Shown here: in pieces, positions 1 to 64,000 of the stretch
Layout of the letters: every line of letters starts with the position of its first letter
Position numbering within the stretch: position 1 is the first letter of the stretch
Assembly: GCA_964627355.1 (NCBI GenBank)
Contig: CAZVIS010000001.1
Location: 37,086 to 101,085 of the forward strand
DNA from: an uncultured Rhodobacterales bacterium
GTDB taxonomy: Bacteria > Pseudomonadota > Alphaproteobacteria > Rhodobacterales > Rhodobacteraceae
Length of the DNA stretch: 64,000 nucleotides
Reading direction: 5' to 3'
Position numbers and translations under genes: made by a program
Notes under the pieces: generated by a model
Seen by the model: only the letters and a program-made list of their open reading frames with translations
Told to the model about the DNA's origin: nothing
The model's database searches: none

Positions 1-720
1 GCCGTTGTAGAAGAAATATCCGATGTCGAGGTTTTTCAGGTGCTCATAGCCGTTCAGCTGCTCGTAGTAGGTATAGGTCACCGTTTCGAACTTGGCCTCG
101 TCGGTCGGCATCAGAACCGCTTCGGCGTCGCCCCGGAAATAGCTGCCGGTCATGGCGACGATGTGCGCCCGATCCCGCGCCATGAAGGCCCCGAGGTGTC
201 CGCCCAGCTTGTTGTCGGGGTTTGCGCTGACATGGTGGAATTCATCGATGGCGATCAGGCGGTCGTCAAAGGCATCGACCCCGAACCGTTCCACGGCGAA
301 GCGGAAAGTGGCATGGGTGCAGACCAACACGCGGTCACTGCTTTCCAGAAACGCACCGACCGAGTTCACCTTGCCGCCATCCGTGCCGGGCGAGTTGCAA
401 AGGTTCCACCGTGGCTCGACCTTCCAGTCAGCCCAGAAGCCGAATTTGGACAGCGGCTCATCGGCGAAACTGGATCCGATCGACTTTTCCGGCACCACGA
501 TGATCGCCTGCTTCAGGCCCTGATTGTGCAGCTTGTCCAGCGCGATGAACATCAACGCCCGGCTTTTGCCGGAAGCGGGGGGCGACTTGATCAGCAGGTA
601 TTGCTCTCCCCGCTTTTCATAGGCCCGTTCCTGCATGACACGCATGCCCAGTTCGTTGGCCGTGGTCGAACTGCCGTTGCGGGCATAGGTGACAGAGACG
701 GAAGGGACGGATTGTACCAT
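1..720 (-). CDS. SF2 DExH-box helicase, N-terminal ~240 aa only (gene runs off the left edge)
   Basis: My own minus-strand translation from the ATG at 720 reads MVQSVPSVSVTYARNG... It shows Walker A LLIKSPPASGKSRAL, motif II LIAIDEFHH and motif III VAMTGSY. It is absent from the ORF track because there is no stop codon inside the window. Confidence 0.8.
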   Translation of the reverse strand, partial: MVQSVPSVSVTYARNGSSTTANELGMRVMQERAYEKRGEQYLLIKSPPASGKSRALMFIALDKLHNQGLKQAIIVVPEKSIGSSFADEPLSKFGFWADWKVEPRWNLCNSPGTDGGKVNSVGAFLESSDRVLVCTHATFRFAVERFGVDAFDDRLIAIDEFHHVSANPDNKLGGHLGAFMARDRAHIVAMTGSYFRGDAEAVLMPTDEAKFETVTYTYYEQLNGYEHLKNLDIGYFFYNG

Positions 721-722
721 GT

Positions 723-1130
723 TCAAATCCTGTACTCAGAAAGCAGTTTGATCGCCCAGCTGGGCGGCGAGGGCCAGCTTCGCCCGCCTGCCAGATGCCA
801 GGTGACGCTGTCGGCGCCGATCAGGCCATTTTGTTCAAGGTGCAGGACAAAGGCATCGTGATCGTAGATGTAGCAATCCTGACCGTGGAAAAAGGCGATG
901 TGGATGGATTTCCCAAGATACTTCTTGTCGATGGTCAGCCGTCCCTTCAGTTGCACTTTCAGGATGGTTTCGCCATCGACGTGACAGGCCATGAAATCGG
1001 CGCCCTGCCAGTCGTCTGTCAGGCGCAGGCAGTTGTAGCCGTAGTCGGCCAGCCGTGCCGCAACCTTCTGGAAATTGTGGTTTTCCTTTTGGCGCGAGTT
1101 CAGGGACTCGTAGGCGACTGGTCTAAACAC
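723..1130 (-). CDS. 135-aa hypothetical protein, possible small PD-(D/E)xK-fold nuclease
   Basis: ORF track. The GTG start overlaps the stop of the upstream MTase by 8 nt, and the gene ends 2 nt before the helicase ATG. The segment GADFMACHVDGETILKVQLKGR fits a D...(E/Q)xK pattern, but only weakly. Confidence 0.45.
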   Translation of the reverse strand: MFRPVAYESLNSRQKENHNFQKVAARLADYGYNCLRLTDDWQGADFMACHVDGETILKVQLKGRLTIDKKYLGKSIHIAFFHGQDCYIYDHDAFVLHLEQNGLIGADSVTWHLAGGRSWPSPPSWAIKLLSEYRI

Positions 1131-3888
1131 GGGCGCTGACCTTTGGTTTTGTCGTCATCTTCGTATACATATCGAATAGCTTCTCCAGCCGTTCGGTGTC
1201 GTTCTTGAAGCGGCGGCCGATGTAGATGCGTTCGAGGGTTTCGTCGTTGCGGTCGTGGGCGGCTCGCAGGTTTTCGGGCATCCTTTCGGGGTCGTAGAGA
1301 TCGGCGATGGTGGCGGGGAAATGCGCTTCGCGGGCGAGGAGGATTTCTTCGGCGCAGGCAGTCAGGTCAGCCTTGTTCTTTTCGGTGAGGGTGGGGACGG
1401 GGAAGGTGTTCCAGCCGAGGGTGTTGGAGTAGCTGAAATCCGTCCGCATCCGAACGCAGACGGTGCCGATCCAGACCCAGTGCAGGCGCGACGCGATCAG
1501 CGCCATGTTCCAGAGCGGGGCGTCGCACAAAGCAAAGTTCCGATCCCCGACAATCGTGTTCTTGCCAAAGTAATCTATTGGAAGAAATTCCCTGTTTTCA
1601 GAGCTAACCCGTGGAACCACGATGCAATCTGTGTCGCAAATCCCCTGAATTTGCCTGAACTTATGGGGGTATTTCGCATAGTCGCGCGTCGATGAAGCTG
1701 AACTTTCCGAACGCATTTTTCGGACGCCCTCAATTCGCGTTGCAATCGGCGCCACATTCATGGCCTTTTGAACTGCATCATCTTCAATCCAGATGCAGTA
1801 ACGAGAGAGCCCATTGATTAGCTCTTGCGCTCCGACGAAGCGACGAACAAACGGTATAGCCGCTGCTTCTGATCGTGCGAGATCATCTTTTTCATCGGCA
1901 CTGAGCAGCAGATTGCCCCCGTCCGTAGGCATGTTTCCTCGGATCATGTAACCCCGAACGTCCTTTGCTCGCGAAAGCGGCTCGATGATCACGTTTTGAC
2001 CCGCCACGAGGTAAGCGTTGATTTGGTCCACTTCTCGCAGGCCCGTTTCACCGACGGTATCGGCAGAGAACAACTTTTTGCGCTTCGTGTCGGGTTCGCC
2101 GACGCCGACGATCACGACCGTTACGCCTGCATTATGGGCGGCCAGATTGGACCATTTAAACGAAGTGTGCGCGAACTTGATCTCCTGGCCGTTTCCAAAA
2201 ATCATCGGCCAGAGTATGGGCACTTGTTCGCCTTGGCATATTGAGTTCGTGCTCACGAAGGCGAAGCAACCCTTTGTTTTCGTCAAGAAATCGGTAGCCT
2301 TTTTGAACCAGCAGGCGACGAGGTCAAGCGAGCGCCAAGTCTTCGTGTGCTGCCCAAACACATGCGACACATCACTTTTTTGGTCTGCACTTTGTCGCGC
2401 ACTGCCAACATACGGCGGGTTTCCGCAAATATACGTCTCTCCACCCTCGTTCTCGAAATCGATCTGCGCCTGATCCAATGGTGTGTGGAACAGATCCTCA
2501 GCCTGAAACCGCACCCCGGTCCCCGTCGGCGGGCAGATCGACAGCCAGTCCAGCCGCAGAGCGTTGCCCTGGGTGATCCAGTTCTGCGCGTTCAGCGGCA
2601 AGAACTCGGCCCGCGCCTGCACCTCACCGCGATAGGTCACGTCGCACTGGAACTCGGCGATGATTAGCGCCAGACGGGCGATCTCGGCGGCGAAATCGCG
2701 CAGCTCGATGCCGCGGAAGTTGGTCTTGGGGATGGCGGTCTTGGCGTCAGCCTCGCCCCGGCGCTGGTTGATCACCGCCTCGATCGCGCGCATTTCTTTG
2801 TAGGCGATGACAAGGAAGTTGCCCGATCCGCAGGCGGGGTCGAACACCCTGATCTTGGCCATCCGGTTGCGCAGGTTCAGTAGTTTGCGGGGGTTGTCGC
2901 CCGCCTCCTCCAGCTGCGCGCGCAGGTCATCGAGGAACAGCGGGTTCAGCACCTTCAGGATATTCGGCACCGAGGTGTAGTGCATGCCAAGCGCGGACCG
3001 CTCACCCTCATCCGCGACGGCCTGGATCATGCTGCCGAAGATGTCGGGGTTGATCTTGGTCCAGTCGAGGCTGCCGATGTGCAGAAGGTAGCTGCGCGCG
3101 ATCTTAGAAAAGCGCGGAACGTCGGTGTCGCCCGAGAAGAGGCCGCCGTTTACATAGGGGAAGGCGTTGGCCCAGTTGCGCAGGTCGGCCGTGGGGCGGG
3201 CGGGCAGCGCGGTGTTCATCGCGCGGAAGATTTCGCTGATGACCCAGTGGGTGTTGGTGCTGGCCGGGTCGCTGAACTGGCTGACGGTGGTGGTGAACAG
3301 GGTGCCGCCGTTGAAGATGCCGGTGTCTTCGGCGAAGAAGCAGAAGATCAGCCGGGCCATGAAGTGGTTCATGTCATGGCGGCGCGCCTCGGTTCCCCAT
3401 TCGGGGTTGTCCTTGAGCAGTTCGACATAAAGTCGGTTCAGGCGGCCAGTCGCCTTGATGTCAAAAGCGCTTTCGCGGATCTGTTTGACGGTGGTGATGC
3501 CCGCGAGCGGCAGGAAAAAGCCGAAATGGTCATGGAAATCGGGATAGGCGCAGGCAACCGGTGGGTCGTCAGAGGTGAGGTCTTCGGCCTCGAGCGTCTC
3601 GCCATCGGTGGCCAGGATGAAGCGGGCCTTGCCCTTCGCCGTGGCCGGACTGGCGCGCAGGGCGGCGATGGTGGTCGAGGTTTGCCCGGGCGCGCAGGTC
3701 GCAATGTGGATATTGTTGGTCTGAAGGACGCCACCCAGATCGGACTTGTTCGACACGCCGGTGCGCAGGCGTTTGAGGGTGGTTTCCTTGTTCCCGAAGG
3801 CTTCAAGGAACTGAAACGGGAATTCCTGCCGGTCAAAGGGTTTTTCGGCCAGTTCGGAAATGGCCTGTTCAATCTCTACGGCGTTCAT
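1123..3888 (-). CDS. MmeI-family (type IIG/IIL-like) N6-adenine DNA methyltransferase; N-terminal nuclease motif appears degenerate
   Basis: Motif I is VFDPACGSGNFLV and motif IV is CGNPPYVGS. The N-terminus (PFQFLEAFG) and C-terminus (DLYDPERMPENLRAAHDRNDETLERIY..FKNDTERLEKLFDMY) are MmeI-like. At the expected ExK position the sequence reads IHIATC. The likely ATG at 3888 overlaps the vapC stop as ATGA. Confidence 0.8.
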   Translation of the reverse strand: MNAVEIEQAISELAEKPFDRQEFPFQFLEAFGNKETTLKRLRTGVSNKSDLGGVLQTNNIHIATCAPGQTSTTIAALRASPATAKGKARFILATDGETLEAEDLTSDDPPVACAYPDFHDHFGFFLPLAGITTVKQIRESAFDIKATGRLNRLYVELLKDNPEWGTEARRHDMNHFMARLIFCFFAEDTGIFNGGTLFTTTVSQFSDPASTNTHWVISEIFRAMNTALPARPTADLRNWANAFPYVNGGLFSGDTDVPRFSKIARSYLLHIGSLDWTKINPDIFGSMIQAVADEGERSALGMHYTSVPNILKVLNPLFLDDLRAQLEEAGDNPRKLLNLRNRMAKIRVFDPACGSGNFLVIAYKEMRAIEAVINQRRGEADAKTAIPKTNFRGIELRDFAAEIARLALIIAEFQCDVTYRGEVQARAEFLPLNAQNWITQGNALRLDWLSICPPTGTGVRFQAEDLFHTPLDQAQIDFENEGGETYICGNPPYVGSARQSADQKSDVSHVFGQHTKTWRSLDLVACWFKKATDFLTKTKGCFAFVSTNSICQGEQVPILWPMIFGNGQEIKFAHTSFKWSNLAAHNAGVTVVIVGVGEPDTKRKKLFSADTVGETGLREVDQINAYLVAGQNVIIEPLSRAKDVRGYMIRGNMPTDGGNLLLSADEKDDLARSEAAAIPFVRRFVGAQELINGLSRYCIWIEDDAVQKAMNVAPIATRIEGVRKMRSESSASSTRDYAKYPHKFRQIQGICDTDCIVVPRVSSENREFLPIDYFGKNTIVGDRNFALCDAPLWNMALIASRLHWVWIGTVCVRMRTDFSYSNTLGWNTFPVPTLTEKNKADLTACAEEILLAREAHFPATIADLYDPERMPENLRAAHDRNDETLERIYIGRRFKNDTERLEKLFDMYTKMTTKPKVSARV

Positions 3889-4307
3889 TCGGCATTCCAA
3901 GGGTTAATCACGCGAACGCCGCAGCCGTCGAAATCCTTGACGTTGCGGGTGGCAATAGGGGCATCTGTGGCGCGGGCGATTGCGGCTATCTGGCAGTCGG
4001 CCTCGGCAATGGGTCGGCCCGCAGCGCGGCGCTGCGCCGCAATCTCGGCGTAGGCTTTGGCAGCAAGGCTATCGAAGGGCAGAACCCGTGACTGGAAATC
4101 CTGATCGATCATCGCGTCGATGGCCAGTTGCAGCCGGTCACGGCGCTGACCTTCCGGAAGGATCGCGACACCGGTGCGCAGTTCCGCCTCGGTGACCGCC
4201 GAGATGAACAGATCGCCTGCGTCATGGTCGCCGAACCAGTCCAGCACGATCTGGGCGGGCTCGGTCCGCATCAGTTCCGAGATTACGTTGGTGTCGAGGA
4301 GGATCAT
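3885..4307 (-). CDS. vapC: PIN-domain toxin VapC/FitB
   Basis: MILLDTNVISELMR... and ...PIATRNVKDF are typical PIN signatures. The gene lies directly downstream of a ribbon-helix-helix (RHH) antitoxin gene. Confidence 0.85.
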   Translation of the reverse strand: MILLDTNVISELMRTEPAQIVLDWFGDHDAGDLFISAVTEAELRTGVAILPEGQRRDRLQLAIDAMIDQDFQSRVLPFDSLAAKAYAEIAAQRRAAGRPIAEADCQIAAIARATDAPIATRNVKDFDGCGVRVINPWNAE

Positions 4308-4310
4308 CGA

Positions 4311-4553
4311 TTACTCGAAGTCCGGTGTGGGCCGCATCGGGCTGCGCTTTGTCGGCGGCAGGTCAATGCCGCCCACCGCCGCGAACCGGGCATGGATGGC
4401 CTGTCCAAGGTTCTTCGGGGCGCTGGGCTGGCCGACAACCTGCCGCAGGATGTCGCGGGCTTCTTCCTCCATCGATCGACCGTGTTCGGCCGCGCGCACC
4501 CGCAGGCGGCGCTTTACATCGTCGTCGAGATTGCGAATCGTGATGCTGGCCAT
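4311..4553 (-). CDS. vapB: Ribbon-helix-helix antitoxin (VapB/FitA-like)
   Basis: MASITIRNLDDDVKRRLRVRAAEHGRSMEEEARDIL is a typical RHH N-terminus. The ATG at 4553 is preceded by GGAGGG. The track ORF starts further upstream, probably spuriously. Confidence 0.8.
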   Translation of the reverse strand: MASITIRNLDDDVKRRLRVRAAEHGRSMEEEARDILRQVVGQPSAPKNLGQAIHARFAAVGGIDLPPTKRSPMRPTPDFE

Positions 4554-4672
4554 GTTGCCCTCCGGTTGCAGCACTGAAGATAGGCAGTGATTGCATTGCA
4601 ATCAAGACAAAGTTGCCTTGCGGACCGGACCAGTTCTTACCAGTCTCCGTGATTATCGCATTGGAAATACAG

Positions 4673-5353
4673 CTATTTACCCGGCGATACGAGCCACGGC
4701 CGCACCTTCGGCATCGCCGCCGTCACCTCGACTTCGCGCAGCATCCCCCCCGCTATCAGCCCATCACGCACCCAGTCGATCGCGAGCCACCAGTCTTCAT
4801 AGCCGCATCGGGCAGATGCGATCTGCTCCGGGTGGGGCCGCCAGGTGACTGGGCAAGCGAGGATGTCTATGGTTCTCCATGTGCCTCGTGCGGTTGGGCC
4901 TTGAACCCGTATCCGCACGGTGCCCACCACGATGGTGGCGGAGCGTTCGCCATGCTGGTTCTGTTTGGTTTCGACCGGCACGCAGCGCGGCACGGCGTCG
5001 GGCATCCAGTCCGGGGTCAGCCCGGCCCTTGCCAGTTCCGCCACCCGGATCGCCATGCGGATGCCGCCGAGACTTTGGGGCATTCCGGCGACGGTGGCGG
5101 CGATCACCTCGGCATCCGGGTGGGTGTAGCTACCCCTCTTGTGCTGGCCGCCGTCCACTTTGCAGCCAAGCATGGCGCGTTGCAGCAGGACATACTCCAG
5201 GCCGAAGCCGAAGCCTTCCTCGGTCACGTCCTTTGGCGGGGGCAGTTCAAGTTGCGCCTTCTCCACACCAAACGTCCATTCGAGAGCCGCCTGCACGCCC
5301 AGCGCGCGTTTGATGCGGGTGCCGCCCGGGGCGATCTTTCCTTGCATCGTCAT
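4673..5353 (-). CDS. Conserved phage hypothetical protein (226 aa), paralog of 59386-60060
   Basis: ORF track. The ATG at 5353 forms an ATGA overlap with the stop at 5350-5352 of the upstream frame-B ORF. The second copy in the window has the same arrangement. Confidence 0.7.
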   Translation of the reverse strand: MTMQGKIAPGGTRIKRALGVQAALEWTFGVEKAQLELPPPKDVTEEGFGFGLEYVLLQRAMLGCKVDGGQHKRGSYTHPDAEVIAATVAGMPQSLGGIRMAIRVAELARAGLTPDWMPDAVPRCVPVETKQNQHGERSATIVVGTVRIRVQGPTARGTWRTIDILACPVTWRPHPEQIASARCGYEDWWLAIDWVRDGLIAGGMLREVEVTAAMPKVRPWLVSPGK

Positions 5354-6523
5354 TCGGGCCAACCTTCAAACAGCATCAACTGGGCCGGGCGCTGGGCCTC
5401 GCCCGATGGCCGCCAGATCCACGGGCCGGAGGCCATGGGCAGCTGCGAGAGCGCGCCACGCATGTGCTGCTGCCAGAGGGTGAACTCCGTTGCCGAGCAC
5501 GCGCAAAGCGCGTGCCCGATGGGCCAGCCCATCAGCCATCCGACGAAGAGCGGGTTCAGCCGCCGCCGCGCCCGACCCTTCAGGATTCGCCGCGAGACGA
5601 CGCGCCCATGCGAGGCAATCATCGAAGCCCAGAGCGGGCGCGAGATCGGGGCGTGCGGCGAGGACCGCTGCCCATCCGGCGTAATCGCCGGGACCGGGCG
5701 GGTGAAGCCCTGTTCCGCCCGGTAGTGCAGGATGTCCATCCGGGACTTGCCATCCGCCCGAGTAATGCTGGCCTCGCTGGATCCTTTCCAGTTCTGCGCC
5801 GCTGGTGTCGGCCATTGCGCGGCCTGCGCTGGAAGAGGTGGCGCCCCACCCGAACCGTAACTCTGGCCCGGGCCGCCCTTCGCGCCATCCGTCGCCTTCG
5901 GCGTCGACCAGTTGGTGATGCCCAGCGCCAGCGCCTCGGCCTTTCGGGTGAAGTCGCTGTTCCCGGCCGGGTTGTAGCGTTCCGTGCCCGGATGCAGGCT
6001 CATCGGTGTGGGCCAGGATGAAGATGCGCAGCCGCTGGTGCGGCGCGCCAACTTCTGCCGCCGAGAACAGGCCCGCCGCAGGCGTGTAGCCCATTGCCCA
6101 AAGCTCTCGCAGGACGGCTTCAAGGCCGAGGGTGACATGACCGGGGACGTTTTCGAGGAAGACCCACTTTGGGCGGCACTCGACGATGACGCGTGCGACA
6201 TCTGGCCAGAGGTGGCGGGGGTCGTCGGCGCCACCGCGCTTTCCGGCCGCGCTGAAGGGTTGGCAGGGATATCCGGCCAAGACCATGTCGAAAGCCCCGC
6301 GAAAGGGGCGGGCATAGAAGTTTCGCAGATCATCCCAGATTGGGGCAGGTGCGAAGTATCCTGCGCGCTGGGCGGCGATGAGGACGGCGCGGGGCCAGTC
6401 CTCCCACTCGACAAAAGCGCGGGTGTGATATCCGGGCTCTGCGAGCATGAGGCCCATATCCAGCCCTCCGCCGCCTGCGCAGAGGGATAATCCGTGCCGG
6501 GGACGTGACACCATGCCATTCAC
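5350..6523 (-). CDS. Phage C5-cytosine DNA methyltransferase whose coding signal changes frame after motif VIII (frameshifted or split gene)
   Basis: The frame of ORF 5366-6586 carries motif I LCAGGGG, motif IV YPCQPFS, motif VI FLENV and motif VIII QRLRIFILAH. The frame of ORF 5350-6519 carries WSTPKATDGAKGG, WPTPAAQNWKGS and RRLNPLFVGWLMGWPIGH. The GTG at 6523 overlaps the upstream stop as GTGA. Confidence 0.7.
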
Positions 6524-7488
6524 GCCACCACGCGCAGGTTGAGGCGCTCGCGCGTCACCAGCCCGCGTGCCAGCATCAGTCCGCACATCGTGGCACTGAT
6601 CATTCCCTTGGGCAGGTATTCGTCGGAGTTGACCTTGGCGGCATAGAAGGCCGCCAACTCATCCTCGCTGGGCGGAGGCGCTGCATCTGCCTTGCGCCGC
6701 CGCTTGGCCTTTGTGCCCTTTGCGGTCGCAAGTGCCGCCTGCGCATCGCGCTGGGCCGCCCGTTCCATGAACCGGTCGAGGGCCTTGGGGCCATCGGGCG
6801 GGTTCGGGTGATCGGTACGGGTCTCGAGCGCGACCTCGATGATCCGCGCATGCGACAACCCGAGGTTGTCGATCCAGCGCCGAACATGCGTCTTGGCTGG
6901 CCAGCCCTGCCACCAGGCGGGCAGGGTGGCATTGGCGGCAAAGCCCAGCGCCGTCAGCAGTTCTGCGAAGAACCGATCAAATTCGGCCTCGCGCGCAGCT
7001 GCGTCCTCCTCCTCCTTTACAGGTTTACTTAGGGGTTCTCTTACAAGGTTAGTCTCCGGATTCCGGAGATGGCTTTGGGCAAAATCCGGAGATGGGTTTG
7101 TCAGAAATCCGGAGGTGGCCCCATGTCCGGAATCCGGAGATGGGTTGTCGTCCTGTTCTTCCTCCGTTCCGGAAAGCCCATCTCCGCTTTCCGGACATGG
7201 CTCTTGTGGAAATCCATCCTCGAATCCCAAGATGTAGCGGGTGGCTTGCCGCTTGTGGGTGCGCGGATCGTGCACGCGGACGCGGTGGATCAGGCGCAAT
7301 TCCTCGAGTTTGGCCAGATGCGCGTTCAGCGCCGAGATCGACATTTCCGAGTCGTCGGCCAGCCGTTCCTGTGTGGGGAAGCAGCCGAAGTCGGGGTTGT
7401 GCCGGTCGCAGAGAAACCAGAGCACGATCTTGGTGGCGGGTTTAAGCCCGCGCTGCTGGATCGCCCAGACGGTGGCTTTGTGGCTCAT
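6520..7488 (-). CDS. wHTH replication-initiator-like protein (lambda O-like organisation)
   Basis: The N-terminus MSHKATVWAIQQRGLKPATKIVLWFLCDRHNPDFGCFPTQERLADDSEMSISALNAHLAKLEE looks like a winged HTH. A low-complexity linker is encoded by an iteron array. A paralog lies at 61320-62273. Confidence 0.6.
   Translation of the reverse strand: MSHKATVWAIQQRGLKPATKIVLWFLCDRHNPDFGCFPTQERLADDSEMSISALNAHLAKLEELRLIHRVRVHDPRTHKRQATRYILGFEDGFPQEPCPESGDGLSGTEEEQDDNPSPDSGHGATSGFLTNPSPDFAQSHLRNPETNLVREPLSKPVKEEEDAAAREAEFDRFFAELLTALGFAANATLPAWWQGWPAKTHVRRWIDNLGLSHARIIEVALETRTDHPNPPDGPKALDRFMERAAQRDAQAALATAKGTKAKRRRKADAAPPPSEDELAAFYAAKVNSDEYLPKGMISATMCGLMLARGLVTRERLNLRVVA
7062..7143. repeat. Four direct iterons TCCGGAG(A/G)TGG inside the rep-like gene (putative phage origin)
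   Basis: Copies start at 7062, 7085, 7108 and 7133, a spacing of 23, 23 and 25 bp. Related inverted or partial copies lie at 7178-7200. A lower-GC stretch at 7021-7054 is adjacent. The same array occurs at 61847-61928. Confidence 0.7.
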
Positions 7489-7880
7489 GGGGCGGCCCTC
7501 CGTGCTGGAAGCTGCGCCCGGCTGGTGAAGCCGTTGTCGGCCAAGGCACCCAGCGCGTCGTCAACCGAGCGCACCAGCGCCCAGCCAAAGCCCTGCGCGC
7601 AGACGGTGTCGCGGAAGACCTCCTGAGATTTGCGCAATCGGCCGGTTTCGCTTTTGACCTCGAGGAACAGCACGCGGCCGCCGCAGATCACGATCAGGTC
7701 GGCAAACCCGGCATGGACGCCCATGCCGACGAGGATCGATTGCCGCCTTGCGCCGCGGGGCCCGGCCTCGGTCACCTCGTTGGCGCAGTGATGGACGATG
7801 GCATCTCGGGGCAGGGCGAAGCGCAGGGCTTGGACAATGGCGCGCTGGGCGTCGGCTTCGGGGGTGCTGCGCCGATTCAT
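7485..7880 (-). CDS. VRR-NUC domain nuclease
   Basis: GFADLIVICGGRVLFLEVKSETGRLRKSQEVF shows the D...ExK and Q signature. The ATG at 7880 gives MNRRSTPEADAQRAIV. The stop overlaps the next gene. Confidence 0.75.
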   Translation of the reverse strand: MNRRSTPEADAQRAIVQALRFALPRDAIVHHCANEVTEAGPRGARRQSILVGMGVHAGFADLIVICGGRVLFLEVKSETGRLRKSQEVFRDTVCAQGFGWALVRSVDDALGALADNGFTSRAQLPARRAAP

Positions 7881-8143
7881 GCGGCACCGCCATTCGGGAA
7901 GGCCGCCGCCGCGATGGCATGCAGCGGGCGCCGATCCAGCAAGCGCAGCACCTCCAGCGCGTCGCCACATTCACGCGCATCGTCGGTTTGGCCGACCAGG
8001 ACACGGGCGGCGAGAATGATCAGGCTGTCCGGATGTTGCGTGGTATCGGCCAGAACGCCGCGCGCTTCGGTCAGGCGGTCTTGCATCCAATCGCCGGTGG
8101 TCGAGGTCGGAATGACGGGCGGGGAGGGCAACGGCGCGTTCAT
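7877..8143 (-). CDS. 88-aa conserved phage hypothetical protein
   Basis: ORF track. A paralog lies at 62659-62925; both share DWMQDRLTEARG...ILAARV....RRPLHAIA.AAF. Confidence 0.55.
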   Translation of the reverse strand: MNAPLPSPPVIPTSTTGDWMQDRLTEARGVLADTTQHPDSLIILAARVLVGQTDDARECGDALEVLRLLDRRPLHAIAAAAFPNGGAA

Positions 8144-8406
8144 CGCCGACCCCGCGACGGTGTTTTGCGGGCCTGTTCTCTGGTCTCAAGCCAGCTGCGC
8201 ACCGTGCTGCGCCGGTAATAGACCTTGCGCCCGAGCTTGATGCTTTGCGGCCCGGTGCGCCGCATATCCCAGCGCCAAAGCGTGTCCTCGGACACCCCGA
8301 GGCTGATCGCCAGATCATGCCGACTGATCCAGTCATCCAGCAGACCGATATCGGGCGCCGGTTGATTAATATCCTGCGTATCCAACATCCGTGATTCTCT
8401 CCCCAT
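8140..8406 (-). CDS. AlpA/MerR-type HTH, excisionase-like regulator
   Basis: ISRHDLAISLGVSEDTLWRWDMRRTGPQSIKLGRKVYYRRSTVRSWLE is HTH_17-like. The start may be at 8388 instead of 8406. A paralog lies at 62922-63170. Confidence 0.65.
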   Translation of the reverse strand: MGRESRMLDTQDINQPAPDIGLLDDWISRHDLAISLGVSEDTLWRWDMRRTGPQSIKLGRKVYYRRSTVRSWLETREQARKTPSRGRR

Positions 8407-8462
8407 TTGCGCCCGACTGCGGGCGGTTGCGACTCGGGTGCAGGGGAGCAGAGGAGGGGGGA

Positions 8463-8523
8463 TGGCAGGGTGGCATAAACCGGCATATTCAAAACGCAGT
8501 TCGTGCCACCCCTTGTTTTATTG
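8463..8523. promoter_or_regulatory. Shared ~60-bp element with an exact 17-mer TGGCAGGGTGGCATAAA, upstream of the AlpA-like gene
   Basis: The 17-mer is identical to 10641-10657, with partial similarity for about 45 bp beyond it. Both copies have the same orientation and a similar distance upstream of a minus-strand gene start. Confidence 0.5.
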
Positions 8524-8679
8524 ACGTTTTCTTCTGGTCGTATCGCCGGAATGGCGGCGAGTGATCTGGCGCAACAACAACCGAAGATTGCGTCGTCAGG
8601 GTGCCGCCGGGGAACCCTCAGCACGTCAGTGACCGGTGCCGCGCGCTCCCCCTATGGTAACTTTGACAAGGACGAAGCG

Positions 8680-9279
8680 ATGGCTTTACCGGCACGTGTG
8701 TTTTGGAAGTTGGAAAATTTGGCAGTACGCTGGGGGTGCTTACCTGCCGATATTGTGGGTTGGGCCACCGAAGGCATCATTGAAATCGTCACCAGCATCG
8801 GGAAAGTTCAGTGCAGCGGAACCGAGCCGCAGGTCGGGCTGGTGGTGGTCTGCGCAGAAGACATCATGCCGCTATTTCGCGGCAATCGCTCGGAACCGAA
8901 AACCTGCATGATCTGGCGCATCCGGCCGCAGGATACTTGTACATGGAAGATCATCACCGATCCTGCCCAAGGAGTAACAATCGAACTGGAAGATCTGCTG
9001 GTGACGGCAAAAACCGCACAGCGTTTTGAAGATGAATACGATCCGCTGCACCGCGTTCATGTCAGCCCCGGGCGATCATCACGGCACGATTGGGAGGGGA
9101 TGCTTCAGGCCCTGATGATCCGGTTGTTCGAGCACGGATTGCCGGAGTCACAGGCTGACTTTGTGGCGGAGGGCCAGGAATGGTTCGTCGCAAACGCCAA
9201 GGACGGTTCTGTTCCGGACGAAAGCCAGATCCGGCGTAAGCTCAGCCCGATCTGGAGGGCGCTGAAGAAGCCGCAGTAG
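8680..9279 (+). CDS. 200-aa hypothetical protein (paralog starts at 63814)
   Basis: An internal ATG at 8680 gives MALPARVFWKLENLAVRWGCLPADIVGW. This parallels MTLPTRAFFSLNEFCDRLECSHADVAAW at 63814. Confidence 0.55.
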   Translation: MALPARVFWKLENLAVRWGCLPADIVGWATEGIIEIVTSIGKVQCSGTEPQVGLVVVCAEDIMPLFRGNRSEPKTCMIWRIRPQDTCTWKIITDPAQGVTIELEDLLVTAKTAQRFEDEYDPLHRVHVSPGRSSRHDWEGMLQALMIRLFEHGLPESQADFVAEGQEWFVANAKDGSVPDESQIRRKLSPIWRALKKPQ

Positions 9280-9313
9280 GGGCAACTCAGGATAAACGAC
9301 GGCGCTGATGCCC

Positions 9314-9344
9314 GTTCAGGGCGAGTTCAACGCCCGCCCTGAAC
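9314..9344. terminator. Hairpin between the convergent genes 8680-9279 and the integrase gene
   Basis: GTTCAGGGC (9314-9322) pairs with GCCCTGAAC (9336-9344) around a 13-nt loop. The second arm lies inside the 3' end of the integrase gene. Confidence 0.3.
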
Positions 9345-10565
9345 AATGCGCAGCTGCGGCTTCATCATTTCCGCGACCGCATTGACCCCGTCCCGCAGCG
9401 GCGAGTCCATCATATGTGCATAGCGTTGCGTGGTGCGCATCTGGGAATGGCCCAGCAGCTTGCCGATCATTTCCAATGAGGCGCCGCCGCTGACCAGCAG
9501 GGAGGCGAAGGTGTGGCGCAGGTCATGGATCCGCACACCCGCAATTCCAGCCTTGATCTGGATCTGACGCCAGAAGCAGCGGATTTCCTTGACCGGCTGG
9601 CCCGGCACATCGCCGGGGAACAGCCACGGACAATCCTTGTGCACAGCCGTTTGCCGCTGGCGCACGATGGCGGCAACATCCGGTGAAATCGGCAGACGGT
9701 GGATCTTGCGCTGCTTGGTGGTGGTCGCGGGCTTCGACCATGTGGCAAACTCGAGGTTGAACTGCTCAAAGCGTGCGCAGCGCACCTCGCTAAGGCGGGC
9801 ACCTGTCAACATGCACATGCGGATGATGTTGGCGGCACGCTGGTCCTCGGCCACGCCCAGCGCGCTGGCCAGACGATCAATCTCATCCATGCTCAGATAG
9901 CGTTCGCGTTCGGTCTCGATACGCCGGTGAAACCCCATCGCCGGGTTGTCGGGGCGCATCTTCCACTGGACGGCAAGGTTGAACATCTTGCGCAGAACCT
10001 CGCCGGTTCGGTTGGCGCGGATCGGCGTCGGTTTCGATCCCTGCAGTTTGCGCGCGCGATTGTTGGGTTTGGCCTTGGACGGGCGGGCGCGGCCCATGGC
10101 CACTTGGGCAAGCAATCTGTCGACATCATCCAGCGTGACCTCCTCGACCAGCTTGTGCTTCCAGACCGGCTGGACCAGTTTGCGTAGCATGGATATCTGG
10201 TCAGAGCGATTGGTCGGTGCCAGATTGGGCAGATGGGTTTCGATATAGCGGTCGATCAGATCGGGGACCCGGGGGGCGGTCATCCCGGTTTCCCGTTCAC
10301 CTAGCGGGTCGCCACCATCGTCGATGATGCGGCGCAGCGCCTTGGCCTGTTCGCGCGCAGCGGTGACTGTCCACTCTGGCCATCTGCCGATGGTGAAGCG
10401 GCGCTGGCGACCCTTGACCCGGTAATCCAGCGTGAAATTCCTGCTGCCAGATGTGAAGACGCGCAGCGAAAACCCCCGCACGTCCTCGTCGAAAACCTGG
10501 TAAATGCCCGCCCGAGGCTCGGCGGCTCTGACCAGTTTTTCGGTCAGTTTCTCTCTTTGCGCCAT
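9327..10565 (-). CDS. int: Tyrosine recombinase / phage integrase
   Basis: The C-terminus reads ARLSEVRCARF...HDLRHTFASLLVSGGASLEMIGKLLGHSQMRTTQRYAH (R, HxxR and Y catalytic pattern). The ATG at 10565 gives MAQREKLTEKLV and is preceded by GGAGGTGG. Confidence 0.9.
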   Translation of the reverse strand: MAQREKLTEKLVRAAEPRAGIYQVFDEDVRGFSLRVFTSGSRNFTLDYRVKGRQRRFTIGRWPEWTVTAAREQAKALRRIIDDGGDPLGERETGMTAPRVPDLIDRYIETHLPNLAPTNRSDQISMLRKLVQPVWKHKLVEEVTLDDVDRLLAQVAMGRARPSKAKPNNRARKLQGSKPTPIRANRTGEVLRKMFNLAVQWKMRPDNPAMGFHRRIETERERYLSMDEIDRLASALGVAEDQRAANIIRMCMLTGARLSEVRCARFEQFNLEFATWSKPATTTKQRKIHRLPISPDVAAIVRQRQTAVHKDCPWLFPGDVPGQPVKEIRCFWRQIQIKAGIAGVRIHDLRHTFASLLVSGGASLEMIGKLLGHSQMRTTQRYAHMMDSPLRDGVNAVAEMMKPQLRIVQGGR

Positions 10566-10640
10566 GATGAACCACCTCCGTGCTGACGTGACACAGGCGT
10601 GATCCGCGCTGCAGTTCAACTCAAACATCGGCCGAAGGGG

Positions 10641-10701
10641 TGGCAGGGTGGCATAAAGTGGCAGATTGAAACGGACGTCTGTGCCGGTCACTTTTTTGTT
10701 C
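10641..10701. promoter_or_regulatory. Second copy of the TGGCAGGGTGGCATAAA element, upstream of int
   Basis: See 8463-8523. It contains three TGGCA half-sites at 8-10 bp spacing. Confidence 0.5.
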
Positions 10702-11040
10702 TGCAAGGCAGGGGGCGCTGGGCCAGACTATCCCCCGCTGACCCAGAAGCGCTGCGAGCTCGCACCTATCATTCGGATGAACGGAAGCAAGACGGAACTC
10801 TCGCGGTCGCCATCGCGCGTACGTTCTGTTCTCGGTGAGTGGGGGTAACAACCAGGCAACAAGATGTGCGGGGTAGCGGGCCACCGCTACCGCCGAGTCG
10901 GGGAAACCTGACGACCGCTGACCTGCCCCGGCCGACACACAGTGCTTGATGAGAAAAAGAAATACCGGTAGGCTTGGCGCCTGATGGTGACGGCGTTGCG
11001 TACCGCTCCGCTTGCAAACTGAGAATAAGAAAAGTGAATC

Positions 11041-12099
11041 GTGACAGCAGGGCAGTGCGCAAATCAGTTAACAGCGATTGATCTATTTTGTGGCGCCGGG
11101 GGCCTGACCCTCGGTTTGCAGCAGGCTGGATTCAAGGTTCTCGCGGGCGTCGAACTCGAGGAAATTCCTTCAAATACCTACAGGACGAACCACCCCGACA
11201 CACTCTGTTTTCAGAGTGACATTCGCCAATTGGGCGCTGCACAATTACTTAAGGCTGTTGGATTGAAGCGGGGCCAGCTTGACCTTTTGGCGGGGTGCCC
11301 CCCGTGCCAAGGCTTCTCAACACTTCGCACCCGCAAGAAGCAAATGGCGGTCACGGACGAACGAAATGATCTACTTTTTGAATTTCTTCGAATGGTCGAG
11401 GCATTGTCACCACGCGCATTAATGATGGAGAATGTTCCATCGCTAGCCAGTGACAGTCGAATGACGCAGTTTGTAAAGTGCATTTCGCGCCTCGGGTACC
11501 GTGTGAATCGTAAGAACGTGCGGGTGGTGAACGCCGCAGATTACGGTGTGCCTCAGCGGCGACAAAGGATGATTCTACTGGCTTCGAAAACAGGTCAGAT
11601 AAAGGATGCGGTACGCACCGAGACGTTAACAGTACGCCAATGCTTGGAGAGCGTCGGACTCCGGCCAGTCGGCGAGGCGGACGATCCGCTGCACGACCAT
11701 ATGCCGATCCGAACTGAGCGTGTGCAGGAGATCATTCGTAGCATCCCCAAAGATGGTGGTTCTCGTAGCGCCTTGCCCGAACATCTCGTGCTGTCGTGCC
11801 ACAAGAGCAAGGCCTCAGGATTCCGCGACGTGTATGGGCGCATGGCGTGGGATCGAGTGGCACCAACGATCACTGGAGGGTGCGGCAACCCCTCTAAGGG
11901 CCGCTACCTTCACCCAGAGGAAGACCGCGCAATAAGCCTCCGCGAGGCGGCTCTATTGCAGACTTTCCCAGTCAATTACCAGTTTGATTTATCCAAGGGA
12001 CGGGACAAGGTGGCACTTATGATCGGCAACGCGCTGCCCCCGGAGTTCATCAGGCGACACGCCTTTGCGATAGCGCAATCGCTTTCATCGGAAGACTGA
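11041..12099 (+). CDS. Dcm-type C5-cytosine DNA methyltransferase
   Basis: Motif I is DLFCGAGGLTLG, motif IV is GCPPCQGFS, motif VI is MMENVP and motif VIII is QRRQRMILLA. The start is GTG. GC is about 50% against mid-60s in the flanks. Confidence 0.9.
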   Translation: MTAGQCANQLTAIDLFCGAGGLTLGLQQAGFKVLAGVELEEIPSNTYRTNHPDTLCFQSDIRQLGAAQLLKAVGLKRGQLDLLAGCPPCQGFSTLRTRKKQMAVTDERNDLLFEFLRMVEALSPRALMMENVPSLASDSRMTQFVKCISRLGYRVNRKNVRVVNAADYGVPQRRQRMILLASKTGQIKDAVRTETLTVRQCLESVGLRPVGEADDPLHDHMPIRTERVQEIIRSIPKDGGSRSALPEHLVLSCHKSKASGFRDVYGRMAWDRVAPTITGGCGNPSKGRYLHPEEDRAISLREAALLQTFPVNYQFDLSKGRDKVALMIGNALPPEFIRRHAFAIAQSLSSED

Positions 12100-12100
12100 C

Positions 12101-14068
12101 ATGATTACAAACACCCAACTTCACCTGGGGTTTCATGGTCGGATAATCGAGCATATCGGTATCCAGATGTACCAGAGCCCTACCGCTGCCCTGGCTGAAA
12201 TTGTTTCTAATGCTTGGGACGCGGACGCTACTGAAGTTGATATTTTGTTTGACTTCGACGCGGACCGAAAGACTGAGTGGACGATCACCATTCTGGACAA
12301 CGGCAATGGCATGACGAAGGAAGAATGTCAGCAGAAGTTTCTAAGCGTTGGCTTCAACAGGCGAGAGCAGGACGGTCCAAAAGCGACATCGTCCCAAAAG
12401 CTGCGCCCGTTGATGGGCCGGAAGGGGATTGGCAAGTTCGCAGGCTTTGGAATCGCGCGCTTTATCAAGATTGATACGGTGAGTAGGGAAACCGGCGAAC
12501 AGACAGTTTTTGAGTTGGATCAAGAAGTCATACGGAAAGGTGACAGCTACGTATCGACGAGTGCGCTGGATATTGCCGCGACCCACTCTGAGAGCGCGAC
12601 CAATCGCCATCATGGCACAAAGATAATACTGCGCGACCTGGACCTAGCCCGCCGAATACCAATGGAACAGTTTCGCGCCTCACTTGCCCGGCGCTTTTTG
12701 ATAAACAGCATTGCGGACGAGTTTGTCGTGAAGGTGAACGAAGTTGCAATCTCGGACAGCACAGACATTTCTACCATTGAGATGAGTTTTCCGCGCGACC
12801 TGCCGGACAATGACAGAACTGAGCGCGGGGTGACGGTCGATAGTGACGGTTGGGGCACGGAGACCGTTTCCGAGGGGAAGGTGGTACGCTGGCGAGTTCA
12901 GTTCTTTAAGGAATTGGTCAAGAACGAAGAGCTTTTCGGTGTTACAATCTTCGCTCATAAAAAGCTGGCACAGAGACCGTTCATGTTCAATCTGTCGGGC
13001 GGTTTGGCAAGTCAGGCAGGGCCAGAATACATGTCGGGACAGGTTGTGGCAGACTGGGTGGACGAGTTTGGCGACGACGTGATCTCTACCGAGCGACAGA
13101 GGTTACGGTGGGAACACGCAGAACTTGCCGAGTTGCAAGCTTGGGGACAGGCGCTGATCCGTCGGCTACTCTCGATTTGGAAAAGCAACCGCAACAGCGA
13201 AAAGCTGCGGCTGTTGGAGGCCAAGGTCGGGACGTTCGCGGAACGCTTGAAGGCGCTGGGTTCCGAAGGTGCAACTGTCCGCACTGCACTATCTAAACTG
13301 GCATCAGTCGAAAAACTCTCTTCAAGCCAGTTTCAGGATTTAGGCTCAGCTATCCTGCTCGCGTGGGAGGGGGGGCGCCTAAAAGGACTGATTCAAAAAA
13401 TCGCGCGAACGGATGACATGGACGAGGCCGAGCTCGTCGGGATACTTGCTGAAGCCAATGCGATTACAGCGCTGCATACTGCGGAAACTGTCAATGCGAA
13501 GTTACAGGCGATCAGCGGTCTGGAATCGAGGATTGCCCGAAAAGAGCTGGAGAATGCGGTCAGGGACTACATCGCGCAGAACCCATGGCTGATTTCTCCT
13601 CGTTGGGAAACCTTCGCTGTCGAAAAACGGCTTGCCACGATTTGCGACAGTGCCGCTGGCGAGTCCTTCAAGAACAGTGATGACTTCAACAAAAGAGTGG
13701 ACCTAATTCTGACCAGTGACCAGCAGCTCCTGGTCCTGGAGTTCATGCGGCCAGGGATCACGCTCGACGCAGACCATCTCAGACGTTTCGGCCAATATAT
13801 GGATATTCTGCAAGAATACATCGAGCAGAACACTGGATTGGGTTTGAAATATTTGACCGGTTACATCGTCGCTGACAAGCTCGCCCAGCGATCAGGGCAC
13901 GCGACTCAAATCAAGAACATGAACAATATTGGTCGGTACGCCATGGACTGGGAAACGCTAATCCAACAGGCCAAGCATCAGTGGAAAGAATTTTTGGTTC
14001 ATGTGAAAGAGCGTTCGCCACATGACGCCCGCCTCAACGCGGTGGGAACAGAAATTGTTGAAAGTTGA
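12101..14068 (+). CDS. GHKL (Bergerat-fold, MORC/MutL-like) ATPase with a nuclease-like C-terminal motif
   Basis: The N-box is LAEIVSNAWDADA, G1 is ILDNGNGMT and G2 is MGRKGIGKFAGFG. The C-terminus KRVDLILTSDQQLLVLEFMRPG resembles a PD-(D/E)xK (Shedu/DUF4263-like) core. The ATG lies 1 nt after the MTase stop. Confidence 0.75.
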   Translation: MITNTQLHLGFHGRIIEHIGIQMYQSPTAALAEIVSNAWDADATEVDILFDFDADRKTEWTITILDNGNGMTKEECQQKFLSVGFNRREQDGPKATSSQKLRPLMGRKGIGKFAGFGIARFIKIDTVSRETGEQTVFELDQEVIRKGDSYVSTSALDIAATHSESATNRHHGTKIILRDLDLARRIPMEQFRASLARRFLINSIADEFVVKVNEVAISDSTDISTIEMSFPRDLPDNDRTERGVTVDSDGWGTETVSEGKVVRWRVQFFKELVKNEELFGVTIFAHKKLAQRPFMFNLSGGLASQAGPEYMSGQVVADWVDEFGDDVISTERQRLRWEHAELAELQAWGQALIRRLLSIWKSNRNSEKLRLLEAKVGTFAERLKALGSEGATVRTALSKLASVEKLSSSQFQDLGSAILLAWEGGRLKGLIQKIARTDDMDEAELVGILAEANAITALHTAETVNAKLQAISGLESRIARKELENAVRDYIAQNPWLISPRWETFAVEKRLATICDSAAGESFKNSDDFNKRVDLILTSDQQLLVLEFMRPGITLDADHLRRFGQYMDILQEYIEQNTGLGLKYLTGYIVADKLAQRSGHATQIKNMNNIGRYAMDWETLIQQAKHQWKEFLVHVKERSPHDARLNAVGTEIVES

Positions 14069-14460
14069 TCGCGGTTTCTGACGTTCGTTAACGGTCCGTC
14101 GCTGCGCTACCCCACCCCGTGTTCCGTGCGCCAGTGGTCCGATGTCCCGATCAGTTCCACCGCCACGAGGCAGTTTCGGCGGACGCAAAACAGAATCTGG
14201 CATTCGCTGTGACAGGCAAGAAAGCACGGCAAGTGGCAGCTGGAATCGTAAATATTCGGCGCGTTGAAGCGAAAAAGATTGATCATAATCGTACTCGTTC
14301 GAGTCAACGCTAAGTCAACGGACAGACGCGGTTTTGGGCAGATCCAGCGCAGTTGAGTGCAGGCGAATCTTGCGGGATGCAGGGCAATAAAGCGCGTGAT
14401 AACAAAAGCCTGTCGCCTAAGCTGTTGAAATGTATAAGCCCCGGAAATCGCATAGCATTT

Positions 14461-14507
14461 GGCTCATAACCTGAAGGCCGCAGGTTCAAATCCTGCCCCC
14501 GCAACCA
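14461..14507 (+). other. 3' fragment (47 nt) of initiator tRNA-Met: anticodon loop (CAT), T-arm, acceptor 3' strand and CCA. Looks like an att-type scar.
   Basis: GGCTCATAACCTGAAGGCCGCAGGTTCAAATCCTGCCCCCGCAACCA matches the 3' part of bacterial tRNA-fMet. The upstream sequence has no CGCGGGG acceptor strand or D-arm, so the gene is incomplete. Confidence 0.8.
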
Positions 14508-14536
14508 AAAAATCCCAATATATCAATAACCTAGAA

Positions 14537-14560
14537 CCCGACCTAAACAGTCGGGCTTTG
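14537..14560 (+). terminator. Hairpin downstream of the tRNA fragment
   Basis: CCCGAC-ctaaaca-GTCGGG is followed by CTTTGG. The T-tract is weak. Confidence 0.35.
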
Positions 14561-14713
14561 GCTTGTCCGAAACACCTCAACGCCACCTCAACGTTCGACG
14601 AGGCCCCTCACTGAACGGGCAGCAGCGGAGCCAGCATCGTGTGCACCTGCAACAGTGGGCACTAAGACCAGGACGTTCCGCGCTCGACAAGCTGCCATCT
14701 TTGATCGCTGCCT

Positions 14714-17239
14714 TCATGAACTGAGCAGATCTGCGAGTGCTTGCATTCCACCTTGCCCTCCGCCTGTGGACAAGCGGTTCTCAAAAAACTGCCCGATGAT
14801 AGCGCGCAATGCTGATGTGTCCTCGCGAGCAATCGCTCGTTGAGCTTCCAATACGAGGCGATCATGCAGCGCCTTGTCTACGGCGGCGTACCGTTCCTGT
14901 CCCAGATGAACGACAAGACCGACAAGGAACTCTGGATCGCGGAAAAGAATCCCAAACCGGAGACCGTTCATCTCCTGAAGGGCTCGCTCAGTTGCTTCGA
15001 AGTCCTCGGTGCGCAGTGCTCGATGCGCGGTTCCGGAAAGGCGATCAAAACGATCAATTTCCACCGCCTCAGCTTTGCCACGCAGTTTGTCGAAGGCCGC
15101 CTCTATGCTTTCCAATTCCGCCGAAAGCGTGCGTCCGCGGTGCTCGGGCTTTTGGCGCAATACGGCAATGTCCTGACGAACGCGCCTCGCTTCCTCGGCC
15201 GCAGAACGATGCGTTTCCGCGTCAACGGAAGTCGACAATGCAGCGTGCTGGTCGTCCAGACGTCGGCTTAGCTTTTCCACGGCTTCTTCAGTGGACGGCC
15301 CAAGAACTTCAGCAGCCGCCTCTATAGCTTGCTCGGCCTCAAGGAGGAGGGCATTGGCAAGATCGGCACCCTCTTTTCCGTCGTAGTTCGCGTGGCCAGC
15401 TTCGGGCAGGTACAGGTCGCGCGCTTCAATAACCCGCCCCAGATCGGGTGCCTCCACCGCCAGAACCAGGAGATGGTTGTCCTCGATACGCCACCTGAGA
15501 TTAAGCATCTCACCACGCCGGATACGCTCCCCTGGATCAAGATGGCGCTGCGCATCAAGGCGGAAGTCACCCACGGAAAGCGAGAATTCCGGGTCGTCGA
15601 TCTCGTCGGTCTTCTGAAAGAGCTCGACCTTGATGTGTCCAGCCTCGCCGCCACGCAGGTCTCGTGCAACGCGGACGGGAGTGACCCCTTCTGCCGGTAG
15701 CGCCGTACCCTTCTCAACCAGAATCTCAAGGCCGTTGCGTTCCTGGCCAACTTGACCCTTCTGGACTTTGACGGCCAAAGTGTAGGTCATGGGAATGCTT
15801 CCGGACATCGCACCCAAGCGCTCGATGGTGATCTCACGACTGGCTGAGGGTAGGCGCAGCCCCGATGGATCAGTGACCTCCACAACAAACGTGTTCGCTC
15901 CCATGCGTGGAAGCCGAAGGTCAAATTTCATGCCGCCGATAAGAGGGGCCTTTCCAAACGTCACGCCATCGCGGCCAGTCACTTCAACTACGTAGCCTGG
16001 TGGAGTAGATGCCGACGTCTTGATGGTAAGCCTTGTGGTCTCGTCAGCAGCAGTGGCTGCATAGTCATATGAAACCTCGATCTCTCCGCTCGTCTTCTCG
16101 CTCCGGCGCACCGTCTTCCCCCGAGCGCCTGCGTCCGACCACTCTCTGGTTGCAGCGAATATCGAGGCTCCTGTTGCGACCGCCGTCATGGGATCGAGTC
16201 CATGCTGTACGTCTATTCCGAGTTCGCGCGGAACCGTATCCCGGATGAGGGGCATCTTCGATGGGCCACCGATCAGAACAACTCGCTCCACGTCGTCCGG
16301 ACCAAGCCCGCTGCTGCGGAGGATCTTGCGGCAGAGGTCAATGGATTCGGAGACCTTTTCTTCGACGAGTTCTTCAACATCAGCCCGCGTAAGGTCGACC
16401 GAAAGGAAGATGTCCGCGCCACTGGCGTCAGTTACGCGCGCTTCTTCGTCCCCCGCGTGTATTGTCGTAGTGTCCATCGTGGACAGGTCGATCCGCGCCT
16501 TTTCAACCGCGTGCCGAGCAATGCCAAGGAGCCTCTTGTAGCGAGGATCCTTGTGAAAATCTGCCGGAATGTCGAAGTTCTCCTCCAGCCAGGGGCGGAC
16601 ATGGCTATCCAAAATCCGTCGGTCGAAATCACGACCGCCGAGCATGTTGATCCCCTCGTGGGCGAGAACGGTGACGCTTCCCTTTATGCTCTGCACCAAT
16701 GCCAGATCGAATGTGCCGCCACCGATGTCATAGACGAGGAACACGCCATTCGGGGTCTTGCTACCCGCCACCGATGCCATGGCCGCCGCGACGGGCTCTT
16801 GAACGAGCGTTACGTGGTCCAGTCCGGCCATCCGGGCCGCCCTGATCGTCGCTTCACTCTGCATTTGATTGAAGGCAGCAGGAATGGTGACGACTGTTCC
16901 TTCGAGTTGGAATTCGCCGGCTTCCATGCGCGCCTGCCCGACCAATGTGCGCAAAATCTCGGCGCTACACTCCTCCGGCGTCCAATCGACGCCCGCCCCA
17001 TCGAAGTGAATCGGGCTGTTTGTTCCCATCAGCCTCTTGAACCCGTGTGCTGTGTTCTCTGGAGACGTGAAGATTCTGGAATAGGCGCCGTTGCCCACAA
17101 AACGGTGATTCCGCTTGTCGAGGTAGATCACGCTCGGCAGCACGTCCGTCCCGTCAGCGGTCTTGAACAGCCGCGTGGTTCCGTCAGCATGACCAACCAC
17201 CACAGAGTTCGAAGTGCCAAGATCGATTCCCAGATGCAT
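14714..17239 (-). CDS. Non-canonical Hsp70/DnaK-like ATPase (841 aa) with a long helical C-terminal extension
   Basis: Phosphate-1 is LGIDLGTSNSVV, phosphate-2 is VYDIGGGTFDLALV and the adenosine motif is VVLIGGPSKMPLIRD. About 300 extra C-terminal residues follow. The ATG shares one base with the upstream stop (TGATG). Confidence 0.9.
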   Translation of the reverse strand: MHLGIDLGTSNSVVVGHADGTTRLFKTADGTDVLPSVIYLDKRNHRFVGNGAYSRIFTSPENTAHGFKRLMGTNSPIHFDGAGVDWTPEECSAEILRTLVGQARMEAGEFQLEGTVVTIPAAFNQMQSEATIRAARMAGLDHVTLVQEPVAAAMASVAGSKTPNGVFLVYDIGGGTFDLALVQSIKGSVTVLAHEGINMLGGRDFDRRILDSHVRPWLEENFDIPADFHKDPRYKRLLGIARHAVEKARIDLSTMDTTTIHAGDEEARVTDASGADIFLSVDLTRADVEELVEEKVSESIDLCRKILRSSGLGPDDVERVVLIGGPSKMPLIRDTVPRELGIDVQHGLDPMTAVATGASIFAATREWSDAGARGKTVRRSEKTSGEIEVSYDYAATAADETTRLTIKTSASTPPGYVVEVTGRDGVTFGKAPLIGGMKFDLRLPRMGANTFVVEVTDPSGLRLPSASREITIERLGAMSGSIPMTYTLAVKVQKGQVGQERNGLEILVEKGTALPAEGVTPVRVARDLRGGEAGHIKVELFQKTDEIDDPEFSLSVGDFRLDAQRHLDPGERIRRGEMLNLRWRIEDNHLLVLAVEAPDLGRVIEARDLYLPEAGHANYDGKEGADLANALLLEAEQAIEAAAEVLGPSTEEAVEKLSRRLDDQHAALSTSVDAETHRSAAEEARRVRQDIAVLRQKPEHRGRTLSAELESIEAAFDKLRGKAEAVEIDRFDRLSGTAHRALRTEDFEATERALQEMNGLRFGILFRDPEFLVGLVVHLGQERYAAVDKALHDRLVLEAQRAIAREDTSALRAIIGQFFENRLSTGGGQGGMQALADLLSS

Positions 17240-17610
17240 CAGGCTTCTCCTTCCAAGCGGCGATCGACGGTAACAGCCCCGAGAGCAACCACGCGCTCCT
17301 GCGCGAGTATTGTGGGTTCATTGGTAAAGGCAACGATCAGCTCATCTTCCGTCGTGAACTCATCGCCGTTCAGAACACGGACCGGCAAGCCCGGGTGAAA
17401 CGGCTGGCCGTCAAACACCGCGACACGCATTCCGGCCTCGGTCAGCACCGACTCAAGTCGCGTGAGCGCGTACCGACTTTGCGCGGCCGCTCTCGCGCCG
17501 AGGTCATCACCCACGTTATCTCGAAGACGATCATAGGCGCGCAGGAGCCGCCAGTATTCCACAGCAAGTCGAGCGAACGAAGATGACAGGTTGGCGGCTG
17601 GTTCGGTCAT
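17239..17610 (-). CDS. GrpE-like protein (putative nucleotide-exchange factor), 123 aa
   Basis: The C-terminal half GMRVAVFDGQPFHPGLPVRVLNGDEFTTEDELIVAFTNEPTILAQERVVALGAVTV follows the GrpE beta-domain pattern (G..v....G..FdP..H.A.........V...GY......R.A.V.V). The ATG at 17610 forms an ATGA overlap with the upstream stop. Confidence 0.55.
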   Translation of the reverse strand: MTEPAANLSSSFARLAVEYWRLLRAYDRLRDNVGDDLGARAAAQSRYALTRLESVLTEAGMRVAVFDGQPFHPGLPVRVLNGDEFTTEDELIVAFTNEPTILAQERVVALGAVTVDRRLEGEA

Positions 17611-19475
17611 TGGTTCAAAAGTTCTCTCTGGGTTTCGATGTCCCACTCGGCATCTGCTGGCAGACGTGGATGATCGCGCTTGAAAGCACGTAGTGCCGCA
17701 ACGGACCTTGCACCGAAGCCGCCATCGACACTCGACCCGTAGTAGCCGAGTTCCTGAAGCCTGCGCTGCACAATACGTGCGTCGTCAGCATTTCGAAGGT
17801 CCAGAAGCCGGGCAGGCGTTTCGATCGTGCCAGTAGAGAATGGTGGATTCGGTGACGTTGGTTGGGGCGACGGGTCTGCAGCAGGTCGCGCCAGCTGTGG
17901 CGCCGCAGTTGACGCTGGAGCTTGGGATCCACGCCATCCTGCAAGAATTGCAGAGGCTTCACGCTGTAGCTTTGCATCTTCTCTCAAGGCTTCTGCCTGT
18001 ACAGGAGCCAGAGCGCCCTCGCGATAAGTGTAGCTTCCGCATCGCGCATTCCAGGTATCGACAAGCTCGTTGAAGCGGTTGACCTCGGTTTCACTGATTT
18101 CGAAGATCATTTCGCGCAAATGATTCAGGCGCGCATCCTGGAAAACGCAATATCGAATCTCTGGAGTTGTGAGGGGTCTGCCAACATAGGGAATCGGAGC
18201 AGTTTCGCCCTGGGAGTTTGCCTCAGTCGTTAGTGAAGGCGACGGGGGTCTTGCGACTAGCGTGGGGCTTGGCGAAGGTGTCCGTGGACTGGGAGCCTCT
18301 GATTGCGAGAACAAAAGCAACCCGCCCACAATGGCAACTACGACCCATATGGCGCCCGGAATGCCCGTCCTTCTTTCCGCTGCTGGGACGCGAGAAGTTG
18401 GTGAGGCGGGAGGCGGGGCACGTGTAACGGGCTCCTGCCGTGCAGCCTGCTGGACTTTGGCAGGTGGAGCCGGTTGAGTCGGAAGGCGCCGGACAATCTC
18501 TTCCAGAGTTTGCACATCATTGCCCAGTTTGGAGGCGATGCTGTCAAGTTCTGGAAACGTCGTGAGGAGCGCGCGTGTTAAGGCCAGCGCTTCCCGGTGT
18601 CGACCCTTTTCATTTGCCAGCCAAAGGCAAAAGTCTCGGATTTCTATGCACAGCCGTCTTGAACGTTCTTCTTCATGCCCTTCGGCCTGCTCAAGCAGCT
18701 GTACAGGCTGATTAATGTCATCCCAAGCAACCAACAGGTTCTGCAGTCGTTCGACCACTTTGGATGCGGTATGTGGAATAACTCTGCATCGGTCCATCTC
18801 GGACATGACCATTTCGCGCACTTCTTCGAGTCGCAGTTCAGAGGCCCTGTCGTATTCGCGCACGATTCGGCGGAGCATTGGCCCCAATGAATTCTGCTTT
18901 ATGGCCGTTTCGACCATTCCGGTCAGCGCAGCGGCCCCTCTAGCGTTCTGAACTTCAATGCTTCCCACAGCCTGACGAGCGTGAGCGTCCTCGAGCTTCT
19001 TCAACGCCTCGTCGAAGTGCTCCCGGTCAGGTCTCGGAATTCCAGCGCGTTGCCTTGAAGTGGCAATCGCTTGGAAAGCCTTGCCCCGGTCAAGTTCTGA
19101 CCATGCTTGGATGAGCACGGACAACGGTGCCGTGCTGCCGGGAAATCGGCCGCAAATATGCGCCGCAGCGTTGGCCTTGGCGAGCGGAGAAGCCTGTCGC
19201 GCGGCGGCCAGAGCTGAATCTTGATCCCCGCGAAGAACATCGTTGGAAAGAGAAATTGCTGCCTCGGAGGAAACATCCGCAAACCAACCCACTTCAGCCT
19301 CAAGACGAAGTCGGGGTGGGATCAGGGTCTGCTGCGCCTTTGCAGCTGTTGCCTCGTCAGAACGACCATCAACCACTGCGTCTTGACCAAGTTCGAATAT
19401 GTCGTCGGCACTGGCATCAAGGGGCGCACCGAGAACGTGAAAGGGGTTGAGCGTCAGATCAAACACCACAGCCAC
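17607..19475 (-). CDS. Membrane-spanning protein: J-domain-like N-terminus (no HPD seen), one TM helix, C-terminal peptidoglycan-binding domain
   Basis: The N-terminus reads LNPFHVLGAPLDASADDIFEL. The TM segment is RRTGIPGAIWVVVAIVGGLLLFS. The C-terminus IVQRRLQELGYYGSSVDGGFGARSVAALRAFKRDH matches the PG_binding_1 pattern. The GTG start is preceded by GGAG. Confidence 0.7.
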   Translation of the reverse strand: MAVVFDLTLNPFHVLGAPLDASADDIFELGQDAVVDGRSDEATAAKAQQTLIPPRLRLEAEVGWFADVSSEAAISLSNDVLRGDQDSALAAARQASPLAKANAAAHICGRFPGSTAPLSVLIQAWSELDRGKAFQAIATSRQRAGIPRPDREHFDEALKKLEDAHARQAVGSIEVQNARGAAALTGMVETAIKQNSLGPMLRRIVREYDRASELRLEEVREMVMSEMDRCRVIPHTASKVVERLQNLLVAWDDINQPVQLLEQAEGHEEERSRRLCIEIRDFCLWLANEKGRHREALALTRALLTTFPELDSIASKLGNDVQTLEEIVRRLPTQPAPPAKVQQAARQEPVTRAPPPASPTSRVPAAERRTGIPGAIWVVVAIVGGLLLFSQSEAPSPRTPSPSPTLVARPPSPSLTTEANSQGETAPIPYVGRPLTTPEIRYCVFQDARLNHLREMIFEISETEVNRFNELVDTWNARCGSYTYREGALAPVQAEALREDAKLQREASAILAGWRGSQAPASTAAPQLARPAADPSPQPTSPNPPFSTGTIETPARLLDLRNADDARIVQRRLQELGYYGSSVDGGFGARSVAALRAFKRDHPRLPADAEWDIETQRELLNQ

Positions 19476-19769
19476 CGATGTTTACTCCAACTTTCACCGA
19501 TTCAAGACGCCAGAACTCATGGCAAGTTTCGGACCCACAGGTACAGTTTCTGCCAAGTACCGCGAAACTTGAACGCCCCATGACCCGACATCCGAAGTCC
19601 TGCCATCGACGCCAGAACCGGATCATGTTGCACCTAGTGGCGTCCGTCAACCGATACGCAGGGCAACGCTAACATGCCGCGTCACTTCCACCGGCCCGTA
19701 CTCGTTTGTTGTGCTGAGCCTTGGTCGAGGGGGCGGTCGCTTTCTGCCGACACTTGCTTCGTCCGGGTT

Positions 19770-20015
19770 TCACCTGCACGTCCGCGCCTGGTCGCGCAGG
19801 ACGGCATAGTCGCTGAGCATCCCGATAAGGACCGTGCCCTCTGGCAAGGTCGCGATCTCGGCTGCGGCTTTGCTCTGTTCGGCCGGACTGTACTCCACGA
19901 CAGGCGGGCAGGGTGCGTGGCCTTCAGAACCTGCCATCGCGCATGCGCTCAGCCAAAGCATCGCGATCAGCGGGGCGACGGCTGGCGGCGTCCAGCATCT
20001 GGCGTTGGATTTCAT
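19770..20015 (-). CDS. Lipoprotein, o-spanin-like
   Basis: It has the lipobox MLWLSAC. It starts inside the preceding gene (overlapped spanin architecture) and lies at the end of the lysis cassette. Confidence 0.55.
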   Translation of the reverse strand: MKSNARCWTPPAVAPLIAMLWLSACAMAGSEGHAPCPPVVEYSPAEQSKAAAEIATLPEGTVLIGMLSDYAVLRDQARTCR

Positions 20016-20175
20016 GGGTCGTCTCCGATGTTGAAAGGCGCTCGGCCAGCCGCCCGGCGCGTTCCCCAGTGCGGCGGAGATTCAGAACGAACAGGGTGAT
20101 GGTGAAGGCCGCCAGCACCCAGCCCATCGCTTTGCGCGCTGGAGAGCTGGCGAGGAGGGTTGGGAGCCAACCCAT
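19924..20175 (-). CDS. N-terminal TM protein, i-spanin-like
   Basis: The TM segment WVLAAFTITLFVL is followed by a charged helical segment. The ATG overlaps the endolysin stop. Confidence 0.5.
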   Translation of the reverse strand: MGWLPTLLASSPARKAMGWVLAAFTITLFVLNLRRTGERAGRLAERLSTSETTHEIQRQMLDAASRRPADRDALAERMRDGRF

Positions 20176-20852
20176 TACCGTTGGCCCCGCTTCCAGTCGT
20201 CGATCCGGGCATGGATGGCGACGGCGATGCCGATCAGCGCCACGGCGATGAACACCCAGCGCAGGGTGTCGAGATAGGGCACAAGGGGCAGGATCGTGGA
20301 TTGGGTTTCCGCCAGGATGTCTTGCGCGACTTCGACACCGGCAGCACCAACGGTTGCGATGCCAGCAGCCCCGCCGCCTTTCAGGGTGCGGCTATCGGCC
20401 AGGACCTCGCGGGCAGGGGCGGCCTCCGGCACGAAGGGCGTGGCGCGCAGGGCGAAGGGTTCGCCCCAGCTGCGCGCTGGCCCGAGGTCGATGTGCATGA
20501 AGCCCGAACGGGGATAGGTGCCGAAGCCCAGAAAGCCCACTGTCCGGGCAGCCTCGGCGAAGGCGGCGGGGTCGTGGTTCGACATGGAGATGTCGAAGGC
20601 TGTACCCAGCATGTGCTTGGAGGCCGGTGCGCCACCGACGGCGCGGTTGTGGCTGGGGCTGCGATAGCCGGAACGGATGATCATCGGCTTGCCGAGGCGG
20701 TTGCGCAGGGATTGCAGCTTGTCCATGGCCTCGGTATTGATCTTGATTGCGCCGGTGCCGCGGCAGGCGATCTCGGCCGGGGAGAAGCTGGGCCAGCGCC
20801 ATTCGCTCTCGGGCACGTCGCGGAAATGTGCATAGGTGGTGGTCGGCATCAT
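20175..20852 (-). CDS. Peptidase M15A-type endolysin with a C-terminal TM anchor
   Basis: IIRSGYRSPSHNRAVGGAPASKHMLGTAFDI...GFMHIDLG shows the H..D...H zinc-peptidase pattern. The C-terminal segment is WVFIAVALIGIAVAI. Confidence 0.75.
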   Translation of the reverse strand: MMPTTTYAHFRDVPESEWRWPSFSPAEIACRGTGAIKINTEAMDKLQSLRNRLGKPMIIRSGYRSPSHNRAVGGAPASKHMLGTAFDISMSNHDPAAFAEAARTVGFLGFGTYPRSGFMHIDLGPARSWGEPFALRATPFVPEAAPAREVLADSRTLKGGGAAGIATVGAAGVEVAQDILAETQSTILPLVPYLDTLRWVFIAVALIGIAVAIHARIDDWKRGQR

Positions 20853-20865
20853 CAGTCTCCAGAAA

Positions 20866-20890
20866 TGCAAAACCCGCCTCTGGGGCGGGT
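20866..20890 (-). terminator. Intrinsic-terminator-like hairpin immediately upstream of the endolysin gene
   Basis: The minus strand reads ACCCGCC-ccaga-GGCGGGT followed by TTTTGCATTT. Confidence 0.45.
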
Positions 20891-20919
20891 CGGGGGACGG
20901 GTTTCGGGTTGGGCGGACT

Positions 20920-21015
20920 TCAGAAGATCAGGAACATCAAGACGCCGCAGGCGAGCGCGACGAGCCAGACGCGGCCCTCGCGACGCAGGATCGCGGTGAG
21001 ATCACGGCTGCGCAT
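20920..21015 (-). CDS. 31-aa hydrophobic peptide (possible holin partner or antiholin)
   Basis: My own translation is MRSRDLTAILRREGRVWLVALACGVLMFLIF. It overlaps the holin 3' end by 14 nt. It is too short for the ORF track. Confidence 0.3.
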   Translation of the reverse strand: MRSRDLTAILRREGRVWLVALACGVLMFLIF

Positions 21016-21367
21016 CGTCGTCCTTCCGCGCGCTGTCGGTCCTGACGGTGTCGGCGCGCCGGGTGCGGAAGATGTCGATGATCATCCCCGAGATCGACAG
21101 GCCGCCGATGCCGACGACGAAGCTCGAGAACCCCGCGCTGTCGCCGTTCGGGGCGAGCTTGCCGATCACCGGCTCGAGGATGGGGGCGACCAGCGGGCCG
21201 AGATAGACGGCGCAGATCGAGCCGACGAGCAGCGACAGTACCCCGTCGCGCCAGTGCTCGCGCAGGGTAACCCAGCGGACGATGCCGCCGAGGGCACCGG
21301 CGAGGGCGGCCTTGCCGGGCTCGGTCCAGAGCCAGCGGAAGGGGTCAAGGTTGTTGGGGTCGGACAT
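21002..21367 (-). CDS. Putative holin (three hydrophobic segments, charged C-terminus)
   Basis: The hydrophobic segments are AALAGALGGIV, GVLSLLVGSICAVYLGPLVAPIL and FSSFVVGIGGLSISGMIIDIF. The tail is RTRRADTVRTDSARKDDD. The gene lies just upstream of the endolysin. Confidence 0.6.
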   Translation of the reverse strand: MSDPNNLDPFRWLWTEPGKAALAGALGGIVRWVTLREHWRDGVLSLLVGSICAVYLGPLVAPILEPVIGKLAPNGDSAGFSSFVVGIGGLSISGMIIDIFRTRRADTVRTDSARKDDDAQP

Positions 21368-21423
21368 GGCGGCTCCTTATGCAGGGTTGTTGTAGGTTCA
21401 GACGGACCGCGACGCAGGGCCGC

Positions 21424-22284
21424 TCAGAACGTCCAGGCGATCAGGACGAAGCCGTTGCCGCCTCGGCCGCCGCTCCCGCCAGTCAGCCCGCCCCCGCCGC
21501 CACCCCCGCCGCAGCCGGGACCGCCATTGCCGCCCCGGCCGCCCGCTCCGGCATCGGAGGACCCGCCGCCGGACCCGCTGCAGAACGTCGGCGGCGTCCA
21601 CAATTCGAAGCCCGCGTTGCCGTCCGCCCCTGCAAGACCCCCGGCGATCGTGGGACAAAGCCCGGAACCGGTGATGGCCCCTCCGGCAAAGGCCGCAGCA
21701 GTGACCCCGGCCCCTCCCGCCCCGCCCAGCAGATATGTGCCATTAACGGCGAAGGTCTGGGTGACCCCAACGGCACCGGTATGAACCCCGCCCGCGACGC
21801 CGATGCCGCCTATCGTGTAGGTCGCCGGTCCGAGCGCGCCGTAGAGGGGAGTCTGTGCGGCGGAGATTGCAGCCCCGCCTGCGCCTGCGGTCCCGGCCGC
21901 TGTGGCCGATCCATTGCCGCCGACCGCACCGCCATTGGCGCGCAGGAGCATGGTTTGTGGAGCGGGGGCCGCCGACAGGCCCACGAAGCTGTCGCCGCCC
22001 GCACCTGCACCACCTTGTCCGGCCTGGATGAATAGCGCCTTCGGCAGCAGCGCGCAGGGCACGACCAGCCGCGCAAAACCACCGCCGCCGCCACCACCGC
22101 CGCCGCCCCGGGCGGCGGCCGCTGCCGCCGAGAAGCCGGAGCCCCCGGCACCACCCGCCGCTGCTGCAATGATGTGCAGCAGGACTGCACCATCGGGCAT
22201 GACGAAGGGGATCGCCTGACCGCCGTTCGGCCCGAAGAGGCGCATCGGCCCGGCTTCGCGTGGCAGGGGATAGGGGAAGGCCAT
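21424..22284 (-). CDS. Glycine-rich phage tail-fibre-region protein
   Basis: ORF track. It has non-repetitive N- and C-terminal ends (MAFPYPLPREAG... and ...GNGFVLIAWTF) and is abutted by neighbouring genes on the same strand. Confidence 0.5.
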   Translation of the reverse strand: MAFPYPLPREAGPMRLFGPNGGQAIPFVMPDGAVLLHIIAAAAGGAGGSGFSAAAAAARGGGGGGGGGGFARLVVPCALLPKALFIQAGQGGAGAGGDSFVGLSAAPAPQTMLLRANGGAVGGNGSATAAGTAGAGGAAISAAQTPLYGALGPATYTIGGIGVAGGVHTGAVGVTQTFAVNGTYLLGGAGGAGVTAAAFAGGAITGSGLCPTIAGGLAGADGNAGFELWTPPTFCSGSGGGSSDAGAGGRGGNGGPGCGGGGGGGGLTGGSGGRGGNGFVLIAWTF

Positions 22285-22694
22285 CAGTAGGCTCCCCCAT
22301 GTGCTGAGACCGCGTAGCCGCCCGCGACCGCCGTGCCCAGCGCCACCATGATCCGGTAGCCGGGGGGGATCGGCAGATTGAACCCGATCTCTGGGGCGGC
22401 AAGTGCCGCGACCTCGCTGTTCGTCGTCGCGGGCAGGGATAACTCGGCGATCAGGCAGTTGTTGGCCGCGGTCGTGTTGGCGAGCCCGTTGTTCAGGAAG
22501 ACGCGCAGCACCGAGGCGACGTTCGTCCCGCGCGGTCGGGCGATCACCCGCTGCAGATAGCCGCCGTTTGTGGCATCGGCGGTGAAGACCGTCTCCAGCG
22601 TGCCGGTGCCGTCCTTGGCGGTGTTGGCGGCGGTGAGGCCGTTGATCCAGGCGGCCACCGGCTCGCGGGAGAAGATCGGGGTGGGATTGCCCAT
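22284..22694 (-). CDS. 136-aa phage hypothetical protein (tail-fibre region)
   Basis: ORF track. Its stop overlaps the downstream start. Confidence 0.5.
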   Translation of the reverse strand: MGNPTPIFSREPVAAWINGLTAANTAKDGTGTLETVFTADATNGGYLQRVIARPRGTNVASVLRVFLNNGLANTTAANNCLIAELSLPATTNSEVAALAAPEIGFNLPIPPGYRIMVALGTAVAGGYAVSAHGGAY

Positions 22695-22709
22695 CGATGG
22701 GTCCTTTCT

Positions 22710-23681
22710 CTAGAGGAAACAGGTCTGGCGCATCGCCAGCGCGAAGCCGGTCTTCACGGCGTCATCGAGCCGCCAGTCGGTGCCGCCGCCCGACACGGTG
22801 ATGTCGCCCTTGTCGCCGTCGGCAACGCCGCCGCCGCCCGCGCCGACCAGATCGATGGTCGATCCGGCCTGCCGCCCGCGGAACTTGCCCAAGGTGCTGT
22901 TGTACCAAAGATCACCATCGGCAGGGGCCGGGAGGTCAGCTGCGGCGGGGTTCAGCTGCAGCGCCAGATCGGCGCGCAGCTTGCCGGTCGACCGGATCGC
23001 GGTCAGGGCGTTGAAGAAGCTCGACCCGTCCGGGCTGACCTTCAGCGTGAAGTCGTCCGACCCGCCCGTGCCAAAGATCGCTCGAGTGCTGAACCCGGTC
23101 TGGAACACCAGCAGCGCATCGGCCGCAGCGCTGTTCTTGTTGATCGTCATCTGCATCGAGGTGCCTGCATTGTTCAGCAGCACCGCGGGCGTGTTGATCG
23201 ACACGCGGTTGGTGGCATCCGGCACCGCACCGCCGATGCCGATCCGGTTGACCTGTACATTGGCCGCCGGATCGATGGTCCAGATGGCACCACCGCCGCT
23301 GACGATGATGGCGCCCTTGTCGCCGTCGGTGACGCCGCCGCCCGTTGCGACCGCCCAAGATGTGCCGATCCAGACGTAAAGTGCCCCGTCGGCAGCACTC
23401 CACGCGATCCAGCCGATGCGTGGCACGAGGCGCATCCAGGCGCCATCGGTCCAGAAGGCGACGTTCTGATCCCAGCCCGTCCAGAGGCCGGTGGCCCCGC
23501 TCGCCACGATATGGCGATCACCCTCGACCGGCGCGCCGGGCGGGACGGTCAGCACCCGGCTGATCACGCCGATCTGCACCATCCCGTCCAGGAGACGGAG
23601 CGCGTCATTGTGGGTGACATGCTTCTGGGCCTGCGCCGCCAGGATGTTCGGCAGCGCGAGGTTTGCGGTCGGGTTCGGCAT
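22710..23681 (-). CDS. DUF2793-like tail fibre protein
   Basis: The N-terminus TANLALPNILAAQAQKHVTHNDALRLLDG is as I remember for DUF2793 proteins, which follow RcGTA g15-type genes. Confidence 0.6.
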   Translation of the reverse strand: MPNPTANLALPNILAAQAQKHVTHNDALRLLDGMVQIGVISRVLTVPPGAPVEGDRHIVASGATGLWTGWDQNVAFWTDGAWMRLVPRIGWIAWSAADGALYVWIGTSWAVATGGGVTDGDKGAIIVSGGGAIWTIDPAANVQVNRIGIGGAVPDATNRVSINTPAVLLNNAGTSMQMTINKNSAAADALLVFQTGFSTRAIFGTGGSDDFTLKVSPDGSSFFNALTAIRSTGKLRADLALQLNPAAADLPAPADGDLWYNSTLGKFRGRQAGSTIDLVGAGGGGVADGDKGDITVSGGGTDWRLDDAVKTGFALAMRQTCFL

Positions 23682-23690
23682 GGGAGGCCT

Positions 23691-26600
23691 TCAGGTATAA
23701 AGCGTGACGATGGCGGGCGTGCCCCGCCCGAGCCGGGCTGACAGCTGGAAGATGCGGACGGTGAAGGACTGGCCGGGGCCGAGGACGGCACCTAAGTCGG
23801 CGGTTTGCGCGGCGGCGCTGTAGAGGACCGAGGTCGTGCCCGATGCGAGGGTCCGCTTCAGCGTCGCCTCGTCCCAAATCTCTACCTCATAGGCTTCAGC
23901 GGCCTCCGCCACCGGCGGCTCGCCGATCTCCCAGGAGTCCGCCGACAGGTCGCGTGAGCGCCGCACCCAGCGGATTGTCAGGTCGCCCGGCACCCGGCCG
24001 GTCCGCCACGGCTGCTCGACGTTGACCGGCGCGAAGGGCAGAAGGCCACGGCCTGACGGGGTGAAGGCGGCTGCAAGGTAAGTCGGATCGGTCAGGCTTC
24101 GGGTGGAGGGGCCAATGCGCCAGTTCCAGGGGATGCCGATCTCCGACTCTGCTATCGGCAACGGTACAATCCGACCGTCCAACGCCACGATCCGCGCGCC
24201 GGGCGGCGTCGGGTTGCCCATCGCCTGTTCCGTGCCGACCTGCCCGCGCAGCAGGCGTGACAGCTGGTAGCGTCCTGCAGAGACCAGTTCGACGGTCGCC
24301 GCCTGGAGGATTTCCCAGTGCCCGGGGGAGGTCTCGACCGCGAAGGCGTTTGCGCCGCCGAAGAGATCGAGGTCTGTCACGCTGGCGAGCGTCCCGGTGG
24401 CCACGTCGATCAGCATCGAGTTGCCGAGATCGAAGATACTGACCGGGCCGGGGTAGAGCGCCGATGCCAATGTTCCCATGACGGCCTGCCCATCGACGGC
24501 GGTCAGGAAAGCAAAGCCATCCAGCGCCGGGCTTCGGAAGACGGCCAGTTGTCCCGGCCAAGGCTGTGAGGTTGCGGCGAGGTACGGTCGGTGGGCAGGC
24601 ACGTCCTCGCGCAGTTGCGGCAGATCGAGGAACACAGCGTCCGGCACTCCGAACACGACGGGGCGTGCGATGGAGGCGGGGCGGGGCGCACCTGGCGGCA
24701 GATCGTAAGCGCTACGGTCCTGGCGGATGTAGTCCAGTGTCCGGGCATAAGTGTCGGCGGTCTGCGCAATCCGAAGCTGCAAAGTGCGTCCGTCGTGGAG
24801 CAACCCCACCACGTCGGTCGGGTCGAGGGCCAGGCGCGAAGGCGGCAGCCGGAACGTGGCCGTCTCGCGGCCGACCCAAGCCTCGACCAGTGCGCGGCGG
24901 CAGCGGCGTTCGGCTTCTTCGGGCGGCACCGCAATGGCAAAGGCCTCGGAGGCAATCCTCGCCGAGTCGACCGTGATCCGCCGCGCCTCGACGATGGCGG
25001 CATCGTAATCCTCGTCGGCGCGGGCGATGGTCCACTTCAACGCCTGCGGCAGTTCGGATTCCTGCGCGCGGATGATCTCCATCGGCTCGCCCGTGCCCGC
25101 TTCTCCCGCCAGCATGTCGTCGGGCGTGATCGTCAGCACCGCCGCGCGGCCGCGCATCACGAAGCGCAGCTTGCCTTCGCTCTCGACCGCATCGAAGCCG
25201 AAGTGCCGGGACAGCACCGCGATGGAGGTCCGGGGGCTTTCCAGCGCCGAGATCACAAACCCCTCGACCGCACCCCAAAGGCTGGAGACGTCGATCTGGT
25301 TTGCGGGCATTCCGGCACGAGTGCAGAGCGCCCGGACCAGCGCCGCCAGCGACACAGCACCAAGCCGCCCGGTCAGCCAGTGCCCGAGTCGCCAGTTGTC
25401 GCCATCGGACCAGACGTCCGTCAGTTCGGGGAAGAACGGATAGGGCCGCGCATCCCAGGTCCAGGCGGCGCATTCGGGCAGCGTGACCATCGGCGCGCCG
25501 TAAACGCTGGACGTGGGGTTGTTTGCCCCGTTGCCCCAGAACAGCCACGAGGCTTCCAGATAGGCCCGCTGGATCGCATCGTCGCGCCAGCCGCGCGAGA
25601 AGTGGGGCGCGAAGGATTCCGAGGATTTCGGATCGACGAAGACGTTCGGCTGGTTGCTGCCCCGGTCGATGGCAGGACAGCCCAGTTCCGTGAACCAGAT
25701 CGGTTTCGACTGCGGCACCCATGCGGTGGGCGATCCGATCTCAGTGCCGCCGGGGCGGTTGTAGTGCGGGTTCGACCACCATGACCGCAGATCCTTGTAG
25801 CGGAACACCCACGGCTTGCCCCTGGCCATATCGGTGATCGGCGTCCGCACCTGCGCAGACCGATGCGCGTCGGTGGCATAGAACCAGTCGAACCCCTCGC
25901 CTCCGGCGATGTTGGCCTGCAGATAGGCGCGGTCGTGGATATCCGGCCAGGCGAGGGCGTCGAGGTGCTGGTCTCCATCCCGCCAGTCCGACAGCGGCAT
26001 GTAGTTGTCGATGCCGACGAAGCTGATGTTCGCGTCCGCCCAGAGCGGGTCGAGGTGGAAATAGACGTCGTTGCTGCCGTCCTGCGGCTGGTGGCCGAAG
26101 TATTCCGACCAGTCGGCCGCATAGCTGATCTTTGTGCCCGGCCCGAGGATGGCGCGCACGTCGGCCGCCAGCGCCTGGAAGGCCGCGACGGCCGGATAGG
26201 TGCTTGGCCCACTTCGGATCTGGGTCAGCCCGCGCATCTCGCTGCCAATCAGGAAGGCGTCGACCCCGCCCGCCGCCGCGCAGAGGTGGGCGTAATGCAG
26301 GATCATGCGCCGCAAGCCCCAGTCGGTCGGCGTGCCCGTGAAGCTGACGGTCTTTGCCGCCACCGTGAACTGCGTCCGCAAAGCCGTCCCGAAGAACGCC
26401 GCGACCTGCGTTGCCGCTCCGGCCGTCTTGTCCGGCGAGCCTGCAAAACCCGCCGCAGGGGAGCAGGTGATCCGCCCACGCCAGGGGAACACACTCTGGC
26501 CCACGCTTGCTGCGTTCGGGGTGTAGGGATCGGGCCGGGTATTCCCCGGCGGGATATCCATCATCAGGAACGGATAGAACGTCACCCGCTTGCCCCGCGC

Positions 26601-27656
26601 CCGAAGTTCCTCGATGGTTTGCACGATGCTCGCGTCCGAGGGCGTGCCTCCGTACACCGGCTTCCCGTCGATCTGGCTCACCACCCCGTAGGAGCCGCGC
26701 GACAGCCCGCCCACGGACCAGCCGGGCGAGGTCTGCTTGATGGCCACCTCCACCTTCGGCCTGACCGTGCAGACCCCCGCGCGCAGATCGTCCCCGAACC
26801 ATGCCGAGACCAGCGAGACGCTTTGCACAGCAGGGGCCATCGCTGCCAGCCGATCCAGTGCCACTTCGATATCCGGCACATCGGTCAGCGCGTTGCAGTT
26901 CTCGGCCCCTGAGGCCCCGGCGCCGGTGCGGCGCACGAGGCTGGTTGCGTAAGCAGACTCGCCCGAGGCCGGGATCAATGTGACGGCCCCGATCAGCCCC
27001 TCGGCGGTGTCCCACTCCGCCAGCGGACGGAACACCTCGAACGACAGTTGTGGCAGCCGGTTGCCATAGCGCTCCAGTGCCAGGTCTTCGAACACGACAT
27101 AGGCCGTGCCGCGATAGGCGGGGGTTACGGACGCCCCCATACGGGCGGCGATAAACGGGTCCGCCGTCTGCGACTCATTGCCGGGGTACCAGCGCCAGAC
27201 CACCCCCGACATGTCCATAGGTGCGCCGTCGGCCCAGATGCGGCCGATGCCGGTGATCGACCCCTCGCACAGCGCCACCGCAAATGACGCAGAATAGAGA
27301 TACTCCGTCGTCGTGACCTTCGGCTGGCGCCCGCCACCCTTGCCACCGCCGGACCGGGTGGTGACGACCTCTTCGCGGAAGTCCGTCGCCCAGAGGATAT
27401 TGCCGCCGATCCGCATCCGCCCGAAGAGGCGCGGCATGACGGTCCCTTCGGTCGCAGAGGTGATGCGCAAGCTATCCAGCCGCGCGCCTTCGATGCGCTG
27501 TCCGGGCGTCAGCGACGACAAGAGAAAGCTGTCGACCACGGAGCCGATTGACGATCCGACCAGCCCGCCGATCGCCGCGCCGGACAGCCCGAGGATCGTG
27601 CCGCCAAAGCCCGCGCCCAGCGCCGAACCCACAGCGCCAAGAACAAGCGTGGCCAT
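23691..27656 (-). CDS. RcGTA g15-like host-specificity / baseplate-hub protein (about 1320 aa)
   Basis: MATLVLGAVGSALGAGFGGTILGLSGAAIGGLVGSSIG is a glycine-zipper N-terminus. The protein is very large and follows an NlpC/P60 gene. The ATG at 27656 is chosen over the longer track ORF. Confidence 0.75.
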   Translation of the reverse strand: MATLVLGAVGSALGAGFGGTILGLSGAAIGGLVGSSIGSVVDSFLLSSLTPGQRIEGARLDSLRITSATEGTVMPRLFGRMRIGGNILWATDFREEVVTTRSGGGKGGGRQPKVTTTEYLYSASFAVALCEGSITGIGRIWADGAPMDMSGVVWRWYPGNESQTADPFIAARMGASVTPAYRGTAYVVFEDLALERYGNRLPQLSFEVFRPLAEWDTAEGLIGAVTLIPASGESAYATSLVRRTGAGASGAENCNALTDVPDIEVALDRLAAMAPAVQSVSLVSAWFGDDLRAGVCTVRPKVEVAIKQTSPGWSVGGLSRGSYGVVSQIDGKPVYGGTPSDASIVQTIEELRARGKRVTFYPFLMMDIPPGNTRPDPYTPNAASVGQSVFPWRGRITCSPAAGFAGSPDKTAGAATQVAAFFGTALRTQFTVAAKTVSFTGTPTDWGLRRMILHYAHLCAAAGGVDAFLIGSEMRGLTQIRSGPSTYPAVAAFQALAADVRAILGPGTKISYAADWSEYFGHQPQDGSNDVYFHLDPLWADANISFVGIDNYMPLSDWRDGDQHLDALAWPDIHDRAYLQANIAGGEGFDWFYATDAHRSAQVRTPITDMARGKPWVFRYKDLRSWWSNPHYNRPGGTEIGSPTAWVPQSKPIWFTELGCPAIDRGSNQPNVFVDPKSSESFAPHFSRGWRDDAIQRAYLEASWLFWGNGANNPTSSVYGAPMVTLPECAAWTWDARPYPFFPELTDVWSDGDNWRLGHWLTGRLGAVSLAALVRALCTRAGMPANQIDVSSLWGAVEGFVISALESPRTSIAVLSRHFGFDAVESEGKLRFVMRGRAAVLTITPDDMLAGEAGTGEPMEIIRAQESELPQALKWTIARADEDYDAAIVEARRITVDSARIASEAFAIAVPPEEAERRCRRALVEAWVGRETATFRLPPSRLALDPTDVVGLLHDGRTLQLRIAQTADTYARTLDYIRQDRSAYDLPPGAPRPASIARPVVFGVPDAVFLDLPQLREDVPAHRPYLAATSQPWPGQLAVFRSPALDGFAFLTAVDGQAVMGTLASALYPGPVSIFDLGNSMLIDVATGTLASVTDLDLFGGANAFAVETSPGHWEILQAATVELVSAGRYQLSRLLRGQVGTEQAMGNPTPPGARIVALDGRIVPLPIAESEIGIPWNWRIGPSTRSLTDPTYLAAAFTPSGRGLLPFAPVNVEQPWRTGRVPGDLTIRWVRRSRDLSADSWEIGEPPVAEAAEAYEVEIWDEATLKRTLASGTTSVLYSAAAQTADLGAVLGPGQSFTVRIFQLSARLGRGTPAIVTLYT

Positions 27657-27660
27657 GTGA

Positions 27661-28104
27661 TCAAGCCTCCAGGGGCTGCGGAAACAGGAAGGCCAGCGCG
27701 ATGCGCCGCGACCATGCGGGGGTGAGCGGTTCTTCGACCACGCCGAGGCCTTCGTAGGCGTGTGTGAACGAACGTTCACTTGTCAGGATGCCGATGTGCT
27801 TCGCAATCGCCCCGCGCCGCATGCGAAACAGCACCAGCGCGCCGCGCTTCGCATCAGCCACCGGCACCATCAGCATCCACCGCCCCGCGCCGTCGGCCAG
27901 CACCTCGAACGGTCCGGCCTCGCCCCAATCCCGACTGTAGGGCGGCACCGGCAGCGGTTCCGGCCCGACGACCTCGCGCCAGACGCCGCGCGCAAGGCCG
28001 AGGCAGTCACAACCTGCGCCCTTGACGCTCGCCTGATCATGGTAGGGCGTGCCCAACCACCCACGGGCGGCGGCGATCACGAGGGCGGGGTCGGCCGACA
28101 TCAC
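27661..28104 (-). CDS. NlpC/P60 cell-wall peptidase (RcGTA g14-like)
   Basis: ARGWLGTPYHDQASVKGAGCDCLGLARGVW contains the catalytic Cys context. A His lies in AKHIGIL. Confidence 0.8.
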   Translation of the reverse strand: MMSADPALVIAAARGWLGTPYHDQASVKGAGCDCLGLARGVWREVVGPEPLPVPPYSRDWGEAGPFEVLADGAGRWMLMVPVADAKRGALVLFRMRRGAIAKHIGILTSERSFTHAYEGLGVVEEPLTPAWSRRIALAFLFPQPLEA

Positions 28105-28985
28105 AGCACACCGCCATCATTGCCGCCGTCACGCACCGCATAGCGCAGGACGGAATCCTGCCCCGGGATGGTCGGAAAGCCCCGGAAGTTGACAGCGTTG
28201 CCGAACTTCGCCGAACAGGTGGCGATCCGCTTGTCGCAACCTGCCCGGATCGCGAAGGTATGGCCTGCCGCGATGGCCTGCACCGGGGCCTCAAGCAGCG
28301 TGATCGTCACGTCACTGCCCGCCTTGTCGTGGATCATGATCTCGCCCCGCCGCCCGAGGTTCGGCCCAGAAGTCCATTCGACGGTGCCGAAGCCGAACCA
28401 GCCCTCGGCAAAGCCAGCCAGCCCCGAGGCCAGGAAGGCGCGGTCGCGCAGCAGTGTGAGAACAATGCCGGTGCCCTTGTTCACCGCTGACTCCAGATCC
28501 ACGCCGCAACGCGCATCGCCCAGCGCCGCATCGCAGTTCGCCTGGAACATCCGCCCCACCGTCTGCGCCAGCACATGCGACAGACTGCGGACCTCGGCCA
28601 CGAAGGCCAGCCGCCCACGCCTGATCTGCCCGATGGCGCCCTGCCGCATCAGCACGCGCTGCGCGGTGTCCGCCCAATTCACCCGCCATGCCTCGACCTG
28701 TGCGTTGTCCCAGCGCCCGTCGAGAATGTCCGTTTCCGTGATCCGCCCCGACATCAGCACGCCTTCCGCGTCCTGCGCATCGACCGACAGATCGGACCCC
28801 GACCGGACCTCGGACGCGATCAGCCCGCTGTCCGGCTCGAAACTCGTGCCAAGGAAGGCCAGCGTCCGGTCGTGATCGGTGAACCCCATGACAACCCCGT
28901 CGGCCCGGACGATCCGCCAGCACCAGGCCAGCGTCGTCGTGCCATCGTCCAGATGCGCCTGCAGGGCGACGGGCAATGCTTTCAT
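28101..28985 (-). CDS. Distal tail protein (RcGTA g13-like, DUF2163-type)
   Basis: Based on position and size, MKALPVALQAHLDDGTTTLAWCWRI and the C-terminus CDKRIATCSAKFGNAVNFRGFP. Confidence 0.65.
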   Translation of the reverse strand: MKALPVALQAHLDDGTTTLAWCWRIVRADGVVMGFTDHDRTLAFLGTSFEPDSGLIASEVRSGSDLSVDAQDAEGVLMSGRITETDILDGRWDNAQVEAWRVNWADTAQRVLMRQGAIGQIRRGRLAFVAEVRSLSHVLAQTVGRMFQANCDAALGDARCGVDLESAVNKGTGIVLTLLRDRAFLASGLAGFAEGWFGFGTVEWTSGPNLGRRGEIMIHDKAGSDVTITLLEAPVQAIAAGHTFAIRAGCDKRIATCSAKFGNAVNFRGFPTIPGQDSVLRYAVRDGGNDGGVL

Positions 28986-29608
28986 CGTCTGATCTCCATC
29001 AGGGGAATGGAAGTGATCGTGCCCAGCCGCTCGACATCGAGGGTCACATCCATGCTGTCGCTCTCGAACCGGACCGGCACGTCGAACTCGAAGCCTGCCG
29101 CGACTGCCACGGCCGCGCCAGGTGCTGTGGTGAAGGTGACAAGTCCGGTCGTAGTGTCGACGGTCCAGCCCGACAGCTGCTCCACGCCGCCCAGCGCCAT
29201 GCGGATGGTACCGGCCACCGGCTTGACGATGGTCCGAGTCCAGAACTGCGCGTCGGAGACATACCGCTTGAACAGCTGGAAGACCCGGTTCGATCCCGTG
29301 CCGGTGCCGATCGGCTGGTCGGCGAAGCCCGGAGTGGCCGAAGGTGCGCAGGATTTGAAGTCGGACCAGTCCTTGAACCGGAAACCGTGCAGCCGCCCGT
29401 TGCGGGCTTCGAAGAAGGCCACCACCGCCGCCAGATCGTCGGCGCGACGCACGCCATAGCCGACATCATAGCGCCGCCGCGAGTTGGCCCAGCTGGCATT
29501 GCGCTCCTCATCGCCCGAGAACAACTCGACGATCTGCGTGCGCCGCTCGGGCCCTCCGCGCGCGCCGCGGCTGATATTGTCGGGGAACCGGACTTCGTGG
29601 AAGGCCAT
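28982..29608 (-). CDS. Distal tail protein (RcGTA g12-like, DUF2460-type)
   Basis: MAFHEVRFPDNISRGARGGPERRTQIV is a typical N-terminus. The gene is overlap-coupled to both neighbours. Confidence 0.65.
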   Translation of the reverse strand: MAFHEVRFPDNISRGARGGPERRTQIVELFSGDEERNASWANSRRRYDVGYGVRRADDLAAVVAFFEARNGRLHGFRFKDWSDFKSCAPSATPGFADQPIGTGTGSNRVFQLFKRYVSDAQFWTRTIVKPVAGTIRMALGGVEQLSGWTVDTTTGLVTFTTAPGAAVAVAAGFEFDVPVRFESDSMDVTLDVERLGTITSIPLMEIRR

Positions 29609-32055
29609 CAGATGCCCCTCCGGCCAGCGTTGACGGCACGGGCAATGTCGGCTGCAACTTGCGTGCGGGACTGCCGGAAGCTCTCGGCGTCGCGTGCCAT
29701 GATGGTGACGGAGATGTTCGGGGAGGCACCTTGTCCTTGCCCATATCTGGCAGCCTCACGGCGGGAGAGGACACGTTCGCCCCGCTGCAGGATGGCCGGA
29801 ACTTCGTCGGGTCTGATCCCCGCCCAGCCACCGGCATGCATGCGCGGGGCATTGGAAAAGGCCAGCGCGGGAACCATGCGGCCCGGGCGTGATGATCCTA
29901 CCATGCCACCCGCATGCAGGATGTTGGCGAACAGGCCACCGGCACCGCCCAGCGCACCGGACAGGGCGTTGGCAATCGGCCCCAGGATGAAGCGCCGTGC
30001 CGCCAGCTTGGCCAGATCGGCGATCAGCGAGGTGACCAGATCCCGGAAGTCGAGCTTGCCGGTCTTGACGAACTCACCCACGGCGCTCTCGGCCGAGGTG
30101 AAGGCCCCGACCAGCGTCTGGCCAATGTCCCCGCTGATCTCGCGGGCCTTGGCGGCATAGTCGGCAAGGGTCGCGGTGACGGCAGCCCAGCCGGTTGCTG
30201 CCGCATCCGCGCCCGCCGCCGCCGCTGCCCCGGCACCGCGCGCGGCACCGCCCGCACCTTTTGCGGCTGTGGTCGCCTCATCCAGTTCGGTATTCAGCGC
30301 ATCTGCTGAAGCTGCTGCATCGGCGAGCGCGGATTCGCCTTCGCTTCCCGCCCCGGCAACGGCATCCTTCAGCGCCTGCCAGCTGGCCAGTGGTCGCCCC
30401 GCTGCATCTGCCAGCATGCCCGAGGCCTCGCGATAGCCGTCGGCCCGGCCCCGCGCGTCTTCTGCCATCCCGGCCAGGCCAAGGTCGGGCGTGGTGACAT
30501 AGGTTTGCGCCATAGCAGCCGAGAAGGCTTCTGCGGCGGCGGTTCCGGCGGCAGCGGCAGAACCGGCGAAGGGGTTGTCGATCCGGCCGAGGGCCAGCGG
30601 GTCCAGCGTGCCGATGCGGGCCCCGCCTTCGCCCACGGCCCAATCCGGCAGCAAGGCCAGCGCGGCGTTCAACCCGGTGATGAAAGCATTGATGCGTGTG
30701 ACGACGCCGTTCAGCATCGCCTCGACGCCCGAGATCAGACCGTTCGCCGCCTGAAAGGCGAAGTCGCCGATCGTGCCGGGCAGCTGGCCCCAGATCGCCT
30801 TGACCGCGTCATAGGCCCCCTGGAAGATCCCGGCCGCCGCATTGCCGAAGCTGGTCACGGCATCGAGCGAGGACTGCATCGCGCCAAGGATGGTTGCCTG
30901 CAGCCCGGCCCAGCTGGCTTCCACCTTCGACCAGGCGGACGCGCCGCCAAGGCCGATGCGATCCCAGACCTCCAAGGCCACATCCTTCAGGAGGCCCATC
31001 GCGGCCCCGAACCCGCCTGCGCCTGCTGACAGCCGGGTGAACTGGAAGACCAGTTCGCCAGCGCCGACGATCAGCGCCCCGATACCGGTGCGGATCAGCG
31101 CGCCGTGCAGGATCACCAACCCGGTGGCCAGCCCGCGCACCGACAGGGCGGCGGCCGCCAGCCCTGCCACCCAGCGCCCCGCCATCAAGGTGGCGAAGGT
31201 CGCGGCATAGGTCGTCAGGCGGCCGATGTTGTCGAAGAGTGCCGAGATGGCTATACTGATCGGCCCGGTGCTGCGCGCCATGTCGGCCAGCGTGTTGGCC
31301 ACGGCCTCCAGCGCCGGGGCGACGGCAGCGGTCAGCCGGTTGGTCAGCCCCAGCCAGATCAGGCTGAGCCGGGCGATGGCGTCACCCGCGCGTTCGATCT
31401 GCGCCGCATCACTGGCGCTGACCGCCACGCCGAAGTCGCGCACATCCCTCGTCGCTTCGCGCAGGGTCGCGGGATCGATACGCAGAAACGCAAGCGCCGC
31501 CTTGTCGCCGAAGAGGTCCGAGGCGACGGCCGCCCGTTCGGCTTCCGGCACGAAGCGGTTCAGTGCCTCCTGAATGGCCACGATGCGCTGATCGAGCGGC
31601 AGCGCTTGCAGTTCAGCGGCTGTCAGGTTCAGCCGCTGCAGCGCTCCGACCGCCGTTCCCGACCCTGCGGCGGCTTCCGACAACCGGGTGGTCAGCTTCT
31701 TCGTCGCCTGTTCGATCTCGCCCATCGAGACCCCGGCCAGTTCCCCAGCCCATGTCAGCACCTGGAGGCTTTCGACAGTGGTCCGCAGCGACGCCGCCAT
31801 GTCCGCCTGCGCACCGATGGTCTCGAGGCCAGACCGGACCATCGCCACACCCGCTGCGGCCGCCGCGACCGTCACGGCCGCCATTGCAAACCCCGCCTTG
31901 CGGGCAAAGCTGGCAAGCCGGGTGTTGGCCAGTTCCATCTCGGAAGACAGCCGACCGAAGCCCCGCGCGCCAGCCGTGCCGATGCCTTCCAGCTCGGCGC
32001 GCACCTGACGGCCGCCTTCCGCCACGAGGCGGACGGATACACGCTTCTCAGCCAT
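29608..32055 (-). CDS. Tail tape measure protein (815 aa)
   Basis: It is a long Ala/Gly-rich helical protein that directly follows the chaperone G/GT pair. Confidence 0.8.
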   Translation of the reverse strand: MAEKRVSVRLVAEGGRQVRAELEGIGTAGARGFGRLSSEMELANTRLASFARKAGFAMAAVTVAAAAAGVAMVRSGLETIGAQADMAASLRTTVESLQVLTWAGELAGVSMGEIEQATKKLTTRLSEAAAGSGTAVGALQRLNLTAAELQALPLDQRIVAIQEALNRFVPEAERAAVASDLFGDKAALAFLRIDPATLREATRDVRDFGVAVSASDAAQIERAGDAIARLSLIWLGLTNRLTAAVAPALEAVANTLADMARSTGPISIAISALFDNIGRLTTYAATFATLMAGRWVAGLAAAALSVRGLATGLVILHGALIRTGIGALIVGAGELVFQFTRLSAGAGGFGAAMGLLKDVALEVWDRIGLGGASAWSKVEASWAGLQATILGAMQSSLDAVTSFGNAAAGIFQGAYDAVKAIWGQLPGTIGDFAFQAANGLISGVEAMLNGVVTRINAFITGLNAALALLPDWAVGEGGARIGTLDPLALGRIDNPFAGSAAAAGTAAAEAFSAAMAQTYVTTPDLGLAGMAEDARGRADGYREASGMLADAAGRPLASWQALKDAVAGAGSEGESALADAAASADALNTELDEATTAAKGAGGAARGAGAAAAAGADAAATGWAAVTATLADYAAKAREISGDIGQTLVGAFTSAESAVGEFVKTGKLDFRDLVTSLIADLAKLAARRFILGPIANALSGALGGAGGLFANILHAGGMVGSSRPGRMVPALAFSNAPRMHAGGWAGIRPDEVPAILQRGERVLSRREAARYGQGQGASPNISVTIMARDAESFRQSRTQVAADIARAVNAGRRGI

Positions 32056-32715
32056 CTCGGCCTCCTTCCATTTGCTCGTTCAGTTTGCGCACCATCACCG
32101 CCTCGATCTCGGGGAGCAGTTCGGCGGCGATCAGGGGGTTGATCCCGAGGGCCCGTGCGAGGGCCAATGCCGCGCCCATGTCCCAGCCGAGCACAGCGCC
32201 GGGGATCACGCGCAACTGGCCTCCAAGGCGACCGACGAGGTCCCAGACCTGCCAGCCTTCCAGCGTCTGCGGGCGGTTCAGTCGTGTGGGACAGTCCGGG
32301 CACGGCCCTGCGCAGGCCGCGCAGTAGCCGTCGCCCCCGCCGAAGGACCAGTCGGCGAGGGCGCGGAGACGTTTTTTTCTGCGTCCAGGATCAGGCCCCT
32401 CGCAACATAACGGGTCTGGAACGCTTCGAAGACCGGCCAGATTTCCAGAAGGGCATCGATGCCCTCGGGGCTGACAGGCAGCAGGTTGCCCGCCTCATCG
32501 CCAACTCCCTGCCAATCCAGAACGGCGCGGCGCGCGACGGCCTTGGCCATGGCCAGCGCCAGTGCCTCCTGTGTGGCATCTTCGGGCAATGCCTCGATAG
32601 CCGGATCGGCGCGGGCGGACACCATCAGCGCCGTGGTCAGCGGGCCGACCAGCAGGCGCAAGCCGGGGGCGAGCTCCAGCCATTCCGGTGTGGCGGACAG
32701 ATTCAGGCGGATCAT
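32048..32715 (-). CDS. Predicted -1 frameshift-extended chaperone (GT-like product)
   Basis: My own translation shows the -1 frame is open from the A7 slip site to a TGA at 32048-32050. It reads ...AEKKRLRALADWSFGGGDGYCAACAGPCPDCPTRLNRPQTLEGWQVWDLVGRL...KLNEQMEGGRDG and has no start codon of its own. Confidence 0.6.
32278..32715 (-). CDS. Tail assembly chaperone (G-like, zero-frame product)
   Basis: The ATG at 32715 gives MIRLNLSATPEWLEL. The gene lies between the tail tube and tape measure genes. Confidence 0.7.
   Translation of the reverse strand: MIRLNLSATPEWLELAPGLRLLVGPLTTALMVSARADPAIEALPEDATQEALALAMAKAVARRAVLDWQGVGDEAGNLLPVSPEGIDALLEIWPVFEAFQTRYVARGLILDAEKNVSAPSPTGPSAGATATARPAQGRARTVPHD
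32372..32378 (-). promoter_or_regulatory. Slippery heptamer A AAA AAC (T7 run on the plus strand)
   Basis: The zero-frame codons are GAA AAA AAC (E K N) inside the chaperone gene. Confidence 0.6.
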
Positions 32716-32717
32716 GA

Positions 32718-33656
32718 TCAGTACCCCGTGAGCAGGTTGACGAGAACGGCGGTGCACATGCGGGCCGGGCTGGTGGCCTTGGCGGCGATCCAGTCGAAGG
32801 TGGCCTGCACCCCTTGGGGCCCGGCGATCTCGATGCGGGGACGGGGCAGGTAGACGGCATGGGCGGTGAAGGTGAAACTGGCATTGGCCCCGAGGCTGTA
32901 GCTGAACTCCAGCTCGCAGGGCGTGCCGTCGATCGCTTGGGTGATCAGCGTGGTGTCGGAGAACCGCACCTCGATCCGGCCTGACAGGGCGGCCATGGCA
33001 GGGTCTGCTCCGTCAATGCGGCCGTCGCCGCGGATGGTCTCGATCCGGTCGAGGTTGTTGGAATAGGTGATCTCGGCCGAGACGACATTCCCCAGCGCCA
33101 CCGTGTTGCGCTTCACGGTGCCGTTGAAATGGCCGAACCGCTGCAGCCCCAGCGCCGTCGGTGTGCCAGCGGCTGTTGCGGCGGCGATGTTCTCGCCTTG
33201 CGCCACAAGCCGGGCGGTGGCGGTCAGGAGCCCGGAGCGCTGCATCTGCCAGGACAGCTGATCCAGCACGCAGCCGGAATACATCGCGAAACGAGGCACC
33301 TCCGGCATCGCGGTTTCAATCGCCATGCTGGGCAGGGTCCAGTTGCCGGATTGAAACGTATGGGTCTTCGGCGTGGTGCCACTGGTGACCGGCTGGCCAA
33401 AGGCGGCCTTCAGCCAGAACCCGAAGGCCTCGACATCGATGGGCACCACCACTTCGCCGTCGGCCGTGACGGCGTCCTTCACAGGAGCAAGAGGATCACG
33501 CCCGTAACCCAGCAGCTCGGATTCCAGCAGCGGCTGTTCCGACCCCAGCGTTGTTCGGGCGAAGGGCATCAGCCGGAAGCCACCGGCCGGAGGGGTGCCG
33601 TAAGTCAACTCATACGCAAGCGCCATCTGCGCCCGCGCGCCTTGCGCACGTGCCAT
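32718..33656 (-). CDS. Putative major tail (tube) protein, 312 aa
   Basis: Called from its position immediately upstream of the chaperone genes. No motif was recognised. Confidence 0.55.
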   Translation of the reverse strand: MARAQGARAQMALAYELTYGTPPAGGFRLMPFARTTLGSEQPLLESELLGYGRDPLAPVKDAVTADGEVVVPIDVEAFGFWLKAAFGQPVTSGTTPKTHTFQSGNWTLPSMAIETAMPEVPRFAMYSGCVLDQLSWQMQRSGLLTATARLVAQGENIAAATAAGTPTALGLQRFGHFNGTVKRNTVALGNVVSAEITYSNNLDRIETIRGDGRIDGADPAMAALSGRIEVRFSDTTLITQAIDGTPCELEFSYSLGANASFTFTAHAVYLPRPRIEIAGPQGVQATFDWIAAKATSPARMCTAVLVNLLTGY

Positions 33657-33698
33657 GGGAAGGGTCCTTTCACTTTGAATTAGGGCGATTGCCTTGCG

Positions 33699-34170
33699 AT
33701 GACGCCGCTTCTGGCGTCATTTGTCTTCATGGCAAAGCAAGTCTCGGGTCAGTGGGTTCGTCGTTGGTTTCGCAGTACGGCGAATCTCGTCGCGATTGTA
33801 TCCACGATGGCGGTCATCGCATCCGGCGATGCTGCGCAAGCGCAACAGGCGGGCGCGATCTCGTCACGGGTCGGCAAGGTTCTCGACGGCGATACTTTCA
33901 CCTTGAGGGGCGAGTCGCGTCGGATCCGGGTCTTGGGGGCTTGATGCGCCCGAATGGGACCAGTCAGGCGGATCGACAGCAACCTCCACGCTGCGCGACC
34001 TGATCTCCGGTAACACGCTGCGCTGCGATGTTCTGGATATCGACCGGTACGGGCGTCTCGTCGCGCAGTGCTTCCTGCCGGACGGCCGCGACATCGCGGC
34101 CGAAATGATCCGCTCCGGTGTCGCAACAGAATACTGCCGCTTCTCGCGGGGCTACTACGGGACCTGCTGA
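33699..34170 (+). pseudogene. Staphylococcal-nuclease (thermonuclease)-like gene, frameshifted in a G5 run
   Basis: Frame 1 reads ...GKVLDGDTFTLRGESRRIRVLGA and then stops. The +1 frame continues LDAPEWDQSGG...DIDRYGRLVAQCF...GVATEYCRFSRGYY. The two join at GGGGG 33935-33939. An N-terminal hydrophobic, signal-like segment is present. Confidence 0.7.
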
Positions 34171-34219
34171 ATGACGACGGGCAACCCGACCGATCGCGCA
34201 ACATGGCCTGACTCAAGGA

Positions 34220-34456
34220 GTGCTACGCTTGCTTGAAACCCTAGGACCTCTACTCGCAGGCCTTCTGGGCCTTCTGGGCCTCCTGTTCGTCCTTTGGCTC
34301 TTCATCCTGCTTCCGGCCGGTATGGCGAAGTCCCGTGGGAGAAGTGCCTTCGGCTGGGTGATCCTGAGCGTGCTGTTTTCGCCGATCCTGGCGTGCCTTC
34401 TTCTCTTGCTGCTCGGCAACAACCCGAACCGATCGACCCGCACGACCAACGACTGA
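34220..34456 (+). CDS. Small two-TM membrane protein (moron)
   Basis: LGPLLAGLLGLLGLLFVLWLFILL and FGWVILSVLFSPILACLLLLLL are the TM segments. AAGGAG lies upstream. The start could be the TTG at 34229. Confidence 0.5.
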   Translation: MLRLLETLGPLLAGLLGLLGLLFVLWLFILLPAGMAKSRGRSAFGWVILSVLFSPILACLLLLLLGNNPNRSTRTTND

Positions 34457-34503
34457 ACATTCCCAGGACCACCTTCAGCGCACGGAACCAGGTCGCGCAG
34501 GCG

Positions 34504-34923
34504 TCATGCCAGCGGGTCAGCCGTGGAATAGTGCAACACTATGGGGATCACCGCCGCCTTCAGGCTGGCAGCACCCTCAAAAGCCAAATCGATCGGGCGG
34601 GGTGCTTCCGGCTCGACCCAGTCGCAAAGGCCGCCCAGCGTGCGGTCGAGGGTAATCGCCGCGCCAATGCTGGCACAGAGGGTGTCGAAAGCGGTATCAC
34701 GTGCGGCGCCCTGCACGACCGCCTCAATCTCGGCGCGGTGCTGGTAGTGGTAGCGCAAGGGCGAGAGCGTGACTTCAGGCCCCCCCGGCTCACCATCACG
34801 CAGGATCAGAAGGCCTGCGGCGGGCACGCGTTCGGGCAGGACGTCACCGCGCAGGGCAGTGTGGGGCAGCACCGAAAGCCGCACGTGGAGCGCGGTGAGT
34901 ATGGTTTCGCGGATGCTGGGCAA
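34504..34923 (-). CDS. Head-tail / tail-completion protein (DUF3168-like)
   Basis: The TTG at 34923 is preceded by AAGGAGG. The product starts (M)PSIRETILTALHVRL. The call also rests on its position in the structural operon. Confidence 0.5.
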   Translation of the reverse strand: MPSIRETILTALHVRLSVLPHTALRGDVLPERVPAAGLLILRDGEPGGPEVTLSPLRYHYQHRAEIEAVVQGAARDTAFDTLCASIGAAITLDRTLGGLCDWVEPEAPRPIDLAFEGAASLKAAVIPIVLHYSTADPLA

Positions 34924-35214
34924 GTTGCTCCTCCTTTCGGTTGTAGAACGGCCAGTTGCGTGAAACAAAGAAACACACCTTTGGCGGGATGTGGCAGATG
35001 AGGGCAGTAAGATGTCGAGCCAACTGGTCGTCCTTTGGTAGCGTTAGGACGAGCAATAGATTCGACAAAAAGACAAAGCAGCTCACACCGGTGTATTGGT
35101 TGCTGGCGGTCAAATAAAGAAGTGAAATTTGGCTGCTCATACATTCCTATTCGTCTGGTGCAATGGCCGTGACAAAATGAAACGCAAAAAAGACAGAACG
35201 CAAAAGGACAAATT

Positions 35215-35841
35215 ATGTTTGGATTTGGAAGATCGAAGACGGACTATGAGAAAATTTGTGAAGACCCTAGCTCTGTATTCAAGTTGCTCTACGGAGATCG
35301 AGCGAAGACGTCGGAGATATTGGATGATGGTGATTTCATAAGCGCATGGATGAATAGCGGGAAACAAAGAGATATCACTCTTGTTATCAGGAGGGAGGCT
35401 ATTGCCGGAGATGTGCCGTCCTTGAAGCAAATGGTTTGGTTTCTTGAAAAAATGTACCAAGAAATCTCATCAGCAAGCATTGAAAAGAAGCGGAAACTTG
35501 AAACTCTTATCGCGATTCTCGGGGAAAGAGTTGGTCACTGCAATAGATTGATCGCAAATGGGATTCCGTATCATTATCAGGCGATGGTTTCGTCACACAA
35601 TTTATACAGGGCGCTCTCCGAACTTGGTAAGCCTGGCACGATAGAAAAGACGCGGGATACTCTCAATGCGATTGTCGAGCACGCTCAAGCTGTGATTAAA
35701 ATGGGCAAAAGCCACTCGGCGTTCGATGGTGATGCAGGGTTCATTGCCGACGCCGAGTCGGCTCTTCACGATGTTGATGATTATCGCAAGTTTCTAAATG
35801 CACTGGGAGGCAGTATTTCGGACCTTGATGAAAAACGCTAG
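35215..35841 (+). CDS. 208-aa hypothetical protein on an AT-rich (about 41% GC) insert (moron)
   Basis: ORF track. Two 60-nt lines counted by hand gave 40-42% GC. It is on the opposite strand to the structural operon. AAGGA lies upstream of the ATG. Confidence 0.7.
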   Translation: MFGFGRSKTDYEKICEDPSSVFKLLYGDRAKTSEILDDGDFISAWMNSGKQRDITLVIRREAIAGDVPSLKQMVWFLEKMYQEISSASIEKKRKLETLIAILGERVGHCNRLIANGIPYHYQAMVSSHNLYRALSELGKPGTIEKTRDTLNAIVEHAQAVIKMGKSHSAFDGDAGFIADAESALHDVDDYRKFLNALGGSISDLDEKR

Positions 35842-36476
35842 CTACCATTGTCCTGCATTGGCCCCCAGTTCGCCACGATAGTCCCCGGCACGCCATCAAC
35901 CGCTCGTTCGGCATCCCGCGCCAGATCCAGCCGCTTGCGCAGCTTGACCTGCGGCACCAGGAGGAAAATCGGCACGGTTGCAACGCCGCGTCCGGTCTTC
36001 GACTTCGATGCCACAGCCCGACCTTTCGAATTCAGCCTTCCCTCCGCCACCAGCAGGCTCGGCCCTCTGCGGCGATAGATGAACCTCAAGCGCAACCCCG
36101 TGCGACGTTCCCATTCGCCGGGGGTGATGCGACCGCCGCGTGCAGATTTCCCGGCGGCTGGGGTCGGGATCGCCAGCCAGAACCCATCCTTCGACCGGAT
36201 CAGGGGCCCGGCATCATGCGCGCCGACGATCACCGGAGCGTTGGACCACACCAGCGCCGCCGCGTTCAGGCTGTTGCCGGATTTCGGAAAGCTTGCGAGG
36301 CGGATGCTGTTGCCAAGCCGGGTGCCGAGCCCCGCGCCGGTGATCTGGCCCCGCCAGGCGGATTTCAGGGAGGTGCCCGCCTCGCGCATGGCGGCGGAGA
36401 CCGCCTTTTCCCCGGCAGCGACTTCCGCTCGCATCAGCGCGACGAGGTCCGGATGGAACGTGACCTTCAGCTTCAT
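35838..36476 (-). CDS. 212-aa phage structural-region hypothetical protein
   Basis: ORF track. It is overlap-coupled to the upstream gene. Confidence 0.5.
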   Translation of the reverse strand: MKLKVTFHPDLVALMRAEVAAGEKAVSAAMREAGTSLKSAWRGQITGAGLGTRLGNSIRLASFPKSGNSLNAAALVWSNAPVIVGAHDAGPLIRSKDGFWLAIPTPAAGKSARGGRITPGEWERRTGLRLRFIYRRRGPSLLVAEGRLNSKGRAVASKSKTGRGVATVPIFLLVPQVKLRKRLDLARDAERAVDGVPGTIVANWGPMQDNGS

Positions 36477-36787
36477 GACGGCCGAAGGTCCAGTGACCAG
36501 ATCAGGCGTTCGCGGTCGCGGATAGGTTCCCCGTGGATGGTGAAGCTGTCCGCCCCGATTACGATCAGATCGCCGGGCCGGGGGTCGGGCAGGTCGGACA
36601 GGCGCACGTCGACCATCATGGTGTCGCTGACAAAGCGCCCGGCCCCGAACTCGGTGATCCGGTCCGGGGCGCGGCGGATCACGCGGATCGGGCGTTCCTC
36701 CGACGTCGAGGCGGAGATCCAGACAGCGGCCGCCGCCATGGACGGGTTGGCATAGATGCGGTCCATGGCGGCGACAAAGACGGTCAT
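36473..36787 (-). CDS. Head-tail joining / head completion protein (104 aa)
   Basis: Called from its position directly after the major capsid gene, and from its size. Confidence 0.45.
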   Translation of the reverse strand: MTVFVAAMDRIYANPSMAAAAVWISASTSEERPIRVIRRAPDRITEFGAGRFVSDTMMVDVRLSDLPDPRPGDLIVIGADSFTIHGEPIRDRERLIWSLDLRPS

Positions 36788-36793
36788 GGCGGG

Positions 36794-37816
36794 TCAGTTC
36801 GAGGTCGAGATGCGGATCGCGATGCGCGGCCGCTTGTTGACCGGCAGGATCGAGGCTTCGGTCATCAGGTCGATCCAGCGGCCCTTCTCGTCGAGATGCT
36901 GGCGGGCGTAGAGCGGCAGCCCCATGGTGTTCGCCGCCTCCAGCAGGTTGGCCGGGCCGCCATAGGTGGTGAAGGTGTCCATGGTGCCGAGCGGGAAGGC
37001 GATGCCCTCGCTGGCCGGGATCAGCCGTTCGGCGACCTTGGTGGAAAGCGTTACGGTGCCCGCGTACTCCTCGAACACGATGCCCGCGAAGGGGAAGTTG
37101 CGCCGCATGTCCTGGCGCAAGGGCTGCGCGCCGGTGGCGGAATAGAACTTGTAGGCTTCCTCGGTCTTCGGATGCGCGATCAGCTTGTCGAAGAATTCCC
37201 GGCTGACGAGGGCGTAGACATCGCTCATGCTTTCTCCCAGCAGGTTGTCCTCGATGGCGCGCAGCACGTCGCGCACCTTGCCCTGCACGTTGGTGGCGGG
37301 CGTGCCGAGCAGGAAGTCGACCGCGATCTGGGTCAGCCCGAACTCGGTGAAGTAGTTGTAGAGCGTCGTCCCGGCCCCGTCCTTCACGATGCCGCGGAGC
37401 GCGTTCATCTCCATGTATTCGCGAGTCTGGGCGTGCTTGCGACGCATCAGCTGCAGCTTGCGGTTCATCACCTCGACCAGCGGGTCGGCGGTGTCGAAGG
37501 CGCCCAGCGCGGGCTGGCCCTGGATGTCATGCGGCAGCACAACATCGTCATGCGGGATCCACGGCAGGGCAAAGCTGCGCATCGACCGCCCCTCGCGTGT
37601 GCCGACGGTGGCGGGGCCGCCGAGCGGGACCGAGGGCAGCAGGTTCAGCACACCCTCGTACTGCTCGATGATGACGGACCGCTGGGTGACGCCTTCGAAG
37701 CGGAAGAGGCCGATCTGGCCGAGGCGGGTGTAGAGGTTGGGCAGGATGTTGATGGCCTGCGTCATCTCGGCCAGCGAATAGCCGCCAGCGTCGAAGGGAT
37801 TGCGAACGAGGGTCAT
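36794..37816 (-). CDS. Major capsid protein, lambda gpE family
   Basis: The ATG at 37816 gives MTLVRNPFDAGGYSLAEMTQAINILPNLYTRLGQIGLF, the typical capsid-E N-terminus. A gpD-like gene precedes it. Confidence 0.8.
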   Translation of the reverse strand: MTLVRNPFDAGGYSLAEMTQAINILPNLYTRLGQIGLFRFEGVTQRSVIIEQYEGVLNLLPSVPLGGPATVGTREGRSMRSFALPWIPHDDVVLPHDIQGQPALGAFDTADPLVEVMNRKLQLMRRKHAQTREYMEMNALRGIVKDGAGTTLYNYFTEFGLTQIAVDFLLGTPATNVQGKVRDVLRAIEDNLLGESMSDVYALVSREFFDKLIAHPKTEEAYKFYSATGAQPLRQDMRRNFPFAGIVFEEYAGTVTLSTKVAERLIPASEGIAFPLGTMDTFTTYGGPANLLEAANTMGLPLYARQHLDEKGRWIDLMTEASILPVNKRPRIAIRISTSN

Positions 37817-37862
37817 GGAGGGGCTCCGGGGGAATGAGAGGATGGGACGCCGACGTCGCGCG

Positions 37863-38243
37863 TCAGACGCCGTCGCGGGCGATGATGCCGACAGCAGCGA
37901 GCTGCGCGATCTTGGCGGCGATCTTGGTCGCGTCGTTGACGGTGGCCTCGTAGGCAAGACCTGCGCGCGAGACGATCGAGGGGCCACGGGTGACGACGAT
38001 GCCGACCGCATCCGCCAGCGCGGTGTTCACGGGATAGAGCAGGACCGCGACTGCGACCTGGGAACCGTCCGCCCCGGTCGCGGGCGACAGGGTGTACTTG
38101 CCGTTTACGGTGATGCGGCCGAGCACGGCACCGGACGGGAACGACGTGCCGATGAGAAGGGTGACCACCTCGCGGGTGTAGTTCGGGTTGACCTCGTATT
38201 TGAGGACATCGCCCATGCTGCTGGGTTCCGTCAGGACGGGCAT
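37863..38243 (-). CDS. Head decoration protein (gpD-like)
   Basis: It is 126 aa and reads MPVLTEPSSMGDVLKYEVNPNYTRE... It lies between the protease and capsid E genes. Confidence 0.7.
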   Translation of the reverse strand: MPVLTEPSSMGDVLKYEVNPNYTREVVTLLIGTSFPSGAVLGRITVNGKYTLSPATGADGSQVAVAVLLYPVNTALADAVGIVVTRGPSIVSRAGLAYEATVNDATKIAAKIAQLAAVGIIARDGV

Positions 38244-38304
38244 TGGTCAGTCTCCATGTGTTGGGGCGGTGGCAGGCGGCGAAAGGTTGGCGCGGTGCGC
38301 CGAT

Positions 38305-39597
38305 TCAGCGCTTGGCGTCGGTCGCGGTCTTGCGGGCGGCCGCGACGATGGGGCTTTCCTTGGCTGAAGCGGCCGGGGCGGTGGCGATGATGCCTGCCGC
38401 ATCGCTGCGGGCGGCGAGGTCTGCCAGAACCCTGGCGCGCAGGGCTTCCGGCTTCAGACCCTTCGTGACGGCGTCGGCGGCGTCGATGGCCACGCCGAGC
38501 CGGGCCGCCTCTGCGCAGACCTGCGCCACTTCGGCCGCTTCGGCGCGGACGGCGTCGGCGGTCATCGTCACCGGATTGGCGGCGGTCGCAACCGGTGCTG
38601 GTGCGTTGGCGACGGGGGCCACGGTTTCGGGGGGAGTTTCGGGAACGGTGGTCATCTGAGAACCCTTTCTGCTGGGGGACATGGTACCGCGGGGTGCGGC
38701 GGCGAAGGCGTGGAAGGCGGTCACGGGGTCGGAGAGATCGTCAGCCAGACCGGCGGCGATGGCATCCGTGCTGCGGAACACGGCGGCTTCGGTGGCGAGC
38801 GCCGCCGCTTGCGTCAGCCGATCCCCGCGCCCTGCGGCGACGGTTTCCGCAAAGAGGAAGCGCACCACCTCCAGCTGGCGCTGCATCTGGTCGTGCACGG
38901 CCTCTGGCAGCGGCTGATAGGGATTGGCGTCGACCTTGTGCGCCCCGGCATGGATGAGCGTGACGGCAACGCCTTTCTGATCGAGGGCCCCGCTCATGTC
39001 GGTGTGCAGCGCCACGACGCCGATGCTGCCGACCGCCCCGGTGCGCGGCAGGACGATCCGATCGGCCTGGGAGGCGAGGACATAGCCCGCTGACAGGGCG
39101 TGTTCCGCAACGAATGCATGGACCGGCTTCTGGACCCGTGCGGCGCGGATACGGTCCGCCAGATCGAAGGCCCCGGCGACTTCGCCCCCGAAGCTGTCGA
39201 TATCCAAAGCGATGCCACGAATGCCGGGATCAGCGAGCGCCGCCTGCAGCTGGGCGGCGATGCCCTCATAGGACGTCAACCCCGAGGATTGGCCGATCCA
39301 TGCGCCCCGGTGCACAAGTGTGCCCGCGATTTCGATGACGGCGATGCCATCGACAACCGCGAACGGCTGGATGCCACTGCGCTGGTGGCGCTGGGCGAGG
39401 TCATTGCTGAACAGCGATGTGCGGGCGGGCAACGCAGCTTCGAGCTGATCTGCGGCCTCCACCTCGAGCCCCTGGAAGGTGATCTCCTGCCCGGTGATGC
39501 GCGGCCCAAGGCCAGACAGGAACGCCAGCGCCTTGGCCGGATCGACCATCAGGGGCGTGTTGAAGGCACGCTGGGCAATCTGGGCGTGATGCATCAC
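38305..39597 (-). CDS. S49 (ClpP-like) head maturation protease / scaffold (gpC-like)
   Basis: IRGIALDIDSFGGEVAGAFDLADRI...AFVAEHALSAGYVLASQADRIV matches the SppA/S49 pattern. Confidence 0.8.
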   Translation of the reverse strand: MMHHAQIAQRAFNTPLMVDPAKALAFLSGLGPRITGQEITFQGLEVEAADQLEAALPARTSLFSNDLAQRHQRSGIQPFAVVDGIAVIEIAGTLVHRGAWIGQSSGLTSYEGIAAQLQAALADPGIRGIALDIDSFGGEVAGAFDLADRIRAARVQKPVHAFVAEHALSAGYVLASQADRIVLPRTGAVGSIGVVALHTDMSGALDQKGVAVTLIHAGAHKVDANPYQPLPEAVHDQMQRQLEVVRFLFAETVAAGRGDRLTQAAALATEAAVFRSTDAIAAGLADDLSDPVTAFHAFAAAPRGTMSPSRKGSQMTTVPETPPETVAPVANAPAPVATAANPVTMTADAVRAEAAEVAQVCAEAARLGVAIDAADAVTKGLKPEALRARVLADLAARSDAAGIIATAPAASAKESPIVAAARKTATDAKR

Positions 39598-41084
39598 TTG
39601 TCCTCCTTCCCGGCGGGTTTCTCGTCGGAATCGTCTGCGGCATCCTTGTCGGTATCCGGATCGTCGCCTCCCTTGCCGCTTTCTCCCGGCCCCTGCGCAG
39701 GCGACCCTGGGCGGCGGAAGTCGAGGCCCAGTGCCAGCTCGCGCTTCCGCTCGGCGGCGATCTCGCGGTCGACCTGTTCGGCGTCATAGCCGCGTTCCGA
39801 CAGCGCCTGCGTGCGCGATTTCAGGCCCGCCTCGATCTGCAGGATTTCGGCCGAGGCGTCCTTCATCGGATCGACCCAGTCCCATTTGGTCGGCAACCAG
39901 GCGCAGGCCTGGTAGTGCCGCCGCTGGCTGTCATAGCCGGGCAGGTCCAAGGCCCCCGACAGCACGGCGGTGTCCATCCAGCGGGTCCAGACCGGGCGGC
40001 AGAGCTGGAACACCATCACGCCATGCTGCCAGGCGGAGATGCGGCGACGGAATTCGATGAGGCTGATCCGGGTGTTGGAGAAGTTGCCCTTCGCCGTGTC
40101 GCCGGTCAGATAGCCGTAAGGCATGCCCAGCGCCGCGCCGATCTGCAGCAGGGTGCGGTACTGGAACGGCTCGTACGTGCCGCCCGAGTCCGGGGTCGCC
40201 GGGGTAGACACATCCTCGCCGGGATCGAGACGGACCACCTGGCCGGGTTCGACCTCCAGATCCTCTTCGGTCGGTTCCAACGGGGTTTCCGGGGCGGGTG
40301 AGGTGATGAACATCGCGAACATCGCCGCGATCTTCTTCCGCTCCAACTCGGCATCGTCATAGAGGTCCAGCGTGAACAGCTTGACGATGGCGGCAGCGAA
40401 CCGCGACACGCCGCGCAACTGCCCCGCCTCGACCGGATCGAGGACATGGATGACATCGGCGGCCGGGACACGGACGGTTTCGCCCGACAGCCCCGGATCG
40501 GTCAGATCGCCCGGATGGCGGCGCAGGAAGTGATAGGCGACGCGGCGGCCGATGCCGTCGAACTCGATCCCCTGCCGGATCAGTCCCGCCCCGGGCAGGG
40601 TGCGGTTCATATCCAAGGGCAGCATCTCGGCGGGCAGCATCTGCAACTGCAGCGGAACGGTCAGCCCATCCTCGGCCCGACGCGGCCGGATGCGGATGAA
40701 GACCTCGCCGGACAGGAACACCTCGCGGGCGGCCCGACGCTGAAGGCCATAGAAATCGGTCAAACCCTCGGCATCGGCATCATCGGTCCAGGCGAGCCAC
40801 AGCGCCTGCAGGGTTTCCTTCAGCGCCGCGTCCGTGATCGAGCTGGACGGCTTGATCCCGTCGCCGACGACATTGCTGGCGAAGGATTCCACCGCGTTCG
40901 TGGCATAGCCGTTGTTCCGCACCAGCCAGCGGGCGCGGGCGGTGATCGTGTCACCCGAGGCGGCAATCAGCGTGTTCACATGCGCGCGGCTGGCCCGGAA
41001 CCCGCGCAGGCGACGATGGGCTTGCGCGGCATCGAAGCCCCCGATGATGCTGCCGATGCGTTGGCGGAAGGCGTCGAACCCCAT
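39594..41084 (-). CDS. Portal protein, lambda family
   Basis: Called from size, position and NGYATNAVESFASNVVGDGIKP. Confidence 0.8.
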   Translation of the reverse strand: MGFDAFRQRIGSIIGGFDAAQAHRRLRGFRASRAHVNTLIAASGDTITARARWLVRNNGYATNAVESFASNVVGDGIKPSSSITDAALKETLQALWLAWTDDADAEGLTDFYGLQRRAAREVFLSGEVFIRIRPRRAEDGLTVPLQLQMLPAEMLPLDMNRTLPGAGLIRQGIEFDGIGRRVAYHFLRRHPGDLTDPGLSGETVRVPAADVIHVLDPVEAGQLRGVSRFAAAIVKLFTLDLYDDAELERKKIAAMFAMFITSPAPETPLEPTEEDLEVEPGQVVRLDPGEDVSTPATPDSGGTYEPFQYRTLLQIGAALGMPYGYLTGDTAKGNFSNTRISLIEFRRRISAWQHGVMVFQLCRPVWTRWMDTAVLSGALDLPGYDSQRRHYQACAWLPTKWDWVDPMKDASAEILQIEAGLKSRTQALSERGYDAEQVDREIAAERKRELALGLDFRRPGSPAQGPGESGKGGDDPDTDKDAADDSDEKPAGKEDK

Positions 41085-41087
41085 CGC

Positions 41088-41303
41088 TCACAGACCCTTG
41101 GAGGCGACGGTGCCCCAGCGACGACGACGCGAGGTGCCGGTGCTGGCGGTGGCAATCCGGGTTTCCAGATCGCTGATCGCGGTCGCCAGTTCGGCATCCG
41201 ATCCATAGGTGATCGTCTTGCCGTCATAGCTGACCGAGCGGACGCCCGCGTAACGTGCCTCCTGCAGCGTGGCGAGCAGGGTCTGCATCCGGTCCAGTTC
41301 CAT
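41088..41303 (-). CDS. gpW-like head-tail joining protein
   Basis: It is 71 aa, lies between TerL and the portal gene, and reads LQEARYAGVRSVSYDGKTITYGSDAELATAISDLE. Confidence 0.7.
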   Translation of the reverse strand: MELDRMQTLLATLQEARYAGVRSVSYDGKTITYGSDAELATAISDLETRIATASTGTSRRRRWGTVASKGL

Positions 41304-41304
41304 C

Positions 41305-43356
41305 TCAATCCCTCATGAAGTTCGGTGTGTAGGCCCGGCGTTTCCGCCGGGGCGTGTTTGGTGTTCCGGCCTTGGGCGGGGCGGGCGCGGGCGGGTCGGC
41401 TGGTGCCGCAAGTTGCGCGGGACGGATTTCCACCCCGGCCTGCGCCTCAAGCCGCCGCCAGGTCGCTTCGTCCCAGCGGTCGGCGCCCATGATCCAGGCC
41501 GCCGCCCGGGCATAGACCCGGGTGTCCAGCGCCTCGTTGCGTTCGCGCATCTTCTGCCATTCCTGGTGGGCGTAGCCGCGCTTGTTGCGCACCGTCACCA
41601 GCTGTTCGGCCACCAGCTGCTTCAGCCATTCGGTGTCGATCCAGTCGGGCAGGTGCACGGTACCGGGCGCGTCTAGAACGCCCAGCGCGCGGTCTTCATC
41701 CGAGGGGCGCTCCAGCCGCAGGAAGCGGTAGGTTTCGGTCTTGAATGTCGCCGTGGCCACCGACCAGAGCCGGGCACCGCGGCGCAGACGCTTGCCGCCG
41801 ATGGTCGCGTCGACAAACGTCGGCCCCGACACCGGGGTCGCGCGGTTGAACCCTTCCAGACCCTTGATCGGGCAGACCTGATCGAAGCCCTGCTTGCGAG
41901 TCCATGCGTAAACCGCCGGGGCTTCATAGCCGGTGTCGATCGCCAGCTTGCCGATCACCATCACCGCACCATTGGCGCAGACCCACGTCCGACCCAAGAG
42001 GGCCGTCAGCTTGTCCCAGCAGGCCGGATCGTCCGGGCCCCCGGCAACCACTATGTGATCGACCAGCCAGCTCTCCAATCCCCGACCCCAGGCCCAGACG
42101 TCAACCTCGATCCGGTCCTTCTGCACATCGACGCCTGCGGTCAGGAACAACCCGCCCGCGGGGATCTGCACCCCGCCATAGGCCTCACGGCGTTCTGCCA
42201 GCCGCTGCCATTCGGGGGCGTCGCCCGACTCGACCCATGTCTCACCCAGCAGGGTGTTGCGCGCCGCGCGCAGCATCTCTTCCGAGCCCTGCGCCGCCAG
42301 CCAGTCCCGCGCGATCTGTTGCCAGCTTTTCCAGCCAAGGGGCGAATAGAGGGCCGAGATGTGGAAGCCGATGGCATGGGGGTCGGCCGACACCGCCGTC
42401 GCGCGCCACTCGCCCCGTTCCAGCATCTGCGTCTTGTGATGCTCGGCGATTGGCTTCTCACACCCCTCGCAGTGATAGGCCGCCGTGTCGGGCCGCCCCT
42501 TGTCCCAGCGCAGCCGTTCGAATTGCAGCCACTGCATCGCGCCGCAATGTGGGCAGGGCACGAAGTACCGCCGCTGGTCGGACGCCTCGAACTCGCGCTC
42601 GATCCGGCTCAGCCCCCGGATGGTGGGCGTCGAGACGATGAACACCTTGCGGCGATGCGAGAAGGTGGTGGTCCGGGCTTCGGCGAGTGTGACCGGATCA
42701 CCTTCCTCGTCGGCCGAGGCGGGATAGGCGTCGACCTCATCCAGAAAGATGTAGCGCGCAGGCATCGAGCGCAGGCCGGTCGCGGAGTTGGCGCCGGTCA
42801 GCACCAGGATGCCGCCGGGGAATTCTTTCGACAACATCGAATTGCCCGCGTCGCGCGACCGGGCCGGGTTTACGCGTTCCCGCAGGGCCGGGCTGTCCGC
42901 GATCAGCGGGTCGAGCCGCCCCCGCGACGTGCGTTTGGCCATCTCGACCGTCGGCAGCACCGCCAGCATCGGCCCCGGCGCATGGTGGATGACGAAACCG
43001 ATCCAGTTGTTGCCCGCCTCGGTCGCGCCGACCTGTGCGGCCTTCATGAAGCTGACCCGCTGCGCCGGGTGGCGGGGCGACAGCGCATCCATGATCTCAC
43101 GCAGGTAGGGCGCGCGGGCGGTGCGATACCGCCCCGGTTCGGCTGCACCACGCGACGAGAGCCAGCGATGCGCATCCGCCCATTCCGACACCGTCAGGTC
43201 CGGATCGGGCCGCATCCCTCGGCGCCAAGCGCGCAGGATGTCTTCGGCCCCGTCGAATCCGAGGTCGAGGTCTTCGGTCAGCTCATCGTCGACCGTATCG
43301 TCACTATCCGAGGCTGACCCGGAGATCGGCGAGGGCGTCGAGTTGCGCTCTGACAT
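41305..43356 (-). CDS. terL: Terminase large subunit (GpA-like)
   Basis: It is 683 aa, with RVSFMKAAQVGATEAGNNWIG (Walker A-like) and ARYIFLDEVDAYP. Confidence 0.85.
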   Translation of the reverse strand: MSERNSTPSPISGSASDSDDTVDDELTEDLDLGFDGAEDILRAWRRGMRPDPDLTVSEWADAHRWLSSRGAAEPGRYRTARAPYLREIMDALSPRHPAQRVSFMKAAQVGATEAGNNWIGFVIHHAPGPMLAVLPTVEMAKRTSRGRLDPLIADSPALRERVNPARSRDAGNSMLSKEFPGGILVLTGANSATGLRSMPARYIFLDEVDAYPASADEEGDPVTLAEARTTTFSHRRKVFIVSTPTIRGLSRIEREFEASDQRRYFVPCPHCGAMQWLQFERLRWDKGRPDTAAYHCEGCEKPIAEHHKTQMLERGEWRATAVSADPHAIGFHISALYSPLGWKSWQQIARDWLAAQGSEEMLRAARNTLLGETWVESGDAPEWQRLAERREAYGGVQIPAGGLFLTAGVDVQKDRIEVDVWAWGRGLESWLVDHIVVAGGPDDPACWDKLTALLGRTWVCANGAVMVIGKLAIDTGYEAPAVYAWTRKQGFDQVCPIKGLEGFNRATPVSGPTFVDATIGGKRLRRGARLWSVATATFKTETYRFLRLERPSDEDRALGVLDAPGTVHLPDWIDTEWLKQLVAEQLVTVRNKRGYAHQEWQKMRERNEALDTRVYARAAAWIMGADRWDEATWRRLEAQAGVEIRPAQLAAPADPPAPAPPKAGTPNTPRRKRRAYTPNFMRD

Positions 43357-43537
43357 GGGCTTCCAGCACCCTCTGCAGGATCGCGGCCTCGATGATCACC
43401 GGTTTTGCCGTTTGTTTTTCGACCTCCGCAGCCACTTCGGCCGCCATCAGCGCCGCCACCCGGGCAGGCCAGGTGACCCAAGCATCGCGTTCCTGCCGCG
43501 CGAGGCGGAACACCAGCGTTTCCGCCCGGGCGCGCAA
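43304..43537 (-). pseudogene. Duplicated 3' fragment of the small terminase gene
   Basis: RARAETLVFRLARQERDAWVTWPARVAALMAAEVAAEVEKQTAKPVIIEAAILQRVLEAHVRAQLDALADLRVSLG is nearly identical to the C-terminus of the product of 44155-44691. Confidence 0.8.
43316..43534. repeat. 219-bp direct repeat, left copy (TerS 3' end plus TerL 5' end)
   Basis: A hand alignment to 44167-44385 gave 14 mismatches in 219 positions and no gaps. Confidence 0.85.
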
Positions 43538-43582
43538 TGCGACCCAGCGCACGTTGTCCCATCGCAATTCACAAGTCTTCAG

Positions 43583-44116
43583 CTATCCCGTGCTGATGGT
43601 CGACGCGCCGTTGGGGGTCAGTCCCAGCGCTTCGGTGAGATCGTTGAAGATGCCAAGGCGTGCCTCAATGACTGCAATCTCCTCTGGCGTGGTGGCGCGC
43701 GTGGCCTCGATGTCGAGGAAAAGCTGTTCGCATCCTCCTGGTGTTACGATCGCGAACATCTGCCCTGTTTCATCGCCAATATTGCGCCAGCCATGCCGCA
43801 CATGTGGCGGCAGAGTCACCACTGTACCGGGCGCCGCAACAAACTCATCGGTCCCGCAGTGGAACAGGTAGGTGCCGCGAACCACACGAAAAACCTCGGT
43901 TTCCCTTGTGTGGGTATGTGGCGCAGGACCCTGACCGGGGGGTGTGAAGGTCTCCCACATTCCGAACGCACCGCCGGTTTCCGCCGATGTGGCGTGGATC
44001 ACAACGTTTGCCCCAAATGGCGTCCGCGCTTTGCGCTCTTGGCCCGGGATCGAAACGACGGCCCTCGTGAAGTCTGGCATGGACGCCTCCACTCTCTCGC
44101 AGTGCAGTTTTACCAT
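43583..44116 (-). CDS. Cupin-domain protein (inserted cargo)
   Basis: GQGPAPHTHTRETEVFRVVRGTYLF...TVVTLPPHVRHGWRN fits the cupin G(x)5HxH...E and G(x)5PxG..H..N motifs. Confidence 0.75.
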   Translation of the reverse strand: MVKLHCERVEASMPDFTRAVVSIPGQERKARTPFGANVVIHATSAETGGAFGMWETFTPPGQGPAPHTHTRETEVFRVVRGTYLFHCGTDEFVAAPGTVVTLPPHVRHGWRNIGDETGQMFAIVTPGGCEQLFLDIEATRATTPEEIAVIEARLGIFNDLTEALGLTPNGASTISTG

Positions 44117-44154
44117 GGCGGGCAGAAGAGCAATAGATCACCCCTGAAATCTCA

Positions 44155-44691
44155 TCAGCCAAGCGAGACCCGGAGATCGGCGAGGGCGTCGAGTTGCACT
44201 CTGACATGAGCTTCCAGCACCCGCTGCAGGATCGCGGCCTCGATGATCACCGGTTTTGCCGATTGCTTTTCCACCTCCCCTGCCACTTCGGCCGCCATCA
44301 GTGCCGCCACCCGGGCAGGCCAGGTGACCCAGCTATCGCGTTCCTGCCGTGCGAGGCGGAACACCAGCGTTTCCGCACGGGCGCGGTCGACCAGCGTGCC
44401 CTTCTTCTTCTGGATCCCGAGCTGCTTTTCCTGCGCCTGGTAGACCGTCAGCGCGGTGCGAGCCTTCAGGTACGACGAGCTGTCGGCCGGTCCGGAGAAC
44501 CCGGTATCGCCGCCGGTGCTGCGCCGCTGCTGGTCCGGATCGGTCATCTCGGCGCGCCGCGCGTCCGAGGCGGCGGCATTGATCGACCCGTCGCTGTAGA
44601 CCACCAGCCGAGCGGTCCGCCGCGCCTTCTGGATCGCCCCGCGCGACAGGCCGGAATGGGCGGAATACTCGCGTTCGGACATGCCTTCCAT
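44155..44691 (-). CDS. terS: Terminase small subunit (Nu1-like, N-terminal HTH)
   Basis: MSEREYSAHSGLSRGAIQKARRTARL is HTH-like. It is the first gene of the late operon. Confidence 0.65.
   Translation of the reverse strand: MEGMSEREYSAHSGLSRGAIQKARRTARLVVYSDGSINAAASDARRAEMTDPDQQRRSTGGDTGFSGPADSSSYLKARTALTVYQAQEKQLGIQKKKGTLVDRARAETLVFRLARQERDSWVTWPARVAALMAAEVAGEVEKQSAKPVIIEAAILQRVLEAHVRVQLDALADLRVSLG
44167..44385. repeat. 219-bp direct repeat, right copy
   Basis: See 43316-43534. It includes a dead TerL start (MSECNSTPSPISGS...). Confidence 0.85.
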
Positions 44692-44814
44692 CGCGATTGA
44701 ACTTGCCTCAAGCCATTGGAAATAAACGGATAAGATGGTCTATTTCGGTTGATCATACTCTCCACCAGAGCGAGTCTCGGGTCAGGACATCACCCCGGAT
44801 CGGAGATCCAGATC

Positions 44815-45036
44815 ATGACCATGGCCACCACCACCATCCGCCTCGACATCGAAACGCTGCCCTACCACCTCGACCGCAGCCGCCCGACAGCAGTGGCGGA
44901 GGCCATCGAGAGGGCGCTGCGCCAGGAGGGGATCGCGGCCGACTGCTCGGACCTCTTCTCGCACCTGAAGATCGAGCTGCCGACCGCACAGCTGGCCGCC
45001 GCCAGCGCCGTGCTGGCCGACCTCAAGCTGATCTGA
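44815..45036 (+). CDS. 73-aa hypothetical protein
   Basis: Internal ATG of track ORF 44749-45036; the product starts MTMATTTIRLDIETLPYHL. Confidence 0.4.
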   Translation: MTMATTTIRLDIETLPYHLDRSRPTAVAEAIERALRQEGIAADCSDLFSHLKIELPTAQLAAASAVLADLKLI

Positions 45037-45105
45037 GGCACGCCGATAAGCACCCGCGCGCAGATCGCCATCCAGACAGGCCCGGATTCATGGGCGCATG
45101 TCTAT

Positions 45106-45402
45106 GTGCACTACGACGGATACCCCTCCCACATGCTGCCTGCGCTGGCCCGCTGGAAGCCCGAGGACATCCTCGTAGCCAAGGAAATCCGGCAGGTCAC
45201 GCCCGAGGCGCTGGACTGCTTCAGCCCGCCCCGCGATCCGCGCATCCTGCCGCGCCCGACGCGGGAATTCGCCCATCTCTACATCTGGACTGGCGGCCAG
45301 TGGGTGCACGTGGTGCCGATGGCTGACGCAGATCGGCCCCATGCCGCACGCACCGCAGTGGAATCCGAACGTACTGATATTGCTCGGAATTGCCTACGCT
45401 GA
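45106..45402 (+). CDS. Hypothetical protein (start uncertain)
   Basis: ORF track. The frame stays open upstream (..AQIAIQTGPDSWAHVYVHYDGYPSH) but contains no ATG. Confidence 0.4.
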   Translation: MHYDGYPSHMLPALARWKPEDILVAKEIRQVTPEALDCFSPPRDPRILPRPTREFAHLYIWTGGQWVHVVPMADADRPHAARTAVESERTDIARNCLR

Positions 45403-45466
45403 CGGCCAGATCAGAGCGATGCTGATCATACGAAAACGATGCAACTCACCGAAGGACGACCACGCC

Positions 45467-45694
45467 ATGACCACCTGCCGCGCCAGAGACAACACCAAGG
45501 CCCTCGACGCCTTCATGACCACCAAGTTCCAGATCGACGCCATGCTGGACCGTCTGCAGACCCTGAGCGCCGACCATTTCGAGACCAGCCCCGACGAGAT
45601 CAACTGGGGCCACGTCGGCACCCTGAACCACTACGCCAGCCTCCTGCGCCAGATCACCGACGCGGCCTTCAAGGAGGGCGAACATGCCGCTTGA
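45467..45694 (+). CDS. 75-aa hypothetical protein
   Basis: Internal ATG of the track ORF; the product starts MTTCRARDNTKALDAFMT. Confidence 0.4.
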   Translation: MTTCRARDNTKALDAFMTTKFQIDAMLDRLQTLSADHFETSPDEINWGHVGTLNHYASLLRQITDAAFKEGEHAA

Positions 45695-45908
45695 TCCCGC
45701 CCAGCGCCATCAGATCGAACAGGACGCGATCACCGCCGCGTGGGAGGCCGAACGCCTCGCCGCCTGCGACGAGGCCGTCGCCCTGCTGCGCGAGATCGCC
45801 GATCTGGAGCGCGACGACGATGGCGACATGATCTTCGGGGCCGACGAGAACGGCCGCAACGATCTACTGTCGCGCATCTCCGCCTTCCTTGCCACCCACG
45901 ACCAATAG
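45684..45908 (+). CDS. 74-aa hypothetical acidic protein
   Basis: ORF track. It overlaps the previous stop. Confidence 0.45.
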   Translation: MPLDPAQRHQIEQDAITAAWEAERLAACDEAVALLREIADLERDDDGDMIFGADENGRNDLLSRISAFLATHDQ

Positions 45909-45917
45909 GGGACCCCC

Positions 45918-46466
45918 ATGACGAAACTCACCGAAACCCAGACCATCATCCTCACCGCCGGGGCACAGCGCCCCGACAACATCGCCCTGCCGATGCCCAA
46001 GGGGCTGGCCGGTGCGGCGGCGAAGATGGCCGTCAACCGGATGATCGCGCTTGGCTGGCTGCAGGAGGTCGATGCCAATCTGCGGCGCGGTGAACCGCTC
46101 TGGCGCGAGACCGGCGAAGGGCATGGGACCACGCTGGTGGTGACGGACGCGGGGCTGCTGGCCATCGGAGTCGAGCCGGTGGTGGTACAGGCCACGACCC
46201 CCATCCAGACCGATGCAGCCGCAACGCTGCAGCCGAAGCCGCCCGCCCAGCGCGAGGGGACAAAACAGGCCATGCTGATCGCGATGCTGCAGCGCCCCGA
46301 GGGTGCCACCATTGCCGAGATCGTCGCGGCAACGGGATGGATGGGTCACACGGCGCGTGGTGCCATCTCCGGCGTGTTGAAGAAGAAGCTCGCACTGCCG
46401 GTCACCGCCGAAAAGGTCGAAGGAAGGGGGACTGTCTATCAGTTGGACGGAAACCATCGGCTTTGA
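45918..46466 (+). CDS. DUF3489-like protein
   Basis: The C-terminal segment TKQAMLIAMLQRPEGATIAEIVAATGWMGHTARGAISGVLKKKLAL matches the DUF3489 pattern as I remember it. Confidence 0.6.
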   Translation: MTKLTETQTIILTAGAQRPDNIALPMPKGLAGAAAKMAVNRMIALGWLQEVDANLRRGEPLWRETGEGHGTTLVVTDAGLLAIGVEPVVVQATTPIQTDAAATLQPKPPAQREGTKQAMLIAMLQRPEGATIAEIVAATGWMGHTARGAISGVLKKKLALPVTAEKVEGRGTVYQLDGNHRL

Positions 46467-46543
46467 CCTTTGAGTTGACTCGGTGCGCCCGCCTTGAAAC
46501 AACGCGTTAGGTTGCAACGAGTTAAGTTGCGTCGGAGGGCGAC

Positions 46544-46996
46544 ATGACGCGATGGATACTTCGGATCATTGCCCTCGGGCTCTTGGCCTTCGCCTCTTTC
46601 ACAGCCTACGACTTTTACCGCGCGGGCTACCTCAGCCTTCCCGATCTTCCAGACGGCGCCTACACGCTTTCATCCGCGAGTGGCTTGCGGGCGATCATTC
46701 TGGACGCCGATGTTCCGGATCAGGTCGGTGATGATCCGCCGAAGTATTTCCGCACGCTGAGTGCAGCCAACCCGGATCGCAAATACTTAACCGTTCCTTT
46801 TGACGTTCAGCCTTGGTTCAAGGACGCATGGTCATGGTGCAAAGCACCGACAGACGAAGAGAAGGTCGATCTCGAACGGATGCCGGATGACTTCAAGCGC
46901 ACCGTGGAAAACGCGCGCTTCGAGGCTGTCTGCCGAATTGATGTCGATGGTACCGAAGTCGTACGGGGTCTGATCTTCTCAGTTCCTCAGTTATAG
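46544..46996 (+). CDS. 150-aa N-terminally membrane-anchored hypothetical protein
   Basis: ORF track. The TM segment is ILRIIALGLLAFASFTAY. Confidence 0.5.
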   Translation: MTRWILRIIALGLLAFASFTAYDFYRAGYLSLPDLPDGAYTLSSASGLRAIILDADVPDQVGDDPPKYFRTLSAANPDRKYLTVPFDVQPWFKDAWSWCKAPTDEEKVDLERMPDDFKRTVENARFEAVCRIDVDGTEVVRGLIFSVPQL

Positions 46997-48322
46997 TACG
47001 TCTCCGACCAGCGGTGCGCGAGCTTTTCGCCCCGTAGCCAACTCCCACCGTCGAACGGCGACATCACAATAGACTGGGTCCAGTTCCATCGCGAAGCACC
47101 GCCGCCGAGCGCGTTCGGCGGCCACCAGCTGGGTGCCGGAGCCGCAGAACGGCTCGTAGATCAGGTCGGCCGGATCCGAAAACGCCGTCAGCACCGCCTC
47201 GACCAGCGCCACTGGGAACACGGCCGGATGCGATCCAGCCGCACCCAGCCCGCCCTTGTGGCGCATGATGCGGAACACAGAGTCCGGGATGCGGTGGCTC
47301 TGGATCGCGTTGCCGGTGCCGGTCTTGGCGTGGACGGTGCCGTCCGCCCCGCGCAGTCCGCCGCCGCCAAGGGTTTCGCCCGCGTGCTTGGACGGAACCG
47401 TCTTGTGCGGTTTGCGGGGCGCGCGGTTGAAGTGGAAAATGAACTCGTGCGACGGGGCCAGGCGGCCGTTCCAGTCGCCCGGCAGGCCCGGGCCCTGATC
47501 CCAGACATACCAGCCAAACCGCCGCCAGCCAGAGGCGCGCATCCATTCGACCCATCCTTCCCAATAGGCCTGCCATTCGCATTCGCGGTGCACGAGGCCG
47601 AGGTTGACCAGCAGCTGCGCGTCGTCGGTGACCGGGGCTGAGGCAAACACGCCCTGCATCAGCGCATCCCAATCGCCGACCTTTTCCCTGGCCGCGCCAT
47701 AGTCGCGCTGCTGCGCATAGGGCGGCGAGGTGAACATCAGAGTGGCCTGTTCGCCCTGCATCAGCCTGGCAACGGCAATTGGATCGGTGGCATCGCCGCA
47801 GCAAAGGCGGTGCTTGCCCAGCGCCCAGATGTCCCCCGGCCTGGTGATCGGTTCGGCGGGCGGGTCGGGGATGGCATCGGCAGCATCGTCGGAAATCGCC
47901 GGGCGGTCGTCCACACCGGCAAGCAGCGCGTCCAGCTCATCATCGGGAATCCCGATCAGCCCCAAGTCGAAATCCTCGGCCAGCAGCGCTTGCAGTTCCT
48001 GCAGCAGCAAGGCCTCGTCCCAGCCACCCAGCTCTGTCAGCTTGTTGTCGGCGATGCGATAGGCCCGGCGCTGCGCCTCGGTCAGGTGGCCCAACACGAT
48101 GACCGGCGCTTCGGTCAAACCGAGATGGGCGGCGGCCAGAATGCGCCCATGGCCTGCGATCAGCTCGCCGTCGGCCGCCACCAGCACCGGCACGGTCCAG
48201 CCGAACTCGGCCATACTGGCAGCGATCTTCGCGACCTGATCGGCGTCATGGGTCTTGGCATTCCGGGCATAGGGCTTCAGCCGGGCCAGGGGCCAATGCT
48301 CGATCCGCTCGGGCTGCATCAT
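46991..48322 (-). CDS. ParB-like nuclease domain fused to an N4/N6 DNA methyltransferase (SPPY)
   Basis: LKPYARNAKTHDADQVAKIAASMAEFGWTVPVLV..GELIAGHGR is the ParB-N part. The MTase part shows LMFTSPPYAQQRDY and a C-terminal FCGSGT motif. Confidence 0.85.
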   Translation of the reverse strand: MMQPERIEHWPLARLKPYARNAKTHDADQVAKIAASMAEFGWTVPVLVAADGELIAGHGRILAAAHLGLTEAPVIVLGHLTEAQRRAYRIADNKLTELGGWDEALLLQELQALLAEDFDLGLIGIPDDELDALLAGVDDRPAISDDAADAIPDPPAEPITRPGDIWALGKHRLCCGDATDPIAVARLMQGEQATLMFTSPPYAQQRDYGAAREKVGDWDALMQGVFASAPVTDDAQLLVNLGLVHRECEWQAYWEGWVEWMRASGWRRFGWYVWDQGPGLPGDWNGRLAPSHEFIFHFNRAPRKPHKTVPSKHAGETLGGGGLRGADGTVHAKTGTGNAIQSHRIPDSVFRIMRHKGGLGAAGSHPAVFPVALVEAVLTAFSDPADLIYEPFCGSGTQLVAAERARRRCFAMELDPVYCDVAVRRWELATGRKARAPLVGDVL

Positions 48323-48831
48323 CGCGCAGGTTCAGCCAAGGGCGTGTAGACCACCAGCGTGGTTCTGCCCGGAACCCACCAGCTTGGGAAGTCCTCTGGC
48401 CATGCGGCGCGCAGACCCTTCGCCGCCGCCAGCGCTGTGATGTCCCGCCGTCTGGCGGCATCGAAGGTGCCATAGAGATGTGCAGCGACAGCGGATGCCA
48501 TCCGGTCCTTGCGATAGAAGAACGGATGGTCGACCAGGTCCCGTGGCCAGGGATCGGCACGGCCGCCGCGACCATCGAACAATCCGCGCCGCGCCAGCAC
48601 GGCCGACGTGAAGTCGGACCGGGACAGCGTCCAGCCATGGATCACGCCAAACAGCACCGCAAGCCGGTGCTGCAAGGTGCGCAGTTCCTGCTGCAAGGCG
48701 TTCAGCCGCGGGACGGTTCTGGTCTCGGCGATCAAGGCGCGCTTGTCGGCCAAGGCACTGATCAGGAGACTGATTTCCAAGGCGTCTGACGTGCTGATCG
48801 TGCCGGGCATGCGGGATTTCGAGGTGATCAT
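48319..48831 (-). CDS. 170-aa hypothetical protein between the two ParB-MTase genes
   Basis: ORF track. It has ATGA overlaps at both ends. Confidence 0.55.
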   Translation of the reverse strand: MITSKSRMPGTISTSDALEISLLISALADKRALIAETRTVPRLNALQQELRTLQHRLAVLFGVIHGWTLSRSDFTSAVLARRGLFDGRGGRADPWPRDLVDHPFFYRKDRMASAVAAHLYGTFDAARRRDITALAAAKGLRAAWPEDFPSWWVPGRTTLVVYTPLAEPAR

Positions 48832-50087
48832 GCCGCCAGCCTCCTGCCCTTCAGGTCGGCAAAGGTCTCGCCGGTGTCGGCCAGCACCGCATTGGCGCCG
48901 GTGAACTGCTGCCAGCGCTCGATGGCCACATCGACATAGGCCGGGTTCAACTCGATCCCGAAGCAGACCCGCCCTGTGGTTTCCGCCGCGATCAGCGTGG
49001 TGCCCGATCCCATGAACGGCTCATACACCGTCTGACTGGGGCTGGAATTGTTCAGAATCGGGCGGCGCATGCATTCGACTGGCTTCTGGGTGCCGTGCAC
49101 GGTGGCGGCATCCTGATCCTTGCCGGAGATGTGCCACAGCGTCGTCTGCTTGCGGTCCCCGGCCCAGTGGCCCTTGCCGGTCTTCCTGACGGCATACCAG
49201 CAGGGTTCATGCTGCCAGTGATAATCGCCGCGGCTAAGAACGAGGCGGTCCTTGGCCCAGATGATCTGCGACCGGACAGCGAAGCCCGCCGCCACCAGGC
49301 TCTCAGCCACGGTCGTGGCATGCAGCGCACCATGCCAGACATAGGCCACGTCGCCGGGGAACAGCGCCCATGCTTCGCGCCAGTCGGCCCGGTCATCGTT
49401 CAACACCTTGCCGGTGCGCTTGGTCTTGGCCGCGCCCTCCTGGTTGCGCCAGGACGGGTCATACTCAACGCCATAGGGTGGGTCCGTGACCATCAGCAGA
49501 GGGCGGACATCGCCCAGCAGCCGCCCGACCACATCGGCAGAGGTGCTGTCGCCGCAGATCAGCCGGTGCGATCCGAGTTGCCAAAGGTCGCCCGCCACCG
49601 ATACCGGCGTGACCGGCGCATCCGGAATGTCATCCTCGCCCTCGACCGCGCCGCCTTCCACCTGATCGGGGTCGCGCAGCAGCGCGTCCAGATCGTCATC
49701 GGCAATGCCCAGCAGCGACAGGTCGAAATCCTCGGCCAGCAGCCCCGCGATCTCGTCGCGCAACATGGCCTCGTCCCACTCGCCCAATTCGGTCAGCTTG
49801 TTGTCGGCGATGCGATAGGCGCGGCGTTCGGCCTCGTCGAGATGGCTGAGACGGATCACCGGCACGTCCTTCAGCCCCAGCATCGCGGCCGCCAGCACCC
49901 GGCCATGCCCCGCGATCAGCTCACCATCGTCGGCCACCATGCAGGGCACGGTCCAGCCGAACTTGGCCATGCTGGCCGCGATCTTCGCGACTTGGTCTGT
50001 GCCGTGGATCTTGGCGTTGCGGGCATAGGGGCGCAGCCGGTTGATCGGCCAAGTCTCAATCTGGCTCGGCGCGAAGACCAGGTCCAT
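48828..50087 (-). CDS. ParB-like nuclease domain fused to an N6-adenine-type DNA methyltransferase (DPPY)
   Basis: LRPYARNAKIHGTDQVAKIAASMAKFGWTVPCMV..GELIAGHGR is the ParB-N part. The MTase part shows LMVTDPPYGVEYD and FMGSGTT. Confidence 0.85.
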   Translation of the reverse strand: MDLVFAPSQIETWPINRLRPYARNAKIHGTDQVAKIAASMAKFGWTVPCMVADDGELIAGHGRVLAAAMLGLKDVPVIRLSHLDEAERRAYRIADNKLTELGEWDEAMLRDEIAGLLAEDFDLSLLGIADDDLDALLRDPDQVEGGAVEGEDDIPDAPVTPVSVAGDLWQLGSHRLICGDSTSADVVGRLLGDVRPLLMVTDPPYGVEYDPSWRNQEGAAKTKRTGKVLNDDRADWREAWALFPGDVAYVWHGALHATTVAESLVAAGFAVRSQIIWAKDRLVLSRGDYHWQHEPCWYAVRKTGKGHWAGDRKQTTLWHISGKDQDAATVHGTQKPVECMRRPILNNSSPSQTVYEPFMGSGTTLIAAETTGRVCFGIELNPAYVDVAIERWQQFTGANAVLADTGETFADLKGRRLAA

Positions 50088-50414
50088 GTGCGATTCTCAT
50101 TCGGGGCAGGCGGACGTGCCGAAGCGCGCTGGGCAATGCCAACGGCCGAATCGGGATCCGCGATTGGGGAATAGGAAAGCGCCCGAGAGAGGTTTCCTCC
50201 GGGCGCTATTCTTCGATGATTAAGGGGTAGGTCAAGGGGGGCAGGTCTGTCAACGGGAATCTGCAAGCGGAATCAATGGGATTCTCGGTTCGGTGAGACG
50301 GCCGGGCTTTTGTGGTGCAGTCCTGATCCGGCTTGCGGGCGATCAATGCACTGGACCCAGCGGCCTCCGACATGCAACTACGACTGCCTTTCCTGCCTCC
50401 AAGGATGAATCGCC

Positions 50415-51041
50415 ATGCGACCCGGTCGCACCCCACCGCCACGCCAGGCCCTGACCCGCCGCGCACTCGGCACCCGGTTCGCCGGGGCCGCAGTTGCAAT
50501 CGGTTTCGGGCAAGGGGCTGCGGCGAGCGAGGCCGCGACTACAGTGCCGGTGCTCGACCCTGACCTGCGCGACGCAGCGCTGCGGGGCCTGGCACTGGCG
50601 GGCTATCGCGGTGATCCGGTCACTGCCGCTGTGGCAAATGCTGCTCTGGCACGGCTGGCGGAAACCGATCCCGAGGCCGGACTGCTTGGCCGCATCTACC
50701 AGATGCTCGATGTCCGCCCGGCCGCCTACTGGCCCGAACGCGTCCCGGCGGCCGCAGCGGCCGATCTCGCCATCCTGCACGCGGCGATCCACGCATCACA
50801 GCCGGTGGCCTTCGGCTACACCGACCTTGACGGCAACGAGACCACGCGCACCGTGCTGCCGCTGGCGCTGGTCCACCCGCCGCAGGGCGTGAAGCTGCTC
50901 GCCTGGTGCGCCGAGCGCCAGGACTTCCGCCAGTTCTTCGTGCGCTCGATGCAGGGCCCCACGCCCCGGCCGGGGGATTTCAAGGGTGACAGGATGGCCC
51001 TGCTGGAAGGGTTGCTGGAGAAGTACGACGGTCGTGCCTGA
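50415..51041 (+). CDS. WYL-domain protein (start uncertain)
   Basis: QPVAFGYTDLDGNETTRTVLPLALVHPPQGVKLLAWCAERQDFRQFFVRSM fits the WYL pattern. No clear N-terminal HTH was seen. Confidence 0.6.
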   Translation: MRPGRTPPPRQALTRRALGTRFAGAAVAIGFGQGAAASEAATTVPVLDPDLRDAALRGLALAGYRGDPVTAAVANAALARLAETDPEAGLLGRIYQMLDVRPAAYWPERVPAAAAADLAILHAAIHASQPVAFGYTDLDGNETTRTVLPLALVHPPQGVKLLAWCAERQDFRQFFVRSMQGPTPRPGDFKGDRMALLEGLLEKYDGRA

Positions 51042-51100
51042 CGTGCTGCTGGCCGGTACTGCGTCCGATGGGCCTGGCACCGGCCAGTTACGTCGCGAGG

Positions 51101-51261
51101 GTGGCTTCCGACAGGGGTGGCTTCCTCGAAGTGGCTTCCGAAAACTGGCCAAGGTGGCTTCCTCAAAAGAATCCAGCTTGGCCAGATCGTGATTTTCTAA
51201 GCCACTGATATCATGTCGTTTACCCGACTGGCTTCCGCCAAGTGGCTTCCAAGTGGATTCC
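51101..51261 (+). repeat. Array of seven 9-bp direct repeats GTGGCTTCC (five exact, two one-off)
   Basis: Exact copies start at 51101, 51117, 51131, 51154 and 51242. The variants are CTGGCTTCC at 51228 and GTGGATTCC at 51253. The array is intergenic, between the WYL gene and hsdM. Confidence 0.75.
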
Positions 51262-51382
51262 CCGGTGAAAGTGCCTGCCGCTAGCGAAACGCCGCGCTGC
51301 GCCCCCCCGCATACAAAAGGGGTCGGGGAGGAACCATGCCAGGGGGGGCGAGCTGCGCGTACTCTGGCGCAATCATGACGGG

Positions 51383-51411
51383 TTGATGGATGCAAGTGTC
51401 GCGCGTATCAT
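51383..51411 (+). promoter_or_regulatory. Sigma70-like promoter candidate for the type I R-M operon
   Basis: TTGATG-N17-TATCAT lies about 65 nt upstream of the hsdM start. Confidence 0.35.
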
Positions 51412-51477
51412 CGTTCAGGAAAAACAGCGGAAGTTGAAGGCAAACAAGCCCTTCCGACGACTTTGGAAGGTGAAATC

Positions 51478-53499
51478 TTGAGCAAGGACACGATCAAGAC
51501 CAACGCCGCTTACATCTGGTCCATCGCGGAAATCCTGCGCGGGGATTTCAAGCAGTCTGAATACGGCAAGATCGTCCTGCCCTTCACCGTCCTCCGACGC
51601 CTCGACTGCCTGTTGGAGCCGACCAAAACCGCAGTGCTTGAAACGGCCGCAACGCTGCCGGATGAAACCGACGACGAGGCGCGTGCGATGATCTTGACCG
51701 CTATCGCCTCGCCGGGTGGACAGATTTACAACGAAAGCCAGTTCACCTTTGCCTCGTTGCGGAGACAAGACCCACGCCAGCTGCGGGCGAACTTGATCGA
51801 TTACATCGCCAAGTTCAGCCCGAACGTCCGCGATATCTTCATCGAAAAGTTCGAGTTCACCGAAGCGCTGAAAAAGCTCGATAGTGCTGGAATCCTCTGG
51901 GCCGTGTTTGACCGGGTGAGCCAGATTGACCTGCATCCCGAGGCTGTGTCCAACCTCGAAATGGGATACCTGTTCGAGGAGCTGATCCGCCGCTTCTCGG
52001 AAATGTCCAACGAAACCGCCGGAGAGCATTTCACCCCGCGCGAAGTGGTGCGCCTGATGGTCGACCTTCTGATCGCCAATGATCAGGGCGCTTTGTCAGG
52101 GCGGCACATCGTTCGGCGCATATACGATCCGGCGTGCGGAACGGGCGGCATGTTGTCCATCGCCGAGGAACGCATGGTGGAGATGAACCCGACCCTGCAC
52201 GTCGACCTGTTCGGCCAGGAACTGAACGCGGAGTCCTTCGCCATCTGCAAATCCGACATGCTGGTGAAAGGCCACGACGCGTCGCGCATCGCCTTCGGCA
52301 ACACCCTTATTCAGGATGCGCACAAGGGCCAGACCTTCCACTACATGCTGTCGAATCCGCCCTATGGCGTGGATTGGAAGAAGTACGCCGACCCGATCAG
52401 GGAAGAAGCCGCCGAACTTGGCGTGGAAGGCCGGTTTGGCGCTGGGCTGCCGCGCATCTCCGATGGTCAGCTGCTGTTCCTTCAGCACATGATCTCGAAG
52501 ATGCGCGACGATGAAAATGGCTCGCGCATCGGAATCGTCATGAACGGATCGCCACTGTTCACCGGCGGTGCGGCATCGGGTGAGTCCGAAATCCGGCGCT
52601 GGATGCTGGAAAGCGACTGGGTCGAGGCGATCATCGCGCTGCCGACCGACATCTTCTACAACACCGGCATTCAGACCTATGTGTGGATCCTGACCAACCG
52701 CAAGCCGGTCGACCGGCGCGGCCGGGTTCAGCTGATCGACGGCTCGGGCGAACGGTTCTGGCGGTCCATGCGCAAATCCCTCGGATCGAAACGCCGGGAA
52801 ATCACTGACGAGGCCCGGGCCGAGATCGTGCGCATCTACGGTGAGTATCTGAATGGAAATGCAGGCTATGGCGATGTGTCCAAGATCTTCCCGACCACGG
52901 ATTTCGGCTATCGCGAGATCCGGGTGGAGCGCCCTCTTCGCCTCCGGTTCGAGGTCACGGACGACGCGCTCATCGCGCTTGCCCAAGACAAGGCCATGGA
53001 AAAGCTGACCGCCACAGACAGGCAGGACCTGCTTGTGGCGTTGAAAACTGACCTTGGTGGCGAAGTGTTCATGGACCGGGTTGATTTCGACAGCGCCCTT
53101 TCCCGGGTTCTGCGCGATGCGCGGCTGAAAGTCGGTGCGCCGGTGCGCAAGGCCAGCCTTGCCCAGTTCGGCACACCGGATGAAGATGCCGCGATCTGCC
53201 GGGACAGGGACGGCAACCCCGAACCCGACACCAGTCTTCGGGATCACGAACTTGTCCCCCTGCTGGAAGACTGGCAGTCGTACTTCGACCGCGAGGTGCT
53301 GCCGTTCGTTCCCGATGCCTGGGTGGACACAGCCTACACCGATGACAGTGACGGCCTGGTGGGTCGCGTCGGGTATGAGATCAACTTCAACCGCTACTTT
53401 TACCGCTACGTTCCGCCGCGCGCGTTGGCCGAGATCGACGCCGAACTGAAGACGCTGGAGTCGGAAATCGCCGCGCTGCTGTCCGAGGTGGTGGTGTGA
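51478..53499 (+). CDS. hsdM: Type I R-M methyltransferase subunit
   Basis: GEHFTPREVVRLMV, YDPACGTGGML and LSNPPYGVDW are present. The TTG at 51478 is preceded by GGAAGG. Confidence 0.9.
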   Translation: MSKDTIKTNAAYIWSIAEILRGDFKQSEYGKIVLPFTVLRRLDCLLEPTKTAVLETAATLPDETDDEARAMILTAIASPGGQIYNESQFTFASLRRQDPRQLRANLIDYIAKFSPNVRDIFIEKFEFTEALKKLDSAGILWAVFDRVSQIDLHPEAVSNLEMGYLFEELIRRFSEMSNETAGEHFTPREVVRLMVDLLIANDQGALSGRHIVRRIYDPACGTGGMLSIAEERMVEMNPTLHVDLFGQELNAESFAICKSDMLVKGHDASRIAFGNTLIQDAHKGQTFHYMLSNPPYGVDWKKYADPIREEAAELGVEGRFGAGLPRISDGQLLFLQHMISKMRDDENGSRIGIVMNGSPLFTGGAASGESEIRRWMLESDWVEAIIALPTDIFYNTGIQTYVWILTNRKPVDRRGRVQLIDGSGERFWRSMRKSLGSKRREITDEARAEIVRIYGEYLNGNAGYGDVSKIFPTTDFGYREIRVERPLRLRFEVTDDALIALAQDKAMEKLTATDRQDLLVALKTDLGGEVFMDRVDFDSALSRVLRDARLKVGAPVRKASLAQFGTPDEDAAICRDRDGNPEPDTSLRDHELVPLLEDWQSYFDREVLPFVPDAWVDTAYTDDSDGLVGRVGYEINFNRYFYRYVPPRALAEIDAELKTLESEIAALLSEVVV

Positions 53500-53674
53500 T
53501 TTTTTCGCGACCCAGCGCGGATCGTTATTGCTTTGGTGATGACGCTCCACTAACTCTACCCATAACAAGACCCGCCACGCCTCGGGCAGAGCTTCGGCTT
53601 TGTACTGCGCACCCTGGCGGGTTACTTGTTTTTGGGGCCTGCCTTTGTGCCGAAACCGGCAGCAGGCTGGCCCG

Positions 53675-54583
53675 ATGAAGTTCACCAAGCCTGCCACGTC
53701 CATCACCGATCAACTCGCGCTGCTGCGCCGTCGCGGCATGGTGGTCGATGATGAACCTGCCGCGCGCCACTACCTCGCTTACATCTCGTACTATAGACTG
53801 CGTGCCTATTGGATCCCGTTCGAAGGCCCCGCGCCCGCCGCAGGTGACCATGCCTTCAAGCCGGGCACTACGTTTGATGATGTCTTGGCGCTGTATCTGT
53901 TCGACCGGCATCTGCGTCTCCTCGTCCTGGATGCGATCGAGCGGGTGGAAGTCGCGCTGCGGGCTGCGTGGGCGCACCACGTCGCCATGACGCATGGACC
54001 GCACGGGCACATCGACCCTGCACATCACCAGAACCCAATCTTCCACGCCAACTCACTTGTCGATTACCAAAAGGAAATCGACCGCTCTAACGACCTGTTT
54101 ATCAGCCATTATCTTAGAACCTACGATAATCCCGCGATGCCTCCTGTCTGGATGGCGGCAGAGATCGTGTCGCTTGGCGCTCTGTCAAAATGGATCGGCA
54201 ACATGGTGGCCCGCCAGGACCGCCAAGCTATCTGCAAATCCTTCGGGGTTGATGAGAAAATACTGGTATCCTTCGCGCACCATATTTCGACCGTGCGAAA
54301 CACCGCCGCTCATCATGGATGCCTGTGGAACCGGCGGTTCACGGTCAAAATGACGGTCCCTGGCTATCCTGCCAACCTGGCTATCGCCATGCGCGGGGCC
54401 GACGAACGACGGCTGCACAACACTCTTGTGATGCTGGATCACCTGTTGGGCGTTGTCGCGCCGCACAGCGGTTGGCGCGGGCGGCTGGTGGCGCTGATCA
54501 ACGGATGCCCCCAGGCCGATCCCGCGGCGATGGGCTTTCCGACCGACTGGCGTGCCCGTGCGGCGTGGAGGGTGGGTGCATGA
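53675..54583 (+). CDS. Abi-like (AbiD/AbiF, Abi_2 family) protein embedded in the type I locus
   Basis: MKFTKPATSITDQLALLRRRGMVVDDEPAARHYLAYISYYRLRAYW...VRNTAAHHGCLWNRRF is the characteristic Abi_2 pattern. Its stop overlaps the hsdS ATG as ATGA. Confidence 0.8.
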   Translation: MKFTKPATSITDQLALLRRRGMVVDDEPAARHYLAYISYYRLRAYWIPFEGPAPAAGDHAFKPGTTFDDVLALYLFDRHLRLLVLDAIERVEVALRAAWAHHVAMTHGPHGHIDPAHHQNPIFHANSLVDYQKEIDRSNDLFISHYLRTYDNPAMPPVWMAAEIVSLGALSKWIGNMVARQDRQAICKSFGVDEKILVSFAHHISTVRNTAAHHGCLWNRRFTVKMTVPGYPANLAIAMRGADERRLHNTLVMLDHLLGVVAPHSGWRGRLVALINGCPQADPAAMGFPTDWRARAAWRVGA

Positions 54584-55920
54584 TCACTCCGGAAAATGCC
54601 ATCAGCCTGACCCCGCCCCCAGACTGGCGCGTGGTGCCGTTCTGGTCACTGTTCCGACGCACGAAATCGATTGGCCATCCCGATGAGGAGCTGCTTTCCG
54701 TCTACCGTGACCATGGAGTGATCCCCACATCCTCCCGCGACGACAACCACAACAAACCATCCGAAGACCTGACGGGCTACCAGTTGGTCACTGAGGGCGC
54801 GTTGGTCACAAACAAGATGAAGGCGTGGCAGGGGTCAATCGCAATCTCGCGTCACCGCGGCATCGTCAGTCCAGCCTATTACGTCTACCAGCCGCTCAGC
54901 GAAGAACATGACCAGTTCTTGCACTACCTGCTGCGTTCGGAACCCTACATTGCGCTTTACCAGCGGATTTCAAAGGGCGTGCGGGTCAGCCAGTGGGATT
55001 TGGAACACGAAGCTCTGCGCACGATTCCGGTCACGCTTCCTGACTTCGCCACGCAGAAACAAATCGCCGATTTCCTAGACACCGAGACCGCCCGCATAGA
55101 TGCGCTGATCGAGAAAAAGCATCAGTTTCATGAAATTGTTGTTGAGCGCGAGGAAGCCTCGTTCTTGGATGCAGTTACTGGTCGAAACCTGATGTGTGAT
55201 CGTCAGCCTTCGGGCGTGCGCTGGATCGGCGAACTGCCATTTGGCTGGCTTGCGCCAAAATTCACGCAGGTCGCAAGGCAGGAAACTGGACACACGCCCA
55301 GTCGTAAGGAGCCGTCCTACTGGATCCCCGAGGAGTGCGTGATCCCGTGGGTGTCGCTGGCAGATGTTTGGCAGTTGCGCAGCGGCGAAGCTGTATATCT
55401 GGCCGACACTGCAGAAAAGATAAGTGCATTTGGTATGGCGAACTCGTCAGCACGACTGTTGCCCAAGGACACGGTTATCCTGTCTCGCACGGCATCTGTC
55501 GGATTCGTCGCGATCATGGCCACCGACATGGCAACGACACAGGACTTCGCAGCTTGGATTCCCGGCCCAAGAGTAAGGTCGAGATTCATCTACTATGTGC
55601 TGCGTGCAATGAAGCCCGAGTTTCGCAGGCTCATGATGGGATCGACCCATCAAACCATTTATATGCCCGACATCCGCTCGTTCCGGACACCACTCCCGCC
55701 ACTGTCGGAGCAGGATCGGATTATTGCAGCTCTTGATGCCTCGATTGGGACGTATCGGCAGGTCAACGTGAAGATTCAAACATCCATCACCCGACTCCGC
55801 GAGTACCGGGCTGCTTTGATCACGGCCGCCGTAACTGGTCAAATTGATGTTGCCGCCAACGCCCGCTCGGGTTCCGTCCAGCGCCAGCTTGACCACATTT
55901 CAGAGGAGGTTAGCGCTTGA
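54580..55920 (+). CDS. hsdS: Type I R-M specificity subunit
   Basis: It has a two-TRD layout with conserved helices (ETARIDALIEKKHQF and TSITRLREYRAALITAAVTGQIDV). Confidence 0.85.
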   Translation: MITPENAISLTPPPDWRVVPFWSLFRRTKSIGHPDEELLSVYRDHGVIPTSSRDDNHNKPSEDLTGYQLVTEGALVTNKMKAWQGSIAISRHRGIVSPAYYVYQPLSEEHDQFLHYLLRSEPYIALYQRISKGVRVSQWDLEHEALRTIPVTLPDFATQKQIADFLDTETARIDALIEKKHQFHEIVVEREEASFLDAVTGRNLMCDRQPSGVRWIGELPFGWLAPKFTQVARQETGHTPSRKEPSYWIPEECVIPWVSLADVWQLRSGEAVYLADTAEKISAFGMANSSARLLPKDTVILSRTASVGFVAIMATDMATTQDFAAWIPGPRVRSRFIYYVLRAMKPEFRRLMMGSTHQTIYMPDIRSFRTPLPPLSEQDRIIAALDASIGTYRQVNVKIQTSITRLREYRAALITAAVTGQIDVAANARSGSVQRQLDHISEEVSA

Positions 55921-56330
55921 GCCAAGAGGTCGCCCAACTCAAGGCATTCATTCCTGCCTTCATGCGCCAGCACATGGAAGCGGTCCCGCCCCAGCGCACC
56001 ACGTCCGGCAAGGTGCATCTGGAGGTCTGGCGCTCGCCCGGCAAGCGGCGGCCAGTGGGGCTGGAAATGGATCACGACGCCCATGTAAACTTGTGGCTGG
56101 TACGAATGAACGTGCCGCCTTCCTTGCCTGCCTCGGTCGGCGTCTTTCAGAAAGAGCCCAAGGGCCGCGGCTGGACGGATGCCGCAGGTGACGGCGCGAA
56201 CAGCAACCTCAGCAGCTATGACGAGTTCCGCACCAAGCGGATCACTCGCCTTGCTGTCTCATCGATCGAGGATGCGCGGATCGTGTTGGAGGCTTTGCTT
56301 GACGCACAGGCTGGCAAGGCCGGTAGTTGA
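55917..56330 (+). CDS. 137-aa hypothetical protein between hsdS and hsdR
   Basis: ORF track. The TTG start overlaps the hsdS stop as TTGA. Confidence 0.5.
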   Translation: MSQEVAQLKAFIPAFMRQHMEAVPPQRTTSGKVHLEVWRSPGKRRPVGLEMDHDAHVNLWLVRMNVPPSLPASVGVFQKEPKGRGWTDAAGDGANSNLSSYDEFRTKRITRLAVSSIEDARIVLEALLDAQAGKAGS

Positions 56331-56378
56331 GGTTCATTTCCGGCAGCCTGGCGCTGCTCGCGACAGTGAGGGTTGATC

Positions 56379-59372
56379 ATGACTTCTTCGAACATTCGCC
56401 GTGAGAAACTGCACACCGAAGAGGCCGTCGAAATCCATCTGGTGGATCAACTTGTCACCCGGCAGGGCTGGTTGGAACGTCCTTTCACCGCATTTGATCG
56501 TCCAAACGCCATCGACCCCGAGATTGCGGCCGAGTTTGTCCGAGCGACCCAACCCGAAGCATGGACCCGGCTGAACGACCAATACCCCGGCCGCGCCGAG
56601 GCCGAGCTGTCCCGGCAGATTGCTAGCCGTCTCGGTGCTGTCGGCACACTGGAGGTGCTGCGACAGGGGATCACCATCGTCCCGGGCATCCGCATCAGCC
56701 TGTGCGGGTTTCGCCCGGCGTCCGCCATGAACCCGGATCTGGTGCGGGCCTATGAGGGCAACATCCTGACCGCCATGCGTCAAGTCCGCTACAGCCGGTC
56801 ATCCGAAAACGCGATTGACGTCGTGCTGTTCGTGAACGGCATCCCGGTGATCACGCTGGAGATCAAGAACACGCTGACCGGTTCGACCTACCAGACTGCA
56901 GAGACCCAGTATCGCCGCGACCGGTCGCCAAATGGCGAGCCGCTGTTGACTTTCAAGCGCGGGGCACTTGTCCACTTCGCCTTGGACCAGGACAATGTCT
57001 CGATGGCGACCCACCTTGAAAACGGGCGGACGCGGTTCCTGCCCTTCAACCGGGGGCGCGATGGCGGCGCGGGCAATCCCGATGTCCAGGATGAGTTTCG
57101 CATCGCCTACCTCTACCGCGATGTGCCAGGCAGCAAGGCGGTGTGGTCGCGCGAGGTCTTGCTCGACGTCATCCACAAGTTCGTGCTGGTCAGCGAAGTC
57201 GAAGAGCCTGGTGGCAAGGTTAAGCGCACGACCATCTGGCCCCGTTTCCACCAGCTTGATGCCGTGCGTCGGCTCTGCGCCGATGCCAAGCAGAAGGGCG
57301 CCGGGCAGAACTACCTGTTTCAACACTCGGCAGGTTCGGGGAAATCGAACACCATCGCATGGGTCGCCCACCAGCTTGCCACCCTGCACGATGAAGAGGA
57401 TCGACCGGTCTTTGACAGCGTGATCATCGTCACGGACCGGGTCGTGCTGGACAGGCAGCTTCAGAACACGGTCAAGTCCTTTGCCCAGACCGCGAACTAC
57501 GTGAAGGCCATCGATGGGACTTCGCGGCAGCTGCGGGCCGCCATCGAGCAGGGTGCCAAGATCATCATCTCGACGATCCACAAGTTTTCCACGGATCAGA
57601 TGAGCGTGCTGAAGAACGAGGCCCAGCGCAGGTTCGCGATCCTGATCGATGAGGCGCATAGTTCGCAGTCGGGCAAACATGCCGACAGCATGGCACGGGT
57701 GCTGGCGGACGGAGGGATTTCCGACGACGAGGAACACGATGAAGTGGAGCGAGCCCTGCTGGAACTGCAGCGCCTGCGAGGGCCACAGGCCAATCTTTCC
57801 TATCTGGCATTCACCGCGACCCCCCGCAACGTGACGATGGAGCGCTTCGGGATCAGTGGGCTGGACGGGTTGCCGATGCCTTTCCATCTCTATTCGATGC
57901 GGCAAGCAATCGAGGAGGGGTTCATCCTCGACGTGCTCCAGAATTATCAGACCTATCAGGCCTATTTTGCCTTGGAGAAGGCCATCGACGAGGATCCGGA
58001 ACTTCTGGAACGAAAGTCGCGCCGCAAGGTGGCGCGCTATGTCGATTTCCACGAAACCGCGATGGATCAGAAGGCCGAAGTCATCGTCGAGCATTTCCGC
58101 CGCCATGCCCTGCCAGAGTTAACAGGCCAGGCAAAAGCGATGGTTGTAACCTCCAGCCGGGAACATGCCATCCGGACACATCAGGCAATCTGCAGATACA
58201 TCGTCGCGCAGGGCTATGACGACGTGCATTCCCTGGTCGCATTCTCGGGCGAGATATTGGTGGACGGCCAGGCCTATTCCGAGCCGGGGATGAACGGCTT
58301 TCCCGAAACCGAACTGCCCCGCAGGTTCGACGGCACAGAATTCAACCTCCTCGTGGTCGCCGAAAAGTATCAAACCGGTTTCGACCAGCCGAAGCTGGTA
58401 GCAATGTACATCGACCGCAAGTTGGACGGGCTTCAGGCCGTCCAGACACTGTCGCGCCTCAACCGGACCTTTCCGTCCAAGACCCGGACCTTCATTCTGG
58501 ATTTCCGAAATGCGGTCGACGACATCAAGGAGGCGTTCAAGCCATACTTCAATGCCACCAGCATGGAAGATCGCTCAGACCCAAACCAGATCTACAACCT
58601 GCACGCGCGACTGAATGCATTCGGCATCCTGCAACAGGACGAAATTGAACGTTTTGTCATCCGTTTCCTTGGAAATCGCCAAGCAGCTGATGAGCGACCG
58701 GTTCTGGAGGGGATAGTGCGTCAAGCGGTTGGCCGCTTTGAAGTCCAGTTGGCTGACGATGAACAGGAGGAGTTTCGCCAGTTGCTGGCTTCGTTCCTGC
58801 GTTTCTATTCGTTCATTGCGCAGGTGGTCAGCCTCCAGGATACGGGGCTGGAAAAGCTGCATCTGTATGGCTCCTGGTTGAAGCGGCTGCTGCCGTCGCG
58901 CGCGGCACCCGAAGGGGAAGACATCACCGACGATATGCTTCAACTCACAGCATATCGCTTGCAGGATCAGGGCGTCTCGGATGGGCGTCTCCAACGCGAT
59001 GATACCGCCAGCCTGTCGCCAATCGACCGGTTCGGAGCGAATGCCTACACGGAAGAAGAGCAGAAGGCCCTGTCTGAAATCATCGATGCATTCAATGCGC
59101 GCCATGGCACGAACTTCACCGAAGAGGACTATATCCGCTTCGAGGCGGTCAACGAAGCCATTCTGGATGACGAGGCATGGGTCGAGATTCTGCGCAACAA
59201 CGCTCCGGAAGTGGTGAAAGACCGTTTCAACGCCGAATTCATGCGCCGCGCGATCCATGTTTTCCAGCGGGACAACCAGATGCGAAACGCTTTCATGCAG
59301 GACAAGGAGGCGCGTGACATGCTGATGGGGTTGATGTTCCGTCGCGTGATGCGAGCGGCACGCGCTGCGTGA
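56379..59372 (+). CDS. hsdR: Type I restriction endonuclease subunit R
   Basis: The nuclease core is IDVVLFVNGIPVITLEIKN. Helicase motif I is QHSAGSGKSNTIA and motif II is ILIDEAHSSQ. Confidence 0.9.
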   Translation: MTSSNIRREKLHTEEAVEIHLVDQLVTRQGWLERPFTAFDRPNAIDPEIAAEFVRATQPEAWTRLNDQYPGRAEAELSRQIASRLGAVGTLEVLRQGITIVPGIRISLCGFRPASAMNPDLVRAYEGNILTAMRQVRYSRSSENAIDVVLFVNGIPVITLEIKNTLTGSTYQTAETQYRRDRSPNGEPLLTFKRGALVHFALDQDNVSMATHLENGRTRFLPFNRGRDGGAGNPDVQDEFRIAYLYRDVPGSKAVWSREVLLDVIHKFVLVSEVEEPGGKVKRTTIWPRFHQLDAVRRLCADAKQKGAGQNYLFQHSAGSGKSNTIAWVAHQLATLHDEEDRPVFDSVIIVTDRVVLDRQLQNTVKSFAQTANYVKAIDGTSRQLRAAIEQGAKIIISTIHKFSTDQMSVLKNEAQRRFAILIDEAHSSQSGKHADSMARVLADGGISDDEEHDEVERALLELQRLRGPQANLSYLAFTATPRNVTMERFGISGLDGLPMPFHLYSMRQAIEEGFILDVLQNYQTYQAYFALEKAIDEDPELLERKSRRKVARYVDFHETAMDQKAEVIVEHFRRHALPELTGQAKAMVVTSSREHAIRTHQAICRYIVAQGYDDVHSLVAFSGEILVDGQAYSEPGMNGFPETELPRRFDGTEFNLLVVAEKYQTGFDQPKLVAMYIDRKLDGLQAVQTLSRLNRTFPSKTRTFILDFRNAVDDIKEAFKPYFNATSMEDRSDPNQIYNLHARLNAFGILQQDEIERFVIRFLGNRQAADERPVLEGIVRQAVGRFEVQLADDEQEEFRQLLASFLRFYSFIAQVVSLQDTGLEKLHLYGSWLKRLLPSRAAPEGEDITDDMLQLTAYRLQDQGVSDGRLQRDDTASLSPIDRFGANAYTEEEQKALSEIIDAFNARHGTNFTEEDYIRFEAVNEAILDDEAWVEILRNNAPEVVKDRFNAEFMRRAIHVFQRDNQMRNAFMQDKEARDMLMGLMFRRVMRAARAA

Positions 59373-59385
59373 TAATGATGCGGCT

Positions 59386-60060
59386 TCATGACTGTGTGGT
59401 CTTGGTTTTTGTCCAAGGCCGGATCTTCGGCATCCCCACCTTCACCTCCACCTCTCGCAGCATCCCGCCCGCTAGCAGCCCATCCCGCAGCCAATCCAGT
59501 GCTTGCCACCAATCCTCATACCCGCGCCGGGCAGCTGCGATCTGTTCCGGGTGGGGCCGCCAGGTGACCGGGCAGGCCAGGACCTCGACGGTGCGCCAGC
59601 GCCCCCGGGTCAGAACGCGTTCGATGCCGACCACGATGGTGGCGGAGCGTTCGCCATGCTGGTTCTGCCTCGTTTCGACAGGCACGCAACGTGGCGCGGC
59701 GCCGGGCAGCCAGTCGGGGGTCAGACCTGCACGCGCCAGTTCGGCCACGCGGATCGCCATGCGGATGCCGCCCAGGCTGTCGGGCAGTCCGGCCACGGTG
59801 GCGGCAATCACCTCAGCGTCGGGGTGGGTGGAGCTGCCGATCTTGTGCTGGCCGCCATCCACCTTGCAGCCCAGCGCCGCGCGTTGCAGCAGGACGTACT
59901 CCAGGCCGAAGCCGGAGGCCTCGCCGGAATCGTCCTGTCGGGGCGGCAGTTCCAGCTGGGCCCGTTCGATCCGGAACGCCCATTCCAGCGCCGCCTGCAC
60001 GCCCAGCGTGCGTTTCCCCCTTGCGCCAGGTTCGCGCACGATCCGTCCGGGCGCGCTCAT
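59386..60060 (-). CDS. Conserved phage hypothetical protein (224 aa), paralog of 4673-5353
   Basis: ORF track. The ATG forms an ATGA overlap with the frame-B stop of the upstream MTase. Confidence 0.7.
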   Translation of the reverse strand: MSAPGRIVREPGARGKRTLGVQAALEWAFRIERAQLELPPRQDDSGEASGFGLEYVLLQRAALGCKVDGGQHKIGSSTHPDAEVIAATVAGLPDSLGGIRMAIRVAELARAGLTPDWLPGAAPRCVPVETRQNQHGERSATIVVGIERVLTRGRWRTVEVLACPVTWRPHPEQIAAARRGYEDWWQALDWLRDGLLAGGMLREVEVKVGMPKIRPWTKTKTTQS

Positions 60061-61323
60061 GGCTGCAGCCCTTCAAGGAAATCCATCTGCGCCGGGCGCT
60101 GGGCCGCCTCCGTCGGCCGCCAGATCCACGGGCCCGAGGCCATGGGCAGCCGCGAGAGCGCGCCACGCATGTGCTGCTGCCAGAGGGTGAACTCCATTGC
60201 CGAGCAGGCGCAGAGCGCGTGCCCGATGGGCCAGCCCATCAGCCATCCGACGAAGAGCGGGTTCAGCCGCCGCCGCGAGCGGCCTTTCAGGATGCGCCGC
60301 GAGACGACCCGCCCATGCGAGGCAATCAGCGAAGCCCAGAGCGGGCGCGAGATCGGGGCATGCGGCGAGGACCGCCGCCCATGCCGGGTGATCGCCGGGA
60401 CCGGGCGGGTGAAGCCCTGCTCCGCCCGGTAGTGCAGGATATCCATCCTGCTCTTGCCATCGGCCCGCGTCACGCTGGCTTCGCTGCTGCCCTTCCAGTT
60501 CTGCGCCGCCGGGGTCGGCCATTGCAGCGCCTGCGCCGACAGCTTCGGCTCGCCCCGGCTGTTGATCTTGCCGCGCAGCCGGTCCATCCGGTCGTCGGCC
60601 ACCGGGGTCTGCCACTGCGCCGCCTGCGCGGGCAGGGGCGGCGTCCCGCCCGAGCCATAGCTCTGGCCCGGCCCACCCTTCGTGCCATCGGTCGCCTTCG
60701 GCGTCGACCAGGTGGCGATGCCCAGCGCCAGCGCCTCTGCCTTGCGGGTGAAGTCGCTGTTCCCGGCTGGGTTGTAGCGATCCGTGCCGGGATGCAGGCT
60801 CATCGGTGTGGGCCAGGACGAAGATGCGCAGCCGCTGGTGCGGCGCGCCGACTTCAGCCGCAGAGAACAGGCCCGCCGCAGGCGTGTAGCCCAGTGACCA
60901 AAGCTGGCGCAGGACGGTTTCAAGGCCGAGGGTGACGTGACCGGCGACGTTTTCGAGGAAGACCCATTCGGGGCGGCATTCGGCGATGACCCGGGCGACG
61001 TCGGGCCAGAGGTGGCGGGGGTCGTCGGCCCCGCCACGCTTGCCAGCGGCGCTGAAGGGCTGGCAAGGGTATCCGGCGAGGACGATGTCGAATGCCCCGA
61101 GGAAGACCCGGGCATCGAAGCTGCGTAGGTCGGTCCAGATCGGGGCAGGGGCGAAATACCCGGCTGCCTGTCCGGCGACGAGTACGGCGCGCGGCCACCC
61201 CTCCCATTCGACGAAGGCCCGGGTGTGATATCCGGGTTCGGCGAGCATGACGCCCAGATCGAGGCCTCCGCCGCCTGCGCAGAGGGACAATCCGTGCCGG
61301 GGACGTGACACCAGGCCATTCAC
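60057..61323 (-). CDS. Phage C5-cytosine methyltransferase, second copy, with the same frame switch after motif VIII
   Basis: The frame of 60073-61323 carries motifs I-VIII (LCAGGGG, YPCQPFS, FLENV, QRLRIFVLAH). The frame of 60057-61319 carries the WPTP-type repeats and RRLNPLFVGWLMGWPIGH. Confidence 0.7.
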
Positions 61324-62273
61324 CGCACCCCCCGCATCCGGAGGCGTTCGGGCGTGACGAGGCCCCGGCCCAGCATGGCGTCGCGCATCGTGTTGCTGAT
61401 GGCGCTGATGGGGACGTAGCCGTCGGCGTTGACGAGGTTGGCGTAGAACGCGGGCAGGTCGGTGATCCGCTTCGCCTCCGGGGCTGGCACCGCCTTCGGC
61501 TTGCGGCGTTTCCGGCCAGTCTCCTCGCCCTTGCGCTGGGCGGCCCGCTGCATGGCGCGGTCCAGCGCCTTGGGCCCGTCAGGTGGTTCGGGGTGTTCCT
61601 GGCGGGACGCCTCGGCCGTGGCGATGATCTCCGCCCCGGTCAGCCCCAGCTCGTCGCGCCAGCGCTGGACGTGCAGCCGGGGGGACGAGCCCTGCCACCA
61701 GCCGGGCAGGGCGGCGTTGGCGGCGAAGCCCAGCGCCGTCAGCAGCTCTGCGTAGAACCGATCAAAATCGGAATCGCGCCCTCGCGCATCCTCCTCCTCC
61801 TTTACAGGTTCTCTTAGGGGTTCTCTTACAAGGTTAGTCTCCGGATTCCGGAGATGGCTTTGGGCAAAATCCGGAGATGGCTTTGCCGAAAATCCGGAGA
61901 TGGCTCCATGTCCGGAATCCGGAGATGGATCGTCGTAAGGTTCCTCGTCTGTTCCCGCAAAGCCGTCTCCGGTTTCCGGAGTCGGCTCTCGCGGAAACCC
62001 GTCTTCGAACGCCAGGATGTAGCGTGTGGCAAGGCGCTTGTGGGTCTGGGGGTCCTGCATGCGGACCCGGTGGATCAGGCGCAGGTTCTGCAGCCGGGCG
62101 AGGTGTTCGTTCAGCGCCGAGATCGACATTTCCGCGTCGTCGGCCAGCCGTGCCTGAGTCGGGAAGCAGCCGAAGTCGGGGTTGTGCCGGTCGCACAGGA
62201 ACCAGAGCACGATCTTGGTGGCAGGCTTCAGCCCGCGTTGCTGGATGGCCCAGATGGTTGCACGGTGGCTCAT
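61320..62273 (-). CDS. wHTH replication-initiator-like protein, second copy
   Basis: Paralog of 6520-7488, with the iteron array in the linker-coding part. Confidence 0.6.
   Translation of the reverse strand: MSHRATIWAIQQRGLKPATKIVLWFLCDRHNPDFGCFPTQARLADDAEMSISALNEHLARLQNLRLIHRVRMQDPQTHKRLATRYILAFEDGFPREPTPETGDGFAGTDEEPYDDPSPDSGHGAISGFSAKPSPDFAQSHLRNPETNLVREPLREPVKEEEDARGRDSDFDRFYAELLTALGFAANAALPGWWQGSSPRLHVQRWRDELGLTGAEIIATAEASRQEHPEPPDGPKALDRAMQRAAQRKGEETGRKRRKPKAVPAPEAKRITDLPAFYANLVNADGYVPISAISNTMRDAMLGRGLVTPERLRMRGVR
61847..61928. repeat. Four exact iterons TCCGGAGATGG (putative origin of prophage B)
   Basis: Copies start at 61847, 61870, 61893 and 61918, a spacing of 23, 23 and 25 bp. 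A lower-GC stretch at 61801-61840 is adjacent. Confidence 0.7.
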
Positions 62274-62662
62274 GGTGCGAGCCTCCGCGCCGGGCGGATG
62301 CGGCTGGTGAAGCCGTGAACTGTCAGCGCGCCCAGCGCGTCATCAACCGACCGGACCAGCGCCCAACTGAGGCCTTGCGCGCAGACCGTGTCGCGGAAGA
62401 CCTCCTGCGACTTGCGCAGGCGGCCGGTCGGGCTCTTCACCTCGAGGAACAGGACGCGGCCGCCGGAGATCACGATCAGATCGGCAAAGCCGGTGTGCAC
62501 GCCCATGCCGACCAGGACGGACTGACGGGTCTGGCCACGCGCCCCGGCCTCCGTCACCTCGTTGGCGCAGTGATGGACGATGGCATCGCGGGGCAGGGCG
62601 ACGCGCAGCGCCTGGACGATGGCGCGCTGCGCGTCGGCTTCGGGAGTGCTGCGCCGGTTCAT
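62270..62662 (-). CDS. VRR-NUC domain nuclease, second copy
   Basis: GFADLIVISGGRVLFLEVKSPTGRLRKSQEVF. The ATG is at 62662. Confidence 0.75.
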   Translation of the reverse strand: MNRRSTPEADAQRAIVQALRVALPRDAIVHHCANEVTEAGARGQTRQSVLVGMGVHTGFADLIVISGGRVLFLEVKSPTGRLRKSQEVFRDTVCAQGLSWALVRSVDDALGALTVHGFTSRIRPARRLAP

Positions 62663-62925
62663 GCCACACCCCGGTTCCGGAAAGCGGCCTCGGCGATGGC
62701 ATGGAGGGGGCGGCGATCCAGTTCGCACAGGATGTCGATGGCGTCGGCGCATTCGCTGGCGCTGCTGGACTGCCCGGCGACGACACGGGCCGCCAGGATG
62801 ACCTGCGAGACCGGGTGCTGCGGGAGGTCAGCAAGGATCCCGCGCGCCTCCGTCAGGCGGTCCTGCATCCAGTCGCTGGTGTCACAGGTCGACATGACAG
62901 GCGGGTGGGTCAGGAGCCGGGTCAT
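62659..62925 (-). CDS. 88-aa conserved phage hypothetical protein, second copy
   Basis: An internal ATG at 62925 gives MTRLLTHPPVMSTCDTSDWMQDRLTEARG. Confidence 0.5.
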   Translation of the reverse strand: MTRLLTHPPVMSTCDTSDWMQDRLTEARGILADLPQHPVSQVILAARVVAGQSSSASECADAIDILCELDRRPLHAIAEAAFRNRGVA

Positions 62926-63170
62926 TTCCGCCCCCGCCGCACCTTGGACGGGCGGACCTGTTCCTGCGCGCTGATCCACTCCTGCACCGAGGTGCGGCGG
63001 TAGAGCACCTTCCGGCCGATCCGGGTGCAGGGTGGCCCGAGCTGACGCGCCTCCCACCGGGCGAGCGTGTCGGTGGCCAGCCCGAGTTCACCAGCAAGCT
63101 GTTCGCGGCTGATCCATTCTGCCAGCAGGTTCAGCGGCTGGTCCTGGCAGGCAGGGGCAGTGTCGTGCAT
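62922..63170 (-). CDS. AlpA/MerR-type HTH, excisionase-like, second copy
   Basis: The ATG at 63170 gives MHDTAPACQDQPLNLLAEWISREQLAGELGLATDTLARWEARQLGPP. Confidence 0.65.
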   Translation of the reverse strand: MHDTAPACQDQPLNLLAEWISREQLAGELGLATDTLARWEARQLGPPCTRIGRKVLYRRTSVQEWISAQEQVRPSKVRRGRK

Positions 63171-63813
63171 TTCGATCTCCCATCGAGAGCCCGGCGAAGG
63201 CCGGGGACGGGGAAGGGAAGCAGACAGAGGGAGCCGGAACCTAGGCGGAGACCGGAATGGGAACGGCGGGCTCAATTCCGGTCCTTGTTTCCTTGGGAAT
63301 CCTGCAGGCTGTCCGGAATTCGGACGAACTGCCGCCTGCCGCCGCAACGCCCTTTCCGGTCCTTGTGGCCAGAAACCTGCGCCGCGCGTCGTGACCAGTC
63401 GACGTCTGTCCGCTTCGGGCGTCAGGCCACGGGGAAGGGCAGGGGGACGAGGATCGGGCTCACGATCCGCAGCACAATCACCTTACGGCAACTCCCTCTG
63501 GACGACGAAAGGGCACAGTGCCGGGCACTTGGTGATCACAATTCGTTCACGTTTTGTCCTGAGAGCCCGGAGGGCTAGTGCACATTCTACTGGAAGGCGA
63601 GTAGCGTCCCTCTCGTCAGTTCAAGATGATTCTCTCCGCCATGACTTCCGGGCATCGGTGCTGTCGGCACCGGGTTCGACAAGCATGTCTGTCAGCAACA
63701 CCTTGGCGTGTTTCTGAACCGACCGCCTTGGGACAGGGGTCGGTCAGGACCACGATCCCGCGACACCCGGTGCTGACCCGGGCTTCGGACATCGTCGAAA
63801 GGACGCGCCTGCC

Positions 63814-64000
63814 ATGACCTTGCCTACACGAGCCTTCTTTTCCCTCAATGAGTTCTGCGACCGCCTGGAATGCTCCCATGCGGATGTTGCTGCCTGGTCG
63901 ATCAGCGGGCTCTTCTCCATCTTCACTGGCATCTCTCCGGTGCTCTGCGGCCTGCAGCCTGTGGCCGGGATCGTCGCCGTCAATGCGGCCGACATGATGA
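63814..64000 (+). CDS. 5' part of a hypothetical gene (paralog of 8680-9279); runs off the right edge
   Basis: My own translation from the ATG at 63814 is MTLPTRAFFSLNEFCDRLECSHADVAAWSISGLFSIF... There is no stop in the window. Confidence 0.5.
   Translation, partial: MTLPTRAFFSLNEFCDRLECSHADVAAWSISGLFSIFTGISPVLCGLQPVAGIVAVNAADMM

What the first reader, a model, noticed from the sequence alone, without database searches (positions are those of the whole stretch)
1..4553. vapBC-coupled operon: MmeI-family methyltransferase with a degenerate nuclease motif, a 135-aa PD-(D/E)xK-like protein and a DExH helicase
On the minus strand the order is vapB, vapC, MTase, a 135-aa ORF and a helicase, with almost no intergenic space. 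The vapC stop and MTase start form ATGA at 3885-3888. The MTase stop and the 135-aa start overlap by 8 nt. The helicase ATG lies 2 nt after the 135-aa stop.

The MTase has the MmeI-family hallmarks: DPACGSGNFL, NPPY, and the C-terminal LYDP..MP..L..AH...ER...LF..Y. Where MmeI-type enzymes carry their N-terminal D...ExK nuclease core, this protein reads SDLGGVLQTNNIHIATC, with no acidic residue or Lys. So it looks like a methylase/recognition module that has lost its own cleavage site.

The small downstream protein has a weak D...QxK pattern (ADFMACHVDGETILKVQLK). The next gene is an SF2 helicase with PPASGKS and DEFHH. Together this reads like a restriction system split into trans-acting parts, or an Hma / yeeA-yeeB-like methylase-helicase system (named from memory, unverified). 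It is fused transcriptionally to a toxin-antitoxin pair.

It occupies exactly the locus where the sibling prophage carries a type I R-M plus Abi cluster, which independently argues for a defence role.
Basis: partly seen in the sequence, partly recalled or inferred. Interest (0 to 1): 0.75.

Follow-up and report, generated by a model that had tools for sequence, protein, structure and literature searches.

The report
YeeA-type methylase-helicase defence operon in prophage
This is an ordinary member of an already described but still poorly understood family of restriction-like defence systems, made of a cleavage-dead MmeI-type methylase, a helicase and a separate GIY-YIG nuclease; here it sits in a prophage cargo slot behind a toxin-antitoxin pair and holds a small extra nuclease-fold gene that looks like an independently mobile passenger.

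Summary

**The system.** The methylase is a full-length MmeI homologue. It has lost the E-x-K half of the nuclease motif but keeps the Asp. This is the "second group" of MmeI homologues described by Morgan et al. in 2009 (B. subtilis YeeA/DnmA type). Those proteins are always followed by a YeeB-like SF2 helicase and a YeeC-like GIY-YIG/T5orf172 nuclease.

**The nuclease.** The window ends inside the helicase. Contigs about 91-93% identical to the window show the rest of the helicase (680 aa) and a 402-aa GIY-YIG protein. That protein, not the 135-aa ORF, is the likely nuclease.

**The 135-aa ORF.**
- It is a real, strongly conserved family with a PD-(D/E)xK fold and an invariant E-D-QxK signature.
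- It is optional: close relatives of the operon lack it.
- Homologues are also found alone inside unrelated operons such as ruvA-ruvB, with lower G+C than their flanks.
- I read it as an embedded, independently mobile passenger.

**Other features.**
- vapBC is FitAB-like and sits in this position in about 17% of related operons. Other small DNA-binding genes take its place elsewhere.
- The sibling prophage carries type I R-M plus Abi_2 in the same slot.

**Verdict.** This is a new member of a known kind, of moderate interest.

The parts
4577..4605 (-). Candidate operon promoter: -35 TTGATT at 4600-4605, 17-nt spacer, -10 TATCTT at 4577-4582. It is overlapped by a perfect palindrome, TGATTGCA-A-TGCAATCA (4588-4604), a likely VapB/FitA operator.
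   Evidence: Read from the sequence. The block is conserved upstream of vapB in L001, L022 and L031. It falls below the threshold of the consensus promoter scan, so this is an inference.
4311..4553 (-). vapB antitoxin, FitA-like ribbon-helix-helix, 80 aa
   Evidence: Pfam FitA-like_RHH, E 1.9e-22.
3885..4307 (-). vapC PIN-domain toxin, FitB-like, 140 aa. Its stop overlaps the methylase ATG (ATGA at 3885-3888).
   Evidence: Pfam PIN 1.1e-14. Full-length match to Neisseria FitB, PDB 2h1c, E 3.9e-27.
1123..3888 (-). MmeI-family (YeeA/DnmA-type) N6-adenine DNA methyltransferase and recognition protein, 921 aa
   Evidence: Pfam MmeI_N, MmeI_hel, MmeI_Mtase, MmeI_TRD and MmeI_C all match. PADLOC REase_MTase_IIG 1.6e-288. 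MmeI structure 5hr4, E 3.3e-139.
3694..3741 (-). Degenerate nuclease motif in the N-terminal domain. D50 is kept (MmeI D70). A63 replaces E80. C65 replaces K82.
   Evidence: hhalign of a 61-sequence YeeA-type profile against a 121-sequence MmeI-type profile: probability 89.5%, E 2.3e-7. Column counts: 0 of 61 acidic and 0 of 61 Lys, against 121 of 121 in the MmeI type. MAFFT gives the same mapping for E80 and K82.
1519..2448 (-). Mosaic specificity region (residues 481-790: end of the methylase domain plus the target-recognition domain), swapped relative to otherwise near-identical operons
   Evidence: Identity to L001, L002 and L004 is 27-62% here, against 96-100% in residues 1-480 and 93-97% in residues 836-921. 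blastn shows a gap in nucleotide similarity over the same stretch.
723..1130 (-). 135-aa PD-(D/E)xK-fold protein with an invariant E16...D45...Q60-x-K62 signature; an optional embedded gene
   Evidence: 1028 homologous clusters. 849 representatives at the 50% identity level. AlphaFold2 pLDDT 91.9. Foldseek matches I-Ssp6803I and Hjc. Invariant residues counted. No Pfam, PADLOC, NCBIfam or PHROGs hit.
1..720 (-). N-terminal 240 codons of a YeeB-like SF2 helicase (motif I PPASGKS, motif II DEFH), cut by the window edge
   Evidence: Pfam DEAD/ResIII. The full 680-aa protein, with motifs III (TGS) and VI (QIIGRATR), is seen in L001.
4673..5362 (-). 229-aa prophage gene (phrog_9306) that forms one border of the cargo slot
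   Evidence: PHROGs 7.2e-54. 78% identical to the sibling copy at 59386-60060.
50415..59372 (+). The equivalent cargo slot of the sibling prophage: WYL protein, HsdM, Abi_2, HsdS and HsdR
   Evidence: Pfam hits. The slot is bordered by the 229-aa gene homologue and by an N6_N4 methylase (48828-50087). That methylase is 93% identical to the gene found downstream of the YeeABC-type cargo in L002.

Best explanation
The locus is a YeeA(DnmA)-YeeB-YeeC-type restriction-like defence operon. It sits in the variable cargo slot of a temperate phage of an alphaproteobacterium.

**What is shown**
- The 921-aa protein is an MmeI homologue with intact methyltransferase and target-recognition domains. Its N-terminal domain is homologous to the MmeI nuclease domain but has lost the catalytic Glu and Lys.
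- It is followed by an SF2 helicase.
- In contigs about 91-93% identical to the window at the DNA level outside the methylase specificity region (they encode the identical 135-aa protein), the helicase is followed by a 402-aa GIY-YIG/T5orf172 protein with intact motifs.

**What is inferred**
- The methylase marks one strand of an asymmetric site on host DNA and supplies sequence recognition.
- On unmodified DNA its N-terminal domain recruits the helicase and the GIY-YIG nuclease.
- The helicase translocates in a type I-like manner and the GIY-YIG subunit cuts.
- The FitAB-like vapBC pair supplies the operon promoter, which is probably autoregulated through a palindrome over the -35 box. It may act as a controller or as an addiction module.

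**The 135-aa gene**
It encodes a probably active PD-(D/E)xK enzyme of an uncharacterised family (E-D-QxK). It is not a core subunit. It is one of many accessory genes lodged at the methylase-helicase junction, and it appears to move on its own, possibly like a free-standing homing endonuclease.
For: **Identity of the system**
- All five MmeI Pfam domains match, and MmeI itself is hit at E 3e-139.
- The E-x-K is lost in 61 of 61 YeeA-type N-termini, against 121 of 121 intact in the MmeI type.
- The full operon is seen in L001, L004, L006 and L008, which encode the identical 135-aa protein and are 91-93% identical at the DNA level outside the specificity region.
- The GIY-YIG motifs are present: IYVLRS...KIGVT...R...EWF.
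- The same methylase-helicase-GIY-YIG trio occurs on plasmids of Klebsiella, Agrobacterium and Ligilactobacillus. On a Moraxella plasmid it has accessory genes inserted between the methylase and the helicase. The helicase alone matches 266 plasmid records in all.
- The literature defines this group by these three genes (PMC2731913; PMC9973331).
- A Vibrio yeeAB locus protects against some phages (bioRxiv 10.1101/2021.05.05.442762).

**Signs of active selection**
- The specificity region is 27-62% identical between operons that are otherwise 96-100% identical.
- The operon sits in a slot that holds type I R-M plus Abi_2 in the sibling prophage.

**The small gene is optional and mobile**
- It is absent from operons whose helicase is 77-83% identical.
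- It is found in only 8 plasmid records, against 266 for the helicase.
- In 23 of 80 species-level loci no methylase, helicase or GIY-YIG gene was found in the sequence held around it. That includes about 16 loci with several kb held on both sides; a few of the 23 contigs are too short to tell. Examples are ruvA-ruvB and rlmH-M23 peptidase.
- In those loci it has 51.7% G+C against 58-59% in the flanks.
- Its divergence correlates poorly with the core genes: rho 0.14-0.41, against 0.66-0.83 among the core genes.
- The same junction holds PDDEXK_4, AlbA_2, RhuM, Fic, NucS-like, ParDE, RelB/YafQ or DarTG-like genes in other loci.

**The upstream module**
- VapC is coupled to the methylase in 10 of 59 loci.
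- HigA-like, RHH or HTH genes take the same position in about 11 more.
Against: - The GIY-YIG gene is not in the window. Its presence in this genome is inferred from contigs that are about 91-93% identical, not identical.
- No restriction activity has been shown for any member in vitro. YeeA alone does not cut (PMC2731913).
- The B. subtilis locus neither restricts plasmids nor protects against three phages (PMC7261158, PMC9973331).
- Direct homology to B. subtilis YeeB and YeeC was not tested here.
- The small gene lies between the methylase and the helicase in 57 of 80 loci. In most of those it sits directly upstream of the helicase (gaps of 2-6 nt or a 4-nt overlap), though about ten loci have other genes in between. 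It has the same order (nuclease then motor) as in HsdR or type ISP enzymes. This is what a true subunit would look like.
- The homing idea has no biochemical support. Only one locus of 80 shows a flanking repeat.
Confidence: 0.7

Rival explanations
1. The 135-aa PD-(D/E)xK-like protein is the trans-acting nuclease that replaces the lost catalytic site of the methylase. It works with the helicase as a split HsdR-like subunit in an obligate four-part system.
For: - The protein has a PD-(D/E)xK fold with a near-invariant E16-D45-Q60-x-K62 constellation.
- In most system loci it lies directly upstream of the helicase, with 2-6 nt gaps or a 4-nt overlap.
- The order nuclease-then-motor mirrors type I HsdR and type ISP enzymes (my own knowledge).
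- 57 of 80 loci with close homologues have it between the methylase and the helicase.
Against: - Operons with helicases 77-83% identical lack it entirely, and the methylase and helicase genes abut.
- The family's conserved nuclease is the GIY-YIG protein.
- Homologues at 56-73% identity sit alone in housekeeping operons.
- Its divergence is decoupled from the core genes.
- Other unrelated genes occupy the same junction.
Confidence: 0.15
2. The operon is a restriction-dead relic. Only the methylase works, acting as an orphan epigenetic methyltransferase as proposed for B. subtilis DnmA. The helicase and nuclease genes are on their way to decay.
For: B. subtilis dnmA-yeeB-yeeC shows no plasmid restriction and no protection against three phages (PMC7261158; PMC9973331).
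Against: - All reading frames are intact and tightly coupled.
- The helicase and GIY-YIG motifs are intact in relatives.
- The trio is conserved across many genera: the GIY-YIG gene accompanies the methylase and helicase in 55 of the 57 system loci.
- The specificity domain is swapped between near-identical operons, which points to selection on target choice.
- The operon sits in a prophage defence slot.
- Vibrio yeeAB defends against some phages.
Confidence: 0.12
3. The 135-aa protein is an embedded second-line effector held in check by the host R-M-like complex, like the PrrC anticodon nuclease inside a type Ic R-M locus. It is neither a selfish homing-type gene nor a subunit.
For: - The methylase-helicase junction collects the same kinds of accessory genes that are found inside type I R-M loci: Abi_2, RhuM, Fic, AlbA_2 and toxin-antitoxin pairs.
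- The sibling's type I locus itself holds an embedded Abi_2 gene.
- Some orphan copies lie next to other R-M-like genes (L077, L060).
Against: - Many orphan copies sit in plain housekeeping operons with no defence neighbour (ruvAB, rlmH, cobQ, glnD).
- No toxicity or trigger is known.
Confidence: 0.2

Closest known systems
B. subtilis DnmA (YeeA)-YeeB-YeeC cluster: the "second group" of MmeI homologues of Morgan et al. 2009 (PMC2731913), studied further in PMC7261158 and PMC9973331
   Same: - An MmeI homologue similar along its whole length but without the PD-ExK residues.
- An SF2 DEAD-type helicase next to it.
- A GIY-YIG/T5orf172 protein after the helicase.
- Horizontally acquired context, with toxin-antitoxin genes nearby.
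   Different: - Here a FitAB-type vapBC pair is translationally coupled to the methylase.
- A 135-aa PD-(D/E)xK-fold gene is inserted between the methylase and the helicase.
- The locus is prophage cargo.
- Direct sequence comparison with the B. subtilis proteins was not made.
MmeI (type IIL bifunctional restriction-modification enzyme, PDB 5hr4)
   Same: Same five-domain layout. Strong similarity from residue 87 to the C-terminus (E 3e-139). Same methylase motifs (DPACGSGNFL, NPPY).
   Different: MmeI cuts with its own D70-E80-K82 site and needs no partner. Here E80 and K82 are replaced by Ala and Cys, and partner genes follow.
Type I R-M systems (HsdM/S plus HsdR) with embedded accessory genes such as PrrC or Abi
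   Same: - Separate recognition/methylation and motor/nuclease parts.
- A junction between the two halves that collects accessory genes.
- The sibling prophage carries such a locus in the same slot.
   Different: - Recognition is by a fused MmeI-type target-recognition domain, not a separate S subunit.
- The nuclease is a separate GIY-YIG protein, not a PD-(D/E)xK domain fused to the motor.
Neisseria gonorrhoeae FitAB (VapBC-type toxin-antitoxin, PDB 2h1c, 2bsq)
   Same: A ribbon-helix-helix antitoxin plus a PIN toxin, with a full-length match (E 4e-27). A palindromic candidate operator lies in the promoter.
   Different: Here the pair is fused transcriptionally to a defence operon, with the toxin stop overlapping the methylase start.
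I-Ssp6803I (a PD-(D/E)xK homing endonuclease, PDB 2ost) and archaeal Hjc resolvases
   Same: They are the best structural matches of the 135-aa protein: small alpha-beta-beta-beta core, TM-score about 0.5, E 3e-4 to 4e-3.
   Different: - No detectable sequence similarity.
- The motif is Q-x-K rather than E-x-K.
- The gene is free-standing inside operons, not inside an intron.
- No activity is known.

Membership tests
YeeA/DnmA-YeeB-YeeC-type system (MmeI homologues lacking PD-ExK, Morgan 2009) | The methylase is similar to MmeI over its whole length apart from about the first 100 residues | tested here: met
   Five MmeI Pfam domains. phmmer against 5hr4 aligns residues 87-913 but not 1-86.
YeeA/DnmA-YeeB-YeeC-type system (MmeI homologues lacking PD-ExK, Morgan 2009) | Absence of the catalytic PD-ExK residues that align with MmeI D70, E80 and K82 | tested here: met
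   E80 aligns to A63 and K82 to C65; D70 aligns to D50, which is kept. 0 of 61 relatives have Glu or Lys at these columns, against 121 of 121 in the MmeI type. More distant Klebsiella and Ligilactobacillus members also lack them.
YeeA/DnmA-YeeB-YeeC-type system (MmeI homologues lacking PD-ExK, Morgan 2009) | A flanking DEAD-type SF2 helicase (YeeB-like) | tested here: met
   Window 1-720 has motifs I and II. The full 680-aa protein is in L001. It is 42-53% identical to helicases of the same three-gene loci in Moraxella, Acinetobacter, Klebsiella and Ligilactobacillus.
YeeA/DnmA-YeeB-YeeC-type system (MmeI homologues lacking PD-ExK, Morgan 2009) | A GIY-YIG/T5orf172 protein (YeeC-like) after the helicase | tested here: inconclusive
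   It lies outside the window. It is present in every full-length relative that encodes the identical 135-aa protein (L001, L002, L004, L006, L008) and in 55 of 57 system loci. Pfam T5orf172/MUG113 match.
YeeA/DnmA-YeeB-YeeC-type system (MmeI homologues lacking PD-ExK, Morgan 2009) | Direct homology to B. subtilis YeeB and YeeC | not tested
YeeA/DnmA-YeeB-YeeC-type system (MmeI homologues lacking PD-ExK, Morgan 2009) | m6A methylation of one strand of an asymmetric site, and methylation-sensitive restriction | not testable with these tools
   Needs methylome data and plaque or transformation assays.
MmeI-type type IIL bifunctional restriction enzyme | An intact N-terminal D...E-x-K catalytic site | tested here: not met
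Hma (helicase-methylase-ATPase) system of PADLOC | Matches to Hma helicase, methylase and ATPase models | tested here: not met
   No Hma model appears among the PADLOC hits listed for the methylase (best 25 of 38 shown), and none for the helicase or the downstream proteins. No ATPase gene is part of the conserved core.
DISARM class 1 / BREX | DrmA/DrmB, or PglZ/BrxC partners, next to the methylase | tested here: not met
   Only partial DrmMI and PglX similarity, confined to the methylase. No such partners in any locus.
VapBC/FitAB type II toxin-antitoxin | A ribbon-helix-helix antitoxin followed by a PIN toxin with conserved acidic residues | tested here: met
   Pfam matches. The FitB alignment keeps D5, E42 and D104. 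The fourth acidic position was judged by eye only.
PD-(D/E)xK nuclease superfamily (135-aa protein) | An alpha-beta-beta-beta core fold | tested here: met
   AlphaFold2 pLDDT 91.9, with helix 12-28 and strands 32-41, 44-50 and 56-62. The Foldseek top hits are all PD-(D/E)xK proteins.
PD-(D/E)xK nuclease superfamily (135-aa protein) | A catalytic D...(D/E)-x-K motif | tested here: inconclusive
   The motif is D45...Q60-x-K62, with Gln in 148 of the 151 aligned sequences (150 representatives plus the window protein). Whether a Q-x-K site cuts DNA cannot be told from sequence.
Free-standing homing endonuclease genes | Presence/absence polymorphism at a fixed site in otherwise syntenic loci, and insertion into unrelated conserved operons | tested here: met
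Free-standing homing endonuclease genes | Cleavage of the empty site and copying of the gene into it | not testable with these tools
   Needs biochemistry or genetic crosses.

The most novel reading that the evidence does not exclude
The 135-aa protein founds an undescribed family of small PD-(D/E)xK enzymes: 849 clusters at the 50% identity level, an invariant E-D-QxK signature, and no Pfam, PHROGs or PADLOC model. These genes behave as free-standing selfish genes that invade operons. They lodge at the 3' ends of genes in the host's orientation, as between ruvA and ruvB. One lineage has specialised on the methylase-helicase junction of YeeABC-type defence operons, either by homing or as a guard effector.
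Probability: 0.3. Interest if true: 0.65.

Novelty: new member of a known kind. Interest (0 to 1): 0.4.

Why it matters
YeeA/DnmA-type systems are common: the helicase alone matches 266 plasmid records. How they work has been unknown since they were first noted in 2009, and the one model organism studied showed no phenotype.

This locus and its relatives give natural material for a test:
- intact operons in a prophage defence slot;
- near-identical copies that differ only in the specificity domain;
- copies with and without the small nuclease-fold gene;
- copies with and without the toxin-antitoxin leader.

The finding itself does not change what is known about the family. The behaviour of the small gene is the only part that might be new.

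Tried and rejected
- **Hma, DISARM and BREX:** no partner genes and no model hits beyond the methylase.
- **Plain MAFFT of four N-termini:** it gave an unreliable alignment of the first 100 residues. It was replaced by a profile-profile alignment.
- **Structure test of the methylase N-domain:** the AlphaFold2 model has pLDDT 81.5. Foldseek against the PDB gave nothing significant, only recurrent weak hits to the type IIL enzyme DrdV at E 0.06-0.3. This is inconclusive.
- **Sequence searches of the solved-structure library** with the helicase and the GIY-YIG protein found nothing.
- **Family libraries:** PADLOC, NCBIfam, Pfam and PHROGs give nothing for the 135-aa protein. It is absent from isolated phage genomes.
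- **Target-site duplications around the small gene in 80 loci:** only one locus (L094) has one; the rest do not exceed shifted controls.
- **Fusions of the small domain to a helicase:** none among the best 150 representatives. The longer proteins carry unrelated N-terminal parts such as Nmad3 and ankyrin.
- **Promoter and terminator scan of 1-5000:** nothing above chance and no terminator between the genes.
- **The 305-aa weak Mrr_cat protein downstream in L001:** it is not conserved; only 1 of 80 loci gave even a weak match, and not at that position.
Full report
**1. Observation.**

- vapB, 4311-4553.
- vapC, 3885-4307.
- A 921-aa methylase, 1123-3888.
- A 135-aa ORF, 723-1130, with a GTG start.
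- The first 240 codons of a helicase, 720-1.

The junctions are ATGA at 3885-3888, an 8-nt overlap at 1123-1130, and a 2-nt gap before the helicase ATG.

Pfam finds FitA-like RHH and PIN for the first two genes. It finds all five MmeI domains in the methylase (MmeI_N 2.6e-36, MmeI_hel, MmeI_Mtase 4.5e-115, MmeI_TRD 1.6e-82, MmeI_C). It finds DEAD/ResIII in the helicase stub and nothing for the 135-aa ORF. PADLOC calls the methylase a type IIG enzyme (1.6e-288) and has no model for the other proteins. No terminator-like site lies between the genes.

**2. The methylase has lost its own cleavage site.**

MmeI residues 1-124 were checked against PDB 5hr4. They place D70, E80 and K82 in GFVDLFWPGILLIEMK.

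Single-sequence searches align the window protein to MmeI only from residue 87 onward. I therefore compared two profiles. One was built from 61 N-termini of relatives of this protein. The other was built from 121 MmeI-type N-termini. hhalign gives 89.5% probability and E 2.3e-7.

| MmeI residue | Window residue | MmeI-type set | This clade |
|---|---|---|---|
| D70 | D50 | invariant, 121 of 121 | Asp in 61 of 61 |
| E80 | A63 | invariant, 121 of 121 | A, K, L or V; never acidic |
| K82 | C65 | invariant, 121 of 121 | C, A or S; never Lys |

An independent MAFFT alignment maps E80 and K82 to the same two positions. More distant members from Klebsiella and Ligilactobacillus plasmids also lack the pair. 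So the domain is homologous to the MmeI nuclease domain but is catalytically dead.

A structure model of the domain (pLDDT 81.5) gave no significant PDB match, only weak recurrent hits to the type IIL enzyme DrdV. That test is inconclusive.

**3. What lies beyond the window edge.**

The exact 135-aa protein is encoded on many public contigs. L001, L004, L006 and L008 are 91-93% identical to the window at the DNA level outside the specificity region. They show the complete operon:
- RHH, PIN, the methylase and the 135-aa ORF;
- a 680-aa helicase with motifs I, II, III and VI;
- a 402-aa protein with a T5orf172/MUG113 domain and GIY-YIG-type motifs IYVLRS, KIGVT, R and EWF.

A further 305-aa protein with a weak Mrr_cat hit follows in L001 but is not conserved.

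**4. This is a known kind.**

- Morgan et al. 2009 (PMC2731913) split MmeI homologues into two groups. The second lacks the PD-ExK motif and differs in the first 100 residues. It is "invariably" flanked by a YeeB-like DEAD helicase and a YeeC-like protein with GIY-YIG motifs. They proposed that the MmeI-like subunit gives specificity and host modification while the other two cut DNA. YeeA alone showed no cleavage.
- Later work named YeeA DnmA. It makes m6A at GACGAG, and the B. subtilis locus showed no restriction of plasmids or of three phages (PMC7261158, PMC9973331).
- A Vibrio yeeAB locus did protect against one phage group (bioRxiv 10.1101/2021.05.05.442762).
- The helicase of this operon matches 266 plasmid records. 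The plain three-gene order occurs in Klebsiella, Agrobacterium and Ligilactobacillus. In Moraxella osloensis other genes sit between the methylase and the helicase.

The missing nuclease is most simply the GIY-YIG protein.

**5. The 135-aa protein.**

It is a real gene.
- It has 1028 homologous clusters at the 90% identity level and 849 representatives at the 50% level. Most are stand-alone proteins of 130-150 aa.
- Among the 150 best representatives, E16, N19, D40, D45, Q60, K62 and Y71 are almost invariant.
- An AlphaFold2 model is confident (pLDDT 91.9). It shows helix 12-28 followed by strands 32-41, 44-50 and 56-62, which is the PD-(D/E)xK core.
- The best PDB matches are the PD-(D/E)xK homing endonuclease I-Ssp6803I (E 3e-4) and archaeal Hjc resolvases. 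SPARDA nuclease domains, RecU and EcoRV follow. The viral structure library gives resolvases and PD-(D/E)xK proteins.

The conserved Gln suggests a working Q-x-K variant rather than decay.

It is not a core part of the system.
- Operons with helicases 77-83% identical lack it, on Klebsiella pVA684-388 and on plasmids of Roseomonas, Actibacterium and Agrobacterium.
- Only 8 plasmid records hold a homologue.
- A scan of one genome per species returned 80 loci with homologues of 54-97% identity. In 57 of them the gene lies between the methylase and the helicase. In 23 no methylase, helicase or GIY-YIG gene was found in the sequence held; a few of these contigs are too short to tell.
- In those 23 it sits tightly inside unrelated operons. 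Examples are between ruvA and ruvB (L094), between rlmH and an M23 peptidase (L068), before cobQ (L084), before a GNAT gene (L035), and next to type III-like or Abi_2-like genes (L077, L060).
- In these loci its G+C is about 7 points below both flanks.
- In L094 the insert is flanked by a perfect 19-bp repeat that duplicates the end of ruvA. No other locus shows this.
- Its divergence tracks the core genes poorly: rho 0.41, 0.27 and 0.14, against 0.66-0.83 among the helicase, the GIY-YIG protein and the methylase.

I conclude that it moves independently. Homing-endonuclease-like spread is the most attractive mechanism but is untested.

**6. The junction is a cargo site.**

Between the methylase and the helicase, other loci carry unrelated genes:
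- PDDEXK_4, AlbA_2/HATPase_c_4, RhuM, Fic and NucS-like genes;
- ParDE-like and RelB/YafQ pairs;
- DUF4433 plus macro-domain genes (DarTG-like) in Moraxella.

These are the kinds of genes found inside type I R-M loci. The sibling prophage's type I locus has an Abi_2 gene between hsdM and hsdS.

**7. The toxin-antitoxin leader.**

VapC is FitB-like (2h1c, E 3.9e-27). A VapC gene ends at the methylase start in 10 of 59 related loci, with VapC only 54-58% identical in some. The Roseomonas plasmid also has a PIN gene upstream of where the methylase should lie. Elsewhere the same position holds a HigA-like XRE protein (5 loci), RHH, HTH_17-like or RelB-like genes; 24 loci have nothing.

Upstream of vapB lies a conserved block: TTGATT, 17 nt, TATCTT, with the palindrome TGATTGCA-A-TGCAATCA over the -35 box. 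I infer an autoregulated promoter that drives the whole operon. In that reading the module acts as a controller and perhaps as an addiction element. This is inference only.

**8. Evidence that the system is under selection.**

The window methylase is 96-100% identical to those of L001, L002 and L004 in residues 1-480. It is 93-97% identical in residues 836-921. It is only 27-62% identical in residues 481-790, which cover the target-recognition domain. Swapping of the specificity cassette between otherwise identical operons is what is expected of an active restriction-like system.

**9. Context.**

To the right of the operon lie a 229-aa phage gene, a C5 methylase, an HTH_36 protein, a VRR-NUC protein and an integrase at 9327-10706.

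A second, related prophage fills about 20-64 kb. It carries a GTA-type tail protein, a portal protein and a terminase. Its early region at 59413-62600 is 81-88% identical to 4694-7818.

In that prophage the slot between the 229-aa gene homologue (78% identical) and an N6_N4 methylase holds a WYL gene and a type I R-M system with Abi_2. In L002 the same N6_N4 methylase (93% identical) follows the YeeABC-type cargo.

**10. Verdict.**

The locus is a new member of a known but mechanistically unsolved kind of system. The one part that may be new is the small E-D-QxK gene family and its habit of lodging inside operons.

Noticed in passing
window 1519-2448 (methylase residues 481-790): The specificity region of the methylase is only 27-62% identical to that of operons which are otherwise 96-100% identical in residues 1-480 (L001, L002, L004). 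The target-recognition cassette has therefore been exchanged by recombination.
   Followed up: partly
L094:7967-8419: In Paenochrobactrum gallinarii a homologue of the 135-aa gene sits between ruvA and ruvB. It is flanked by a perfect 19-bp direct repeat, TGTCGCAGTGACAGTTGAT. The first copy holds the ruvA stop codon and the second supplies the stop codon of the inserted ORF. The insert has 38.6% G+C against about 50% in the flanks.
   Followed up: partly
L015:4281-6631 (Moraxella osloensis plasmid p4): A RelB/YafQ pair plus a DUF4433 and a macro-domain gene (a DarTG-like pair) are inserted between the methylase and the helicase of a YeeABC-type operon.
   Followed up: no
window 53600-54583: An Abi_2 gene is embedded between hsdM and hsdS of the sibling prophage's type I R-M locus. 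A WYL-domain gene lies at 50415-51041, just upstream.
   Followed up: partly
window 11041-17239: To the right of the integrase lie a C5 cytosine methylase (11041-12099), a HATPase_c_3 protein (12101-14068) and, on the other strand, an 841-aa Hsp70-like protein (14714-17239). This may be another small defence-like islet between the two elements.
   Followed up: no
window 46991-50087: Two N6_N4 methylase genes of 443 and 419 aa lie close together on the same strand, separated by a 170-aa ORF. They share a 300-nt stretch at 76% identity (47922-48221 and 49678-49977).
   Followed up: no
L001:12286-12369 (helicase residues 626-653): The helicase C-terminus matches the Pfam pseudomurein-binding repeat. 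This explains the NCBI product name "pseudomurein-binding repeat-containing protein" for these helicases, which is probably a misnomer.
   Followed up: no
P0177 and P0132 (representatives of the 135-aa family): Some family members are predicted as fusions, with an Nmad3 domain or ankyrin repeats in front of the small domain. These may be read-through products of insertion at the 3' end of host genes.
   Followed up: partly
window 43301-43534 and 44152-44385: A 234-nt direct repeat at 91% identity, 851 nt apart, lies next to the terminase gene of the sibling prophage.
   Followed up: no

Follow-up and report, generated by a model that had tools for sequence, protein, structure and literature searches.

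Defence hotspots of the P2/P4 type (Rousset et al. 2022, PMC9122126; Moura de Sousa et al. 2026, PMC13586616) are short, fast-turnover loci between conserved phage genes that hold mostly anti-phage systems, differ in content between near-identical backbones, and carry mosaic cargo that is also found in other mobile elements. The slot described here (slot 1) shares these traits and is a new, large example of this already known kind. It lies in a 64,000-nucleotide stretch of DNA from an uncultured Rhodobacterales bacterium, hereafter the window, to which our coordinates refer. Unlike the P2/P4-type hotspots, it belongs to a lambda/HK97-like siphovirus of Rhodobacterales and sits not beside cos but at the early/late junction, ~6.7 kb from terS. 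Its cargos are larger (~3 to >10 kb vs. ~1–5 kb), with DISARM, Hma, and an entire Cas9 locus among them, and they meet the flanks without a spacer. This phage also has another slot (slot 2), located between att and the integrase. The defence role of slot 1 is predicted from annotation. Accessory genes at the early/late junction, with a late promoter and terminator-like hairpin, also recall the moron/cargo sites of lambdoid Q-late operons, except that our cargo lies upstream, not downstream, of the promoter-like block. The 226-aa gene at this junction is a positional analogue of Q only, with no sequence or fold similarity.

The best explanation of the locus as a whole, to which we give a probability of about 0.85, is that the window holds tandem heteroimmune prophages (A and B) in which slot 1 is a fixed site for swappable defence cargo at the early/late junction. 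Both would belong to one lambda/HK97-like family that is widespread in Rhodobacterales, and would share both their orientation and their integration site, the 3' end of a tRNA-Met gene. The proposed order runs from att through slot 2, the integrase and 200-aa genes, the AlpA-like, 88-aa, VRR-NUC, O-like rep, and 226-aa genes to slot 1, and would continue with a G/C hairpin and GGAAKCCA array, a late promoter-like block, ParB-MTases, terminase, head, tail, distal cargo, and att. A two-frame C5-MTase beside the O-like rep is present or absent within the family.

A preliminary description of this DNA regarded the two early modules as colinear paralogs, and this was borne out both by blastn of the window against itself and by blastp gene by gene. 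Colinear matches on the same strand pair 4694–5829 with 59413–60536 (82.2% identity) and 5798–8343 with 60598–63128 (78.3%), so that 4694–8343 and 59413–63128 overall are paralogs at 78–82% nucleotide identity; this identity is mosaic, with exact shared runs of up to 68 bp. Protein identities between A and B are 78% for the 226/224-aa protein, 75–76% for both frames of the C5-MTase, 69% for the HTH_36 rep-like protein, 79% for VRR-NUC, and 64% for the 88-aa protein, while homology of the AlpA-like (47%) and 200-aa (40%) genes is still detectable as protein. Copy A (5350..8406, minus strand; Pfam, PHROGs, and colinearity with copy B) comprises the two-frame C5-MTase (5350–6586), the O-like replication initiator (HTH_36; 6520–7488), VRR-NUC (7485–7970), the 88-aa gene (7877–8143), and the AlpA-like HTH_17 gene (8140–8406). 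The adjoining block (8680..10706; phrog_13283, Phage_integrase and Arm-DNA-bind_3) holds the 200-aa gene (8680–9279, plus strand) and tyrosine integrase A (9327–10706, minus strand; likely start 10565), and integrase B matches residues 48–456 of the latter at 69% identity. Copy B (59386..64000, minus strand) consists of the 224-aa gene (59386–60060), C5-MTase (60057–61323, two-frame), rep (61320–62273), VRR-NUC (62270–62752), the 88-aa gene (62659–62925), the AlpA-like gene (62922–63170), and, on the plus strand, the start of the 200-aa gene (63814–64000). Past the window's end, contig L086 supplies integrase B, a 668-aa GHKL ATPase, and then the att core.

The abrupt stop of homology noted earlier was confirmed by alignment, although the positions first given for it (4673 and 59386) are stop codons: the real break falls within the 226/224-aa gene, ~20 nt short of its 3' end, at 4694 in A and 59413 in B, directly past its ..RPW codons. 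No homology continues beyond this junction by blastn, tblastx, or alignment, and tblastx of the cargo side of A against that of B gave no real homology. The 226-aa gene (4673..5362, minus strand), the last early gene of copy A, is the left anchor of slot 1, and its conserved part stops at the W223 codon (4694–4696). Across relatives, the left boundary lies directly past ..MPKxRPW; the cargo contributes the last 0–13 codons and the stop of the gene, and the C-terminal tail of the protein varies along with cargo type. The protein has 2570 homologue clusters and matches phrog_9306. A Pfam search gave no family, and neither PDB nor BFVD gave a match to its AF2 model (pLDDT 89.8). Its homologue in Paracoccus phage vB_PbeS_Pben1 is the final early gene ahead of the terminase region.

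The slot-1 cargo of prophage A (1..4693, minus strand) continues past the window's left end and includes the N-terminal part of a helicase (1–726), a 135-aa gene (723–1130), an MmeI-like IIG/YeeA-type enzyme (1123–3900; PADLOC REase_MTase_IIG PDLC03598, E=7e-289), VapC (PIN; 3885–4307), VapB (FitA-like RHH; 4311–4601), and the last six codons and stop of the 226-aa gene. The same cargo, at 78–97% amino acid identity, is held by four relatives (L002, L012, L015, L043), in which a GIY-YIG gene comes next and the ParB-MTase after it. In prophage B, the slot is filled by a Type I R-M system with embedded genes (51355..59412, plus strand; Pfam): HsdM (51463–53499), Abi_2 (53600–54583), HsdS (within 54319–55920), a 137-aa gene (55917–56330), and HsdR (56373–59372); this cargo gives the minus-strand 224-aa gene its last eight codons and stop. 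The gene assignments made beforehand for both copies agree with Pfam and PADLOC, which identified FitA/VapB, PIN, a five-domain MmeI-like protein, and a DEAD/ResIII helicase in A, and HsdM, Abi_2, HsdS, HsdR, and WYL in B. Unitigs from three metagenome runs cross both slot junctions (3321–4955; 51285–59659), and in all three a single 8375-nt unitig (51285–59659) takes in both junctions of cargo B. Abortive-infection genes embedded in Type I R-M loci are known (the hsd-linked prrC type). Cargo B resembles these in having Abi_2 between hsdM and hsdS, and in relatives the same inner position is taken by Fic or small uncharacterised genes; the embedded gene is Abi_2 or Fic here vs. an anticodon nuclease in the prrC type, and a functional link is putative.

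On its right, slot-1 cargo stops exactly at a conserved boundary element (51095..51354, minus strand), composed of a C7...G7 hairpin (CCCCCCC-TGGCATGGTTCCTCCCCG...-GCGGGGGGG) followed by the GGAAKCCA repeat array. The hairpin motif is present in 29 of 32 loci, and the sequence immediately upstream of it is unrelated between loci; the element had no Rfam match. The array had been counted as cargo of copy B, but nearly all relatives have it as part of the conserved right flank, irrespective of the cargo. Nor is the WYL-domain gene (50415..51041, plus strand; Pfam WYL) slot cargo, as had been supposed: it forms a small insertion of its own, with the array on one side and the late promoter-like block on the other. 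Among 32 loci, only the window and one relative (L059) have it, and in both ~800 nt split the array from the block. This block (50165..50295, minus strand), recognised by alignment of 32 loci, a promoter scan, and its sequence, has the form TTGACA ... TTGACC-N16-AAGAAT, then a GC-rich hairpin and T-rich tail, ~70 nt upstream of the ParB-MTase start codon, and would act as a late promoter. The ParB-N6/N4 methyltransferase pair (48828–50087 and 46991–48322, minus strand; Pfam, phrog_498, phrog_620), with a 170-aa gene between them (46991..50087), are the first genes past slot 1 and its right protein anchor, and lie downstream of the cargo in at least 32 relatives (80–96% amino acid identity). 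Both boundaries are nucleotide-precise across the family.

The backbone order is conserved in 80 Rhodobacterales loci, in which slot 1 spans 3.3 to >10 kb. Comparison with these relatives revealed no fixed gene set: 397 slot-1 ORFs fell into 194 protein clusters, none of them universal, and 71 regions held 42 cargo types. The proposal of a defence-cargo hotspot is supported, as 63 of the 71 regions have at least one defence-annotated cluster (PADLOC or Pfam), and 33 of 47 cargo representatives match PADLOC families. Known defence families dominate (R-M types I–III and IIG, DISARM, Hma, Mza, Pbe/Dnd-like, and Cas9 with its array); the defence function of the cargo is predicted from these annotations. 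Counting against this reading are the eight regions with no recognised defence gene and an ice-binding autotransporter in slot 1 of L052. Cargo type is uncoupled from backbone similarity: pairs with the same cargo have a median backbone identity of 79.2% and pairs with different cargo one of 79.1%, the closest two backbones (93% and 92%) have no cargo in common, and integrases 94–95% identical to integrase A accompany Hma or Type I cargo.

The att core, read from the sequence, is the 3' 47 nt of a tRNA-Met(CAT) gene (14461–14507, plus strand), from the anticodon loop to CCA; judged by the acceptor strand, this is presumably the initiator tRNA. Present once in the window, it alone separates prophage A (left) from prophage B (right), and homologous 47-mers lie upstream of the integrase in 32 relatives (85–100% identity). 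Contig L086 ends in the first 30 nt of this same core ~4.25 kb past the window's right end; B is flanked by two att cores ~53.7 kb apart, one of which abuts A's integrase side. Two related elements do co-reside, as first described, but as tandem prophages that abut each other at a single tRNA-Met att site, not with ~9 kb between them. The intervening 9 kb is itself cargo: a Type II R-M system in A's att–integrase slot and, at the distal end of B, an Hsp70 triad.

Prophage B has a late (virion) module (20175..44691, minus strand; PHROGs) with TerS (44155–44691), TerL (41305–43356), portal, protease, major capsid, tape measure, and gpJ-like tail proteins, and a tail fibre. Its distal cargo is a three-gene Hsp70-like operon (14714..19475, minus strand; Pfam) encoding proteins of 841 aa, 135 aa, and 622 aa, the last with a PG-binding domain; a homologous triad adjoins the integrase/200-aa genes in L040. 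Slot 2 of prophage A (11041..14068, plus strand; Pfam) carries a C5-MTase (11041–12099) and a GHKL-ATPase restriction enzyme (12101–14068; PADLOC REase_II PDLC03419, E=1.5e-45). In 32 relatives this interval is a variable gap of 0.5–5.3 kb, and eight of the ten largest ORFs in these gaps match PADLOC families; the att–integrase interval is a second defence slot. It resembles the K139-like Vibrio hotspot (Rousset et al. 2022, PMC9122126) in being variable, defence-rich, and next to the integrase, but lies on the att side, whereas the Vibrio hotspot is between cI and the integrase of an unrelated phage family.

Because k=31 unitigs break at the 47-nt att repeat, the tandem link rests on the assembly, on equal depth, and on B's two att cores. 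It is conceivable, though improbable, that A and B come from different tRNA-Met loci or strains and were joined artificially through this repeat: the DNA is from a biofilter metagenome, the att-core node has ~6x depth and several alternative continuations, and runs X2 and X3 gave A:B depth ratios of ~0.8 (1.0 in X1). Single Illumina reads can nevertheless span 47 nt, att flanks are only 74–80% alike among relatives, A and B have about the same depth in four independent runs, and five other genomes, isolates included, have same-contig, same-orientation pairs at a similar spacing (47–73 kb). The slot conclusion is independent of whether the link holds. Prophage A, whose left part lies outside the window, is probably complete, judging from its relatives. 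We consider it equally improbable that A is a satellite or defective remnant with integrase, rep, and cargo and without virion genes. The window contains no structural genes of A, the int–alpA–rep order resembles PICIs of Proteobacteria, and the family does include remnants, two with IS110 and host genes past the ParB-MTase (L092, L093) and one with IS21 inside the 226-aa gene (L094). Against this, every A gene in the window is intact, the unitig extends at least 3.5 kb leftward at equal depth, same-cargo relatives (L002, L015) continue into ParB-MTases, and TerS and TerL follow where the flank reaches further (L037, L052, L063).

R-M and TA modules can be post-segregational killers. The cargo could serve mainly as selfish addiction modules that kill cells losing the prophage, and both the dominance of R-M systems and the TA pairs (vapBC, Xre-RES) on the left edge of 15 of 71 slots fit such a role. 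We think this unlikely as the main function, given the many non-addiction cargos (among them DISARM, Hma, Mza, Pbe/Dnd-like, Cas9 with a CRISPR array, and GmrSD-like Orf5/HEC-06) and the Gabija, PARIS, Lamassu, Tmn, and SIR2 protein in slot 2 of relatives; the two roles are compatible with each other. As to cargo entry, homologous recombination in the flanks accounts for swapping, not for zero-spacer boundaries common to 42 unrelated cargos. That precision, together with the conserved hairpin-like element on the right, would suit a dedicated site-specific mechanism recognising the RPW-codon end and/or the C7...G7 hairpin. Such a mechanism also seems unlikely: the two slot ends have no repeats, no recombinase adjoins the slot, folding of the hairpin is not stronger than that of shuffled sequence (z = -0.9), and unrelated mobile elements that lack the hairpin carry the same system too (L095). 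Cargos are also internally mosaic with common edge modules (TA on the left, C17-DEDDh-C27 on the right), fitting homologous exchange.

Under our preferred reading of tandem prophages with a fixed slot, the position of the site, past the end of the early operon and ahead of the late promoter, may explain why it tolerates insertions. Cargo would be expressed in the lysogen from its own promoters and would shield both host and prophage from other phages, and edge TA pairs may aid its retention. Whole or partial cassettes would be swapped by homologous recombination in the conserved flanks with co-resident or co-infecting relatives, partners that tandem lysogeny would provide; the exact runs of up to 68 bp common to A and B would offer a substrate for such exchange. 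The main use of the slot is as a place to search for new defence systems.

The early modules of prophages A (~4673–10706) and B (59386 to past 64000), which the preliminary description had taken to be colinear paralogs with a shared gene order, proved to be so at both the nucleotide and the protein level. When the window was compared with itself (blastn), 4694–5829 matched 59413–60536 at 82.2% identity and 5798–8343 matched 60598–63128 at 78.3% identity, in each case on the same strand and colinearly. Gene order was identical between the copies, with protein identities of 78% for the 226/224-aa protein, 75–76% for the C5-methyltransferase, 69% for the HTH_36 replication initiator, 79% for VRR-NUC, 64% for the 88-aa protein, 47% for the AlpA-like HTH_17 protein, and 40% for the divergently placed 200-aa protein; in copy A, the shared genes are followed by a tyrosine integrase (integrase A, 9327–10706). 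Identity was mosaic along the alignment (35–97% per 100 nt), and the longest exact runs reached up to 68 bp. The abrupt stop in homology that had been described was also recovered, although its exact place has to be corrected: similarity at the nucleotide level is lost abruptly within the 226/224-aa gene, ~20 nt short of its 3′ end, with the boundary after 4694 in copy A and after 59413 in copy B. Past this junction, a six-frame comparison of the two cargo sides yielded nothing real.

To sample the same junction in other phages, we searched species-representative genomes with the 226-aa alignment, which returned 265 relatives, nearly all of them Rhodobacterales, and 80 loci were fetched. These loci kept a backbone order of integrase/200-aa gene, AlpA-like gene, 88-aa gene, VRR-NUC, rep, C5-methyltransferase, and 226-aa gene, followed by a variable interval (hereafter slot 1) and then by two ParB-methyltransferases, small genes, TerS, and TerL. 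The left end of slot 1 is sharply defined, as the conserved protein ends at ..MPKxRPW in every locus, and the next 0–13 residues together with the stop codon co-vary with the type of cargo. On the right, mutually unrelated cargos directly abut a conserved element, C5-8..GGCATGGTTCCTCCCCGG..GTATGCGGGGGGGCGCAGCGCGGC, in 29 of 32 loci. This hairpin element is followed by ~250 nt rich in GGAAKCCA repeats, then by promoter-like hexamers (TTGACA/TTGACC) and a GC hairpin whose tail is T-rich, and the ParB-methyltransferase starts ~70 nt further on.

In the window, this non-coding backbone (C7...G7 hairpin, array, and promoter-like block) occupies 51095–51354 and 50165–50295. The repeat array at 51095–51354 had been counted among the cargo of copy B but belongs to the backbone, because relatives have it whatever cargo they carry. 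The WYL gene (50415–51041) likewise falls outside the slot cargo to which it had been assigned: it separates the array from the promoter block in the window and in one relative (L059) only, and represents a separate small insertion. The true extent of cargo B is 51355–59412. A search of 50000–51500, which covers the array and promoter-like backbone, against Rfam gave nothing meaningful. The boundary hairpin folded no better than shuffled sequence, and we therefore make no claim of an RNA structure. Read on the other strand, the first hairpin has the loop sequence GGAGGAACCATG, in which a ribosome-binding site and an ATG are directed towards the cargo.

Within these corrected boundaries, the cargo annotations at both copies hold (Pfam, PADLOC). 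Cargo A comprises a FitA-like VapB, a PIN-domain VapC, a five-domain MmeI-like protein, a 135-aa gene, and a DEAD/ResIII helicase. In PADLOC, the MmeI-like protein matched type IIG (E = 7e-289). As regards a YeeA(DnmA)-YeeB-YeeC type system, for which cargo A is a candidate, all five MmeI domains are present, only 242 aa of the helicase lie inside the window, and the GIY-YIG nuclease gene of this cargo type was seen in relatives only (including L091). Beyond the junction, copy B carries HsdR, a 137-aa gene, HsdS, Abi_2, and HsdM, in addition to the WYL gene. Its HsdM (N6_Mtase and HsdM_N), HsdS (Methylase_S), and HsdR (HSDR_N, ResIII, and T1R_D3) are all full length by Pfam.

Both cargos also have variable inner positions. 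Between the MmeI-like gene and the helicase of the YeeA-type cargo (723–1130 in the window) lies the 135-aa gene in the window and L002, and unrelated genes of 260–355 aa in L012, L015, and L043. The exact 135-aa protein was found in 129 blocks of public assemblies, one of which (L095) is an unrelated element that encodes a serine recombinase together with a D5 primase. Type I R-M cargos hold extra genes between their hsd genes, namely Abi_2 (53600–54583) and the 137-aa gene (55917–56330) in the window, and Fic or small genes at the same inner position in relatives L006, L057, and L067.

Among the relatives, the slot 1 interval measured from 3.3 kb to >10 kb, the upper end being limited by the fetched flank. 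Cargo ORFs were predicted with a codon-likelihood gene caller that was checked on the window, where it recovers vapBC and Abi_2. The resulting 397 ORFs formed 194 clusters, none of them universal, and 42 cargo types were distinguished among 71 regions of at least 3 kb; related phages do not, therefore, always carry the same genes at this position. PADLOC and Pfam searches of cluster representatives identified several families of Type I, IIG, III, and II R-M, DISARM (DrmD, DrmMI, DrmA), Hma (HmaABC), Mza together with Vsr and a C5-methyltransferase, a Pbe/Dnd-like ATPase, Orf5/HEC-06, a DEDDh protein (PDC-S48), a 1700-aa RecQ/UvrD fusion, and Cas9. A toxin–antitoxin pair (VapBC or Xre-RES) formed the left edge of 15 slots. 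Known anti-phage systems dominate by annotation, with PADLOC matches at E<1e-5 for 33 of 47 cargo representatives and at least one defence-annotated cluster in 63 of 71 regions, while nothing recognisable occurred in the other eight. Together with the high turnover of content, uncoupled from backbone identity, and the two conserved anchors found in at least 32 loci of one phage family (226-aa gene on the left; hairpin/array and ParB-methyltransferase on the right), these annotations support the original reading of slot 1 as a putative prophage-encoded defence hotspot in the sense of Rousset et al. 2022.

Two cargos in the relatives deserve separate mention. One (L052:11169–13145) is non-defensive by annotation and encodes a 658-aa protein that combines an ice-binding-like domain with an autotransporter beta-domain. 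The other (L053:9260–18620; Yoonia vestfoldensis DSM 16212, NZ_KB907988.1) is apparently a whole type II CRISPR-Cas locus. It encodes a 1071-aa Cas9 (PADLOC E = 4e-76) and has two ORFs as long as Cas1 and Cas2 would be, plus a 36-nt repeat in at least 15 copies with 30-nt spacers; it stops at the backbone GGAAKCCA array. If this locus is what it looks like, it would be a case of a temperate phage with Cas9 as hotspot cargo.

Side observations were also made on the backbone itself. In both copies (5350–6586 and 60057–61323), the C5-methyltransferase gene has two overlapping frames that stay open from end to end, with motifs I–VIII in one frame and the WPTP repeats and C-terminal motif in the other. 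In ~12 of 80 relatives the gene is missing and rep lies directly against the 226-aa gene, so the methyltransferase is itself optional cargo. The integrase and 200-aa gene occur in two orientations relative to the AlpA-like gene (loci L001–L080, positions ~3300–6700), arranged as int+ p200- in some loci, as in the window, and as p200+ int- in about half; the att fragment lies on the same side in both arrangements. The pair seems to have been inverted as a block between sub-lineages.

How cargo is exchanged can be approached by comparing it with the backbone. Over the 3 kb upstream of the slot, median identity was 79.2% for pairs with the same cargo vs. 79.1% for pairs with different cargo, and the two closest non-identical backbones (93.1% and 92.2%) had no cargo in common. 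Integrases 94–95% identical to integrase A occur with Hma or Type I cargos, and the cargo type of copy A occurs with integrases just 67–69% identical to integrase A. The cargos are themselves mosaic: one toxin–antitoxin pair is combined with different systems, a right-edge module (cluster C17, DEDDh, cluster C27) recurs behind different cores, and the Type I and YeeA-type systems also differ at their inner positions. This pattern fits homologous exchange, in which cargo would be swapped by way of conserved flanks and of edge modules common to several cargos, the mode described for P2 and P4 hotspots (PMC9122126, PMC13586616). Copies A and B could recombine in this way, and their tandem arrangement sets the partners side by side.

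Homologous exchange leaves the zero spacer at both boundaries unexplained, however, and a dedicated cassette-exchange mechanism of this phage family might account for such boundaries in 42 unrelated cargos. The C7...G7 hairpin, the repeat array, and the end of the 226-aa gene would then form a recombination site on which a phage protein would act, for example the 226-aa protein or the VRR-NUC nuclease, and the slot would be a phage-borne, integron-like platform for multi-gene defence systems. The hairpin that folds no better than shuffled sequence and the slot without an adjacent recombinase argue against this mechanism, which we regard as unlikely. An integron-like cassette array was also considered for the slot and rejected, since there is no recombinase at the slot and the single hairpin is at the right end, the left end having no equivalent.

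With regard to the arrangement of the two prophages, a complete lambda/HK97-like virion module (TerS, TerL, portal, protease, capsid, tape measure, gpJ-like protein, and tail fibre) spans 20175–44691. This module and copy B share one reading direction, which makes copy B the early part of a full prophage running right to left; the module is complete for prophage B, and the corresponding part of prophage A lies outside the window. Conservation in blastn pointed to 14461–14507, which comprises the last 47 nt of a tRNA-Met(CAT) gene, beginning at the anticodon loop and ending with CCA; its acceptor strand presumably agrees with that of an initiator tRNA. This 47-mer was present in 32 related loci at 85–100% identity, 0.5–5.3 kb upstream of the integrase. 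Neither the window nor 40 loci gave a tRNA call with ARAGORN, as the fragment lacks the 5′ half of the gene; an Rfam search of 10500–20500 likewise gave nothing meaningful.

The other end of prophage B was reached through a 5.7-kb public unitig (L086) that encodes the exact copy-B 88-aa protein and extends 4251 nt past the right end of the window; look-ups with the exact VapC and copy-B rep proteins returned short unitigs only. L086 carries the AlpA-like gene, the 200-aa gene, a tyrosine integrase (integrase B, with 69% identity to integrase A), and a 668-aa GHKL ATPase, and it terminates in the first 30 nt of the same tRNA-Met fragment. Identical att cores, ~53.7 kb from one another, thus flank prophage B on both sides; the left one directly abuts the integrase side of prophage A, whose single visible att end it provides. 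The two elements are therefore tandem prophages at one att site, not separated by 9 kb of host DNA; the earlier description had placed them ~9 kb apart. The divergence of their AlpA-like and 200-aa proteins would fit two different immunities. Five other genomes carry pairs on the same contig and in the same orientation, 47–73 kb apart; isolates with such pairs include Roseovarius sp. MBR-6 and Rhodobacteraceae MBR-64.

The sample behind the window is a biofilter metagenome, and in three or four runs single unitigs span the copy A junction (3321–4955 or longer) or take in all of cargo B with both of its junctions (51285–59659). At the att core, where depth is about sixfold that of the flanks and several continuations exist, the k=31 unitigs are interrupted, and the A–B link therefore rests on the original assembly, the about equal depth of A and B, and the two att cores around B. 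Given these, we find it improbable that the A–B junction is an assembly misjoin, and the conclusion on slot 1 is unaffected even if it is. The att core formed a separate 48-nt unitig (14461–14508) in runs X1–X4, and one of its predecessors, TAGCTCGTCA, makes an intact tRNA-Met complete. Loose unitig ends in the shared module were considered as A/B recombinants and rejected, as they are expected from other related phages in the metagenome. As for copy A being a satellite or PICI, relatives with the same cargo go on into ParB-methyltransferase, TerS, and TerL; the equivalent part of prophage A lies outside the window.

A second putative defence slot (slot 2) separates the att core from the integrase. 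In 32 relatives its length, measured from the att fragment to the integrase/200-aa genes, varied from 0.5 to 5.3 kb, and eight of the ten largest slot 2 ORFs in relatives matched PADLOC (Tmn, SIR2/ThsA-like, Ppl, fused PARIS (AriAB), LmuB, GajA, HEC-06/Orf5, and PDC-M72A). Slot 2 of prophage A (10707–14460) holds a C5-methyltransferase and a GHKL restriction enzyme (11041–14068), and that of prophage B (L086:31–2552) holds the 668-aa GHKL ATPase. An Hsp70-like triad lies at the distal end of prophage B (14714–19475). In one relative (L040:38–3494), a homologue of the triad (59% amino acid identity in the ATPase part) adjoins the 200-aa gene and integrase, and the triad thus moves between cargo positions.

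The 226-aa gene that anchors slot 1 is widespread, with homologues in 2570 clusters (508 representatives at 50% identity). The protein matched no Pfam family and, among PHROGs, only one of unknown function; its AlphaFold model, although confident (pLDDT 89.8), had no match in PDB or BFVD (best E ~0.4–0.8). In Paracoccus phage vB_PbeS_Pben1, a homologue (31% identical) closes the early genes ahead of the terminase region. We treat the 226-aa gene simply as the last early gene; a part in late regulation is speculative, the idea of a Q-like late regulator coming from this position.

Taken together, the observation of two diverged module copies with different cargo at the same junction is confirmed, and its interpretation as a defence hotspot is supported, with corrections to the tandem structure and the slot boundaries. 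Prophage defence hotspots are already known, and our literature search found no description of them in this Rhodobacterales phage family. What appears to be new is the family and its abundance, the presence of two slots per phage with exact boundaries, cargo sizes that probably extend to whole DISARM or CRISPR-Cas9 loci, and putatively recurrent tandem lysogeny at one tRNA-Met site. With the two anchors (the ..RPW-ending 226-aa gene; the hairpin, array, and ParB-methyltransferase), defence cargo should be retrievable from thousands of Rhodobacterales prophages, even with short metagenome contigs. The eight slots without a known system are candidate new defence systems by location, as are the 135-aa and 137-aa genes of the window and clusters C17, C27, and C41 of the relatives as candidate new-system genes, all from a marine and wastewater bacterial group little studied for phage defence. 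For the host, tandem lysogeny at one tRNA site would stack different defences in one cell: in the window, slot 1 contributes two R-M-type systems and slot 2 two GHKL-type genes, to which Abi_2, a toxin–antitoxin pair, and the Hsp70 triad are added.

Follow-up and report, generated by a model that had tools for sequence, protein, structure and literature searches.

Organization of the locus

The window, which is the whole stretch of 64,000 nt analyzed here, carries a gene for a Dcm-type C5-cytosine methyltransferase (MTase) followed by a co-oriented gene for a 655-aa protein in which a GHKL ATPase is fused to a nuclease-like domain. Both open reading frames are present exactly as the earlier note had placed them, and the single nucleotide between them suggests that the two genes are co-transcribed and translationally coupled (Table 1). 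The same order, MTase first and with a gap of no more than 150 nt, is found at 32 of 80 homologous loci.

Table 1. Positions of the genes, predicted domains and flanking elements in the window
Feature	Position	Strand	Description
Tyrosine recombinase (P4-type integrase) of the element carrying the module	9327..10706	-	Phage_integrase and Arm-DNA-bind_3 domains
C5-cytosine DNA methyltransferase (Dcm-type)	11041..12099	+	GTG start, 352 aa; putative modification subunit
Gene junction	12097..12103	+	Read as GAC TGA C ATG; 1-nt spacer
GHKL-ATPase-fused restriction-type nuclease (predicted)	12101..14068	+	ATG start, 655 aa; sister clade of the BbrUII/HgiDII (paraMORC3) family
Bergerat-fold ATP-binding domain	12179..12619	+	Residues 27-173; HATPase_c_3 78.9 bits, cut-off 25
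Middle (transducer / S5-like) domain	12641..13117	+	Residues ~181-339; invariant K288
Long helical linker / putative dimerization lever	13118..13537	+	Residues ~340-479; AF2 helices 340-377, 387-401, 408-423, 442-479
C-terminal PD-(D/E)xK (RecB-type) nuclease-like domain	13538..14065	+	Residues 480-655
Rewired catalytic motif block (candidate)	13694..13798	+	R532-x-D534 ... E547-F-M549-R550-P551 ... D556-x-x-H559-x-x-R562-x-x-x-Y566
47-nt 3′ fragment of tRNA-Met (anticodon loop to CCA end)	14461..14507	+	Att remnant, right end of the element

The pair is located between a tyrosine integrase and a tRNA-Met att fragment. No tRNA was called at this 47-nt fragment by ARAGORN or Rfam; it occurs as a single copy within the 64-kb window, and a copy that is 100% identical lies at the same position in locus L002, while in L001, the closest relative, the module is adjoined by an intact tRNA-Met. 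L002 and L085 likewise have a syntenic integrase upstream of the module, and the element in the window additionally carries an MmeI-type restriction-modification enzyme. Taken together, the two genes have a GC content of 0.538 (MTase 0.556, ATPase gene 0.527), compared with 0.653 for the core genome (20 to 64 kb), so that the earlier description of a low-GC island stands with respect to the core, whereas its figure of about 50% overstated the contrast, the flanks themselves being at 0.606 (left) and 0.579 (right). Third-position GC follows the same trend, at 0.60-0.61 for the pair versus 0.76 in the integrase gene and 0.83 in the GTA gene. Together with the integrase, the att fragment and the presence of the same two-gene module in other Rhodobacterales, these values bear out the proposal of horizontal acquisition, with the pair probably being cargo of an integrative element that targets tRNA-Met in this Rhodobacterales genome and lying at the att-proximal end of that element.

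Relationship to known GHKL-fused restriction enzymes

The 655-aa protein aligns with the NCBIfam model NF050001 (BbrUII/HgiDII family restriction enzyme) in one collinear stretch, residues 15-637 to profile positions 9-647 of 659, and scores 290.1 bits (E = 3.8e-86), which does not reach the cut-off of 550. True members score 751-794 bits, and a relative of the window protein from phage P37 scores 329 bits. Judged by these alignments, the window protein is outside the BbrUII/HgiDII (paraMORC3) equivalog family and is part of a large, derived sister clade (195 sequences, 485 species); relatives in the databases number at least 6986 and at least 1383 for the two branches. PADLOC matches the protein to REase_II models (PDLC03419, E = 1.5e-45; PDLC03485, E = 4e-27), so the locus has the makeup of a Type II restriction-modification system, an intact MTase with an adjacent co-oriented gene that matches REBASE-derived REase models. 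In RefSeq, members of the clade are named only 'ATP-binding protein', and thus a widespread type of restriction-modification system is under-annotated.

The two branches are 23-25% identical and have in common their length (about 650 aa), the order of GHKL, middle, helical and C-terminal RecB-type regions, their C5-MTase partners and their occurrence in the P2 gpA-gpQ hotspot. This two-gene architecture of C5-MTase and GHKL-nuclease has been known since 2008, when paraMORC3 proteins were described, in which GHKL and S5-like modules are joined at the C-terminus to a RecB-like RE-fold domain with conserved E-D-ExK and whose genes, sporadic in distribution and laterally mobile, occur with Dcm and Vsr genes and sometimes stand alone (Iyer, Abhiman & Aravind 2008, PMC2292703). 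The clade resembles paraMORC3 in its architecture and in its Dcm/Vsr association, but lacks the ExK lysine. In the same year, R.HgiDII of Herpetosiphon, whose target is GTCGAC, was described as a GHKL protein with a C-terminus lacking an assigned fold (Orlowski & Bujnicki 2008, PMC2441816). The fusion had been thought unusual in the earlier note, a view that does not survive the comparison, as the same architecture is found in R.HgiDII, paraMORC3 and NF050001 and is already called a Type II REase by PADLOC. Phage PhiR44_1 encodes a protein labeled paraMORC3, a member of NF050001 with 24% identity; our equation of NF050001 with paraMORC3 derives from this one phage depositor's 'ParaMORC3' label and not from the alignment of Iyer et al.

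The methyltransferase and its linkage to the ATPase gene

The MTase is of the Dcm type, as read earlier from the DNA, covering positions 2-319 of the 324 in Pfam PF00145 (DNA_methylase; E = 2e-55) and exceeding the TIGR00675 dcm cut-off (150 bits against 100.65), with PADLOC MTase_II matched at E = 2e-82. The translation contains catalytic motifs I (DLFCGAGG), IV (GCPPCQGFS), VI (MENV) and VIII (PQRRQR). With the MTase that partners a true BbrUII/HgiDII-family enzyme it shares only 34% identity, and the target site is therefore probably different. In B. breve, M.BbrUII alone had little effect on transformation efficiency, an observation that runs against a restriction-modification reading.

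The earlier note had staked its proposal beforehand on homologs being linked to methyltransferases, and the linkage is there: a C5-MTase lies within 6 kb at 68 of 80 clade loci (85%), directly adjacent at 49 and in three gene orders. Distant relatives are likewise Dcm-linked, and the identities of the partners, MTase versus ATPase-nuclease, co-vary (Spearman 0.46, p 0.001). The remaining 12 of the 80 clade members are without a linked MTase yet intact, which is unexpected for a constitutively active REase blocked by methylation. A separate Vsr gene is present at 38 of the 80 loci, that of L001 included; Vsr is commonly found with m5C methylases. Clade members also sit between gpA and gpQ in P2-like prophages and in phage P37, an interval that has been defined in P2-like prophages as an anti-phage hotspot (PMC9122126).

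The ATPase and middle domains

The complete GHKL ATP-binding module claimed for the 655-aa protein is confirmed by its motifs and by the HATPase_c_3 match (Table 1). E33-IVS-N37-AW-D40-A (ExxxNAxDA), D66-NGNGM71 and G106-RKGIGKFAGFG117 provide motifs I (ExxxNxxD), II (DxGxG) and III (a G-rich lid with Lys) of the GHKL (Bergerat-fold) superfamily, and all 195 clade sequences conserve E33, N37, D40, D66, G68, G70, G106, K108 and K112. Sequence matches of this domain in the PDB are to MutL, MORC2 and MORC3, those to MORC2/3 at E about 1e-3. Attached to it is an Hsp90/MORC-like middle domain: when the full-length AF2 model (pLDDT 79) was compared by Foldseek, ~430 columns aligned to the N and M domains of Hsp90/TRAP1 and to the ATPase modules of MORC2/3 (E = 5e-14 to 1e-11). 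The TM-score to MORC2/3 is about 0.5 and the similarity to MORC is generic and N-terminal, the best family-level match being a paraMORC3-type family rather than MORC. K288, which is invariant in the clade and likewise in the canonical relatives, is a putative gamma-phosphate sensor, and the helices modeled between residues 340 and 479 may act as a dimerization lever.

Because analogies between these GHKL proteins and MutL-dependent repair have been drawn (Iyer et al., PMC2292703), the MutL-like N-terminus might be read as that of a methylation-associated repair factor, an ATPase-nuclease analogue of Vsr/MutL that handles the T:G mismatches arising by 5mC deamination at Dcm sites. With a Vsr gene of its own beside the pair at so many loci, such a role would be redundant, and the family is curated as restriction enzymes by NCBIfam and REBASE and resides in phage defense hotspots; we regard a repair function as very improbable.

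The C-terminal domain

The earlier note had recognized a PD-(D/E)xK-type tail in which the lysine is replaced, a reading that Foldseek, hhalign and the motif census support. In the AF2 model of the domain alone (residues 480-655; pLDDT 81, pTM 0.74), the predicted order of elements, H512-522, E534-539, E542-548, H557-576 and E584-592, fits the alpha-beta-beta-beta-alpha-beta core of the PD-(D/E)xK fold. The best Foldseek matches are to the catalytic domain of Nt.BspD6I (probability 0.99, rmsd ~3.1 Å over ~104 columns), at an E-value of only 0.02, and none was found at E ≤ 1e-3; so weak a value for the restriction endonuclease fold speaks, taken by itself, against a restriction-modification reading. 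Assignment of the fold to the model draws in addition on homology to relatives that bear ExK. By profile comparison, the C-terminus is homologous to the RecB-type nuclease domain of the canonical family (hhalign 99.8%, E = 4e-30, 177 columns), positions 494-580 match PADLOC REase_II (E = 4e-9), and the ExK-bearing canonical relatives give weak matches to NucS_C, PDDEXK_4 and HSDR_N_2. At the level of sequence profiles, then, the C-terminus of the GHKL-restriction superfamily is shown to be a RecB-type PD-(D/E)xK domain.

A further label, that of a Shedu/DUF4263-like nuclease, was not supported. The C-terminal 332 aa gave no PF14082 (DUF4263) match and the 655-aa protein no match to PADLOC SduA models at E up to 10, nor were PF14082 or SduA matched at E up to 1 in five canonical or sub-threshold relatives (L081-L084, L093) or in clade member L094, and no Shedu structure is among the best 50 of 779 weak Foldseek PDB matches to the nuclease domain. 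What makes the comparison worth drawing is VcSduA (Shedu type I-D), an anti-phage protein in which a GHKL ATPase and an Hsp90/MORC-like middle domain precede a C-terminal DUF4263 PD-(D/E)xK nuclease and whose defense depends on the ATPase Glu as well as on the ExK Lys, with K557A abolishing function (PMC12137116). Its ATPase Glu, E27, corresponds to E33 in the window protein. GHKL-PD-(D/E)xK proteins of this type work alone, with no methylase (PMC12137116; Gu et al. preprint 10.1101/2023.08.10.552793), stand-alone paraMORC3 genes were noted by Iyer et al. (PMC2292703), and the solitary clade members described above are intact. It could be hypothesized from this that the GHKL domain senses infection and licenses non-specific, methylation-independent cutting, with the Dcm gene serving a separate function or co-traveling as cargo. 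Against this are, besides the missing DUF4263/SduA signal, the 1-nt spacing of the genes in the window, the high frequency of C5-MTase linkage in three gene orders, the frequent Vsr genes, and an exhaustive search with the C-terminal profile that returned only 586 representatives, of which all full-length ones have the same architecture. An infection-activated nuclease of the Shedu kind is thus unlikely.

An active site without its lysine

The C-terminal motif stretch quoted earlier, V533-DLILTSDQQLLVLEFMRPG552, retains Asp534 and Glu547 of the catalytic triad (Asp, Asp/Glu and Lys on strands 2 and 3), and has Met549 in place of Lys, at the position equivalent to the essential K557 of VcSduA. 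The replacement of the lysine, mentioned only in passing before, is strictly conserved throughout the clade and coupled to other changes. Position 549 is hydrophobic (M/V/I/L) in 195 of 195 clade sequences and K in none; D534, E547, H559 and Y566 are each at 100% and R562 at 99.5%, in sequences that are 38-88% identical overall. In contrast, among 119 canonical sequences the 549 column is K in 81% and the 562 column Q in 79%, such that the canonical D…(D/E)xK…QxxxY stands against D…ExM…DxxH..RxxxY in the clade, where DxxH is invariant. What is new here, as read from these alignments, is therefore a large mobile sister clade in which a normally essential catalytic lysine is always replaced.

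How this site is to be understood depends on whether cleavage was lost with the lysine, which is possible given that the ExK Lys is essential in VcSduA and absent in all clade sequences. The protein might then be a nuclease-dead, MORC-like DNA clamp, loaded in an ATP-dependent manner on unmethylated DNA, which it blocks or compacts without cutting, and this would sit well with the perfectly conserved ATPase motifs and with N-terminal two-thirds that resemble the ATPase modules of MORC2/3. Conservation at 99.5-100% of the metal-binding D534 and E547 along with H559, R562 and Y566 is hard to square with a decayed site, however, and an MTase partner that is frequent and looks obligatory suggests that the protein has a toxic activity against which the host must be protected. 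There is also precedent for the basic residue moving to the second core helix, in Pa4535, where relocation of the Lys produces the motif PD-EXX-K (Steczkiewicz et al. 2012, PMC3424549). This is the arrangement that we propose for R562, although Pa4535 is of an unrelated family and its relocated residue is Lys rather than an Arg possibly aided by His. We consider a dead clamp quite unlikely for the window protein, and that the entire ExM clade, hundreds of species and P2-like phages included, silences or blocks DNA lacking the Dcm mark as a non-cutting, MORC-style ATP-driven clamp is a long shot, less likely still; were it so, the clade would represent methylation-guided, non-nucleolytic defense and would functionally bridge to MORC silencing in eukaryotes. 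That the other residues of the site are strictly conserved favors, short of proof, a site that is rewired and still active, in which R562, possibly together with H559, may have taken over the function of the Lys.

Proposed mechanism

We therefore favor, with some confidence, a Type II-like restriction-modification module that pairs the Dcm-type MTase with an ATP-gated GHKL-nuclease whose rewired site still cuts. In this proposal, C5 methylation at a specific site would mark host DNA, and the 655-aa partner would be the restriction subunit, built from the GHKL ATPase and transducer, the helical lever and the RecB-type PD-(D/E)xK domain. As in MutL, MORC and Hsp90, ATP binding would bring the GHKL domains together as a dimer, here one that clamps DNA, and the clamp would set two nuclease domains to cut DNA without the methyl mark, with ATP hydrolysis resetting it. 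Within the active site, Met stands in place of the beta-strand Lys of ExK, and on the next helix the invariant R562 stands in place of the motif IV Gln (QxxxY), while the invariant D556-x-x-H559 pair appears to have newly arisen in the clade.

Restriction enzymes with a GHKL fusion have been on record since 2008, and on the role of their ATPase the papers cited here that discuss them put forward only hypotheses. The sister clade adds to these a large, mobile and phage-borne group whose site lacks the canonical lysine, which has been proven indispensable in the closest analogue tested. If its members still cut, they would offer a tractable model of ATP-gated restriction and a natural experiment in active-site rewiring, from a strand Lys to a helix Arg/His. 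Two sequences are candidate intermediates, P0382, which has K, DH and Q at the relevant positions, and P0339, which has M, DH and R.

Identity and architecture of the gene pair

The locus belongs to a known kind, the GHKL-fused Type II restriction-modification (R-M) systems of the HgiDII/paraMORC3 type, within which it stands for a large variant clade, as yet uncharacterised, whose active site is rewired. What the earlier note observed is confirmed, and its interpretation is supported in part. The two plus-strand ORFs of the earlier note proved exact in their coordinates, and the junction reads TGA-C-ATG, leaving a spacer of 1 nt. The first gene was also correctly named a C5-methyltransferase (MTase), with matches to PF00145 (Pfam, E 2e-55), TIGR00675 (150 bits, cut-off 100.65) and PADLOC MTase_II (E 2e-82). 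In the 655-aa product of the second gene, every motif quoted in that note is present, and HATPase_c_3 matches residues 27-173 (78.9 bits vs 25). The full-length AF2 model (pLDDT 79) superposes over ~430 columns (E 5e-14 to 1e-11) on the MORC2/3 ATPase modules and on Hsp90/TRAP1 (N-terminal plus middle domains). Matches to PDB sequences comprise MutL and MORC N-termini only.

Features of the window around the methyltransferase-ATPase pair
Feature	Position	Strand	Description
MmeI-family Type IIG R-M enzyme	1123-3900	-	complete, 925 aa; all five MmeI Pfam domains
AlpA-like HTH gene	8140-8406	-	
64-nt direct repeat, two copies	8459-8522 and 10637-10700		72% identity
Tyrosine integrase	9327-10706	-	P4-type; upstream of pair
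C5-cytosine methyltransferase	11041-12099	+	352 aa, GTG start
GHKL-ATPase protein	12101-14068	+	655 aa
tRNA-Met 3' fragment	14461-14507		47 nt, anticodon loop to CCA end; 393 nt downstream of pair
Three-gene operon	14714-19475	-	stops and starts overlapping; GC 0.58
Operon gene, Hsp70/actin-fold ATPase			841 aa, long non-chaperone C-terminus
Operon gene, 622-aa protein			PG_binding_1 domain at its end
Sole GCCGGC copy	16916		inside the Hsp70-like gene
RcGTA-type cluster	20000-27779		
DUF2793	22710-23681	-	GTA cluster
GTA_TIM, Phage-tail_3, Rcc01698_C	23691-27779	-	GTA cluster

The protein is collinear with NF050001, the BbrUII/HgiDII family model (residues 15-637 vs profile positions 9-647 of 659, E 3.8e-86), and also matches the REBASE-derived REase_II models of PADLOC (E 1.5e-45 and 4e-27). 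However, its NF050001 score of 290 bits lies under the 550-bit equivalog cut-off, and it departs from the BbrUII/HgiDII family both in missing this threshold and in its catalytic-motif definition. The fusion itself, which had been regarded as unusual, has well-described precedents besides NF050001. R.HgiDII combines an N-terminal GHKL module with a C-terminal domain "unassigned to any known fold" (Orlowski & Bujnicki 2008, PMC2441816), and paraMORC3 proteins carry GHKL, S5 and a RecB-like E-D-ExK domain and are linked to Dcm and Vsr genes (Iyer et al. 2008, PMC2292703). GHKL-nuclease fusions have also been placed in Shedu type I-D (Gu et al. preprint 10.1101/2023.08.10.552793; VcSduA study PMC12137116). 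In the P2-like phage PhiR44_1, a gene labelled "ParaMORC3" by its depositor adjoins a "Dcm protein" and scores 751 bits against NF050001, so in practice the two names, paraMORC3 and BbrUII/HgiDII, cover one family.

The C-terminal domain

The nuclease-like character proposed for the tail was borne out by its relatives. Two true NF050001 members, from Haloplanus (L081, 794 bits) and Rubrobacter (L084, 767 bits), share the signature R-x-D ... (D/E)-[LIV]-K-R-P ... Q-x-x-x-Y with the sub-threshold loci L082 and L083 and with more distant subfamilies, and some of these canonical-site relatives give weak NucS_C, PDDEXK_4 or HSDR_N_2 matches. Aligned with hhalign, the C-terminal profile of the clade around the window protein matches them with 99.8% probability (E 4e-30, 177 columns). 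This homology to relatives with a canonical active site is the decisive evidence, and by it we assign the tail as a RecB-type PD-(D/E)xK domain. Residues 478-655 modelled alone (pLDDT 81, pTM 0.74) find their best PDB matches in the nickase Nt.BspD6I, specifically in its PD-(D/E)xK catalytic domain (Foldseek prob 0.99, rmsd ~3.1 Å, ~104 columns), at an E of only 0.02. Further RE-fold proteins appear here and there below these in the ranking.

The narrower assignment of the tail as Shedu/DUF4263-like was dropped. No DUF4263/SduA sequence model matched the window protein or its relatives (for the window protein, Pfam and PADLOC at E up to 10), a profile search of PDB sequences gave 0 matches, and the Foldseek top 50 held no Shedu entry.

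Searched exhaustively with the C-terminal profile (HMMER), 1.84 billion cluster representatives yielded only 586 matches at E up to 1e-3, of which 73 reach 1e-30. All the full-length ones are about 600-710 aa long and carry the domain at the C-terminus, and the domain is thus confined to one architecture. Word-indexed searches found at least 1383 relatives with a clade query and at least 6986 with a canonical one; in RefSeq, clade members are named "ATP-binding protein" only. Members occupy the gpA-gpQ defence hotspot (defined in PMC9122126), both in P2-like prophages of E. coli and in Yersinia phage P37; GHKL, MORC or Dcm cassettes go unmentioned in the main text of two papers on the P2 hotspot.

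A rewired active site

We compared 195 clade sequences, which share 38-88% identity with the window protein, with 119 canonical sequences.

Residue states in the clade (195 sequences) and in canonical relatives (119 sequences), numbered on the 655-aa protein
Residue	Clade	Canonical
E508, R532, D534, E547, P551, Y566	100% conserved	
549	M 182, V 6, I 5, L 2, never K	K 81%, R 10%
R550	93%	
D556	D 91%, N 9%	
H559	100% conserved	acidic
R562	99.5%	Q 79%

In these alignments, the change of the motif III lysine to methionine is coupled to two others: the motif IV glutamine becomes arginine, and a D-x-x-H pair is gained where the second core helix begins. A pair of proteins from the C-terminal profile search have the look of evolutionary links between the canonical site and the rewired one: P0382 (ELKRP..DH..RQLEDY) retains K and Q with the DH already present, and P0339 (ELMRP..DYDHL.IRLNRY) has a canonical-looking strand 2. 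In VcSduA, mutation of either the ExK lysine (K557A) or the ATPase glutamate (E27A) abolishes defence (PMC12137116); the clade retains the ATPase glutamate (E33, 195/195) but is without the ExK lysine. Relocation of a catalytic lysine to the second core helix has been described for Pa4535, with the motif PD-EXX-K (PMC3424549). Because the metal ligands, H559, R562 and Y566 are perfectly or near-perfectly conserved, a compensated active site is favoured, and the clade enzymes are most likely still active. The locus forms no new category, but poses a concrete, testable puzzle as to how, or whether, such enzymes cut DNA.

Linkage to methyltransferase and Vsr genes

Linkage was assessed in 80 loci, the best among 485 species genomes encoding a relative and drawn from bacteria and archaea. 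A C5-MTase lies within 6 kb in 68/80 loci (67 by tblastn and one more by Pfam), in agreement with the linkage on which the earlier note had staked its R-M interpretation. Direct adjacency (150 nt or less) was seen in 49 loci, with the MTase gene first in 32, as in the window, the nuclease gene first in 14, and the two convergent in 3; in adjacent pairs, the identity of one partner varies with that of the other (Spearman 0.46, p 0.001). Another MTase type was sought in the 13 loci without a Dcm match and rejected: the 68 flanking ORFs comprised, by Pfam, the one missed C5-MTase, whose locus we guess from its Vsr match to be L052, and otherwise unrelated genes.

Homologs of Vsr were found in 38/80 loci by tblastn (E down to 4e-33) with a Vsr sequence used as a probe only. 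That the GHKL protein might itself be a Vsr analogue, a nuclease of deamination repair, was rejected as the main explanation, since the presence of a separate Vsr in these 38 loci counts against such a role. No Vsr was detected anywhere in the window, which leaves its m5C sites without linked very-short-patch repair. In the closest relative, L001, a Gemmobacter MAG locus, a Vsr gene occupies 6432-6833 (-) between the GHKL gene and tRNA-Met, and the window counterpart, 14069-14460, is without one.

The remaining 12/80 loci (~15%) are solitary, with no C5-MTase within 6 kb and with housekeeping or unrelated neighbours (L023, L025, L027, L029, L030, L038, L040, L047, L056, L057, L060 and L075). 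Most are from Streptomyces and other actinobacteria, and Cenarchaeum is also represented; their ATPase and ExM/DxxH/RxxxY residues are all intact, and they resemble the stand-alone paraMORC3 genes of Iyer et al. (PMC2292703). On their account, a Shedu-like, methylation-independent mode is conceivable for part of the clade. L084, a true BbrUII/HgiDII member on the Rubrobacter marinus plasmid NZ_CP045122, also has no Dcm neighbour; it is flanked by a DEAD/DEAH helicase, a PD-(D/E)XK nuclease and another restriction endonuclease, a neighbourhood resembling the helicase-linked operons of Iyer et al. 2008 (PMC2292703).

For the methylase-linked pair, in which domain identities, homology, motif states, linkage and mobile context are observed, we propose a restriction mechanism with ATP gating, methyl-sensitivity and residue compensation as its inferred steps. 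The Dcm enzyme would mark a specific site, and ATP binding would dimerise the GHKL protein into a DNA clamp, whose two C-terminal nuclease domains would cut DNA without the methyl mark. In each domain, D534 and E547 would bind metal, with R562/H559 standing in for the absent lysine, and hydrolysis would reset the clamp.

Target site

The window MTase is only 34% identical to the MTase partner of an HgiDII-type enzyme. GCCGGC, the NaeI/NgoMIV site, occurs once in the 64-kb window, in a foreign-looking gene, against 57 (Markov) or 65 (zero-order) expected copies, a ~60-fold depletion; CGGCCG is present in 89 copies. Such scarcity points strongly to restriction avoidance in the host lineage. As a clue to the target of the pair it was rejected, because depletion fails to track MTase type across homolog loci: L001, with an MTase 84% identical, has 5 GCCGGC sites in 7 kb.

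Mobile context and surroundings

A low-GC island had been described here, and the contrast is real but smaller than claimed: GC is 0.538 for the pair, 0.606 and 0.579 for the immediate flanks and 0.653 for the core (20 to 64 kb). GC3 is 0.60-0.61 in the pair, 0.76 in the adjoining integrase and 0.83 in one core gene. Horizontal gain of the pair, as suggested in the earlier note, is well supported by the integrase, the tRNA-Met fragment and the same module in related loci. In L002, a Rhodobacter MAG locus, integrase, MTase and GHKL genes are followed by the identical 47 nt at the contig end; in L001, the module (76% nucleotide identity) is followed, after the Vsr gene, by an intact tRNA-Met. 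A 100%-identical protein is also encoded on further metagenome contigs, with the integrase upstream in one. An intact tRNA as attL was ruled out, as ARAGORN and Rfam found none anywhere in the window; only the 47-nt fragment is present, so no left end of the element was found in the window. Repeats D1 and D19 yielded no att candidate.

The copies of the 64-nt direct repeat sit upstream of the AlpA-like HTH gene and of the integrase start, possibly as shared regulatory sequence or as remnants of tandem elements. The mobile region also holds a second R-M system, of the MmeI family, ~7 kb away from the pair. From about 20 kb, an RcGTA-type gene-transfer-agent cluster indicates that the core genome resumes, and fits a Rhodobacterales host. 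Just right of the tRNA-Met fragment, the three-gene operon could be another defence or conflict module; its 135-aa protein gave no matches, and the N-terminus of its 622-aa protein (NPFHVLG...) is J-domain-like by eye.
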